A stretch of 64,000 nucleotides of DNA from Mytilus trossulus (taxonomy: Eukaryota). The stretch spans positions 48,918,001 to 48,982,000 of the forward strand of contig NC_086382.1 of NCBI RefSeq assembly GCF_036588685.1, written 5' to 3'. The notes beneath the pieces are model-generated. The model made no database searches and was not told where the DNA came from. It was given only the letters and a program-made list of their open reading frames with translations. Positions 1 through 64,000 of the stretch are shown piece by piece. The first letter of the stretch is position 1. Each line of letters begins with the position of its first letter. A program made the translations under genes and the position numbers.

Positions 1-232
1 AATAAAAATATATGTGTGGTTTCAGTTACTCTACCTACCCTACTATTTTGTCTAAGTAATAATATCCTACCCTTAACATTTTTTTTTTCATTTTTTTTTT
101 TATTTAGTACTGTTTAACTGAGTTAGAATGTAGCTCTTATAGGTTTAATGGGAAATAAAAAAAAAGATCCCTACCTGCCAACTTTTAGATGCAACTGGAA
201 CCACAAATTAACTTAGATTTTATTTTCCCTTA
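1..232. mobile_element. MITE-like element cut by the window edge
   Basis: Inverted repeat TGTGGTTTCAGTT (16-28) / AACTGGAACCACA (193-205) with internal CCTACC motifs. Confidence 0.45.
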
Positions 233-532
233 GGTAGGCATCAGTATACTAGTCTAATGACATGTATGCCCTTTCTTTTACAACTGTTTCTGTTTGTAGA
301 TCATGTTATTGGTGTAAAATCTAGATATTTATTAATGACCATGAAGGATATAGTCATGGCTGACTGGTTTCTTTTTATATTGTAAATATAATCTTGTATG
401 CGTATGGTTTATCCAATGCCGAATCAAAATAAAGTTTTCTTTATCTACAGTATGTCCAAAAAAAGATCCGACTAGGATATATTTTTATGCACACCGTCAG
501 CCGCTCTTCTGTGTGAAGGTAAAAATTGAAAA

Positions 533-3500
533 ATGGCATCTGCTCTCAAGAAGGTCACACAACTTTCGTTGATATTTCATAAAAGAAGTAAAGACTTAAC
601 AACAATTACAAGGAGTATTGGAGATATATGGGTCAATGGAAGCTGTATTGACCGTAAGCATGTCATGTCGTCAAGCGATATCTACTTAAACTGTATTATG
701 ACCAAGTTATCTCAGTCTGACTGTGGTGTCTGTGACAGTTACACAATATTTTTTTCGTCTGTCCCTTGTGTTTTGATTTGATTTTTTGTTTCAAGTCAGA
801 TCATTCATGTTATTTTTTATCGTTAGCAGATATTGTTAAGGTATTTGGACTTATGCCACAGTAAACCTAACAGACGTGTGAAAAAAAATGTGATATAATA
901 ATGTCCATAAAATTAATCTGAAACTAAACAGTGTAATACTGCAGTTCCACTAGTCTATGATCGCACTACGATCTGTGAAATAAATGCAAATTTTGATGAT
1001 CATAGTATGGTTGTGTAGATCGCATTTAGGTTGCATCACGGTCGTGGTGAGGTCTTCAAGATCGTGATGAGCGTGGCAAACTTTAAACATGTTCAAAACA
1101 ATTCTGGTGTGATCGTGGCGAAATCAGGTTGTAGTAGAAGCGTAGTGAAAGGCACTAATATTGTAGTAAGATTGCAAAGGTATCAGAGATGGGTCCGATT
1201 ACTTTCAATGTAATTGATTAAATTACAATTACTTGTTCATTTGTAGGATTAAATTAAATTAACGATTACATCATTCCTGAAAGTGTCTGATTAAATTAAT
1301 GATTACATTTGCAAAGTAATCATGATTACATCTGATTATAATGTATTTAATAAAAAAACTACACATTTTGAATGATATATGCACATCTTTAAATTGTGAA
1401 TATATGTACAATATCTTTTATTAGGGAAGACTTCAATACTGTAACAGATTATTTTTTTTACAGAAGTATACCAAACAATTAACATGCTTTATAAATATCT
1501 TAATATGGACCATAATTTGCTATTGGGCTCCGTTTCCTATGACTATAGAAAAGTGATAAAATGTGAATTACTGTAAGAAAAGTTGTAACTACATCTAAAG
1601 ATGCCATTATTTTTATCAACATACAAGTGTATGCTACTCTTCCCTAGAAATTTTTTTAAAATATATGAATTTCAAAGATTCTACAACCGTATTTTTGTGT
1701 CGTTTCTCGGGTTACTTTTTGCTTCCGAAGAGCATAACGCTGACTGATTTATAGATAATCGTCACCAGCAAATTCATAACTTTAGCTTTCAAATAACAAA
1801 GCACATCGACCAATAAGATTAGTGAGAAGAAAATGCCGAGAACTATAAGTATTTATGTAGCAGATGTAAGAACAGTGGCGTGATTTTTGTGTCCGATTTC
1901 GTAACACAATTTTTAGATGATGTAATCTGCTTTGTTGTAATAGAATTCTTAAAAACAATATGCAAATATGAACTCTCGCGAGATGTTCAAACAGGTAAAT
2001 CCGAGATGATTTACATTCTTGTTTTGATCTTCGTAATAATTAAGTAAGAAAATTACGTTATCGTTATGCGTTACATTTCACACGAAACAGAAGTCCAGTT
2101 ATTTATTAAAATTGTTTTTGTCCTTAAGTTCTAATCATTTCCGGTCATACGTGAAACATGTGACTAACATGTGATAACGCCATTACGGCCGGATGTACGA
2201 AATACTAGGTCTAAACATTGTTTTTGTTTCCAACGGGATGTTAGCAAACATAATCTGTAGACTTGTTTCGTCTTGTTTAAAAGAGGAAAATACAATTGTC
2301 AAAGAGATTGTGTTGGTGGTCTGTTATTTTTCCTATGTGCATAATGTTACATACGATCCTGTGTGAAAATAAATGCCAAATGACTTGACAAAATCGATTT
2401 CATATTTGACAGACATTAGAACACACTTCGTTTCCCGATAATGACGTGAAGAGTCCTTGGAAAAATCAATCGAAATTATGTCTCTTATCATTGTACCAAT
2501 GCTCGTTGGATTGATTTAACTTCAGCAGTAAATATAACAGGATAATTTAGGTGAATAAATATAATTTAATAAAAAATACATGTTAATATACCGTTACACT
2601 TGGAATGTACAAAGTTGGAATCTTTGTCACAGTTTTTAATTAATATTTTTTATTCATGTTCTGCAAACACTTATCAGAAACGCAATAAACTTGTCAAAGG
2701 AGAAGTAAACTTTTACCATGCATGACTTGAAAGGAAGTACTTTATTGATTTTAGCCCACTAAAGTAGGTTAAAATGTGGAAACCATGTAGATGGTGTACA
2801 GGTCACAAGTATCACATTGTGCCTATTTTAAAGATTTTAATTCCAAGTTAAAAGTTTTTTTCTTTACTGGATTTAAAGAAAGTTACATTGCCAATGATTT
2901 GGAATAAATTGTATATAACTGGAATATCAAAACCAAATATAAATACATTTTTTTGGCTAAAACATCAAGATACAACGATTATGGTATCCTGTATCAATGA
3001 AGAAAATATGGAAAGTTCTGAATAAATTGTACTAATTGTTTTCAAAACAAGCACATATTTAGTAGTTTTATAATACTGTTACATTTAAGATGGATTTTAA
3101 GAAAAAGTATACTGTTCAGATTATTTTAAGCAGAATTTGCAATAAAATAAAACTAAAAAAATGCCTTCGGTTTCTTATGGTTTCCTGTCAGGTTTAAAAA
3201 AAACTTTAATATAACATTGAAAATAGATTTTAAATATTAACATGAAGCAAGTAACACTAGTAATGGTGTTTATTTATGCCTTTTGAATTATATTGTGCAA
3301 AATAAAGAAAATAAAGATTGGTTTCCTGTTTGGTTTCATGTCACGTAAACGGTGAATCAAAATGTATTAATTTTTTCTCAAAAAACTCAATTGTTCCATT
3401 CATACTATTCTAACACCAACACAACCCACAAAATAAAAGTTAAAATTTTAGAACTTATAAAAAAGGATACAAAAAGAAACCAAAGGCCGAATACCAAATT

Positions 3501-6500
3501 ATGGTCCATATGTTAAATATATATTAAATAGGAATATCAAAAATGTTTATTTATCATGTTTATTGATCATAAACACTGTTTAAGAATTTTGTCATTGTAA
3601 TCAGAATGTAATCAAAAAAAGTAATCAGGATTACAGTGTATTTTGAAAAGTAATTGATTAAATTAAATTACATGTAATCAGATTTTTGGCTGATTAATGA
3701 TAACACTGATTACTTGGGAAATTGTTATCAATTACAGCTGATTAACGATTACAATTACAATTACCCCAAGTCTGAAAGGTATAGCTGTACCATCTTTGTG
3801 AGAGCGTAGCGAAAGTGTGATAACTGCTGCTCTACAATCTCATTGTAACATTATTACTACCTCACTCAATCATCACTTTCTAACTGGCCAAACTATGCTC
3901 TTTACGACTATACCACGCTGTTCACGACCATAGTACAATTCTAGCACGCCCATGCCGTCCTCATTACGACCTGACTACATTCATACTATGACCATTATTC
4001 TCATTGTCATTTTCACATAAAATATATTAATTCTCTCCAGGTTTTGTTTGTCTGTATGTAATTAGGACTTTTTGTCCATTTTCTTTAACGGCTCAACCAT
4101 ACTTCTTGTTTTCATATAGATTGAATGGTTTTACACTAGAAAGTTTGGGGGCCTTTTATATCTTGCTGTTCTGTGTAAGCCAAGGCTCTATGTTGAAAGC
4201 CGTATCTTGGCCTATAATGGTTTACTTTTAAAAATTTGTTTGAGAGTTGTCTCATTGGCACTCATACCACATCTTCATATATCTATTGACACGTCTGTGT
4301 CATATCTGCTATCATTCACTAAAATATGGACCAGCAATAGGTTGTAATTTAGGTCGGATTGGTCTGTCTGACATCTCTACTTGATCAAGATTCATTTACT
4401 ATCTGAGCTTCATCTGCCTCTGCATCAACCCCTACCACCACGCCCACGTGTTCTAGTAGATTTTGGTGGCATGACTATTTTTTTCGAGAAATCTACGTAT
4501 TAATCAGAAAAAGAAATGAAGGAATGATACTGTATTGATATTGCTAAGAGTGTAGTAAGATTGCGGTATGAACGTAGAATAATCGTGGTAAGAACATGCT
4601 ATAATCGCAGTAGAAGCGTGGTAAGATTATGTTGCAATCTAATAACTCATGGTATGGTCATAGTGAGAATGTGATGAGCGTAGAAAGATCTTGATAAGTG
4701 TAGTAAGGTCGCAGAATAAGCGCGGTGAGAACGTGTTATAATCGTAGCAGGATAGTTGTAGAAGCTAATGAGGATGTAGTAGCATTGTGAAAGCAACGAA
4801 AATTTACATTTCCATGCCGCTCATACTGCGACCTCACCACAATCTGAATTTAATTTAGATTGCTGTGAGCGTTGTGCAATCGTGGTCTAGTAGGAGTGGG
4901 GCTTTAAACAGACTAAATGATCATAATGATCAGTAATACAAAATCAACAAAACAAAGATTTTGTCATGATTAATTCTATGTTCATCTAATGTTGGAGAGT
5001 GTCTTTCGTTGGATATATTGATATTGCGATATTTCTATTATACTTTTTGTCTGTTTATAAACCATACCTGCCCTATCCAATAACTTACTAACTTATTGTA
5101 AAATGTTAAACATGTTAAATGATGATAAGTGCAGACAGAGTGCATTAGAAATTTTAATCATTCAACATGATCAAGAGAAACTTTCAATACTGGCCGCCAC
5201 ATAAAAGCCTAAATGTGCTGCTTAAAAGAGGCATCAAAACACCAAAAATCAAAATCTAATCAATACTGGTTCTACTGTACAATGATCCTAAATCTTTAAG
5301 CTTTCATTTGATAACAAAACTACACAAATATTTTACTTATTGACAAAGTATGAGCTGTGTGTAAGAACTATTTCGTTCAAAATATGTTCTGCTTGCTTAT
5401 TAAAAATAACTTATGATTAGGAAATAAACATATTGAACCTTACAACATGTATAATAACACAGGTGTCATGAGAGGCCAATTCAATTAACTTTATTAAATG
5501 CCAGTAAAAAAACTGGGCACATGGACAATTAAGTTCTTAGAGTAGACATGGTAGACTACTAACTATAGGTACCATATTTTAAGCATTTAAAATCTAACTA
5601 ACATACATTTTCACATACAGCTGCAATTGGTTTATCAGAAGAACAAATACAAATTCAGCAGTTGGCAACAGATTTTGCTAAGAATGAATTATTTCCTAAC
5701 ATGGCACAGTGGGATCAACAGGTATATATATCATGTAAATTTAATATTAAGAAGTTATATAACAGTGTTATCCCCTGCATTTTAAAAATTACAAATGGCA
5801 GTCAGGCAGTGTCAACTCTTCAACATGTTCAACTATGGTACTGTTGTTCTTTTTCTAATGCTTTAAAAAAAAAAATAGCACCATTGGGTACTGCAGAGCT
5901 GGAAGAAATGTAGAAATTCAAGATAAAATAAAAATTCAGCAAAACTTCAGGAATGATTTGCATCACAAACATCATGACAAAACATACAAATGAAAACTTT
6001 CAAACAAAGGGTTTACTTTACTTGTACTTTTTAGACTTGGATACTATGTCATTAAAATAATGTTTGGAGGTTCATGTAGGCATTGTTTAATTTTGATTTA
6101 GTTGTATTAATCAAACATTGTTTCAATATGGCATCTTGATAGACATGCCAATTTTGGACTTTACGGTAAATGTAAGCCAATGAAAAAAGTTGTAACAGAA
6201 AGTTTGCAGAAGAATAATGTTGAACCAAGATTTCAGATTGGATCATCCACATTTACAAAAATGTTTTACAAACATGTTTGTTACACCTTCTTAATTTAAG
6301 AAATATTTATAGATATTACATAAAATATGTATTGACATCAAATAATATTTAGTAAACATGGTAAAATACTGAAAACAAATGTAAAGTTACCAATGTTTGA
6401 AACTAAACAAGAAAACACATTTTACAGGAAATATTTCCAAAAGATGTCCTGAAGAAGGCAGGTCAACTCGGATTTGGTGCTGCATATTGTAGGGAGGATT

Positions 6501-9500
6501 GTGGTGGTACTGGATTGTCACGCTTGGATTCATCACTTATATTTGAAGCTTTGTCTCAGGGTTGCACAAGTACAACAGCCTTCATCAGTATACATAAGTA
6601 GGTGTTCATTTTTGTGTAAGTTATGACAGACTAGGACACAAATCTATAGTTTAATGTAGAACACTCAGCAGTATCTAAAACAAAGGTCTATCCCTCTCTG
6701 AAAGAAGGAGGTTAACTGATTTACCTTTAACTATTTTTATTTATTTATTTATTATACAATATTTATATAGCGCATTATATAATTTGAAAAATTACCCTAA
6801 GCGCTTAACATGAATAAACCAAAAAAATAAGATACATAAGGTAAAAGCAAAATATACAATCACATAAATACAATTTCTGAGCAGTGGCGTGTAAAATGAA
6901 AACATTGATTGTCGGTTAAATAGAATAATATAAAAGAATGTACAACCCACATAAAAATATCAAAAAATTTAAAATTAATCAAAATGAAAGAAAAGTAAAA
7001 AGTTTAAAAAAAAATAAAAATGAGTTAAGAAAAGTTTAAAATTTCCACTGTATAAATTTAAAATAATGATTATCATAAAACCATAGTGACTCAAGTATTA
7101 AAAATTATTAAGTAAAAGTTCACAATACAATCAACTGGTAAAACAAATTGTTCATAAATTTCAAAATTTACAAAAAATCAATGAAAGCACTTTGGAAAAA
7201 ATATGTCTTAAGATCCTTTTTAAAAACATCAAGAGATTGTTCATTTCGTAAGGATGAAGGTAAGCTGTTCCAAAGAGTTGGTGCGGCAATATCGAACCGT
7301 CGTTCACCATAGCGTTTTGTCCTAACATCTTTTGGTAGTCGTAACAGCATGCTTTTCTCCGATCGCAAGGCTCTACCAGGTTTGTAATGTTCAACTAATT
7401 CCTGTAGGTATGATGGTGCCTTGCCATGAATTGCTTTAAAAATGTACAGCAGGAGTTTGTACTGACAACGAAAATGAACCGGTAACCAGTGCAATGAAAT
7501 GAGAACAGGTGTTATTGAGTCGTATTTTCTCTTGCGCGTTATTAGCCGTGCTGCTGTATTTTGCACACGCTGTAGTTTTGTTATTACACAGCTATTTGTT
7601 CCATATAACAGCGCATTACCATAATCTAGTCGTGATGTAACGAGTGAGCACACTAGAGTCTTACATGCCTCATCTGTAATCAGGGATCTAATGCGACCAA
7701 TATTTCGTATCTGATGAAAACATGCTTTTGTCGTTGCACTAGCTTGTTGTTCCATGCTGAGTGTTGTGTCAAAATAAAATCCAAGATTTTTCACACAAGA
7801 AGCATCAGTCAATATAGTTCCATCGAATGTTAGTTGGAAACTGGATAGTTGCTTTAGTTGTTGTTTTGGTGCAAACACAATTAATTCGGTTTTGTCTTGG
7901 TTTAATTTAAGCATGTTGATACTCATCCATGCACTGATATCCGACAAACAGTTCTCAAGACGATTGGAGAGGTCTGACCAGTCTCCAAGAGGTTTAATGA
8001 CTTGATACACTTGCGTGTCGTCAGCGTATGAATGGTAAGACATCCCATGTCGCCTGCAAATTTCTCCGACTGGTTTGGCAAACATACAGAAAAGTTTTGG
8101 TCCCAACACAGAGCCTTGTGGTACACCAAAGCCGAGTCTGATATCATCCGATTGTACCGATCCGATAGAAACACGCTGAGTTCTATCTGTCAAATATGAT
8201 TTCAACCACAACAGTGCCTCATCAGTTATTCCAAATGAAAACTCTAAACGATTGAGAAGTATTGTATGGTCGATAGTGTCAAATGCAGCAGATAAGTCAA
8301 GCATAAGCAAGACGACACAACAGTTATTATCAAGTGCGCACACAATATCATTATGGACGCGCAAGAGAGCAGTTTCCGTAGAATGGTATCCACTATCCAC
8401 CTGTATGTCCGTACAAGGAATTTTATGTAGCATATTTGTCAAGAACTACAAATTTTTGCTTTCAGAAGTTTCTTATCAGGCTTCATGTGATATTACTATG
8501 ATATTTTCAGATTCATCCACTGTTAAGTTTAACTTCCTGTTTACAAATACTTATATATTCAAACACACATAATCCCCATGTGTGAAAGCGAGAAGTACAA
8601 AGAAGATGTCATCTTTGCAGCCTTTTTAGGTTGTCAGAATGTTTCTTATCTAAACAAATTATTTCTTATCTAAACACTATATGACAGTTCAAATGGTGAA
8701 ACTACAGTATTTTTTATCACATCATATTATTTTTTGATTGCACATACCTCTAAAATACATAGTCATTTTTTTTTTGTTTTTTGCAATTTCTTTATTTTTT
8801 AAAGATTTTGTTTTAGATGTTTGATGTTTGTTGTTTATATATATTCTTTTCTTGTTTGTTTGATATGTGCTATTAACTGCCATCATTCATGTAAATTTTC
8901 CTCAGAATTTGGATTTTTTTTCATTTTATTCTTTACATAGTTTGTTAAACAGATTTGTTCAATATAAACACTTAGAAGATGACAATATCAAACAATTGTT
9001 AAAAGCATTACCCCTTACTCTTTTTTAGATAGTGCAGGGACTTTATGTGATAAATTAAAACAATTTATCACTTCTTTTCTGTAATGATGGTGATTTGTTT
9101 TGCAGTATGTGTGCATGGATGATTGATGAGTTTGCCAATGATGATTTGAGACAAAAATGGATACCACAGCTAGCTGGCATGGAGAAATTAGCATCATATT
9201 GTTTAACAGAACCAGGTCTGTATTTAAATCATTTGTAATTGCTTGTTTCTTTATTAAAATTTGAATGTTGATATAGATGTTATATGCAAGTCAGAGTAAG
9301 AACTTTTATATAGACTATAGGTAAATGATTGCTTTGACAATCATAATTCAAAACCTTATTTTCCATTATAACAGCAGTTGGAATTTTAAATATATCCCTA
9401 CTGGCATTTAAGAAGTGTGGATTTGATGTGATAAATTTTTCCTCACATTTGTAGCCAGGAGGGGTATGGGGTTTTGCAATTTCTTATTAAACTCAAATGT

Positions 9501-12500
9501 CATGTTAAAAAATACCTCTCTCCAGAGAAACCCTAGCTAACAAACTCCTATATATATAAGCCAATCTCAAGTTGTTTATTGTTGAATGAGTTACACAGGT
9601 TGACCAAAGGTTAATAGACTTTAATAGCTGACAATGCGGTATGGGCTTTGCTCATTGTTGAAGGCCGTACGGTGACCTATAGTTGTTAATGTTTGTGTCA
9701 TTTTGGTCTTTTGTGGATAGTTGTCTCATTGACAATCATACCACATCATCTTTTTTATATTAAAAGATGCAATCAAACATTAAATTTCTTTACTCTGACA
9801 TAGGAAATTTACTTGAAAGTGCACATTTTGAAAGTCCATCTATAAGGACCTGCATTATCTGTTTAATTTTCTTTTTAGATAATGGTAGTGATGCTGGTAA
9901 TATAAAGACTTCTGCAAAGTTACAGGGAGATAATTATATACTGAATGGTACAAAGGTAAAGCATAAAAATCATACAAATACAAAGGGTTGTTGACAGTTA
10001 TAGAATAATTAATTGGAGAACATTTTAGAATATAAGGAACTATATTTATTTCAACACATAACCAGTTTCTTTTCAGGCAATGTCATCAACATTGTCTTGA
10101 CAACAGCTATAATTGTTGTATTAAGTCTGAGGCTGAAATGTCTTTTAATATATAATAATGTTATTTATCAATGATGAAGAAAATTTGATTTGTTTCTTGA
10201 TTATGTAAAGTCGGAAATTATTGTAACTCTCTGCAGAATCTTTGTGATCTACTTATTTCAAAGAATTCTTACTTGCTGCTCAAAATATCACTTGGAAGTT
10301 GTCTGTTTTACCTAGATTTTTATTTAGTAGTTCTCTGTCCAAACCCTATATTTTTCAGGTATTTATAAGTGGTGGAGGGGACACAGATGTGTATGTAGTC
10401 ATGTGTAGGACAGGTGAGGCAGGACCCAAAGGTATCACATGTATGCTGGTAGATAAAGAATCACCAGGGCTGGCATTTGGCCAAAAAGAGAAGAAGGTAA
10501 TATGTTAAAAGTTATTTAATGATTCAATAAACGATTTTAAGAAAACAAATATTTTATTGTGTGCTCAGTGTATATTGATACAAAATCGATAAAATGAAAA
10601 ACATTGCAAAAATTTTAGTAATTGAGACACAAGTCCATATTACCTTTTGCTACCACATCTACATATAGATTTTTTCATAGATCTGTATATATGATTGTTA
10701 GAACTTAATCTTTTTGAGATCACTGATTTGGCATGGCTTTGGATAGAATAGAATATAGGCTTTTCATATGCAGACTTCATAGATTTATGAAGGGTGTTTC
10801 TCGTTTGAATATCTTGTTGGTTGATAAAGTCATGGTTTGTGTTGCAAAAAAGTACTTATATACATATATTTTCATTAATCACTGTGGTTGATATACAATT
10901 TATTTTTAAAACATAAAATCAAATTTACCCTATTTTTATCAAAATAAGATACCTCAATGTCACTCTTTCAGCTAGGATGGAACTCCCAACCAACTAGATC
11001 AGTGATCTTTGAAGATTGCCAGGTGCCTGTCTCAAATGTGGTGGGAAACTTAGGAGATGGCTTTAAAATTGCTATGAGAGGTTTGAATGGTGGAAGAATT
11101 AATGTAGGTTAGTCAGGCCCATAGCTAGGAATTTCCAAAGGGGGGTTCGTTGGACTCACAAACTCGACTTTAACAGTCACAATTCGAACAGAACATTGAA
11201 TTTAACAGTGCTTATTTGTTTTCAAGGGGGTGTTCGTCCGAACCCCCCTGCCTACGGGTATGTTAGTATTGAATTTAGTGTAGATTTTGTCCCTTTCTAA
11301 AATTCATCAATGCTCTTCATTCATTATGATTTTTGTGTCACATTTATCATAGCTTCCACAAAAAAAATAGTTTCCTAATTTTTGCCTTTTTTGGGTAACA
11401 TAAAACTTGGTTACAAACAATTAAACAACATTTATACCTACATTTAATCAAAAGTTGAAAATGACTGACACATAAACATTTGTTTTTCCTTTTGAGAAAT
11501 TACAACCTCATTGTAATGTTTGACATATCAAAAAAGAGCTTATTTAATGGAACACTTCAGTGTAAATCTTCATATAGGAACATCCCAAATATTTTGTACC
11601 ACAAAAAAAATGTCCCATAAATATTTAGATTCAGCTGAAAAAAAGTTTACGCATAATGAACTGAGATTTTCTTCAATGTAATTTCATTTTTAAAGGTTGA
11701 CAGGTATGAGAATCAACTGGTATGCAAATATATTTAAGGGTCAAATAAACAAATATGATAACAGTTCTTCTTATTTCAGGGTCATGCTCATTAGGAGCTG
11801 CACAAAACAGTCTACAGTTAACTAGAAATTATTTAAAAGTTAGGAAACAGTTTGGAAAAACATTAGACAATTTTCAGGTAAAATGATTAATTTGTAATGA
11901 TAGAATTTCAAAGAGCTTTAAAATAACAACTTGCTCATCTCTATTTTAAAGTGATTAAATATATGATGTGAAATGGAAGTAGGTATATACTGTTTAATTT
12001 TAGAGTTAATCTACAGGATTGAAATATTGATCCAAGTTATATACCTACTAGTACACATATCTCAGTCTTATTTAAACCTCTCATCATCTTCATTTGTATT
12101 TAGATGAAGTCCATTTTTTTTTAGCTTTTCAGTAAATACACAATGCATGCATTTTAAATTATAGATTAAATTGCCATCAAAGATTCTAAAATACACAAGT
12201 GATATGCTCTTATCACCACTACACTGCATTCAGAATATATAATAAAAGCTGTCCATAAGAGTTCATTAAAATCAATCTTATTAAAATACAGATGTGTCAA
12301 CAAATTGCTTACAAAGATTTGAAAAGACTGTTTTACTTTCTATACTAATATTTAACACAATGAAATGCATGCCTACATTATATATAGTATAACTAAATGC
12401 TAACACATTATCCATCTTTTAAATATCTGTAATTGTTTAGTCTTGTATTATTTTTATTTTAGTTTCTTGTGTACAATTTGGAAATTAGTATGGCGTTCAT

Positions 12501-14405
12501 TATCACTGAACTAGTATATATTTGTTAAGGGGCCAGCTAAAGGACGCCTCCGGGTGTGGGAATTTCTTGCTACATTGGAGACCTGTTGGTGACCTTCTGC
12601 TGTTGTTTTTTCTATGGTCAGGTTGTTATCTCTTTGACACATTCCCCATTTCCATTTTTAATTTTATAAAATCATTAAAAAAGAACTTACATGTATGTTT
12701 CAAGTATTTATAGTGAAATACATTATTTTATTTCAGTATTTACAGTTTAAGTTAGCAGAGATGGCCACAAAGTTAGTAGTATCAAGAAACATCATAAGAA
12801 CAGCAGCTATATCATTAGACAATAACTGGCCAAACAAAGTCCCTTTATGTTCTATGGCAAAGTTCTTTGCTACAGAAGAATGCTCAAAAGTAAGTCAATT
12901 ATATTTCAAGTTAGCTTCTTGAAATTATTTAACATTTTTAAATTCTAAAACTTAAATATAAATGTAACATTTATTCCTTCTTCCAGTCTGCTTTCTCTGT
13001 GTGCAAATTTATATTTGTCAATTTAATGTGTTCATATTTAATAAAAATAACACACAAAATGTGCTCCCCATATTGATTCACATACACGTTGAATGTATCT
13101 TAATGAAATAGCAACAGCACAGGCTTAATGGGGGTCTGAATTAAATCTTGACATGGTTATATCTGTAAGTTGATGTACACACACCAGTTTCTAAAGTTAA
13201 AAGATTTAAATATCAAAATATGTATACATTGTACTATGATTGTTTTTTTAATGCTATATGACATACACATGTGTCATGGTTATTTTTTAAGTGAATTATT
13301 CTATAAAGTGATAAACTTATTTTCTAGGGTGTGCATTTTTCTGTAAGTTGATACATTTGTTTTGTAGGTATGCAATGATGCCTTACAGTTACATGGTGGG
13401 TATGGCTACCTTAAAGATTATGCTATTGAACAATACCTCAGGGACACAAGAGTACACCAAATATTAGAAGGTAAATATTTTTCTGTAGTCTTTAAAATTG
13501 AGAATGGAAATGGGGAATGTGTCGAAGAGACAACAACCCCACCATAGAAAAAAACACAACAGCAGAAGTTCACCAAAAGGTCTTCAATGTAGCGAGAAAT
13601 TCCTGCACCAGGAGCGGACCTTCAGCTGTCCCCTAAACAAATATATACTAGTTCAGTGATAATGAACGCCATACTAATTTCCAAATTGTACACAAGAAAC
13701 TAAAATTGAAATAATACAAGACTTAACAAAGGCCAGGGGCTCCTGACTTGGGACAGGCGCAAAAATGCGGCAGGGTTAAACATGTTTGTGAGATCTCAAA
13801 CCTCCCCCTATACCTCTAGCCAATGTAGAAAAGTAAATGCAAAACAAAATGCACATTAAAATTCAGTTCAAGAGAAGTCCGAGTATATGCTTATTTACAG
13901 GATGTATTATGGTATACAGTTGTCTGTTCTGACTTTTTAATTTAAATTCCCTGCTCTTTTGAATACCAGATAATTAAGGGCATGAGTAAATGCTCATTAT
14001 AAAAGAATGTGATTGAGGGTGGTTGATGATTTTTTTCTTAACTGTTAACCTATTTATTTGTTTTTAAAGACAGATTAATATTTCTAAAAGTTGGAGAATA
14101 TAGTCATCTCATACGAAAATATAATCATCTGCAAAGAAAATGCTTGCTATTTACCATTTAAAAATCCAAAACATTGAAAATTATAAGTTTGAACCTAGTG
14201 ACAATGTCTTTTAAACAATTAAAATGTTTATCACTGGCATACAATATCTTCATTTTGATATTTTTTTAGGATATTTTTTTCCCATATTTTATTTAAAAAG
14301 ATGAAATAAGTGTATAATATTTGATGTTTTATAGGTACCAATGAAGTGATGAGAATGTTAATCTCAAGAGATATACTGACAGATGAAGAGAGAAAATATG
14401 TTTGA
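533..14405 (+). CDS. ACAD8: Isobutyryl-CoA dehydrogenase, mitochondrial (acyl-CoA dehydrogenase family member 8), 11 coding exons, 425 aa
   Basis: Exons 533-653, 5621-5721, 6428-6597, 9106-9215, 9879-9955, 10359-10496, 10972-11107, 11780-11877, 12737-12889, 13368-13470, 14335-14405. All introns are GT-AG with compatible phases; total 1278 nt. Motifs: [22 protein letters not shown], YCLTEPxxGSD, [44 protein letters not shown] and [14 protein letters not shown] (catalytic Glu in ILEG). The basic N-terminus fits a mitochondrial transit peptide. Confidence 0.95.
1184..3774. mobile_element. Non-autonomous hAT-type DNA transposon
   Basis: Perfect 8-bp TSD AAAGGTAT (1176-1183 and 3775-3782). Termini CAGAGATGGG...CCCAAGTCTG. 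Subterminal GATTAC/AATTAC arrays at both ends. Confidence 0.85.
1507..3507. mobile_element. Non-autonomous TIR element nested in the hAT element
   Basis: TIR GGACCATAATTTG(C/G)TATT(G/C)GGC at both ends, flanked by ATAT on each side (TSD could be AT, TA or ATAT). Superfamily unresolved. Confidence 0.75.
6736..8392 (-). mobile_element. 5'-truncated L2-clade non-LTR retrotransposon in ACAD8 intron 3 (antisense)
   Basis: RT motifs [43 protein letters not shown] and LHWLPV. L2-type 3' tail on the minus strand: AAGCGCT...GCGCTATATAAAT followed by (AATA)n at about 6736-6810. The endonuclease domain is absent. Confidence 0.9.
7168..8442 (-). CDS. Reverse transcriptase (C-terminal part of L2 ORF2), 424-aa open frame; first ~15 codons come from flanking DNA
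   Basis: Uninterrupted ORF in the track with the YADD catalytic motif. Homology begins at [10 protein letters not shown]. Confidence 0.8.
   Translation of the reverse strand: MTNMLHKIPCTDIQVDSGYHSTETALLRVHNDIVCALDNNCCVVLLMLDLSAAFDTIDHTILLNRLEFSFGITDEALLWLKSYLTDRTQRVSIGSVQSDDIRLGFGVPQGSVLGPKLFCMFAKPVGEICRRHGMSYHSYADDTQVYQVIKPLGDWSDLSNRLENCLSDISAWMSINMLKLNQDKTELIVFAPKQQLKQLSSFQLTFDGTILTDASCVKNLGFYFDTTLSMEQQASATTKACFHQIRNIGRIRSLITDEACKTLVCSLVTSRLDYGNALLYGTNSCVITKLQRVQNTAARLITRKRKYDSITPVLISLHWLPVHFRCQYKLLLYIFKAIHGKAPSYLQELVEHYKPGRALRSEKSMLLRLPKDVRTKRYGERRFDIAAPTLWNSLPSSLRNEQSLDVFKKDLKTYFFQSAFIDFL
11114..11262. mobile_element. 149-bp MITE with 5-bp TSD inserted at the ACAD8 exon 7 donor
   Basis: Termini CAGGCCCATAG...CTACGGGTATG. 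TSD TTAGT at 11109-11113 and 11263-11267. Internal GGGGGTTCG/CGAACCCCC inverted motif. Confidence 0.75.
12437..12666 (-). repeat. Dispersed repeat family B (AAATTGAGAATGGAAATGGGGAATGTGTC...), inverted copy
   Basis: Reverse complement of the copies at 13493-13885, 18247-18510, 53988-54230 and 59403-60160. Confidence 0.85.
13493..13885 (+). repeat. Dispersed repeat family B
   Basis: Near-identical to 18247-18510. Contains the TCCTGACTTGGGACAGG cassette. Confidence 0.85.
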
Positions 14406-15794
14406 TGAAAACAAAATATGTAGGAACTATTTGTGTCTGTGATATTGTCTTCTGTGCTCAAACATCAGTCATTGAAGTTTGTGCTGGAAAAGAAATCTTC
14501 TCAATCATGTAAACACAAACTGAACCTTTGAAGTGAAACCATAAATCAAGCTAATACAAGAATGAACTGCATCATTATCTGGGATTCTGCGACACTAGAC
14601 CTAAGTTTTTGCAACATTTGATGTATGTTTTGATGTCATACAAAAATCACTGACTAGTAGCTATAATGCATTAACTGTACCAATTATTCTGCATCAGACG
14701 CTTATTTTGAAAATTTATAACCCTACAGTGATGCCCAAGACCGTAATATTCGAAAATCTATTCTAAGTCTCAAAAAAAAAAAAAGAGATTATAAACCAAA
14801 AAGACAAAAAGTATAGGCGAAGACAGACAAGGATTCATAGCTTAGCACGAGACAAATGCATTAGAGACATATTCCTTAATTTAAACTTATTTCCAAACTT
14901 TTGTAACAATAATTTTTGATAACACAATATTTGTATATTAATGCCAGTATATAAGTACTGCCAACTTGGCTGTAGATACCCTCAGTCAATCAGCCATGGA
15001 AGTGATAACATTTATAGTACACATTTTTCTGCACCAGAGTGTACAATTTTCATTAAGTATAAATACAAGTTGATATAGTCACAATTAAGTTCCATGCATG
15101 TGGTCTCAATAAACCACTTTGTTTATATATAGCTAGTCAAAGACATCAACAGATATTTTATTTTATACAAGATTTTACAGCCAATTCTTCAGATTTTCCC
15201 TTTTTCCTTTATTTTATCACAATAAAGTGTGTATCAAATTAAGGCCAAATTGTTTCTACTATTTGAAATGCTTAGATAGTAGCCAAAAGAATCGTGTTTT
15301 TAATATTTATTAATTAATACATTTGTACTCTTTTATACATGAAATATTTTTTATCATACATTTTGAAGTTTATGTGAAAAGTAAATTTTGCTAAGTTTAT
15401 GTATTTATACAAATAAAGGCTAAAATTCACCCAACATACTGCTTGTATTTTTTTGACATAAATGCTGCACACCAGTTTATTTATTACTATATTTATACAC
15501 TCATTTGTTCCAAATTACCAAAGGTTATATGTGAAAGCTGTAAATGTAGCTAGATTTTTTACAACAATTTGTATAAAGTTTGCTCTTAACTGGCAATAAA
15601 AACATGAATAATTGTTATTTTGTCTATTTATAGCAGGGTTACTTCCTGCAATCATAGTATGTCACATGCAGTTGTATACGACAATCAAAAAAGTATTCCC
15701 TTGAATTTGACAGTTGTAAGAAATTAATCTTACATTTCATTTGATCAATTACTGGTTCATAAGTATATATCTTGAATGTTTCAAAGAACCATTA

Positions 15795-16413
15795 TTTTAA
15801 GCTCTGACACAAACCAAGATGGCCGACATATCTAAATGAAGTACATAGGGTAAAATGCAGTGTTTGGTTTATATCTCTGAAACCAAAGCATTTATAGCAA
15901 ATCTGAAGAGTGTAAAATTTTTCATTAGGTCCAGTTCTATCTGCCCTGAAAATTTTAGAACATTCAGGCAACCCGTTGGGTTGCTGCCGCAGAATTGGTA
16001 ATTTTAAGAAAATTTTGCAGCTATTGGTTATCATCTTTAAAATTATTATAGATAGAGATAAAATGTAAACAGCAATAATGTACAGCAAAGTAAGACCTAA
16101 AAATTAGTCAACATGACCAAAATGGTCAATTAACCCCTTAAGGATTTATTGACCTGAAAAGACAATTTTGAACAATTTTCATTAATTTGTTAAATTTTTG
16201 TAAGTTTTTACAAAATATTTTCCTCTGTAACTAAAAGGCCAAATTTATTATAGATATAGAAAATTGTAAGTAGCAAGAATGTTCAGTAAAGTAAGATCTA
16301 CAAACACATCACCATCACCAGAATAACAATTTTGTCATGAATCCATCCATGTCGTTTGTTTAATATGCACATAGACCAAGGTGAGCGACACAGGCTCTTT
16401 AGAGCCTCTAGTC
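15795..16413 (+). mobile_element. Helentron-like non-autonomous (HINE) fragment; a second copy of its 3' end lies at 17080-17248
   Basis: 3' end CCAAGGTGAGCGACACAGGCTCTTTAGAGCCTCTAGT (subTIR plus GGCTC/GAGCC hairpin), repeated at about 17211-17247. Confidence 0.6.
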
Positions 16414-16510
16414 TTTGAAGTATGTTCATTTCTCACCTAGTTTGATATGAACATATTCCACTGTTGTACAAGTGTGCAGCAAACAGAACATAATTTTTTG
16501 TCAGACTTAA

Positions 16511-17068
16511 AAAGGAGTAGGTCCAGTAAGACCCCTTTTGGCCCAAAAATATGGCAGTTTACAAAATTGTTAAAATATAATCTTTTACTTATTTATTCGA
16601 CAGTAAAATGCTTCTGCTACATAAATGTGGGCTGTTTTTGACAATACAATGCATATATATCGGGTACTAGAACCATTAAGTCATGATAAATTACTGAAAT
16701 CTTCACAATTCTATCATTTTAGTTAACTTTTAGACAGTTTCAGTGAAAGTTGCCGCATCTGTGTTCATCCTCAACCTTTATATACGATATGTATTATCCG
16801 TGTTCATCGTAATATTGAAATGTATGTTGTATTTGATGATAATACATATCGTATATAAAGGTTGAGGATGAACATTGATGCGGGCACTTTCATTTTGACA
16901 AATCATCTGAAAATTGTCATTTTTTGGCGTATTTGGTAGATTTTTTATATTTGAGCTTGAAACGGATCGTTTTTAATGACTAAATCAGTTAAAAAAGTGG
17001 TCAAAATCTTTCTACAAATGAACCTGAAATTTGAAGCCAAAATCGGTCCTTACCGGACCTACTCCTTT
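16511..17068. mobile_element. Kolobok-like MITE
   Basis: TIR AAAGGAGTAGGTCC(A/G)GTAAG at both ends, TTAA on the left flank, and an internal palindrome at 16744-16892. Confidence 0.7.
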
Positions 17069-17457
17069 TGAAAATTTAAACAAAATATTTTCCACTGTAA
17101 CTACTGGGCCAAGTTCATTATAGATAGAGATAATTGTAAGCAGCAAGAATGTTCAGTAAACATTTTTGTCATGAATCATTCTGTGTTCTTTGTTTAATAT
17201 GCACATATACCAAGGTGAGCTACACAGGCTCTTTAGAGCGTCTTGTTTTATTTAGTGTTTCTATAGAATATTTTTGAAATTTGAGGTTACTACAGTTTGA
17301 ACACAGTTAAAAAAAGAGGTAAACAGTTGATTGCTTATTTCCATATATGCAACGAGATGTTATGTGAAATTTTGCTGTCAATAGTACATCACAAAACTTT
17401 ACTCAATCAGTTTCTTAATTTGAAACTAAGAGAATTTCTGCAAAAAAAGTACAAAAC

Positions 17458-17900
17458 AAAAGTAAAATCACAAAAATACTGAATTCTTAAGAAAATCGAA
17501 AACGGAAAGTCCCTAATCAAATGGCAACATCAAAAGCTCATGCTCATCAAACGACTGGATTACAACTGTCATATTCCTGACTTTGTACAGGCATTTTCTT
17601 GTGTAGGAAATGGTGGATTAGACCTGGTTTTAAAGCTAGCTTATCCTCTCACTTGTATGACAATTGCACCGAATTGCATTATATTGACAACCATTTGAGA
17701 ACAAAACAAACAGATAAAATAAGTAAAAATAAGTGTCAAAAATGGGAGTACTTCAGTGAGCATTGTATTAAAATCTTAATCACTATAAAACAAACAAATA
17801 TGCAACAAATAAGCACATAAACGCACATAGACAACGCATATTAGCAAAAATAAAGACAGGAATAACATTATTTACCGCAGCACAATAACAATGACGAAAT
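17458..17900 (+). repeat. Dispersed repeat family E (AAAAGTAAAATCACAAAAATACTGAA...)
   Basis: Fragments recur inverted at about 31355-31490, 35095-35207, 36600-36673 and 46995-47100, and direct at 33520-33575. Confidence 0.7.
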
Positions 17901-18246
17901 ATAAGTAAAGGCAACAGTAATAATTCATAAATTGTTTGAGAAAAAACAAACAAATCTGGTGCCACGTCATATATGTATTGAAGAAACACAAAAAGACATT
18001 TAGCCCAATCACATTCATGACATTATCAAAAATGAAAGATAATAGTACAAAATATTTTACAATTGCGGAATGTATTAGTATATTTAACATGGGAAATCAA
18101 TGGTGGTACACAAATGTATTGTACCCGATAAACTTCGCTTACATCAAGAAAAGAAGACACTCACACATCAATACATATTATGACATGAATTTATTTTATT
18201 TACATATTTTGATTTTGATGACATTTTATTTGGTGAAAAATAGGGT

Positions 18247-18510
18247 AAAATTGAGAATGGAAATGGGGAATGTGTCAAAGAGACTACAACCCGACCAAAT
18301 AAAAAAAAACCAACAGCATAAGGTCACCAACAGGTCTTCAATGTAGCGAGAAATTCCCGCACCCGGAGGCGTCCTTCAGCTGGCCCCTAAACAAATATAT
18401 ACTAGTTCAGTGATAATGAACGCCATACTAATTTCCAAATTGTACACAAGAAACTAAAATTAAAATAATACAAGACTAACAAAGGCCAGAGGCTCCTGAC
18501 TTGGGACAGG
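18247..18510 (+). repeat. Dispersed repeat family B
   Basis: Matches 13493-13758. Confidence 0.85.
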
Positions 18511-19056
18511 TCTATTTATTAATTGAAAGTGGACTTTCAGTAACTCCAAGTTTTTCTATTGTAGCTGCTTTCATTATATGTCTTAGAACTTATCTGAATT
18601 TTTTAGCTCCTTTTCATTTAATTTTTTGTTGTACTTGTATTTAACAGTCCAAGGTGAGGGTTATATTTGTGCGCTAACTAACATGTTGAAGTTCATTGCC
18701 GGTCCCGCACCAGGAACTTGTCTTTTATTTTGATTTATTTCTGCAGTTATATTTATAGGCAAATCAATTTGTTGGTTTTCGTATTTTATGTTTTACCAAT
18801 TTTTATTTTTGGTTACTTTACATTTTTGGTTGTGTTGATTGTTGAAGGTCTAACAGTTACATCCTTGTCCCTCGAGTTTTGATTGATTTTTGTTTCATAT
18901 CATTGACAACATTTTGATTTTTTTGAAATACTTAGGCTTTTCTTCCTCATGCATAGATAATTTTAGCTGTATTTGGCAACACTTTTAGGAATTTTGGATC
19001 GCAATGCTCTTCAACTTCGTACTTTATTTGGCTTTTTTCAATTTTTTTGGATTCGA

Positions 19057-19099
19057 GCGTCACTGTTGAGTCTTTCGAGACGAAACGCGCGTCTGGCGT
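19057..19099 (+). ncRNA. Minimal type I hammerhead ribozyme motif (core variant CUGUUGA) in a retrozyme/Penelope-like repeat unit (~18933-19135)
   Basis: GCGTCA-CTGTTGA-GTCT(TTCG)AGAC-GAAA-C(GCGC)G-TC-TGGCGT. All stems pair, but A6 is replaced by U. Confidence 0.75.
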
Positions 19100-19431
19100 A
19101 TATACTAGTCCTGTTTTCTATGATGAGTTTATTTGCAATGAGATGCCTTACCTCTGCATTTCTAATTTTAACAATTTTCCAACATTGAACATTTTCTTTA
19201 TATTAAATAGCTGTTATTTTAGGCTGCACATTAATGTTGAAGGGAATAGAATATCTCCAGACAATCGACCCAAAGTTACCAAAAAGCAAGAACATAAACC
19301 TAGGTATTTTGTGACATGTGCGAATCCTAATTTGTAGCTTTGTGGGATTTGTATAAGATACGATAAAGTCAAACAGTGCAAGTTTCCGCTAGTGTATAGA
19401 TAAGACTTCGATTTGTACTAGTCAACAGAAA

Positions 19432-22400
19432 ATGGAGTCATTTCGTCTTGTATTATCTGTCATTGGTAAGATCATTGAAATATTATGTTGTAATGGTACA
19501 CTACGTGAATACTGTTGGAACAAAAAAACACGAAATTATTTTAAAATCCAAATATTCATTATAGGTTTTAGTAATAGTAACTTGAAAAAAAAATCAAAAT
19601 TTTCCTGTGATGCTTTTGTTATTTTACGAATGACACAGGTAACCGCGTAAATTCATTCAAAATAGAAAAAAGGAGAAACTTGTCAATTAAATTATTGCAT
19701 GATGACTTTATATTAAAGACACAGCTTTTGTTTCTACTGTAATTAGGATCTGTTAGATTACTATGAATGGTTTATTTTTATATTTAGTAAGTTTGGCTCA
19801 CCTTGGATTACCAGTACTAAGTGATCATAAGTTCTGTGCCTATGCCTTCAAGGAGAATCCATTTGCCTGTCAGTATCCCAAAGTATACCAAAGATGTGGA
19901 CACGAATGTGATAAGAGACAATGTAAGTCGTACAGAATATAAAAGGTAATAAGGAATCTGCATACGTCAGTATCATGTGGTATATCTCTTACATTATAAA
20001 TTTCCTGTTACAAAACCTTGAATTTTTCGAAAAACTAAGGATTTTCTTATAGATTACCTTAGCCGTATTTGGCACAACTTTTTGGATTTTTGAGTCATCA
20101 ATGCTCTTTAAGTTTGTTGGCTTTACAACTATTGTGATCTGAGCGTAACTGATGAGTTTTATGAAGACGAAACGCGCGTCTGGCGTAATGATTAACAATC
20201 CTTGTATTTTTGACAACTATTGATTTACGTTGGATTACGGAAAATTAAAAATCCGATTTTACACGATTCAGTTGAGAGTATTATTAAAGAGTCAAGACAT
20301 TTTACAAATAGTCCTTTGAAAAAGTTAACTGGTTTACAAGGCAAAATCATAACATTCACTGTACCAATTTTGAAGAACCAGTAGAAGATTTCGACAATTT
20401 AACCACATTTTCCTCTTTACTGATACTCAAAACAAGACGCTGACGAACTGATAAAAAACAAAAAGAAACAATCAAAAGTAAACCCGAATTCGAATAAAAT
20501 CGATAGCTCTGCACGAGGGAGATACAAAACACCTGTGTGAGATAAGTTACTGGGCGAAATCTCTAGGAATGAACTCCTGTATTACTTTTCATTCTGCAAT
20601 GCCGAAATAAAGGCTACAGTAGTATACCGCTGTTCAAAAGTCATAAATCGATTGAGAGAGAAAAAAAAAAACCCAAAACAACCGGTTTAAAAATTAAAAC
20701 CGAGAGATACACATTAAAGATGAAAACAACGGAACAACAGAAAAAATGAAGTGCATTCATTTTCGTGTTTCGTTTACACGTGCACATATAGTGGTATTTC
20801 CGTTAACACCAAGTCATCAAATCAACATCCTTTCACTGTTTAAAATCAACATATTCCAATTCAATTTTGTTTTGCACACAAAATTTTAGTTCTCAAACTG
20901 ATTGTCTAAACACGTTTTAATATGAGATTTAAAAGATTCATTTCTGTACTGAAACTGGTGATTTGCAACTATAAAACATATCGCAATGTTTGAAACGCCC
21001 TCATGATAATTATATAATATAAATGAACAAAATTTTAAAACCTTCGAAACTATTTATATAATCAAATTTAAGAACTTGTTTAATCTTTTCATGGCAGGTC
21101 TCTTTTTAAAAGTGTATTTTCAAGCTAACTGTAATAATATTCAAACATTCTTAAAAAAAGAACCAATGAACATGTAAGTGTTTCGGTTCTCGTATGAAAT
21201 TAGACACCGATTACTTTTAATAGTCTTTCTGTGTTGTGATATATAATGGTGCCTAAACTCTACTTTTAAGTTTTTAATATTTTTCTGAAAAAATAAATTA
21301 AGGAAGAACATTGTTATCGAATTTCAAGATTAATATCTGCAACTTGCACGGACCAATGGATATTTTCAGACTATTAATGAAACAACGAGAAAAGCTGTTT
21401 GGTTCACTTCATTTGAAATATGATACTAGGGTACAGGTACAAGTCAGATTGATTCATTAACAATGTCAATATTATTTTACAGTAAGCTGCTTTAAATGTT
21501 CATCCGTTGAAGACCCAAGTCATTGTCAAACAACTACTACATGTGGACCATCTCAGGTTTGTAAAATTTAACTTGAAATAATCGTCTTAACTTGAAATTA
21601 AAATTCAACATCTACATACAATATACATGTCTGAAAATACAATTTATTTTCTTTTTTTCCTTATGAACAGACCACATGAATTACTACCAATTTTAACTCT
21701 TTTTTTTATGTAAACAGGTCCACATATAAGTTTTATTCGCACAGTAAAGTAATATATTATTATTATTATTTCAGATCCGAAATTCTTTATAGTGTTTTGT
21801 ATCATATATATAGCAGTCTTTGAAGTCCGTACGGTGACCTATAGTTGTTAATTTCTGTGTCACTTTGGTCGGTGGAAAGTTGTATCATTGACAATCATAC
21901 CATTTCTTCTTCTTTATATTTGATACATGATTTTTATGACTTGGACCTCAACAATAACATGTGTTTGTTAGATTGAGACAACAGCAATGTATATGCACTT
22001 TTAATTCGCGTTGTAATAATTTTCACGAATTCAAATGCAGCTGACGTGTATCAAAAATGTATTAAATAGATGCCATCGGAACTTTTACTGAACATGAATG
22101 TTATAAAACCTTGCTTTTCAATACATTTCTCCTATCGACCCGTGTAACTTATAAAACAACACCAATGACCAATCAAGGATTACGGGATGGAAGGTCGTAA
22201 ATAATGCGCCAAACCATACATGACAGCTTTATTGGACAACGTGTAAAACTTAGTCAAGTAAATGAGCATCTTTGTTTGTATTCACTATCAATTCATGTTT
22301 TAATATTTTAGGACGCGAAATTAAATTTTTGTGGGCAGGACTTAGTTCGTGAAATAAATTCACGCGGACAAAAATATATTTACAGTAATTTATCGATGTT

Positions 22401-25400
22401 CTAACGTCACATATTGATTAAAAGAATTCAAATGTAGTTAACAAACTCCAGACAATGTTGATCGGTATTTCGTATGGTAAAAATAACAATAGTATAATTA
22501 TTAAAGTGTTATCCCTATTTGTATTTTGTATGCATAGGCGTGCTCAATGACAGGGTTTATAGACCAAAGTTTTCGTAAGAGATATGCTCTAGGATGTGTC
22601 AATACAACGGTAAGCTATTAACATATTTTCCATTCATTACTTGGTGAATTATTTTATCTCAGAATACTTAGAAATTGATTTGAAATTAAAAATGTCTTAA
22701 CAGAACAACACCCTTAGACAATGCTGATCAGAAAAGAATATGGCTATTTTTTGTAAGTCCAATTTGGTTATACACTTTTTAAATAGGAATAAATCTTTTT
22801 GAATGGGAACATTCTATCATTATCTTTTTCTTTTTAAGTAAGTAAAACTTATTTAGTGAAGTTAATGAAGCAAAAGAAAAAAAACCCAGATATTCGAAAA
22901 AATCGAGTAAAAAAAATATACCGTAGCAAAAAAAAGAAAATGACGAAAAGACAACAACATATTACAAAATACTACTGTAACAAAGAAAACGCAAGGCTTA
23001 TCACATTACACATATATAGTGATATGATCTGATCTGGAACATTCTTCCTACGACACATGTGGTATTTAATTTTTATCACATACTATAATTTCTTATCTCA
23101 TTATTATAAATTGTTTTATCTATACAGCAATGCAATATTTTCCATGAATCACGACACACAAGGAACGAACTACATTTGCCTGGATACTGCTGCAAACAAG
23201 ATAAATGTAATTCCAATCTGGTCAAACCAACGGATCCCCTGTCAGGTAACTCAGCATTAAAATAATTTTATCAGGTTGTTAAACGGGTTCTTTGTACAGT
23301 CTGATTTAATTCTAAGGGACTTTAAGTACATGTAAATTAAATTTCATTGTGTGCGCACATTTACAGCAAACTAATGTAATGTTTTTGGTACAAACATTCC
23401 TCACGCAAATAAAAGGAAAACATTGTAACAAGGTTTTTGTAATTGGATCAATTGAGGTATCAAATACTAGAATTATAAAATTAAAAAAAACACTCAACGC
23501 TTTATGAGATGTTAACTTGAGATGTTAGACTGCTAGGCCACTCAGGATAAGAAGCAACATCCATGTTTATGATTGATGTTCAAATAGTTATAAGTCAAAC
23601 AAATAATTTAAGCAAATAATGAACTGCTTATATTTTCCAATGTCTACTGCTTAACTAATGTGTGCAAATTGGATTGCAATAAAGAACATGATATATACTC
23701 AAAGTTTCTCTCGTCATCATTTTCAGTATCTAAAGAATGCCGTGATGCGACACCATATGCATGCCAATATATGTTAGATAAAAACCAGAATATATGCAAC
23801 CATCACGCTACAACTCGTGAAATATGCGCAGCCATGTGTGGAGAATGTCGTATGTACTGTGTATATTATGTAACTTTTCCAATTATATTTAAAGTATCGT
23901 CATATATATTATGAAAATATTTACTATGATCAAGTAGGATAGATCATTATGACAATTTGTCTTTAGATTTTAGATTTTCCTTTATATTTATTTGATACTA
24001 TAAGTCCTTCAATATGTAGACCATGATCCACTTGTTCAAGTTCACCATAGCGGACGATTCTGTGAATCTCAGAAACAATTAACATATTCTGAAAGAGGGA
24101 AAAACGATACCAGAGGGACAGTCAAACTCATAAAACGAAAATAAACTGACAAGGCCTGGCTAAAGATGAATAAGACAAACAGACAATTAACAGAACACAT
24201 GACAAAACATAGAAAAATAAAGAATAAAAGGAAAGGATGACAACATGTTGATACTAAGTAAACGCTTAGCCTTTTTTCAGACATTTGGAAATGAGTTTTG
24301 AAAATTTGCTGTAAATGTATTGTACCAAAACCAAAATGCCTTTGATATGATATCTTGACAAGTACCTGCATCTGTACTCGTCTTCTTTTACATTAACATA
24401 CACATAAAAAAAATCTGGCATATCATTCTTAAGTTAGTCGCATTGAGTTTGTGGCATTGTTTTAATTGATTTTATTTCGTCAATATGATGGTTTGACGAA
24501 TCTCTATGAGACAAATATTGAGTATTCAAAGTTTTGCAAAAGTTGGTGTACATTTGTACTGTGATTGTGACATAGAGAACAGCTATACAATCATTGGTCA
24601 CATAGGTGGTCAGTGAGTGTATGATTTGTGTGTAGAACTTTGAGTCGTAAATTTTGAAAATATCTTTCCTTTATTGTTACTTAGTGTTAACATAACTATA
24701 TAACTATTCAATTTTAATAGTTTTTTTTATGTTATGCTGCTTATCATTTTTCATTGCTCGTATGATATAAATGTCATATTCATTTCTTTTTTAGCAAACC
24801 TTGTTATGGTATTTGTTATGACTATATGTTGAGTTGTATTGTTATATTGGCTGACATGTTTGTTGATATATTTACAGATGGTCCACTGAGTTGTCTTAAC
24901 TGCACTGATATTGGTGAGAATGAGATATGCCAGACATTTGAATCATGTGACAATGGAAAGGTTTGTGAAATACCAATTATTAACTCGTCCTCAATATGCT
25001 ATTTGAGTCAAATAAACTTTTCGATTAAATGAAAATGATTTTGGAGTTCAGTATTTTTGTGAGTTTACTTTTTGATACTTGTAAATACTTCATCTAATTT
25101 TGGGAATCATAAATATTGGTCACATAACATTTAGGTCATCTAATATTCTTGCAATTTATGGAGTGAAACTAGGACAGGGATAGGCATATAATAATTGTGA
25201 GTTAAGTGATGAAAGATATTGCTGTTTTACGAAATGTTCCTTTAATCTTTCTGACTGATAATTTCTTTTCTTAGCACAGTAGAGTGATATGAAAAGTTGC
25301 CGTTGTAATTTAAATGAAATTCACGACGTTGGTATATTAAGTGAAAAAGCGATAAACAGATTACCATTGGTCATTTCAACTCGATTGGTTTTCTCATTAT

Positions 25401-28400
25401 CGAATATTTACTAAAAAAATATTTGGGATTATAAAAATAAATAGTATAATAAAATTTTTTTTTTGGAATCGACAACTTTTAACTGTTGTCTTTTTCTTTT
25501 CAGCCATTTCGTTGTCAATTTTTTTTTATATTAAATTTGAATGTCCCTCTGGTATCTTTCGTACTTTTTTACAGCATATTTAACGGTTGTTTCGCCATTT
25601 ATGTGTTTTGTTAAGGTTGAACAGCCAAACATTAACAAGCTTTTACATATTTTACTTTCAGAAGTGCATTATTGACCGTGAAGTAAACATTCAGACCATG
25701 GCAGTTAAATACAGGATGGGGTGTTCCACTGCAAATGTAACCATTATAAGTTATCAATTCATTTAAACCATTATATCTATACTGATATGTTGGTTTTATA
25801 ATTTTTGCGCCATTTATAAAAAAACCAACATAAACTTGTTTCTTGCAACACGGTATGCTGATTTTAATATGGGTAGGCATTATATTTGTCATTATACTTT
25901 TTCATGCTGCATTGTACGATTTATGATTTTTACAACTTACATCTAACTTAAAATGTAATGTATTGATGTTTTTATATCCATTCAATAAAATTTCCTTTAA
26001 ATTGAGAATTACCAGTTGAAATTGAATTAACAACCACACAAGTTCATAAAAAATTGAAAGTGATTTTGAACAATGAAATATTTTGAACAGGTCTGTTCTG
26101 CAATGGCGAATGGTCATGACGCGTCTTGTTGCAATACGCATTCCTGTAATAACCAAGTTTTGCTGCTTTCAAAACTGTCTCAGACAACAGTTCCAAGTAC
26201 GATAACAACAACACCAACAACGACAACTCAGCCAACTACGACAACACAGACAACAACAACAACTAGGCCAACAACGACAACACAGACAACGACGACAGCT
26301 CAGCCAACAACTATAACAACAGAGCAACCCACCACTACAACAATCAGAGTAACGTACCCAGCGCGTATGATATATATTTATTTTCTATTGATATCTTTCC
26401 TGATGTTTCCCATCGAATATTGCTGTATTGGCAAATTCATTCGAAATTTTGGGTTCTTAATGGTTTACAACTTCAAACGTTTTTTTGCCTTTTGAACATT
26501 TTGTATTCGAGCATCACTGATAAATCTGTATTATCGTTACGAGCGCCTTAAGAATACAAATACATGTCTAAATCTGTATCAAATCCTTTACGTTTTGAGT
26601 GGTAAACTTTTCCTTAGATGAAATTAAAAACAAAAATGTGACCCCAGTATTTTTGCATCGAACAGTTATATATAATTAAAGTTCTAAACATCTTTAATTC
26701 CTTAAATTTACATAAACGGTCATTTCTGATAATAAGACAACTTTTGTTTAGCTAGCTTTATTTTTTTTTCAGTGAACTGTGGAGTAGATTTTGTACAAGT
26801 TGGTGGGACATGTTATTATATTAACCCAGAAGGCAGGACAGAGATATGGGAAGATGCAAAGGTATAAATTGTATGATTATTGATCTGCATAACTATGTAT
26901 GTCTTGTTATATCAAAAGTAAATTTTAAATGTGTATCAGTGCAATGTAAAACGTTATGGTGAGATTTGGTTGCCCGAAAACATGTTTTAAAGAGGAGCGG
27001 AAGATACCAGAGGGATATTCAAACTCATAGATAAAAAAAAAAAATGACAAAGCCATGGCTAAAAAAAAAAAGACAAACAGACAAACAATATTCTAATGCA
27101 ATTATTTTGTAACAATTGTTCTGATTGGATTACAGCTAGCGTAAAATTCTCTATCTCCTTGTCTGTAACTAAGGAAGCCGACATTTTGAATTTCGGAATG
27201 TATTCCCATGTTTATTCTACAATAATAAACAAAAAACTCACTTGTTGCGCCCTAAAAATCTTCTTTTTAGCAAATTTTATTACATTCTGAAGCGGCACAG
27301 AAGCCAGAAAACGCCAGGTGTTTATGTTTGACGCCGGAAGCATACATATGACGTCACATAGTGTAGGGATCAAAGAACATAACATCTTTTCGCGGAATTT
27401 TCTTTAAAGAACATTTTACACTGAAATAATGATTAAAATTTAATCATAAACTTGTTTTGCATTAGAATAGAGATAATTGTATTGTATTTGAAGCTTTGCG
27501 GACGTCCATCCGCGTCGCCAGGTAAAATAAATTTGCGACAGTAAAACTACCGATGGACGTCCGTAAAGCTTCAGATACAATACAGTTATCTCTTAATTAC
27601 TCAAAACACAACATAGAAAATAATAATAATGTACCAAATTCGTTGTGTGTCTACCCACACGTAGGAGCATGTAATGAAATGATGACACTACCGGACGACG
27701 TTTCGGTCTCTAGTCAAGAGTATCATCGGATATACACACGTAGTAAGCATTTTTGTGTAAAAGTAAAATATATTTAACAGGTTTTTGTTTTTGGCTGTTT
27801 GTTGAACAATGATTTGTTTTATCACTAGGTATACATGGACAGATGTATTTGGTGCATTAATTTGTAGCGGTTTGATCAGTTCAGAATGTTTTAAAATTTC
27901 TCATATGTTATGGACTTGTAACTGTTTCGATTTGAACACTTACGACGACTTTTCTGTAGACGAAAAGTACAATCGACGTACTAAATTATTTGCCTGGCAT
28001 ATTTGATGAGTTTACACAAACCTTGGGTCGAGGTCACTGCTAGTGGAATTTTCGTACATGAAACAATTATTAGCAAAGATGTTAGTACTTCTGTTTTGAG
28101 CACAGGCACTTGTCTCAGAAATTTAGAAAAATGTTAGGTGGTGACGAAGTTCCGTTATATGCCGCTTTACAGGCTGTCAACCTCACTAAAGCTTGTTATA
28201 TCGTAAATTTAAATTGATTTATCTATACAATGGTGTATAACATGCCTACATTTGTTGTCGGAATCATCCGTAGCAATCCTACCAAAGTATGTCAATCGTA
28301 ACAATTTTGCAAACCGCTGAAGAATTGGCAATAAACGGCCGCAGTAAATGATTTATTATAATAATTGTTGTAAAAATAACTGTTAGTTTTCGTATGAATA

Positions 28401-30916
28401 GAACTTATCATACAGTTAGTAAAAATGTATGATATACCGTGAAAAAATCTAACAAGTGTTGTTTGTGGTATGTCTAAGTTACAAGTTTTCCCATGACGTC
28501 AATTATGTCTTGCAGACTCTCTCTTGACTTTACGTATGAAATGAAACAAGATCAGATAACTCCGAGAATCATTTAGACTTTCCCATAGAATTGACCAATC
28601 GGAAACCGAGATATACAAGGAGCATGACGCGTTTATTGCCAATTCTTCAGCGGTTTGCAAAATTAAAACGATTGACATACTTTGGTAGGATTGCTACGGA
28701 TGATTCCGACAATAAATGTAGGCATGTTATACACCATTGTAAAGATAAATCAATTTAGATTTACGACAAAACAGGCTTTAGTGGGATTAACAGCATATAA
28801 AGCGGCATATAACGGAACTTCGTCACCACCCAACATTTTTCTAAAATGCAAGTTAAATACCTTGTGTTATAATAAGGTATATAGGATTTTTTTTTCTGAG
28901 ACAAGTGCCTGTGGTTTTGAGATATAATATAACTGCAGATACATTCATATTTGGAAGATTGTAATGTTCCTAAAACATTGAATTATTCGAAGCCTTTAGG
29001 TTTTTCTATCCCCATGCATATATGACCTTAGATGTATTTTGCCACATTTGTTTTGATTTTTGTTTCAATAATCTTCAATTTCATACTTGTTTATAGCTTT
29101 ATAACATTTTAGCAAAATGTAAATGCGGCATAAGACTATAAGCTAGACATAAAACCAGGTTTAAGCCATTATTTAAAATAATAAGAAATATTGGAGTTGC
29201 TGGCCTTAACTCTCTACAATAGGTAAACAATTCTGTCTATTTAGTTATTTTTCTGTAAAAAGCTACGTAAAGCTTAATTTTATATATTTTTTTTTAAAAA
29301 GCCGTATCAATGATATAAAACATATGATTTTCTTCAAACAGAGGAAAACTTTTACAAATAAATTACTCTACTCTAAATTGATTAAAGATATCAGCCGATT
29401 GTTTTTCTGCTATTTTTTTAATTCAAGACTGTGAAAATAGCCAATCTACACTGAAGTAGAATACTTTTTTTTATTGAACACACTGGTGCGATAGCGTGGA
29501 CTTACACTTAAAGGTGGTACCAAACACCTTTACTTAAATTAATTCGACTTGTTTAATTTTCATAAAATTTTGACAAAATGCTTACTTTGACCATATGACA
29601 AAAATATGATTTAAAAAAAAAAACTTGAACATCACACTTTATCTGAAAATTTTTTCGTTGGACAAATATAAGTAATTAAAACGATCAGCTATTTTTTTCA
29701 GAGTTATCTCCCTGCAGTGTTATGTACCACCTTATTCATCTCTACGAATAAATTAATACAAGCAGCCTAACATTCTATTTACTCTTTAAACCGTCTGTTG
29801 AACTCTAGGTGACTATTGAGCTTCTTTTTTCGGGTTGCTGTTTAATTTACGTATATCCAGCATTTCCTCTAAATGATATGCTTTTAACTTTTCTTAACAA
29901 AACATTCATATGTCCTTTGTTTCCATGCGTTTGGTATGTTTGCTTTTGTCATTTGTTTGGAGACAGTGCGTTTAGAAGCGACTTTGGAGTTCTGATTTTT
30001 TGCCATTTCACCTTTTTTGGTAACAAAAATACGAAAGTTTTCTTGATACTTTTGTCTTTTTTAATGGCATTTTTCATTCATTGAATCTCTCCTGGAATTT
30101 CTTTTTTTTTCAGGTTATCTGCATGGCATTAGATAGTCAGCTGGTAGAATTTGAGACAGAAAGAGAATTAAAGGAAATGAAAAATTATCTTATATCCAAA
30201 CACGGTACAGTTTGATTATAAAAGTTACAGTTACATAACAATAGTCAAAGTTGGCAAAGATCTAGAATTCACGTCAACATATGCAACTTATATGACATGA
30301 TGATCAGCTAGATTTTTCATATTCAAATGTAAAACTCTATTAAAAAATAAAAGTTCTTTGTGAGAAAATCCACATACAATTATAAAAGTTTAAATCAAAA
30401 TAAAACACCATTTGTATCAAGTGATATAGCTTAAACAGTTATTAAACCAATATATTATAGGGTTACCATTCGAAAAATGCAACCGACAATTTTTTCAATA
30501 AATGACACAGAAAATTTATTAAATTTCATAAAAGTTCATTAATTATTCAGGAAATATCAAGGAAGCTATCAAAATATTAAGAACAGACAGCATTTAAACG
30601 CAAGGTGACATATGGTGGTCACTTTGTGGTTGATATTTTATTGACGCCATTATCTAATCTTTCTTTTATTCCTGATGGTGATATTTTTACAGGTTATGAC
30701 CGACATTATTCATATTGGATTGGTGGGAAGAAAAACCCTCAATCATCAAGCTGGGAATGGGATTCTAGTAATTCACCTATTTTAACAACTGCATGGTTCG
30801 GAGACAAAGACAGTAACACGCAAGGAGAATGTTTAGAATACGGAGCAATGTATGATTTTAAGTGGTATGGTGGACGATGTCACCTTCAATCTAATTTCAT
30901 TTGTGAAAAGAAATAA
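19432..30916 (+). CDS. Secreted mosaic protein: signal peptide - ShK-like - Ly6/uPAR(LU) - ShKT - LU - Thr-rich stalk - C-type lectin-like domain, 12 exons, 463 aa
   Basis: Exons 19432-19465, 19788-19922, 21483-21556, 22538-22609, 23128-23245, 23727-23849, 24878-24960, 25662-25736, 26091-26364, 26773-26861, 30114-30204, 30693-30916; total 1392 nt, open frame. Hydrophobic N-terminus MESFRLVLSVIVSLAHLGLPVLS. Two 10-Cys LU domains (LSCFKC...CCKQDKCN and LSCLNC...CCNTHSCN). ShKT domain CRDATPYAC...CAAMCGEC. CTLD with CYY, WEDAK, WIGG and FICEK. Confidence 0.85.
20143..20186 (+). ncRNA. Minimal type I hammerhead ribozyme, intact core, in repeat unit ~19995-20220 (intron 2 of the ShK/LU/CTLD gene, sense)
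   Basis: GCGTAA-CTGATGA-GTTTT(ATG)AAGAC-GAAA-C(GCGC)G-TC^TGGCGT. The CUGAUGA, GAAA and GUC boxes are all present. Predicted cleavage after 20180. Confidence 0.85.
20607..20750 (+). repeat. Dispersed repeat family D (AAATAAAGGCAACAGTAGTATACCGCTGTTCAAAA...)
   Basis: Also at 33292-33480 (+) and 41147-41332 (-). Confidence 0.75.
27093..27596. mobile_element. Non-autonomous element with short inverted repeat plus terminal long hairpin (Crypton/HINE-like architecture)
   Basis: TCTAATGCAA (27092) / TTGCATTAGA (27457). Hairpin with 42-bp arms at 27469-27510 and 27552-27593. Confidence 0.6.
28101..28913. mobile_element. Long-TIR MITE, P-element-like
   Basis: Termini CACAGGCACTTGTCTCAGAAA...TTTCTGAGACAAGTGCCTGTG. 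Inverted arms about 28101-28337 and 28631-28913. Perfect 8-bp TSD GTTTTGAG (28093-28100 and 28914-28921). Confidence 0.9.
29511..29732. mobile_element. Kolobok-like MITE
   Basis: TIR AAGGTGGTAC(C/A)(A/T)AACAC at both ends, in TTAA/TTA context. Confidence 0.7.
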
Positions 30917-30932
30917 TTCTCCCTTACGGCAT

Positions 30933-30938
30933 AATAAA
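30933..30938 (+). promoter_or_regulatory. Candidate polyadenylation signal of the ShK/LU/CTLD gene
   Basis: AATAAA 17 nt after the stop codon. AT-rich background makes chance matches common. Confidence 0.4.
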
Positions 30939-33291
30939 ATACAGTAAACCTTTAGGATTTTTGTTTGTTAAAATTACAAATACAAAAAGTTGTTAAATGT
31001 ATGGATACTTTATGACTTTACCATTTCAGATACATCCCGTAATATACACTATTGTTTCAGGTAAAAGTGAAGGTTGTTATCTATGAAAAAGTTTAACCCC
31101 GCTGCATTTGTGGTTGTCGTTTGTTGATTTGGTTTATAAGTGTTTCTCGTTTTTGTATATAGATAAGATCTTTGGTTTTCCTGTTTAAATGGTTTTTCAC
31201 TTGTCATTTGTGATGCTTTTTATATCTTGCTGCTCCGTGTTAAAGACTAAAGTACTTTGGCTTACAGGGGTTTAGTTTTTTCAAATTTTGACTTTGATGG
31301 AGAGATGTCTTATTCATCTTCTTATATCTAATTGATTCTTAATTTTCTTTCTAGGAAATTGCCTGTACCAATTCAGGAATATGACAGTTGTTATCTATTC
31401 GTTTGATGTGATTGAACTTTTGATTGTATCAATTGCTATTGACTTTCCTTTTTAAACTTTTTCTCGGAGTTAGTTTTTTTGTTGTTATTTTCTATGTCTG
31501 GTAAAATAAAGCAAGTCTTACTAACAAGTATTGCAATCTCACCGTGAAATATCCGGTAATTTGCTGTAAAGTTTTTTTTATCATGAAGTTGTTGAAGGAC
31601 AGTTTTAACTGCTTTTTTGTAAGGCGTTTACTTATGTCAGTCTGTCCGTTACACAGATACATATTATATAATATGGGCTTTATGAAAACGGCTGTGGTCC
31701 TTTCAATTTATCATCACCACAATCTTGTTTCTTTTTTTGACAGAGGCATATCGAATTGTGCTTGTCGTCGGTTTCGTGCTTATATGAGCTACACGACGTG
31801 TACACACATGGATATGGATTTGCTTAACCTTTGGAAGTATAAACACCAGTTTTCTTTGTGGGATTCCTGTGTATTAGATTTAAGTTTTTTTGTTTTGTTT
31901 AGCTATCTATTTGATAACGTTCTCCACTCTTTTACTTTTTTCCACCATTGACGATTTTGCAGTATAAATAAAATGACATAAAATGTTTGCATATTGATGA
32001 GATGTCAACACAGCGACATTAATAACAAAGACATTTTAAGGTAAAATAACGGCCTTTTACAACAGAAAAATGCCTATACAACATGTAAACCTTTAAAATG
32101 CTAACGTCTTACAACGTTGTCAATAAACTTAACAAAAGCAACCAAAGACCCGTATACAGCACACGATTCTTTAGATAATGACATATAACAAATCCCAAAC
32201 ACATTTTTAGCTTTAAACATGCACATTATCATGCGACTGGATATCACAATTCATACACTTTTTCAATCATGATTCATTCTTTGGTAATTAGTTATCTCAT
32301 TGGCAATCATTTCAAATCCAGCTTGTCAATACTCTTCAACTGCGTACTATTTTTGAATTTATAATGTTTTTGTAGTACAAATTATACACCTGATATCTCT
32401 TATGAGGTTGTTGATAAACAATGACGTTACATAATTTTGTAGTTTGCGGATAAGATTTATGAAAAGATTATGGCTATATAATTGAGACAAAATACTCCTC
32501 AATTGTACCAGCTCGATATATCACACCGACAGCCAAAGCTGAATATTTCACGTTCTAGCTTTTTAAAATACAGAAATGCAGAACCAGTTCCCCTGAGAAA
32601 CAATGCAATACCCGGATGTAATATTTTGATTCTGAGCCAGTTAGTTTTTATTGTTACTCTCAGTGATCCGTGTTAATCGTATAAGAACACCATTGATTGA
32701 TTATTGCTTGGTTGTTTAATGTCTATTGGCACATATTTGATACCTGTTCAGAACGAAAACCAATTAAGAATCATCAACAGGTAGTAAAAGTCATTTGGGG
32801 AGGCGCGATTAAGACTGCCTCCAAATTCAGGTACAGGGGAGAGGGACAGACATTTTGCCTTGTAATAGGCGACATTTGAAAGAGTTGTTTCGAGGCTTTT
32901 TTTTTTACGTGCAGAGACCTTCGCACTTTTTTTACACCAGGGATATGATTTTAGCATTAACGATCATTACAAAGTAAAGGTCCTTTGATAGAGGCATGTA
33001 TGGGGTCATTAAGACTGCCTCTATGAATTCAGGTATATTGGTGAGGGACAGAAATTGCATTTTAATAGACCAATTAAGGACCCTTCAGACAGGTGATTCC
33101 AGATTTTCATATGTTTCGAAAGATAAATAAATGCGGATTTCGGAAAACGATTTAATATATCTTTTCACAAAGATATTTTCTCAATCTGTCTAACAATAAT
33201 AATTGTTTATAAAAATTTCATGATTTTTGAAAATAAAGATTTCTGCACTTTATTTATCTTATTTACAAAAATCATTGGTTATTTTGTCATA

Positions 33292-33480
33292 AATAAAGGC
33301 AACAGTAGTATACCGCTGTTCAAAACTCATAAATCCATGGACAAAAAACAAAATCGGGGTAACAAACTAAAACCTAGGGAAACGCATTAAATATAAGAGA
33401 AGAACAACGACATAACACTAAAATGTAACACACATAGACAAAATCCCACGAGAATAACAAATATAAAATATATATAACAT
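33292..33480 (+). repeat. Dispersed repeat family D
   Basis: Near-identical to the reverse complement of 41147-41332. Confidence 0.8.
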
Positions 33481-36003
33481 CATAAAATTAAAGAATAAAG
33501 AATCTTCATACGTTACAAATTTAAAAGCTCAAATACATCAAACGAATGGAAAACAACTGTCTTGGTACGGGCATTTAATTTTGTAGTTATCTATCGCAGG
33601 CATATAATAACTGTATCTCAACAGTTATTTTAAAACCAGTTTATATAATATAAAAACAAAAATAACACTGATTCATATACAAACAATAACTGTTTACGGA
33701 CAATTTTCGGTGGACATGTATTGTAGAAAATAATCTTAAAACAGTCAATAAAAATAATTTGAATAACTCTAATGATTGCAAATTGATTTAGCAAAATTGA
33801 AATATGTTGGTTACTTGGTCTGTTGTACTGTCCTATGTATTTGTTAATTTGCCAGAATTTGATAAAATAAACTTTCATTAATGGCTTATGAAATTTAAAA
33901 TAAATTCATAGTTAAATATTTATTTATTAATGTCCCCAAAATACATAAATTCAGCTAGAAAAAAGTTCGTACGCGTTACGATCTTTTATAATGCACTTGT
34001 ACATAGTCAAAAAATAAAATCATATATAAACTGACCCATACACTATTTGAGACAATTTTTTTTGTAAAGAAGATAGATATAAGGTATAAATTAATACTTG
34101 GATTTTCTGTAAAAATAACAGTATATAAATACATGCATACAGATAAATTGAATAAGCATTTAAGCAATGATAATTTGCACTATATTTGAAATTCATTCTA
34201 ACGTGAACTTGTTTATGTTATAATTTTTGTTTGCTTTTATTACTTAAACGAATTGTCTCTTGCTCCTGAGATAATCTTGGATAAAATTTAACAGAGCCAA
34301 TTTACAACTCTGCGTAACATTTTTCAAATGCCAAACTATCTTCAAAAGCTCTTATTATTGGATTTCATGCAACATTCTATTTCAATTCTTTGAACAAAAT
34401 TCTAATATATTATGAATAAGCAAACTTTTTGTTTTTTATCATTGAAAAATTGAACCAAGTTTGAGATTGAAACGTGATTTTCATAAAATACCATAAAACT
34501 TGACTGACCGGTCATAAACGGAAGAGATTAATGCAATATCGCAAATAGTTTCAGAGAGGTCGTATTCTATCTATAAACAACACGCATTCCTATTTTATCT
34601 GATAACCTCATTCATATTTGGAGGATGACAGAATCATCACACAGATGTTATTTATTTCTATACAAAGTCAGCAGATCTGACATAGCTTTTCACAGATTTG
34701 ATAGTTAATAAGCATGCAATCAAAACATGTATAGATAAGTACACTACAAAATTACAAAATAAAAGTTTGATACCAATATAAAAGGACAACTGTAGCTAGG
34801 AATAGTTAGTTTATTTCTAGATATTTACACAACTAAAAAATGTCAGTAAACATTTGAGGACAATAGTTTTAACGAAAGACCTTCTTTACTGTAACAGAAA
34901 TATTGTTAAAACTACCAATTTGAAAATAACAAGGTTCGGTATGATTGCCAATGAGACAACTCTCCATCGAAGACCAAATGGCATAAAAAATTAAAACTAC
35001 AGATCAGCGTTTGATTATTTAGAAAATAAAATCAAAAATAAATTCATACAACTAATTTTGATTCTCATATATATGTGAAAAGTAACTAAAAATATGCAGG
35101 TCTTGTCCATTCGTTTTTGATGTGTTTTGTCATTTGATTTTGCCATGTGATTATGGACTTTCTGATTGGATTTTCCTCTGAGTTCAGTATGTTTGTGATT
35201 TTACTTTTCCCCCTTGTTTTGTTATTTAAGATAGATGCGTTGTTTAAGTTGCAACTTTCTATAAAGAAACTATAAAATAAAACTATTCTCTTGAAATAAT
35301 TATTAAAATAGAACAGGCACATTCGAGTAGAATATATGTAAAAGCTTCAAATCTGACATTATTCGATTTGAATCTAAGAATCATTTCATACTCAGTACGC
35401 TAAGTTAAGATAAGGAATAGGTGAAAATATAAAGTACAATTTGATAAATTAATATCGTGCAGTTTTGATAAGAAGACGCGATGAATTTGCGTTAGGAAGT
35501 TACGTTAATGGTTACATCCTTTCAAAATCTGTCTTAAAGTAGGCAAACTTTATACGTATTAGATAGGTGAAAAAGTAAATACTGAGAAAGTTTTGATTAA
35601 CAAGCATTCAGTATGTGCTTTGGTTTCAATTGCTGCTTTTAAAATCTCAGGCCTAATATGTCTAATATGAAAAAGAAAATTATTAGTAAATAAGAAAAAA
35701 ATAATCATAGTATCATTTAAAAAAACATGTACGCAGCACGTACCATATACTTAAAGGTACAGGTCTATATTCATATAAATCATCAATCGATTACCATATC
35801 CAAAATCTTATTCTGCACACAGCTTATTTCATGTTACATGTTGAGATTCAGTTGTAACTGTTACTTTAAAATTTTAAAAATTATTTCTAATCGATTTATT
35901 TAACAATAAATCATATAACCTTGTAACAAACATCTATTCATAAAGTTACTCTAAAAAAAATATAAATAAAACAAACAACAGATGGACGGAAATGTCGGTA
36001 CTT

Positions 36004-39000
36004 TTACCATGGTTGAACATTTATTTTGACAGGCTTTGGTAGAACTTTTCTGTTTGGGACACTGCTTTCTCCATTACCGAATGCACTATTTTGATTGAAA
36101 AAGATATCAGCTTGTTCATCTGTGTAGTACTCCATTGGGGAAACTGGTCTCCTTAAAATAAATCCATTAAATGTAAGTTTTAGTGCATAACAGGGTGCTA
36201 ATTAAACCAGTTTACGATATATATTAAATAAAAGACTTTTTGTTTTTGATACTGACTTTATCACGGAAATATATTAGGTGAGCCCGATATCATGATTCTG
36301 CTTAGAACATGTCTTTAACAATTACGAGTATAATTGAATCATACCGGTAAGTCAAATTTCTCTATTTCTCATAAATCATAGAATGATGGGATATGAATCA
36401 GCAGATTGATCATGGTCAGACATTGTTTAAGAAGTTCAACATTTTAATTATAGGTGGTTGGATAACATTACATTTATCTTGTCATTATAGTTACGCTCAG
36501 TGGTCATCCTTATCACATAGATTTCAAATCAATTTAGGAAAGCACTGTGTAAGCAGAATTTTATTTACAGGCATATGTAAATTTCATTTTGTTTTATCAT
36601 TTGATTTTGCCATTGATCAGGGACTTTCCATTTTAAATTTTCCTCAGATTTAATTTTTTTGTGATTTTACTTTTTATATTACATCAGATAATTAGGTCTT
36701 TATTATATATGACAACATATCAAATCAAGGTGAGATGAATAAATTACAAAGATTCAAAGCGTAATTGTATGAATAAAGGCATATATATTTATTGGTTAAG
36801 TAAATTCTTAGTGGTGTTCATAACTTATTCATGGCACTGATCATAGGAAATACTATTAAGTTTATTAAATAGTTGTTTGCTATATATAAAAAATGTGCAA
36901 TAAATAACGAAATGATTAATTATGCGGAAGAAGGCTTGTCGATACGTCCACCATCGAGTCAAACGTAAGGTTTCGACAACTGTTTGTGGTTTTGATTTGA
37001 CTTGAATTTAATATTTGGAACTTGACGTATTAGACTATTAATTACTCCGTGTTTGTACTTTGGCCTATAAATGTGAACTTTTTAAACATTGTGACTTGGA
37101 GGCAGAGTTGTCTCATTGGAACACATACCACATATTTTATTTCTATTTGTCACCATCATTGTCTTTCATGATTTTTTCCTATACCCTTGGTGTGCTGTTA
37201 TTCTCATTATGATTTTATCACACATATTTTTCTGCTCGAAAATAATGACAATAATAATGTTACTTCTATTATAACTTCGTTTTATATATTGCTTACTTTT
37301 TATTTCCACACCATTTGATAACTAAGATGAAAATTATTAGCACAAGAAGTACGCTGACTACTATTCCAATAATCCAGAGCTTGAATGCATCAGACTTAGT
37401 AGTATCGGAACTAACATTACATTGGGAGCTGCTTTCAGCATAACATGCGCCGTTCAGTACACACACATCAGACTATAAAAAATTAAATGTCAAATAAACA
37501 GGGTTACATTCCATGTAGAATAAACATTTAATCGATGTATGTATATTTCATTAATTTACGAAATATAAGTTTTATACAACGTATTATACAATTTTGAGGA
37601 CCCTGTGTCTAAAACCATCTTTCTTTACGTATTGGAGACGTGCTAGTGGCTCATTGAAGGCGAATCTTTCTGTTGGGGTCATCGACCTTTAATACAAAAT
37701 GCTTGGTAGTGAAGCACTAACAGAGATTTTTATCAATTGCTAAGCTTCGTGCACGTTTATATCTTATGATTTTGTTGATTTGGAAAAGACAAACGAAATT
37801 TTACAATCCACTTAAATTTCTCGAAATTTCATAACATGAGCAACAAGACGGGTGCCACATGATAAGCAGGATCTGCTTACCCTTCTGATGCACCTGAAAT
37901 CACCCTCCGTTTTTCGTGTTGAGTTTTGTGTACTACTGTTTTTATCTGTTTGTCTTTTTCTCTTGTAGCCATGACGTTGTCAGTTTTTTTATCTATGAGT
38001 TTGAATATCCTTCTGGTATCTCTCGTACCTTTGTAGTCACGTCCTGTATCTCTTCAACCTATTTTTGATGATCAATCTCTAATTCGTTTCATCTTGATGT
38101 AACGTTTGTGCAATGCTTCGTCTACAATAACAACAACCCTTCACAAAACTACACTACATACGAATATTTTTTGATTTTATGGTTAAACAGAGACAAGAAC
38201 GTTGATCGCTGACGGATGTTGTATAAGAAAAATCTTTCGTGTATATCATTTATTTGATGTATGTATACTAATATGAAATTATTGTACTTACCCGTAATTC
38301 ACAAAACACGTATGTATCCGTTGTGGTACAAGTGTTACAAGTTGAATCAAACATTACAACTGGAACTGAATCACTGAACTCAACGCCGTTGTTAGTGACT
38401 GAAACAAGATAGACATTGGTGGCGTTTGTACTTGTTGTCGACCTTTTTCGGCGTCGTCGATTGGCTGTCGTAGAACATCTTATTTCTCCCATATTTTCCA
38501 TAATGGCAGTTGTAAAAATATATGAACCAGAGGACGTTATCTTATTATCTATGATCTAAAATTAATAATAAATGGAAAAAAAATCATGTATATATTGCTT
38601 TCCTGTTACTCTTTTTCTATATTAGAGCTTCACGTTTAAAAGTTCGATGATATTTGCTTTCGGGATAAACTTTAAAATATCGATACTGCTAGTTACCTCG
38701 TATGAATTTCATTTATCAATTTATTCAGAAGTCATGTTATTATTGCAAATAAGACGGTAAGTCATACTTGAAGGAGGATCGGCTTACACTCCCCAGCGCT
38801 TGCTTTAACCAGCATCTTGTAGAGTTTATATTGCTTAGTATAAAGTGTTTCTATGATGAATGTGTAACTGTTATTTATCTGTAAATCGTTCTTTACAATG
38901 ACATTGTAAAATTGTTTCACTGGAAATATATTTAAAATCAAAACGCCAAATAGATTCACCTTAGGACTACTTCTTTATATCGTATGATTTGGAAAGGTCA

Positions 39001-42000
39001 ATGTTTGTAAAATATTTACCTCAGCATTTTCTATACGACATTTGATATCGTTTGATATATAGAAATTTTCTCCAAACACTGAGATATAGTTGCAGGCTCG
39101 GCTTCCAGTGTCACACAATGAATCGTTAGACATCTCTGTAGCAAGAACAGGTGGTGCAGTCATATTAACACGGCAATCTTCACCAGTAAATCCAGAATAA
39201 CAATTGCAAAAACCTGTAACATGCACCAAATGAAACAAAGCAGTCAGTTCCATTTCAAATTAGAAAAGTATAGCCGTTATCTTGCAAACACATCTGAATA
39301 TTGAATATTCGTTAATTTTTACAAAACATGCTGAACAGCTGTGATATCATTATGAAGTAATAACATTTGAAAACGACAAATCTAACATAAATTAACAATT
39401 TGACGTACACTCATATTTTATAGTTATATGTCAAAAATCAAACTGTAGGCAAGACAACATCCCTGAAAGGGAGAGCGGACAAAATCGCTATCTCAATTAA
39501 CGTCTTTAATAATAAAACCATGCAGCATAATAATTGTTTTTCCAACTTAGCCTTGTAAAGCTAAATTATAATGACAAAATTGGTCTGTTTGTATTTTGCC
39601 ATGCAATAAAAGTCGTTGGAATAACTTAAGCTTATACAAAAAAAATATTCACTTATAAAACAAGTGCCATCTGAAATACTTCTATCTACCGTATTTGGTA
39701 TCACATCAGCAACACGACAGGTGCCACACGTGGAGCAGGATCTGCTTACCCTTCCGGAGAACCTGATATCATCCCTAGTTTTTGGTTGGGTTCTTGTTGT
39801 TAATTCTTTAGTTTTCTATGTTGTGTCATTTGTACTATTGTTTGTCTGTTTGTCTTTTTCACTTTTAGCCATTGCGTTGTCAGTGTTTTTTTTTAGATTT
39901 CTGAGTTTGAATGTCCCTTTGGTATCTTTCGTCCCTCTTTTAAAATCAATAGATTTTTAATGATTTTAATTTTTGCATTGAAGGGGCAAAACAATGTATC
40001 ATCATGCCTTCTTCATCTTTATCAGTTAATAAGTAAGTAAGATAAGTTAACGAAAAAATTCCGGAGTTATAAAGTTAAATATAAGCTTCTTGGCTCTCGG
40101 TTGATAAACATTACTCTGTACTCGGAAAACGAGAATAATGCTCTCGAAACATCATATACAGTTTTTTATTGGTTGATCTCTCAGTATCAAATTTATACTT
40201 TTTACGACATAATATTTAAAAAAAAAATTATGTAACTCTCTAAAACGTACTTTCTACACAGTCTCCATTTTTCACACCATTGTATTTACATTCGAATGGA
40301 CAATCGTTTTCAGTTATCAGCTGGGCTATACTAGTTCCATTAGCACTCATTTCGGAATATAGGCTGTTGTTAGTACGGACTTCGTTAATACATTGAGTCT
40401 TAAACAATTCAAAGGAATCGGCCATATATTCATCTGTTCCAGCAATCTAAAAATTGGAACCATATCTTTATGATAAATACTGTTTTGATTATCTGAACAT
40501 TATTTTGAATTAGATATGGGAAATATTAACCTCTTTTGATTCTCGGAGCATATATATTCCACTTGATTCTTTCCTAAATATTCAGCACTTGACAGAACAT
40601 AATATAAAAACGAATACAGGCTAGTACATATCCTTGAATTGGCAACCAGCTTCAATGCATGTAATTTTTATATGGCTATTTTAGAGGGGTGTGATATCAT
40701 TGCTACAACTGTTGAGTTATTTACAAAAGTTTTACGGTATACACCATTGATTGGTTGGCAGATAGGATGTGTCAAGTTTCAGCTGATCGCAGACATGGTT
40801 TCGCTATATTATATTGTTAGAAATATGTACAGCTGTGGACGTTTTTTTGTTGTTTTTTTTTTTATCCCAGGCGTTGATTACCTGAGCACTATTTGACACA
40901 ACTGTTTTGAAATTTTGGTTCTCAATGCTGTTCATCTTTTTACTTGTTTGACTTTCTAACTATTTTCACCTGAGCGTCACTGATGAGTCTTATATAGACA
41001 AAACGCGAGTCTGGCGTATCAAATTATAAGCCTTGCACGTTAAAGACACCCTTGTAGATTTCGAAAAAGAGTAGGCTAATGCCGCTACAAGGCAGCACTC
41101 GCACCCGCAAAGTAGAGAAGGATTAATATAAGTTGCCAAAATATTTGTTATTCTCGTGGTGTTTTGTCTGATGCTTGGTCCGTTTCTGTGTGTGTTGCGT
41201 TTCGGTGTTGTGTCGTTGTTCTCCTCTTATATTTAATGCGTTTCCCTCGGTTTTGGTTTGTTACCCCGATTTTGTTTTTTGTCCATGGATTTATGAGTTT
41301 TGAACAGCGGTATACTACTGTTGCCTTTATTTCTCAATCCAATGTAAAATAAATATGTTTAAACTATAAGCCTGTTACCTTTGATAACTATTTCTCTGCC
41401 AATAAAGCTTGTTAATTTCCGCTTTGAGTTAGAACTATTCGCTGAATTGTTTTCTTTTGATTTGTAAATTCACAATGGATTTGGCCTTTAGAAATATAAT
41501 TTTGTTTCTTATACAGATCTAAAAATAATTTATTTTTTAGTTTGAATGTCCTTCTGGTATTTTTCGCCCCTCTTATGTAGCCTTTGTATAAGGTCAATAT
41601 AGGATATATCGACCCAAAGGAGTTTATTACTCCATTTATCGTAGAATTTGTATGGTCGTCATTAACGGTCTTGGCTTGAGTTATCCTACTACTTAACGAC
41701 AGGAAACAGTGATAACTGATGAGACATTGATGCCGTTAATGTTATTACCCTTATATTCACAACACAATTTGAAATTGCAGATGAAGCATTGACATTAGAT
41801 ATTGATGAACAGGCGTCAAATAGAATAGATTCTCTGAAGTAACTATTACAGGCATCATCAGCGGCTGATTCATTCCAACCATTCTTCCATCCTGGGTCCT
41901 GAAAAAGTGAAACATACTTGTATATGCTTTCAATCCCATCGGTTGTCTTGTCTTTCTGTTAAGTATCTAACTTGATTAGGGCGTTAAAAGACATGGCATC

Positions 42001-45000
42001 TAAGACTAAAAATAAATGAGGTCAAACATTATCGGGAATACACTTATAGGTTAAATGAACAACCGCAACATTGGTTTTGAAAAGAATGAATTTTGTTGCA
42101 TGCTTATACAAGAATGAGGTTATTGTATACTTGTCATATCTTTTTTAAAATTATGAAGCAAAAATGTTCTCCAAATTGTTTTTTGATTTGGCTTTCCAAC
42201 CGTTTTGGTTAATACAAGCCTCACTGATGAGTCTAACGTAGACAAAACGTGCGACCTTTGTACAAAATTATAAACCTTGTATCTTTAGTGTCTTTTTTAC
42301 TCATGATCTATATGTTTGTACTCACTACTACTGGTTCTTTAATATATGCTACAATGTCTGGTGAAACATCAATTGTGACATCATCGTCATCGTCAGCGGA
42401 GCGTTTGCTTCGAATGGAGCATGGTTCCCTTCCCCAATTTAACGGAGGGCAGGTCGGCATAGTTTCTTTCCAGGAACAATCTACATTTGGCGACAGTCCA
42501 TCTTGGGTTGAGTTCATACATGAGCAATACATAAAAGACTGACTTAGTTTTTCTGTTCTTTCTTTCTCCATAAACAAACTGTCATTTGCGGGAACACTGT
42601 AATCAAAACCCGTTTTAATGCTAAAATCATTTTGAGGATTACATAACCTTATTTTCGTTTTCGCAGATCGTTACATAGAAAAATCACAGTACGACTGGTT
42701 AAACTTTGTGATGCGAGAAGCTTGTTTCATACGCATATATCTAAATATTTTTGATTATTCATGAGGCCTAACATACAAAACAAAACAAAATTGTCTATAT
42801 ATAGGTGCTTGTTTTAATAAAAACCACTTCTTAGGGTATATGATTTGTTAGGAAGTATGGAAAAATTACCAGATCAGTTTTCATCAGTCCATTTGCATGT
42901 TTGCCAAACAATTAACAAAAAACAAAAAAAAGTACATGTATGTAAAAGAGTAACGAAAGATACCAAAAGGTACAGTCACCATGGCTAAAAATGAAAAAGC
43001 AACAAACGTCAACCACTAAATTACAGGCATGGGACAGGTACATACAAAATGTGGCGAGGTTAAATATGTGAGCAGGATCAAATTCTGCCATCACCTGGAA
43101 TAGTAGTCTAACATTACAACATAAAAACGATGTCAGTTGACAAAGTTGCACTCATAAGTTTAGAGTTATGTTTTTGTGCATGAATTAGGCCGTTATTTTT
43201 ATTTCGTTTGAATTGTTTTACACTTTTGATTTCAAGTGGTCTTCTGTAGCTGACTTTAAGGTATGGGATGTGCCCATTATTGACATCATTACAGTGAACT
43301 ATAGTTGTTAATTTTGGTGTCATTTGTTCTCTTTTAAAGAGTTGTCTCATTGATATTCATACAACGTCTCCTTTTTATATCTTTTAAGTAATGATTGTAA
43401 TATGTTTCTTTCTATGAAGAAATAACACAAAAAATGTGGTACACACTGAACAATGCGCGTAGCGGGTTATGTAACAGTGAGCACCACATTTTGTATGTTA
43501 TTTCGAATAGACTGACAAAATATTACAGTTAGTTCTTACAATTAAATTTTAAATTCCATTTTAAACCGGCGAAAATCATTAAAAAACGTCCATGACGTCA
43601 TGGTGACAAAACAACAGCAAATCAGGAGACGCGTTACATCTAAAATTGAATTATATAAGGTTAAACGTTGACTTGTCATCAATCAATCGAGAATATCATT
43701 ATGAGGATGCACTACAATTCAGTGTTTCATCCCTTCTGAAGGAAACTTAAATGAGACAGAAAACCCAACAGTATAAATGATTTTGATGATAGACTAATAT
43801 TTACAGGGTCTAAACAATTACAAGAGAAACAATAAAGAGAGGTAAACATTAGGTCTGTGTTTTAACTGATGTTTTGAGATACCTACAATTCACTCATTAA
43901 GTTCTAGGGCATCTCAAGTTTAACCTTTCTCACAATGATTAATGTATGTAACAATGAAGGTGTTTACAATGAAAAAGTGTTTCTATATATATATAAAATG
44001 TGGGATGATTGCCAATGAGACAACTTTCCACAAGAGACCAAAATAACACATAAATTAACAAATATAGGTCGCCTTACGGCTTTCAACAATGACCAAAGCC
44101 CATACCGCATAGTCAGCTATAAAAGGCCCCGAAATTTCAATGTAAATCAATTCAAACGAGAAAACTGACGGCCAAATTTACGTTAAAATTGAATAAAAAA
44201 ACAAATATGCAACACATAAACAAACGACAACCATTGGAAGACAGGCTTCTGACCTAGGCCATACACACACACATATATAATATAGCGGGGTTAAACATGT
44301 TAGCAGGATCCCAACCCTCCCCTTATCGGGGACAGTGGTATTACAGTACAATTAAGGAACGAACTATAAAAATCAGTTGAAAAAGGCTCAGATTGACAAA
44401 AAAACTAGTGAACATAAACGGGTACTTGAACATCTCAACAACAAAAAGACACGAGGTACACTGAGAGTACTCGCAATTAACTGACAGCTATTTCAAAGCC
44501 TCTAACAACTAATAAAAAATAATACATCGAAGAATACATTAATCAATCTGTACACATCCAACATCCAATGGATTTCGTCATAAACAGTCAGAAAAAAACA
44601 TGACCTTGTGTGAAACCAAGTTACAGGTATCGACAGATTTAAGATCCATGAATGTGAATATGCACAAATCATACAAGTAATATTAGTTTGCCTCTAATTA
44701 ACCGATAAAAAAATCAATATTTACACAAGTAAACACAATAATCAATGATTTTTTACAGTGTTGAATTGGTAACCTTTTAGAATAAGTCTATTTAACGGAT
44801 AGACAACTTTAAAAAGGATCGTTTCTGAATTTTCTGGCACGGTTAACAATATTTCCATAAAAATAAGATGTGCTATACAGTTAGAAATAAGATAAAACTA
44901 AACTTTAAAACTTAAACTTTATATTTATGGAAATATTAATGTCATTGGGCCTTCCAGGGTTTTTATTGTACTTATTGTATATTTTCTTAAGAATATCTTT

Positions 45001-48000
45001 GAATATATACCGCCAAGTCCTTGCGAAAGTCGTTGCATTATCATACACTACTCCATCGCGTCCAGTGAAATCATCTTCGTAATCTCTATTCCACGTTCCG
45101 CATAAACCTTCTGTTTGATATCTATCGGTTCGAGACATAGAAATATATGCATTTATTCGTCTGTTTAAGGAGATCCAAACATACACACGAGATCCCGTTG
45201 GAAGAGCGATCTGCAAATAAACACATATATCAAGTGAAAATTTGAGTATTGTAAGACTGTTGATCAAAGTTGCCAGTTATATAACACAAGAACAAGGTAA
45301 AAGTATCATATATAAAATACACAAGTGTGGTATTGCACGTACAAATTAAGATTAATTATTAAATGAATATATGTTATGCGTTTTCGAGAAATACTCTTTA
45401 AAACCATCTACGTATATTTTACCTCATATCCACCCCAGCGACTGTGTACTTCTAAATATTCATTTCCGATTCCACAGTTTAACCTACGAATGATCCACTT
45501 GGTAGGTTTGCCACATCCATAGATAATGAAAACGTCAGATGCAGCGCGCACCGCTATAGCGCAATGTTCTGTCCAAGTATGATCTTTTTCATATCTTCGT
45601 TGGATAGTATGAACCTAAAAAATAATAATATCAAATATTTCCAATTCTTACATATACCTTGAAAACATTTCATAAAAGTAGATAATAATGTGGCTTTTTT
45701 AAATATATATCTTAATACAGGAATGACGGTACCATTGTAGATAATATTGCTGTTATCATATCTGTTTGGATATGCAATTTATCCTTTTTCAAATCCATGT
45801 GTCAATCACTGTTTATTCTTTAGTTTTCTATGTTGTGTCATGTGTACTATTGTTTTTTTGTTTGTCTTTTTCATATTTAGCCATGGCGTTGTCAATTTGT
45901 TTTAGATTTATGAGTTTGATTGTCCCTTTGGTATCTTTCGTCCCTCTTTCAATATGTTCATAGTGTTTTTATCGTAATAGATGGTATTAAGGATTATACC
46001 TTTTTGATTGGCGGACAATAATCGTAAGGCGTTTTTTTTTTCAAGTGATGTTTTTTTATCAATTAATACGCAACAACCCTGGCTGTACGCTATCAGGAAA
46101 ACATAAACAACAATCCTTAGAAAATTTCAAAACAATACAAACAAAAAGTTTAATTTGACGCGTAAATTTTCTGTTCTGGCATACTAATGTATTTTGTAAA
46201 ATATAATTGTACTATATTTTGTAGCTTGTTTGTCTATTAAAGGTAGCACATTTAACAGGATATAATTTGAACTTAAATTATTTTTGATTATGGAATTTGC
46301 TTGATTTCCTGTTATTGAAATTTTTAATAAATTCCATGTTTATTCTATTCTGAAATTTTCTGTTCTGCGCACAACACTTTCTTTTTCAAAGAAAATAGTA
46401 TTTTTCAATAGAATGTACTGTGCCGCGCACAACGCTATCTAACCAAAAAACATTGTATTGAAAGTGTTATGAACCGCTCAAAGATTATAATGCCAAATAA
46501 ACATGGAGTTTATTAAAAAATTTAACACAAGAAATTATGCAAATTCCATAATTAAAAATAATTCCAAGTTTAAATAACAGACTGTTATTTATCAATCTTG
46601 TTAATTGAACAACTCATTTCAACGACGGACTATGCACACATGTACATATAATATGCATTTAATTTGATAGTGATTACACAATTTCACAAATGAAATACTT
46701 GCATCTCGGTTTTTAATGAATTTGTGCTCAATAAGTCAGAACTATATGAGGAAAACCAACGATCAATTGTTTGCTTTGGGTTTTTCCTCATTTAATTATC
46801 AACTATTCGAAGAAAAAAATGAACATTTTGTTGTCCTGTATATTTGCTAAAAGTTTTGTCTTTCGATATCAAAACTGTTCGTCGTATGCAGTCGGCAATC
46901 ATATTCATTTTTAAATGAACTTAAACTCTCGTTGGCCTACTGGTTTAAAATGTTCTTTGAGTCTAACTCCATGGATTATTCACGAGTACATAAGGAAATG
47001 CCTGTATCAAGTCCGTTTTATGTAAGTTGTTCTATTGGCTTGATGTTTGAGCTTTTGATTTTGCCATTTAATAGAAAAAACTTTCCGTTTTGAATTGTCC
47101 ATAAGAGTTTTTTTCAAAATAATCATATATTATATGGAACCATCATAGTGTGTTTATGTAAAAAAAAAAAAAAGATGTGGTATGATTGCCAATGAGACAA
47201 CTATCCACTAAAGACCAAAATGACACAAATATTAACAACTATAGGTCACCGTACGGCCTTCAACAATGAGCAAGGCCCATACCGCATAGTCAGCCATAAA
47301 AGGTCCGATAAGACAATGTAAAACAATTCAAATGAGAAAACTAACGGCCTTATTCATGCAAAAAAATTAACGAAAAACAAATATGTAACACATAAACAAA
47401 CGACAACCACTTTGTAGTAACCCCTTCTGATAATGGGGTGTCTGTTCGGCTGTTTATGTGTACAAATACTCAGCCACGTCCGGTTAGAATAGGGACATTT
47501 AATTTCACGCTCTCCATTCAATTTGATGTGTAATGAAGAATGAATTTCGCTTTATAATCCTGGTACTTTTGATAACTAATAAGCAATGGCAGTTCAAATT
47601 TACTCTATCTCAATCCCGGACGCCATTTAGTACAGGACCGGTTTAGTGTATTTATTGGAAATTGATCTCGTTCTGAACATGCATAATATATTTGCCATTG
47701 GTCATTTCACAACCAACAGTCAATAACTTCAACTGCCTCTCCTGCCGGAGCACCTGAGATCCCCGAAGTTTTAGGTTAGGTTCGTGTTGTTCAGACTATT
47801 TAGTTCTACATTGTGTTTTTTGTACTATTAATTGTTTGTTGGGCATTGTCATAGTATTGTCAGTTTATTTTCGACTTATATGTTGAATATTCCTCTTGTA
47901 TCTGTTCCCTACCAATTAAAATCTTAAACTTCTGCATAACAACAGAACGACTGTCTCAATGTACCACCCATTCATCTTCGTGTGATGAACACCATTTTCA

Positions 48001-51000
48001 AAAAGGTACATAAGCAATTTTATATACTACCATTCCATCAAACAAAGTCCGGAATAATGTAGGCCTATACTGATAGAAAAGTATAATTGTTTGTTTTAAT
48101 TCAATTCATTCTCTGTAATATGGATTTGAGTATTTTGTACTTGCTGTTTACTGGTATGAACAAATTTTTATGTACAGGCAATAACAACCTATTTACAGAT
48201 CAATACAAATTAAGTGTGAAACCAAAGATCATTGAATAAAACTAATTTTTTTTAAGTTTACAGTACCGCCGTTGAAATTTAAAAATTTAGATTTAAAAAC
48301 ATGCCTTGAGTAAGATTTAAACAGATAATGTTGAATACGACATTGAATCTGAAAATGTGAAAAACTAATTATTAAAAATCCAAATTAATTTCAAATTATC
48401 AAACGAATAACGAGTTTTAAACATTAAACGAATAAGATAGAATAATACATCTTTATATTTTTACATATATTGTCGTGTATTATAATTACCTCTATTGGTT
48501 TAGTTTTGTGTTTGTATAGGACAAATTCTCCCTGGTCATGAAAATCATACGATCTAAAATAAAACACAACAAAATCATGTATTTTTTAAAGGTTATATTC
48601 ATAAAAGTTATTACAATTTTTGTCCTATGAGGGTTTAGTATCATAGCGATTACTTATTTATATACCATAATGTGCGTTAACACAATTTCTTTTGTTGTGT
48701 TTTGTGTCAATTTTCAAGTAACACCTACAAGTAAATAAAAACAGGAATACAGTTTGGTGTCAACAGGAGTACTGGCTGTTTAAAAACAAACCCATCAAAC
48801 GTTTCAAATACGATAACAATAATAACCGGGCTTCGTAAAGATGAAAGACTGAGACACTTTCTGTTTGAATCAGAATGTGTTTTCCCGCAAAGTATACTTT
48901 TTTCTTTGCATTGCATCTGTCATTATGAATTTTAATAGCCTTATAATTGTTGTAAAATTTCTTCTCAGGGATTGTCGTTGTACTGTGGATTCATTAATAT
49001 TCGTTGGATACCAATTTTCGTGGATTTCGTGGGGACAGGGGAACCACGAATTTAAATGTTCAACGAAATACAGATTTTCTATAGGAATGTATGCAGAATT
49101 TGCCAAAACAACGAATTTACATATCCACGAATATGTGATTTTTCATCAATCCACGAAAATTGGTACCCACGAAAATAAATGAATCCACAGTAGTATACAT
49201 AATTTTTCAGTAAATTTTCCTTCATCTAGTACAGTGGTTGTCGTTTGTTTATGTGTTACATATTTGGTTTTTCGTTCATTTTTTTTAACATAAATAAGGC
49301 CGTTAGTTTTCTCGTTTGAATTGTTTTACATTGTCTTACCGGGGCTTTTTAAAGCTGACTATGCGATGTGGGCTTTGCTCATTGTTAAAGGCCGTACGGT
49401 GACCTATAGTTGTTAATGTTTGTGTCATTTTGGTCTTTTGTGGATAGTTGTCTCATTGGCAAGCATACCACATCTTCATTTTTATATTGAAAAGTTAAAG
49501 CCAGTTTTGACTCACATTTATTAAGTGGATATTAAATTGAGTGGCATTTTATCTAAGAACAATAATCTATTATTACTAAAGGTCATATAAATACTAACTG
49601 CCAATCAAATGTAGAAAACCAAGGATCTGTACCAGTAAAACACCATCCATACCACCACCAGTAATCATCTGTTACATTGTCATTCACTACATGTACCTGT
49701 GAAAGGAATTTGTGTTAAAAAATGACTTTTTTTGTAGTATTATCATAATCTTACGGAAAAAGTATATAACAATTATATATAAAGATGAGTACCAATTATC
49801 AGGTTGTCTGCATATTGATATTTTACAATCTCTATATGCAGATAGCCTGATAATCGATTCATCGGGTCTTTCAAGTGTTTTGTTTTTTGCACTAGCAAAT
49901 CGGAAAATGACTTGATAAGTTGGGGTCAAACATATCAACGTCGGTTCAACATTATGAAATCGCTGATATGTACGTGTTAAAGTTATTTAGGCCGGGTCAA
50001 CCTATTTGCCATCACAAAGCCGTGATATTCAAAAGCTGAGCAGAGTGATATAGATAGTGCACGTTGGACGGCCGATAATCATCGATTATATACTTTTATG
50101 TGCATGTTCTGTAAAGGTTAATTCAGAATACAACAATAACTCAAATTCACACTATTTCGGTTAAAATTGTAAATATATAGTTCATAAGAATAAGATCAAG
50201 TAATACAAAATGATATTTTTAGATCTTTCTTTACTGTACAGTTTTGCTGTTTCTAGTTTATCTTTATCTATAATGATATTTAAGATAATAACCAAAATCT
50301 GCCAAAATCATCAATTCAGGGATAATTCCCTTAAAATCTGATACCTGATTTGCCTGAATATTTCAGTGCTGGTAAACTTTACCTAACGATTACTTAAACC
50401 TCTTGTGTGATTTGGTACAAATGCTTTAGTTCTTGTGATATTGGTCAACAAGAATGTGTCCAATGGACACGGATGCCCCACTTGCATTACCATTTTCCGT
50501 GTTCAATGGAGCGTGGAATTGGGAAAAAATAATTTGGCATTAAAAGAAGAAAGACCATACAATAGGGAACATGTATACTAAGTTTCAAGTTGATTTGACT
50601 TTAACTTCATCCAAAAACTACCTAGACCAAACACTTAAACTTGAAAATCCCATTTTTATTTTCTATGTTCAATGGACTTTGGAATTGGAATCAAAGGTCA
50701 AACTTTGCTTTAAAGTAAGAAAGATCATATCATTAGGAACATGTGTACTTAGTTTTAAATTGATTGGACTTCAGCTTCATCAAAAAATACCTTGACCAAA
50801 AACTTTAACCTGAAACTCGCACTTTAATTTTGTATGTTCAGTGGACTGTGGAATTGGAGTCAAAAGTATAATTTGGCTTTAAAATTGGAAAGATCATATC
50901 ATAAGGAACATATGTACTAAGTTTCAAGTTGATTGGACTTCAACTATATCAAAAACAACCATTGCCCAAAAAACTTTAACCTGAAGCGGGACGAACGGAC

Positions 51001-54000
51001 GGACAGACGAACGAACAGACGAACGAACAGACAAACGAACAGACGGAGGCACGGACGTACAGACCAGAAAATATAATACCCCTCTACTATCATAGATGCA
51101 GCATAAAAACTAAATTTCGGCCTATATACTCAAACTTTACAAAAGGCAAGGACAACTATAAAAAACATTTTTAGTGTATGGATGATTGTAAGGTGTATAT
51201 GTATTTCCAGTTTGGTTTGTCTGAGCATGATCCGATTATCATGTACCATGTTCAGTTTATGTGATAGTTGTAGTAAAACTATATATTTAGGAGTATCAAC
51301 ATACTATCAGAGGTTAGTAAAGAAGGCGAGACATATCAGTGTCTGCACACTTCTTACCAAATATAGGATATAGTATAAAACTTGTCATCAACAAAACACA
51401 GAAAAAAAAACATGTACTCATGAAACATATCTTTTTTTATACTTGGATTATCTTTACATAATAGCTTGCTCTTCACTTGAACTTCTTATTGTTTGTACCT
51501 ACTATAGTGAACCCGAAAGTAGGAGAGCGTCTCCTCTTGAGGATCAAACTTTCGGCTGATTTATCTCCCAATAACTTGTAAATTGATAACTCTTTAATTG
51601 ATAATAGTGATTTTAAAACAATTTCCAATTTGCAATGTCATAACAGAAAGTAAACCTAGTATTGTTGGGTTGTCTTATAAAAATGTCTGTCTGTCAGAAG
51701 TGTTACTGATTATGAAATTTTGGAGAACTGTTCAACACAATGTTTTAATTTGAATAATATAACAGTTTTACGTGCACATCGTCAAAGAGATATCAACTCA
51801 GTGGCACAAACACAACTAGATCATTGTGAGTGATAACTTCCCTATGAAACAATACAATTAAAAAATATGAGAGGTCAATATGCCTATATTTCTAAATTAA
51901 AGTTAACCCTTAAGGTCTGGTCTAATTTGTATTTATGTTGTTTTAACATGAAAAATTCAAATGTAGTATATTTTATTAGATATGTTCAAAACAATTTCAA
52001 TCTTGCATTGAAAGAAAGAACCTTGTTTTTTTTAGTTATTTGTAACGGTAAAATTGTTAATTATTTCGAGCATGGCTTTGCATGTATAATCATTACTGTT
52101 GCAAAGTGATAACTAATATCAATGAAGGATAAAACATATCTAGATTTGTTAAGAACTATAATATCATTTTAAAATAAGATGATTACAACTACTGAGAAAA
52201 AATAATGATCAAAATAATGATATAGATATTAATTGACACAAATCGTAACCTCTGGTAGTTGATAATAAAATAACATGTCATAATCATCCTCTGAATTTTG
52301 TTTTGTATTATATCTACTAGTACTGATAACAATAAAGAAGTAATGACACAAACCGTGACTTCCGGTAGTTGATAGTTGGACCAGATTGGGTCATCGTCAG
52401 CTTCCAATACTCTCAATTTAACTTTTGCTTGGTACTCCTGATCCGATGCAGAATTTTCAGGGAGGTTGATGTCTAAAGTTTGCCACGCCCACTGTCGCCA
52501 TCCATCAAGTTCCAATCCACACATTGACGGTTTTGTCATTTCGGTGACAGAATTATTACAATACATTGGAGCACCAGCTGTAAATTGTTCATTAAAGTCG
52601 AATAAATCTAATTTGACTTTACAAGAGTACGTTGTGTCGTTATATCTACAAGCTATAGGAACGGTTGTCCATACATATAATGTTGCTGATTCTCCACTTG
52701 ATATTGACAGGTAATTCGGCCACATCTATTTAAAAGCATTTCACATATAAAGTTAAGAATATATTCAAATACAAAATGAAGTAAACAAAAATGTAAACGA
52801 TAATGTATTCATTTGTGATATATTTTTAAATACTGATTCTTAATTCCATTCTCTAATTCAATATTTCAACGAAAAAGGCCATAGGAACGCAGCAAATTAC
52901 AAAATTACTACTAAAGTTTCAAACCTGTATTTCCTACGATTGTTATGTCTCTTAAAGTTCTAAAATATATGATGAAATCAGAGACGGATAGGTCACTGCG
53001 CATTTTCTCAAGCTACAGGTCGTGACAAAATGACACATTTTGAATGAATTATACAGGAAAAGGCACCATTATGTTACAAGAAGCTAAACTAAATGATAGA
53101 ATTGATCAATAAAATACGAAAAGATGGCTTTTCTAAATTGCTTTAAGAATATCAAAATCTGCATTCCTGCATCAAATTTTGCTAACTTGATTGAAAATCT
53201 AGGCCTTAGATTCTCTGTTTTTTACAATCCAAGATGGAGTAAGACACCCATACCACCTTTAGCTCATCGAAATACGCATTTATATGTTTAAGACAACATC
53301 GCTCATTACAAAGTTTCATAATAGAATTTGAACAGATTTCCGTGGAGAAAAACTGCGTATATACTAATTTATGATGAACAGACGTGAGAAAATATGTATA
53401 CTACAGTAATCATTTTGGATCCTGAATTTGGGAAATCAGAAATTATTATTGACATATAGTTTTGGACTGGTTTAGCTCGAATCCGATTTTACCAAAAACT
53501 ATATGTACGATAAACCTTCTCTGTCAAAGTTGTAAATATCAACATGTTTATGATGTTTTAAAAACATCACAGTTAATATCCTTCTACTGAAAGTTTCAGA
53601 TTATTTCGTCCTATTCATTGATTAATTTATCTGAAAATATTTTGAATAGATTTAACTCTTTCCCTATGTGTACAATATTGGAGATAAGAAAGTTGCTATA
53701 AATTATCCGATTTTATTGGTTAAATAACAAAATTTGTAAATACATTCATTCCTAGGATAACATCAATTTCGCCACAATGAAAATGTAATGAAAATTCAAC
53801 TAGCTACTAAATTATTTAATAAATTAAAAGAAACAACAATGCGAATATAAGAATTGATTGGAAATGAGCAGCTATAAAGCAGCGACAAAGATGCCATTTT
53901 TTTCTGTCAGATAGAGGTCTCAGTTTTTTTTTTTTCTTCAAATTACAAAAATTAAAAATTCTCTGGTATTCTGTTCTTGTAGATATCTAAATTGAGAATG

Positions 54001-57000
54001 AACATGGGAATGTGTCAAAAAGAAAACAACCCTACCAAAGAGCAGACAACAAGGCAACCAATGGGTCTTCAACGCCGAGAGAAACTTCCGCACTAGAAAG
54101 CGTGCTTCAGCTGGCCTCTAACCAAAAACGTCATACTAAACTCCGAAATATACACAAAAAAACAAAAATAAAGAATCATACAAGACTAACAAAGACCAGA
54201 GGCTCCTGACTTTGGACAGGCGCAAAAATGATAAATGTATTCGAAAAAAATATAACATACATTAAGCTTTTTCATTTGTGATTTCTATGATGCTGGTTGT
54301 TCTTCACCTACTTATTTTGTTTGTTCTCCCCGTATTTTTTTTAACATACATTGATATTTGTACTTACATCTAAGCCAGCGTAGTAGTTCCAGCTCTCCAT
54401 AAAATCCTTGTTTGACGACAAATGAAATCTAATTCCACATTTGATCTATAAGTATTTTAAATCAAGATGACAGGTTTAAACAATATACTCGTTCCTTCTT
54501 ATAAATATTACAATAACGAATTTGATACCTTTGGATATCAACTTTAAATTGAAATATAGACCAAAATTCCACCACTTGAACATTTCGTCGTTGAACAGAA
54601 GTTAGTAAACAAGTATAAACAAGAATGTGTCCACAGTACACGGATGCCCCACTCGCACTATCTTTTTCTATGTTTACTGGACCGTGAAGTTGGAATAAAT
54701 TCTCTAATTTGGCATTAAAATTAGAATGATCTTATCAAAGGGAACATGTATACTAAGTTTCAAGTTGATTGGACTTCAACTTCATCAAAAACTACCTTGA
54801 CCAAAAACTTTAACCTGAAGTGTAACAGACGGACGAACGAATAGACGGACGGACGGACAGACGGACGAACGAACGGACGAACGGACGCACAGACCAGAAA
54901 ACATAATGCCCCTCTACTATCATAGGTGGGGCATAAAAATCCTAAATAAATTTATATTAATCATCTCAAATAGTAACACATGCATCCTTTATATTATTTA
55001 CTAAATTGATTGAATAAATTTTTTTGTGGTAACTCAAACGGTTCACTTAGTTCTTAAGAAATGTAACTAAACCACTCAGAATTTTAGCTATTGAAGTATA
55101 TTCAAAAATGATTTTGCTAAGTATTTTGTGTTTTATTTCATTCAAAGGGAATAATTACTTAATTAACTAAATAATTCAATTGACAAAGCACAAACTTTCT
55201 TTTCAAATAAATACTCAAATAAGAGTGTTTTGGGCAATATATATATTGGTTGTAATATTTCCAAGGGTATATAATTATTTTGTCTATGCTAAACGAGATG
55301 ATATTCAAAATTCGTCTTTTTTGCCTGTCTACTGTTCTCCTTACACTTATTACAATATAGAGTGGTCATTGTTACTGAACAATACGCAATTCGTAGGATA
55401 AACAAAGAATTGATTCGGCTATGGATAAAGGAAGATGTGAGTGCCAATGAGACAACTTTCAATTCAAATAACAATTTATAAAAGTAAACCGTTATAGTTC
55501 AATGTACGGCCTTCAACACGGAGCCTTGGCTCACTCCGAACAACAAACAATAAAGGGCCCCAAAATTACTAGTGTAAAACCATTCAAACGGGAAAACGAA
55601 CCGTCTTATCTATATATAAAACGAGAATCGAGAAACACGTATCAATTACATAAACAAACGACAACTTCTGTACATCAGATTCCTGACTTAGGACAGGTGC
55701 AAACATTTGCAGTATAATTTGTTTATCTTGTTTTCTGCGTGCGTTATGTGAGATAGAAATTCAACATTTATTGCTTAAAAGGCAGATGTGGTAAATTATA
55801 ATTCTTTTTAGAACAATGAATTTGACTTGTTCTGTAAATGTAGTCTAAAGATAAATTAATAACCACTATTTAAATTTCTTTTTTTCAAATTTACACAAAC
55901 ACTTATTTGATTAACCTTCAAAATAGACAATGGTCGAGTTCCTGTAACTTTTCATACAAAGAAAGATTAAAAGAGTAGTTATTATTGATAAACGACATGT
56001 TTGTTATTAAATGTTTTTTTGACAAACTTCAAACTTTCATAATATTAAAGGTACAAATTTAACTGCATCAAATATTGCATATATCAACAATAAATGTCAC
56101 TTCAAGTTTACATCCCCATATATAGTATTAACAGGACTACAATACAAACAAATGGGAAAACATATAGGACAGAGAAACACACCAAGTTTAAAATTTAACA
56201 CACCAGACGTGCGCCTCGTCCACACATGACTAACTAATGACGCTGAGATGAAAAAGTTGGAAAGCCAAAACAAGTACAAATTTGAAGAGCACTAACAAAG
56301 TTCCAAAAAGCCGTGCTTAATATGGCCGAGGGTTTCTGCCTAGGACAAGAACATCCTTATTCATGTTATTATTTAGAATAATTCACACTTTTGCAAACAG
56401 TAAATTTATAAAATGGTTATAAAATAGATATACATAATAACACCGAAGGGGTGCCTTATTACAGAATAAAAACGGATATATTTTTTAATTACATAAAACA
56501 ACCTAATCCAGCACATAAAAATATACAGTCAAGTTAGCCAAAGCATCAAAGCACAAAGTAACGTCACATTTAATTGTAAAAAACCACACAAAGTGACGTC
56601 ACATTTAAATTTCTAAAAATATGAAAAAATTTATGAATCATTTGAATATTAATTTTATGAAAATTTAGAACTCACATTGATTCCTATTTTTTTCTCTCGA
56701 TGCATCCAATCGGTACTCTTTAATCTGCCCTCGGTTTCAATCTTGTCGTATGCAATATCTGTCTTTGTAAGGAATTCTTCATTGTCAATGTACCATTGGA
56801 TATCATACGTCATTGAATTTAAGAGAGAATCATAACTGTTATAGTAATAGTACCCAGAATAGACATAGCATTCAAACATCAACTGGTGATCTTCTGAGTT
56901 CAAATCGTACGTTGGAATTGTAGGACTTGCATAAAGCCAGTAAATGTAGTCTGTTATATTCAAATCAACTGTGGAAATTCAAATAAAACCAACCATTTAC

Positions 57001-60000
57001 AACGTGTACAATAAGTCGACAACAAAATGTGAATTAACGTAGTTTGTATTTAAAGATAATTCTATCCTAACGAGTTGACAGATTGTTATTGTTTTGTAAT
57101 TTTAAGATATTTAAACAACATTTATGCCACAGTCTTGTTTGTACCTTTTTCATCAGTAGTTTGAACAACAAAAATATGTATGCTATCTTAAGGATTGTGC
57201 GTTATTGTAACTAACAATGAACACCAACGATTTCCTAGAACGAAAGAAAAAAAGGAAAACAAAAAATACTGAATCGTTATGTTGTTAACTTTTACTATGA
57301 TCTCTGTTTTTTTTTAGATTATAAGAATCTTTTATGTTTTACAAGTCCTTTGAGTTTATGAAGTTGAGTAGAAAGAGAATAAATAATGTCAAGGTTCTAC
57401 GTTATATACCTTGCTACAAAAAAGCAAGTAATCAAGGTTTTTACACTTTGAGTATATTGTAGCTGAGAAACATCATTGCGTTAGAAAAAAACATCGATAA
57501 TTTATAATTCTGTAGATTTTGTTCATTTGTTCATTACTAGTATCTGATTACTTTCACAACTATTTAAACTATCTATTCATATTGGATTTTTGTTTTAACA
57601 AATAGGGGCTTCGGTGTCTTAGTGTTCTAAGTAGTCGAACTACTATATCACTACCCTGTCGACACCGACACGAATCCAGCACGGGACAGGCGAGTTTGTC
57701 TCCAGGACTGATTAGGGTTATTAGTTCTCCTAACCGAACTTGGAGCTTCTCCACAGACACTACGGCTTTCTCCACAAATAAAACATAACCACCACAAAAT
57801 TGCGAAACTTAGGTCAATGTGGAGCAGGATCTGCTTACCCTTCCGGAGCACCTGAGATCGCTCCTAGTTTTTGGTTGGGTTCGTGTTGTTTATTCGTTTG
57901 GTTTCTATGTTGTGTCATGTGAACTATTGTTTGTCTGTTTGTCTTTTTCGTTTTTAGCCATGGCGTTGTCAGTTTGTTTTATATTTATGAGTTTGACTGT
58001 CCCTTTGGTATCTTTCGTCCCTTTTTTTAAACGAGAATCAATCAATCGATCAAAGTATTTATTAATCATAGTTATAGTGTTGCACCGCTTTTTTTTCTGT
58101 GTATCTATACCTTAAACGAATAAAATACAAATACCATAAATATTTTCGGTAGAAGTCATCAGGGATGTGTCTGTAGAAGATGCTTCCTGCCAATAAAAAC
58201 TCTGTGTTGTCTTTATATCTGATACTTGGGTTTCTAAACTGGTACTAGTTCCCTGAAATATTGACTGATGATGATCAGATACTTCTGAGGGCGCGAAACT
58301 GGCATAGGAAGTTATAGTTTCAAACAAAGAATTTGCTTCATTGTTTGTTGAGGAATCCGTGGTATATAAATATATAGTTGTACTCATTCTATCCAAAGGC
58401 TCCTGTGAGCTAAAAGTAATGGCCGGAGATGATGGATTTACAGTAGTATGCATTGTGTTCCCGCTATCTACTGCCGATGATTTACTGTCATCAGAGAAAG
58501 ATATGATGAAAGTATTCAAATTCTCTGAACTTGATATTTTTGTACTGTCTATTGGGTCAAAATTAAACGAGGATGACAATGTCTTAATAGTTGTCTCTAT
58601 GTTATCCCAATTCTCATGATAGGAAGACGAACTGCTTGTTATATCAAAACCATTATCCATTCTCGAAGACGACGAAACTAAAACGGTATCCAGGTAATTT
58701 ACGATGTTCGAAGTGGAATACAAATTATGTGTCAAATATGAAGAAGCCGAAATTGTGGTCATATCATATTCATTTCGAGAAATCAATTCCGAGGACATAA
58801 CCGTATCTACTGATTTCCAAGTCCCGGACGAATGTGACTGTATAATTGTCTCCTTTCTATTCCAGTTTTCCATACTAGATGTCAAACTGTCGGTAATGTC
58901 ACCGATACTCGTGTAAATGTCTTCGGTGGACGAACTTATATCCATATGTACTATATTCCAATTCTCAGATGTCGATAGACTATTTGTATTGTCTGCAGAC
59001 GATTCCAATAATGTGGAGGATGGGTCTATAGAAATTTCAATCTTGCTCAAATTATCCGATAATGTGACATCGAATGATGATGATGTATGAATTTCGGTTG
59101 TTGTCATACTGGAATATATGTCTTTTTCTGTTTCTATACAAATGATAAATTGTTTAATGATAATATCTGTTGACTAAATTATCTAGTTCTTAAAATTGCA
59201 TAACACTTTATTCATATATAATACAACAATCACAAAGACTAATTCAGTCGTGGCTGTGTGTTTATTTATCAAGCTCTATCTATTGACGACGATAGATAAA
59301 ACATATTACATCATTCTTGAAGTAGTAGTTTACTGGTTTTATTTTGATAACATTTTAGCTAATTGAAGCAAAAATACAAATGAAAAAAAGTGTATCAATA
59401 ATAAAATTGAGAATGGAAATTGGGGATATGTCAATGGGTCTTTGATGTAGCGAAAACATCCCGCACCTGGATGTTAGCCTCATCTTTACCCTTCCTAAAA
59501 ATGTGTACTATGTCAGTGACAATACGTCATACTAAACTCTAAAATATAATAATGTACAAGAATTAAAAAAACATACAAGACTAACAAAGGCCAGAGGCTC
59601 CCAACTTGGGACAGTGGCATAAGTGCTGCGGCGTTTAACATGTTTTGTAAGATCTCAATTCTCCACCATACCTCTAGCCAGTAAAGAAACACAAATAGTA
59701 CGCACAGCGAGCAAAGCTCATCGTCAAAGAAGTCCGAGTCCGATGTAAATATATATTACAAAAGAAACAATGTAAAACGACCATGATAAACGCATTAACA
59801 AAGAACTACTAGCAGTTACGGACATGCAAGCTTCAGACCTCAATTAAACTTTAAATTCAAAGATATGCATTATCATATGAAAATCAAGCACAATCCCACC
59901 CGTTAGGGGTTAAGTATCGTACCATTCTATAATATATGAGAAGTATTTAACCCGAATCATGCCACATACTGGTTTTAGAATAAAGGTGTTCATTTCCGTT

Positions 60001-63000
60001 GCAAAGACCATATGAGTGAATCAATATTTATATCAAGACATGCCATCCTTAACGACCTGACAACTGTATCGTAACTTCAGATCTATATATTCCATCTAAA
60101 TAGGTCTGTTCAAAGTTTTTTTTAGCATTTGGTTGGAATGCCGACACTGGTGTGCTTCAAAAAGAATATTGCCATAAAAGATTGGACGTGCATAACCTGA
60201 ACATGTCTGCATGTTGATTTATATTTACATAAACCAGGACAAAGAATTTTCTTTTTTCTTCTGGTTTTTTTTGTAAAAAAAATCTAGTTATTTTAACACA
60301 GTTAGGAAACATCATTAAAGCGGTAAAAAGCAGCGAAAACAATATTAGGAAATGTCATGTTCTAAATGAACTTTTTGTACCTAATTCATTGAGTTGAAAG
60401 GGGAAAGAGTAGTTTTCTCAAAAAAACATTTTCAAACAAGTCTTTATTCATGCTTCTTGTGGGTGATTTTCTTTCGGCAAACTTTGATCCCTTCAGAATT
60501 GCTTGTGTCAAATTTATTCTCAATTGTTCTCAACTGTTGATATTTAAAATATATTAATGTAATTACCTAAGCAATATCTTCCACACATTATAGGCTTGAG
60601 ATACATTATATCATATCCTCCACATTTCATCACTGGTACACTCACACTGTTGGCACAATCCGAGTCCAAGTGAGCTTCGCAAGCCCTCACATATTTTATC
60701 TCTTTGTCAACTGTAGGCAGTGACCCTATAATTATCAAATATGGCTTTATTTAAATAAGATTTGTTTAATACATCTAGAAATTATAATTTAATCGATTGA
60801 ATATAGCATTCAATCACCTGGACATAATTCCATATATGAATTAGTAAACGAATATATCATTTTATGAAAAATATACAATATATCAAAAAAAAAAAGATGT
60901 GGTATGATTGCCAATGAGACAACTATCCACAAAAAACCATAATGATACAGACATTCACAACTATAGGTGACCGTACGGCCTTTAACAATGAACAAAGCCC
61001 ATACCGCAAAGTCAATATATAGACGGCCTTCAAAAGTGGTTCTCGTTTTTTGATGTCGTTTGCTGATGTGTTACAGATTTGTTTTTTCGTTAATTTATTT
61101 AACATAAATTATGTCGTTGGTGTTTTTGTTTGAATTGTTTCACGTTTGTCATTTCGGGGTCTTTTATAGTTGACTATGAGCTATGGTCATTACTTAAGGC
61201 TGTGCGATGACTATAGATGTCAATTTCTGTGTCATTTTGTCACTTGTGAAAAATTGATTCCTTGGCAATCATACCATATCTTCTTTTTGATTTACAGTAT
61301 GTTCAGGAATATGATACAAAGTAATACTGCAATCAAGTAAAACATTTCTTCCCTTCATTATATAAATGGCAAATCTGAAAATTCAAAAGTCAAAGAGTAT
61401 GCTTCCTTTTTCAATCCTCAAAAATGTATACCCACTGTGCATAAAAAACAAACAAAGATGTAATGAGCTACGCAGATGTTTATTAGTATGTATGCTTATT
61501 TATTGTGCAATTTTATAACTGTTTACCTTTGCTATACAAAAAAAAGAAGATATAATGAGTTGTCTTAGGTTGATTGAAATACTGCATACTAAGTTTGTGT
61601 CAATGTATACATATATTTTTTGCCAGCATTTTTATTTATTACATTTCACTTCTGAGTTTAAGTGAATAAATGCCGAAAGGGGTAACAATTTTTTGCTGTT
61701 TATACTAACCGTTCATCCAGATTGGATTATTTGTTCCACACTGTCCTGGCAAAACAGGTGAGTTTGCCAAAGTATAACTGCCTTCGAATCTATACCATCC
61801 ATAGTTGAAATACATTGACTCACATTCGTTAGAGATATGACTAGAGTCATTGTAGTCTGCATGTCGAGTTGGGTCATATAAGATGACACTGTAGTTCAAA
61901 CAAGGATCTAAAGTGGAATCTACAAAAGAGTTCAACTATTCCTTTAACTTTCCAAGAGTGAGATGTTAAAATCCTATCATTGAATTAGAACATAGTCGGG
62001 ATACATCAGTTATGATTAAAATGCAAACTTAATATCAGTTATTGTCCTCCCTCGCAATGTGATCAATATCGGAAAATAATTACTTTTCAAAGAAGATAAC
62101 TTTCTTTTTTTATAAGAAATTATGGATGTTTAGAATGCGGTACTTATTACTATAATTGCCAATATAAATGCATCTGACATTTATCAATCTACTTCTCTTT
62201 TTTTGTTTATCTCATTTTAAAATTATTCATTGATCAGACAAAAAATATATATGCAAGTAAAAGTATATTATATAAGTTAATTGGTGGATATTCAATTATA
62301 AAAAAAACCAACAAAAAGTAACATGCTCACCCATACAATATCTGCCACAGTTCGTCATGTCATATTCAGGTTTCAAATGAGCAACGTTGTATCCATCACA
62401 ATGCATTACAGTAACATTCTTACTGTTTTCACATTCGGTACCATTTCCTACCGTGCATGCTGTCAGTGTGGCTATTTCACCATATGTTGCCGGGTACATA
62501 CCTGAAAAGCAACATATTAACATATAGTAGCAATTGTAGAATTTGAATTTGAAAGTAATTAGTTTATTTAAAACGCGTCAGTAACATTAAATATGTTCAA
62601 GATTTCCTTTCCATTCAAACCAAAATATAAGAATAAATATTTATTCACCGTCCAGCCATATAGGAGAAGATGAACCACACTGTCCTGGCTTAGGAGGATG
62701 AGTTGATATGCTCTCGTTTCCACTAAATTTGTACCATCCTTCCGTGTGGATATCCATGTCGTAACAGTCTTCATATTCTCCACTTTGCAGTGTATAATTA
62801 ACAGTCCTTTCAAATTTACTGGTTATTATATTGTGCCAGTGACAAGGCTCATCCCATACAACCGAAGGTGTGGTAGAAACATCAGATGAATTTCTAGCTT
62901 CTGCAAACAATCAAAAATAAAATGTTTTCATTGTTAATTCCAAAAACTGTTTGAACAAATATCGCGCCAGTATATATCGCAAATATCATCTTGCACCGTC

Positions 63001-63658
63001 AATGTGTGTTCTTTTTGTGTGTTTTTAAATTATATTCGACTTTTTCGTTTTCTTCAAAGGAAGTCAAGATTCATTTATATTTTTAAAACAGTCAAATAAT
63101 CTCATTGTTTTATATCAGTGAAAAATTAAATTGACCATAGTTAAAAAAGGGATATTCTACTTCCGAGAATTGCATGCAAAATGAGTTTTTTTTAATTATT
63201 TTTTATTCTTAATGTGAACGAACCTAGATGTTAGTTAAACTTAAGTGCAACATCATCCAACACACATGTTTGTTGCATTATGCATGCATAAACAAATACG
63301 GACATTTTTTTTATCAAAGAAGATGATATGGTTATGTTGTACATAAGGAATAAGTTACGACAAAATGCTTGTGTATATAACCGACTATATTAACCTTGAT
63401 AAATATGATAAAGAATGGTCGACAAAAGAAATTTTACATTTTAACTTTCATTAAATAATTATAATGTTATGTCTGAAGTTGTTTATAAACGCCAACCTAG
63501 ACAATATCGTCCACACATTCCCTTCTGTCTAAGATACATAATATTCCGACTTCCACATTTCATCGTGGGTATGCTCCATGTGTAGTCACATTCGCCCGAA
63601 TAACCTTCACATGCTCTAAGATATACCAGATCTGTGTCAACTGTTTGTTCTATCGTTT
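36004..63658 (-). CDS. VWDE-like (von Willebrand factor D and EGF domain) type I membrane protein with N-terminal UMOD/GP2/OIT3-like D8C repeats and Ser/Thr mucin region; 5'-partial, >=1548 aa
   Basis: Minus-strand exons 63497-63658, 62649-62900, 62331-62501, 61710-61919, 60567-60725, 58135-59133, 56676-56968, 54368-54445, 52354-52725, 49599-49696, 48490-48553, 45423-45614, 45011-45210, 42326-42596, 41749-41898, 40251-40446, 39020-39213, 38292-38555, 37297-37472, 36004-36151. Splice sites are canonical and the frame is continuous. D8C motifs DPC..GWYRF..CGTNNPIWMNG..CGRYC. VWD motifs CFTGTDPWFSTFD..QGEFVLY..TEGLCGTWN. EGF CPFEC..GDC..CNCYSGFTGEDC. VWDE-type VSVTNNGVEFS..FDSTCNTC. TM segment LWIIGIVVSVLLVLIIFILVI. 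The start codon lies beyond the window. Confidence 0.88.
39707..39940 (+). repeat. Dispersed repeat family C (GGAGCAGGATCTGCTTACCCTTCCGGAGCACCTG...GGTATCTTTCGTCCCTCTTT)
   Basis: Copies at 37835-38030, 45810-45950, 47740-47910, 57818-58028 and 25480-25570 (+), and at 24090-24230, 26990-27090 and 42950-43000 (-). Confidence 0.85.
40974..41017 (+). ncRNA. Hammerhead ribozyme remnant (G12A) in repeat unit ~40860-41390
   Basis: GCGTCA-CTGATGA-GTCT(TATAT)AGAC-AAAA-CGCGAG-TC-TGGCGT. The GAAA box is mutated. Confidence 0.7.
41034..41364 (+). mobile_element. 5'-truncated SINE-like insertion (Meta-SINE-like by inference) with a nested family D copy
   Basis: 9-bp TSD TATAAGCCT (41025-41033 and 41365-41373). 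It interrupts the hammerhead repeat, which resumes with GTTACCTTTGATAACTA. Confidence 0.65.
42218..42256 (+). ncRNA. Degenerate hammerhead ribozyme remnant
   Basis: CTGATGA-GTCTA(ACG)TAGAC-AAAA-CGTGCG-AC. The GAAA box and cleavage site are mutated. Confidence 0.55.
43412..43660. mobile_element. Hairpin-ended non-autonomous element (same architecture as 27093-27596)
   Basis: Imperfect hairpin CTATGAAGAAATAACA...TGTGGT / ACCACA...TGTTATTTCGAATAG (43412-43510), then the short IR AATTAAATTTTA / TAAAATTGAATT. Confidence 0.5.
43997..44870 (+). repeat. Long copy of dispersed repeat family A (AAGATGTGGTATGATTGCCAATGAGACAACT...)
   Basis: The family head recurs at 4116-4285, 9625-9755, 21820-21915, 31085-31325, 37060-37140, 43115-43380, 49233-49476 and 61045-61290 (-), and at 34935-35000, 47172-47411, 55432-55710 and 60895-61030 (+). 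Confidence 0.85.
46265..46575. mobile_element. AT-rich foldback MITE
   Basis: About 80-bp imperfect inverted arms at 46265-46344 and 46496-46575, with internal direct repeats GCGCACAAC. Confidence 0.65.
47172..47411 (+). repeat. Family A copy (inverted partner of 49233-49476)
   Basis: Near-identical to the reverse complement of 49233-49476. Both copies stop at AACCACT. Confidence 0.9.
48983..49190. mobile_element. Tc1/mariner-type MITE
   Basis: TA|CTGTGGATTCATT...AATGAATCCACAG|TA. Extended inverted repeat ACCAATTTTCGTGGAT. Confidence 0.85.
49233..49476 (-). repeat. Family A copy
   Basis: See 47172-47411. Confidence 0.9.
50447..51109 (+). mobile_element. pearl/Helentron-associated (HINE-like) element with three ~168-bp core repeats and an (ACGG/ACGA/ACAG)n microsatellite
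   Basis: Head AACAAGAATGTGTCC...GGATGCCCCA. Core units marked by GTTCA(A/G)TGGA at 50501, 50667 and 50836. Tetranucleotide array at about 50990-51062. Tail GCATAAAAA. Confidence 0.8.
54618..54939 (+). mobile_element. Second copy of the pearl/HINE-like element, with a single core unit
   Basis: Same head. SubTIR ATGCCCCA/TGGGGCAT. (ACGG/ACGA)n array at about 54826-54892. Confidence 0.85.
56195..56450 (-). repeat. Degenerate hammerhead-family repeat unit
   Basis: The reverse complement reads GCGTCA-TTAGTTA-GTC...GAC-GAGG-CGCACG-TC-TGGTGT, plus the upstream TGCTCTTCAA...GTACTTG block seen in the 18933 and 19995 units. Confidence 0.6.
57605..57815 (+). mobile_element. Degenerate tRNA-derived SINE (V-domain-like by inference)
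   Basis: GC-richer island beginning GGGGCTTCGGTG...AGTGTTCTAAG (A-box-like) and CGAATCC (B-box-like). CTTCTCCACAGACACTACGGCTTTCTCC resembles the V-domain core. Confidence 0.45.
57818..58028 (+). repeat. Dispersed repeat family C
   Basis: Near-identical to 39728-39940. Confidence 0.85.
59403..60160 (+). repeat. Long, diverged copy of family B
   Basis: Head AAATTGAGAATGGAAAT, colinear with 13493-13885, then extending further. Confidence 0.7.
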
Positions 63659-63786
63659 CTGTAATAACAAAACAAATATAATCACAATTAAAAACCAATT
63701 GTTCAGAGAACAATTGAAGGTCTTTCCATCGAAACAATGTATTTTGATATGAAAAGTTGTGAAACTAAGTTTGAAATGTCATTTCA

Positions 63787-63990
63787 ATCGTCAAATGATA
63801 GTAAGCTGATTCCAAAAATATATTGTTTCCATACATTTTTTTTAAATAAGGGAGATAATTTGTTACTTCCGGTTTGAAAATGTTACTTCCGATTATATTT
63901 GAATATTTACTTGACACTGATTCCAAAAATATCTGGTTCTATATACTTTTATATTAATAAAGTACAAAAAAATAGCTACTTCCGGTTTAC
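63787..63990 (+). repeat. Short tandem duplication (~130-bp period) with TACTTCCG motifs
   Basis: CTGATTCCAAAAATAT at about 63787 and 63917. TACTTCCG occurs three times. Confidence 0.5.
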
Positions 63991-64000
63991 AAAAGGTCAC

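Follow-up and report, generated by a model that had tools for sequence, protein, structure and literature searches.

The closest described system to the repeats analysed here is the non-LTR retrozyme of the mussel Mytilus galloprovincialis (Cervera and de la Pena 2020), whose genome contains about 5000 hammerheads in repeats of 350-390 bp (PMC7229834). A cloned repeat from this species self-cleaves with a kobs of about 0.1 per min, and the retrozyme is found as an abundant circular RNA (PMC7229834). Its motif is termed canonical type I, with "minimal" being kept for Penelope-like variants (PMC7229834), so the name "minimal type I" that had been given to the present Mytilus trossulus hammerheads in a sequence-only reading of the locus is a loose label. 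The same reading had proposed a dispersed family of hammerhead retroelements, and this family can now be named: judged by sequence, it is the M. galloprovincialis non-LTR retrozyme and is already known. The genomic clone published from M. galloprovincialis agrees with this family in hammerhead and flanks, including a 22-nt tail to which positions 19118-19139 of our locus are identical. We consider it about 90% probable that the two main repeats of the locus (copies A and B) and four further fragments are old, dead-on-arrival insertions of this retrozyme.

Results

The window, meaning the whole 64-kb stretch of DNA that was analysed, holds six retrozyme copies, each with at most one ribozyme. 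All comparisons were made to natural copies of the element rather than to a consensus, and the identity of copies A to F to the natural 355-nt unit is 68-85%.

Copy A, 18903-19139, + strand: solo, 5'-truncated; unit positions 166 to 355 and on to 45.
Hammerhead of copy A, 19057-19099, + strand: found with RF00163, full model.
Copy B, 19994-20221, + strand: solo, 5'-truncated; unit positions 152 to 355 and on to 41.
Hammerhead of copy B, 20143-20186, + strand: found with RF00163, full model, and with the core pattern.
Copy F, 28914-29110, + strand: decayed; unit positions 119 to 310; 68% identity.
Copy C, 40857-41041, + strand: solo; unit positions 201 on to 30; 84% identity to array locus L034.
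Copy D, 42128-42297, + strand: strongly decayed solo; unit positions 234 on to 42; 70% identity.
Copy E, 56181-56456, - strand: decayed solo; unit positions 106 on to 25; 73% identity.

The two same-strand hammerhead repeats reported earlier are thus confirmed as copies A and B. Copy A lies about 290 nt upstream of the ATG of a host gene and is 77-80% identical (BLAST) to a natural unit, L034:1349-1703, its closest relatives among the sampled copies being L022 (86.6%) and L025 (82.6%). Copy B is 83-85% identical to L034 and other array copies across its full length, that is, about 16% diverged. The hammerhead of copy C (40974-41017) scores 23 bits with RF00163 and has the change G12A, while the remnant in copy D (near 42223-42260) has G12A, a change at U16.1 and no 3' strand of stem I. 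Copy F lies within the same host gene as copy B and has no recognisable hammerhead part. Each of these copies is shorter than one unit, where a retrozyme has at least two tandem units of 170-400 bp, and since none has more than one ribozyme, no unit or circle can be released from them. The window copies are therefore derived from the retrozyme family but are not functional retrozymes.

Genome-wide, the family unit measures 355 bp, is repeated in tandem and contains one hammerhead. Nine hammerheads at L034 are spaced by exactly 355 nt, the period is 353-357 nt among the array copies matching B, and arrays reach at least 45 units. Exact core-intact motifs number 16,563 in the 1.3-Gb genome, against 0 for a control pattern. 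The unit is AT-rich except for a hairpin module of about 70 nt that is GC-rich, in which ARAGORN found no tRNA-like module. It is non-coding and low in GC, and lacks an LTR, a primer-binding site and a polypurine tract, as is expected of a retrozyme. Of 48 insertions from 90 sampled loci, 45 have their 3' end at unit positions 38-51, whereas the 5' ends are spread across positions 1-350. In the window, copies A to E end at unit positions 45, 41, 30, 42 and 25 and start at 166, 152, 201, 234 and 106, respectively. A fixed 3' end, 38-51 nt past the cut, together with random 5' ends supports 3'-anchored reverse transcription as the route of spread. No target-site duplication was found around copies A, B and C, as is expected for old insertions, so the insertion mechanism is read solely from the family-wide ends.

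The copies could instead be terminal-repeat fragments of an autonomous Penelope-like element, since such elements bear type I hammerheads, form short-tailed partial tandems and are found in mussels alongside retrozymes. However, all 230-245 nt of the copies can be aligned with the non-coding 355-bp unit of long, pure arrays, and the copies match the published retrozyme clone. Helix III consists of 2 bp and a tetraloop, not of the single pair of the minimal Penelope variant, and among the stop-free segments between 14 and 32 kb of the window, no long open frame was found in or beside A or B, and none next to them for a reverse transcriptase with or without a GIY-YIG nuclease. A Penelope origin is thus very unlikely indeed, and the copies are better explained as remnants of the non-autonomous retrozyme.

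The layout is type I, with helix I open, in all copies. In A and B the ribozyme is followed by a tail of 41-46 nt, and the units therefore do not end in the hammerhead as had been thought. A strict pattern comprising the core, GAAA, helix III and C17 has a single match in the window, at 20149-20180, and none in 100 shuffles. This upholds the earlier claim that 20143-20186 has every core nucleotide, and places C17 at base 20180. Copy B has C3-U4-G5-A6-N7-G8-A9, G12-A13-A14, the A15.1-U16.1 pair and an H17 at the cut site, and its predicted cut, as read from this pattern, is between 20180 and 20181. A CUGAUGA type I hammerhead had been attributed to both units; the type I part holds for both, but the core of copy A reads CUGUUGA, the change A6U removing a conserved core nucleotide.

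The state of the stems is the reverse. Copy A has stems I and II intact, while in copy B the change C2.2-to-A breaks the second pair of stem I, leaving 2.2/1.2, right beside the core, as an A x G mismatch, and C10.3-to-U gives a U.G pair that weakens stem II. The stem I variant of copy B (GCGTAA) is found in 74 of the 16,563 copies, all of them scattered singles, compared with 14,370 for GCGTCA; its stem II variant is found in 246 genome copies. The Rfam Hammerhead_1 model (RF00163), by which the two hammerheads had been expected to be detectable, does match A and B in full, with 28.1 bits for A (E 2.8e-4, 1.8-kb search) and 25.6 bits for B, but these scores, like that of C, are below the gathering score of 34 bits, whereas standard family copies in the same genome reach 34.8-40.9 bits. 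When the hammerhead fold is imposed, copy B has +2.6 kcal/mol and a standard copy -5.7 kcal/mol; the resulting penalty of about 8 kcal/mol is merely indicative, since nearest-neighbour energies model hammerhead junctions poorly. Free folding of A, B and the standard copy, done with flanks of 3, 40 and 120 nt, predicted a hammerhead for none of them, and as the standard motif is active experimentally this approach is uninformative, so only the imposed-fold energy was used. The description of copy B as catalytically intact is hence correct for the core letters but not for the stems or the Rfam score, although a hammerhead with one stem I mismatch can keep some activity.

Four versions of stem II had been put forward as differing while keeping their pairing. 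All four are present in the sequence, but what separates them is single substitutions (C to U, giving G.U) and altered loops, with a compensatory double change in none, and in two of the four copies the core is dead (G12A).

Copy B lies inside a host gene of which the following parts are relevant here.

Host exon 1, coding part, 19432-19464, + strand: ATG and a signal-peptide-like start.
Host exon 2, 19787-19922, + strand: cysteine-rich ShK-like module with a stop-free frame; spliced contigs in four runs.
Host intron 2, 19923-21482, + strand: 1560 nt, GT..AG; holds copy B.

The joint 19464 to 19787 is present in run X5, with a loose end in X7, and the joint 19922 to 21483 in one contig of each of X1, X5, X6 and X7 (four studies). 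The host gene is therefore expressed, intron 2 is cleanly removed in four runs, and the placement of copy B in sense inside intron 2 of a gene with ShK-like, LU-like and C-type-lectin parts is borne out. When the exon pieces were searched one by one against Pfam, the C-type lectin domain alone was detected, exon 2 matching no Pfam family at E <= 0.1. Copy B starts 72 nt downstream of the 5' splice site of the intron and lies 1302 nt before its 3' splice site. The RNA data are assembled contigs, in which RNA ends are not visible.

Family-like contigs are very abundant over A and B in the four RNA runs, but they show neither circles nor the locus of origin. Joints between A and B that go back or skip (e.g. 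20083 to 19002) were considered as circles from the locus and rejected, since they arise from contigs of other family members, which match A in one stretch and B in another. High contig depth over A and B was likewise rejected as a signal of the locus; the depth is a family-wide sum and unrelated repeats in the same intron have even more.

Copies A and B have in common an 8-nt palindrome in helix III (ACGCGCGU), on the same strand, and their predicted cut sites are 1087 nt apart. It is conceivable that the two pair as a double hammerhead through this palindrome, with exons 1 and 2 flanked by cuts and a 1087-nt RNA released, and motifs with a short helix III do act as dimers in newts and axolotl, but invertebrate motifs whose helix III has 2 bp and a tetraloop reportedly act as monomers (PMC7229834). 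Copy A precedes exon 1, and 19191-19387 is left uncovered by the RNA contigs of all four runs, so nothing places A and B on one transcript. In the model of Forster 1988, each cut site of a double hammerhead would reportedly be served by the core of the other copy. The site in B would then need the A6U core of A, and the site in A would need the mismatched stem I strand of B. We give this arrangement next to no probability.

If copy B were to cut the host pre-mRNA after 20180 in competition with splicing, and thereby lower or tune how much the lectin-type gene yields, it would be comparable to the CPEB3 ribozyme or to the conserved hammerheads in amniote introns. In favour of such a role, copy B has the complete core, the sense orientation and a position 72 nt after the 5' splice site, and intronic ribozymes can alter host expression (PMC10919898). 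Compared with a natural array copy, it has 3 differences in the 44 nt of the ribozyme and 35 in the 202 nt outside it (p = 0.11), so preservation is not significantly higher in the ribozyme than outside it. No core nucleotide and none of the six CpG sites of the ribozyme has been lost, while the rest of the copy is about 16% diverged; this trend is weak, yet it is also what purifying selection would give. Against such a role are the core-adjacent mismatch in stem I, the weak stem II, the 25.6 bits where 34 are required, the fold about 8 kcal/mol worse than standard, and the slowness of the standard mussel motif itself, at about 0.1 per min. Furthermore, copy B is one of 16,563 core-intact motifs over thousands of loci and intron 2 is normally spliced in four runs. 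We therefore regard an active, regulatory copy B as very unlikely.

Discussion

The observations are best explained by the life cycle of the mussel retrozyme followed by decay. Tandem arrays of 355-bp units are transcribed, the hammerheads cut the transcript into unit-length RNAs, and these are closed into circles by the RtcB tRNA ligase; the cutting and the closure of circles have been shown for Mytilus galloprovincialis (PMC7229834). The retrozyme RNA would then be reverse-transcribed by the enzyme of another element, for which a Penelope-like element is a candidate. With a constant start of reverse transcription 38-51 nt past the cut site and a stop that varies from case to case, new insertions would have one common 3' end, any 5' end, and sizes from less than one unit to many units. 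Copies A and B would be such insertions of about 0.7 unit that have diverged since. Copy A would have lost the core nucleotide A6, while in copy B the core would have survived by chance, with a neighbouring stem I pair lost and stem II weakened.

With more than 16,000 core-intact motifs across thousands of loci, sense intronic copies are expected by chance, and the sense position of copy B inside intron 2 is incidental. At most, copy B would cut a small share of the intron RNA, and this would have no designed effect on its gene. The proposal that it regulates its host is unsupported, since copy B is a truncated solo copy, about 16% diverged, with a ribozyme that is not significantly preserved in an intron that is spliced normally. 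We see only a slight chance that it cuts part of the nascent intron 2 RNA and thereby happens to dampen a secreted lectin-type gene; if true, an invertebrate host gene would here be at an early stage of adopting a retrozyme ribozyme. A core-intact intronic hammerhead is the default outcome in this family and the present one matters little for biology. The number of intact motifs implies that such hits should be judged by stem integrity, array context and conservation before regulation is proposed.

Compared with the retrozymes of M. galloprovincialis, the family described here has the same core, the same GUCU/AGAC stem II, GAAACGCGCGUC and UGGCGU after the cut, and is alike in unit size (355 bp here, 350-390 there), tandem arrays and flanks; copy A and the cloned repeat have long stretches in common besides the 22-nt tail. 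The count of intact motifs is higher, at 16,563 exact matches in this chromosome-level assembly as against about 5000 in a draft genome of 2016. Unlike the M. galloprovincialis arrays, the window copies are solo and of about 0.7 unit with one ribozyme each, and they are 15-30% diverged with cores mostly broken. Penelope-like elements, with their minimal hammerheads, are similar in the type I layout, the palindromic helix III region, the partial tandems, the fixed 3' end and the variable 5' truncation, but their variants have a one-pair helix III and belong to an element encoding a reverse transcriptase, whereas this family is non-coding with a 2-bp helix III and a tetraloop. The newt satellite 2 and the axolotl retrozymes are also alike, with tandem units of 330-350 bp, one type I hammerhead and circular RNA, but the amphibian motifs need dimers while those of invertebrates, the mussel's included, cleave singly (PMC7229834). 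The intronic hammerheads of amniotes and the HDV-like CPEB3 ribozyme are similar to copy B in being self-cleaving motifs in sense within an intron of a protein-coding gene. Those ribozymes are single-copy, conserved across orders or classes, and have measured effects on their hosts, whereas copy B has decayed, belongs to a family that counts over 16,000 copies, and shows no sign of being conserved or of having an effect.

Results

The sequence of 18800-20400 holds two repeat copies on the same strand, each with a hammerhead motif, as the sequence-only reading had noticed. The window lies at C10:48918001-48982000 of a 1.3-Gb assembly, in which matches fall mainly on contigs C1-C14. When this genome was searched with the second, copy B, 4,838 candidates resulted; the top matches other than B itself showed 83-85% identity along the full length, and many of them were paired 353-357 nt apart. 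At the loci retrieved, hammerhead motifs repeat every 354-358 nt, and one array locus, L034, has nine of them spaced exactly 355 nt apart. A search for exact instances of the intact motif counted 16,563 in the assembly (8,408 + 8,155; reversed control 0), some arranged in arrays that reach at least 45 units and many standing alone at scattered positions. We measured the window copies against a natural unit, taken from cut site to cut site.

Retrozyme copies in the window, in positions of the 355-nt unit L034:1349-1703
18903-19139, +, copy A, unit positions 166 through 355 to 45
19994-20221, +, copy B, unit positions 152 through 355 to 41
28914-29110, +, copy F, unit positions 119 to 310, hammerhead part gone
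40857-41041, +, copy C, unit positions 201 to 30
42128-42297, +, copy D, unit positions 234 to 42
56181-56456, -, copy E, unit positions 106 to 25

Copies A and B each represent an insertion of about 0.7 unit that carries a single ribozyme; because a unit is freed only by cleavage at two sites, neither could ever have made a circle. Copy B is 84% identical to array copies (gaps counted), copy A 77-87% to its closest copies, and copies D and E show 70-73% identity; no target-site duplication is left, and these copies are old. That they are instead the terminal repeat of a Penelope-like element is highly improbable, since they match a non-coding 355-bp array unit over their full length, as well as a published clone.

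The pattern seen in the window copies recurs across the family. Among 48 insertions in the sampled loci (L001-L090), 111-1040 nt in length, the 3' end lay at unit positions 38-51 in 45, while the 5' ends were scattered over positions 1-350; a (TA)n target was not evident in the flanks at these loci. The fixed 3' end directly precedes a GC-rich hairpin module (unit positions about 46-118), which all of copies A-F lack; the module is missing from these solo fragments because it lies just beyond that end. Reverse transcription starting from one fixed RNA point and stopping at variable distances would leave such a common 3' end and variable 5' ends. A Penelope-like or other non-LTR enzyme has been suggested for retrozyme reverse transcription (PMC7229834), and we infer the same source here.

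In the L034 unit the GC-rich module (L034:1394-1466) is predicted by folding to form a stable branched hairpin, and ARAGORN found no tRNA in it; the folding z-score of the unit is -2.3. Two isolated matches of 27-33 nt cover the retrozyme tail only, at 47552-47578 (unit 13-39, 100%) and 41361-41393 (unit 10-42, 88%), and may be insertions with extreme 5' truncation, or else a tail that the family has in common with an autonomous partner element. Elsewhere in the window, both strands of a near-perfect palindromic hairpin at 16758-16878 gave matches to the plant MIR161 model, at 38.6 and 35.3 bits, far short of its gathering score of 90; the hairpin is most likely an inverted-repeat element, not a microRNA gene. 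About 2.6 units of 169-170 bp form a short tandem array at 50524-50970, with another copy 3.8 kb downstream at 54617-54806; no hammerhead match was reported at either.

The hammerhead motifs of copies A and B read as follows.

19057-19099, +, copy A hammerhead, GCGUCA-CUGUUGA-GUCU(UUCG)AGAC-GAAA-CGCGCG-UC-UGGCGU
20143-20186, +, copy B hammerhead, GCGUAA-CUGAUGA-GUUUU(AUG)AAGAC-GAAA-CGCGCG-UC-UGGCGU

Copy B has all core nucleotides, as claimed: a strict pattern combining the core, GAAA, helix III and C17 gave a single match, 20149-20180, with C17 at 20180, and none in 100 shuffles. In copy A, A6 is replaced by U. The repeat units do not, as had been stated, end in the hammerhead; they continue for a tail of 41-46 nt. 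Both motifs gave full-model matches to RF00163 (Hammerhead_1) in a 1.8-kb search at an E-value threshold (A, 28.1 bits, E 2.8e-4; B, 25.6 bits, E 1.8e-3), but score lower than the gathering score of 34, and Rfam at curated thresholds reported nothing across the window. A whole-window RF00163 search gave E 0.01 for copy A and 0.064 for copy B, with a third match of 23 bits at 40974-41017. By comparison, standard copies pass the gathering score (42 of 74 scored), reaching 40.9 bits.

The sequence-only reading had also pointed to stem II pairing kept among four versions. The other two quoted copies are real, but their cores are dead, through G12A in copy C and through G12A with changes at U16.1 and stem I in copy D. 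The four versions differ by C-to-U changes, giving G.U pairs, and by loop changes, with no compensatory double change among them. Two copies whose cores are dead retain the pairing as well, so it is no evidence of selection.

In copy B, C2.2 is replaced by A, which places an A x G mismatch at the second stem I pair, adjoining the core. Of the 16,563 intact motifs, 14,370 have GCGUCA as their stem I strand and 74 (0.45%) have the GCGUAA of copy B; these 74 are all scattered singles, none in arrays, which means that this variant does not propagate. The stem II of copy B is altered too (GUUU...AGAC), a change found in 246 copies (1.5%), nearly all singles. With the hammerhead fold imposed, copy B came to +2.6 kcal/mol, the standard copy to -5.7, copy A to -5.1 and copy C to -6.6; free folding gave no useful information, not even on the standard copy. 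Aligned with a natural array copy, B shows 3 differences within the 44-nt ribozyme, as compared with 35 in the remaining 202 columns of the alignment (Fisher p = 0.11), a lower divergence that is a weak trend and no evidence of constraint. The description that fits copy B best is a weakened scaffold around an intact core, and some residual activity may persist.

Four RNA runs, each from a different study, supplied assembled contigs for 18600-24500. In every run a single spliced contig had GT..AG joints on the + strand, and these contigs confirm that copy B lies in sense orientation in intron 2 of the host gene, 72 nt past the 5' splice site.

Host-gene features
19432, +, ATG in exon 1, start of a signal-peptide-like sequence running on into exon 2
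19464 to 19787, +, joint, run X5
19787-19922, +, exon 2
19923-21482, +, intron 2, containing copy B
19922 to 21483, 21554 to 22536, 22608 to 23127 and 23241 to 23723, +, joints of the spliced contigs

The host gene (19432-30913, +) is expressed and intron 2 is cleanly removed. Small exons missed by a scan for stop-free segments were seen in the RNA contigs, at 21483-21554, 22536-22608 and 23127-23241. Downstream exon pieces show a Thr-rich stalk along with ShK-like and LU-like modules, the two modules being seen as cysteine patterns only; Pfam, with exons searched singly, confirmed only a C-type lectin domain in the 30581-30913 piece (E 2.1e-8). High depth over copies A and B, and odd A-B joints, are due to contigs of other family members. 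Three further interspersed repeats of the host introns (20570-20766, 21752-21948 and 23919-24312) exceed the retrozyme copies in summed contig depth, which reaches 78,000 in run X1, and are probably abundant SINE- or MITE-like families present in many transcripts.

About 290 nt separate copy A from the host ATG downstream of it, and 19191-19387 had no contig coverage in any of the four runs. A double hammerhead formed between copies A and B deserves almost no credence, since nothing in the RNA data supports a joint transcript of the two copies and, inferring from the dimer model cited in PMC7229834, the B cut site would be served by the A6U core of copy A.

Discussion

We propose, with a probability of roughly 0.9, that the window copies are incidental, dead-on-arrival retrozyme fragments. 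The suggestion that copy B cuts the pre-mRNA, with a predicted RNA end at 20180/20181, and so tunes the host gene draws on its intact core, its sense orientation and the non-significant preservation trend of its ribozyme, but the weakened stems, the slowness of even standard mussel motifs, the normal splicing and the sheer copy number of the family make it very unlikely. The first 100 matches listed for the intact-motif pattern fall in about 25 separate loci spanning 2.95 Mb of contig C1; uniform extrapolation from these suggests, as a rough figure, of the order of 10,000 loci genome-wide, so that hundreds to thousands of sense intronic copies would be expected by chance. The useful yield is a quantified footprint of the 355-bp family and a caution for interpreting intronic hammerheads in mussel genomes.

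In M. galloprovincialis, about 5000 type I hammerheads were found inside 350-390 bp repeats (Cervera and de la Pena, PMC7229834). A cloned repeat self-cleaves at about 0.1 per min, the released monomer is circularised by RtcB, and the circular RNAs make up to 1% of total RNA (PMC7229834). The cloned genomic repeat (PMC7229834 supplement) has the same hammerhead and flanks as the window family, and the 22-nt tail of copy A (19118-19139) is identical in it; the window family is this published Mytilus retrozyme family. Two subfamilies were distinguished there by motif and flanks; copy A is similar to the cloned one, and copies B and C are similar to the L034 type. The Mytilus literature already covers the family, its ribozyme and its circular RNA, and the instance in the window is an ordinary one.
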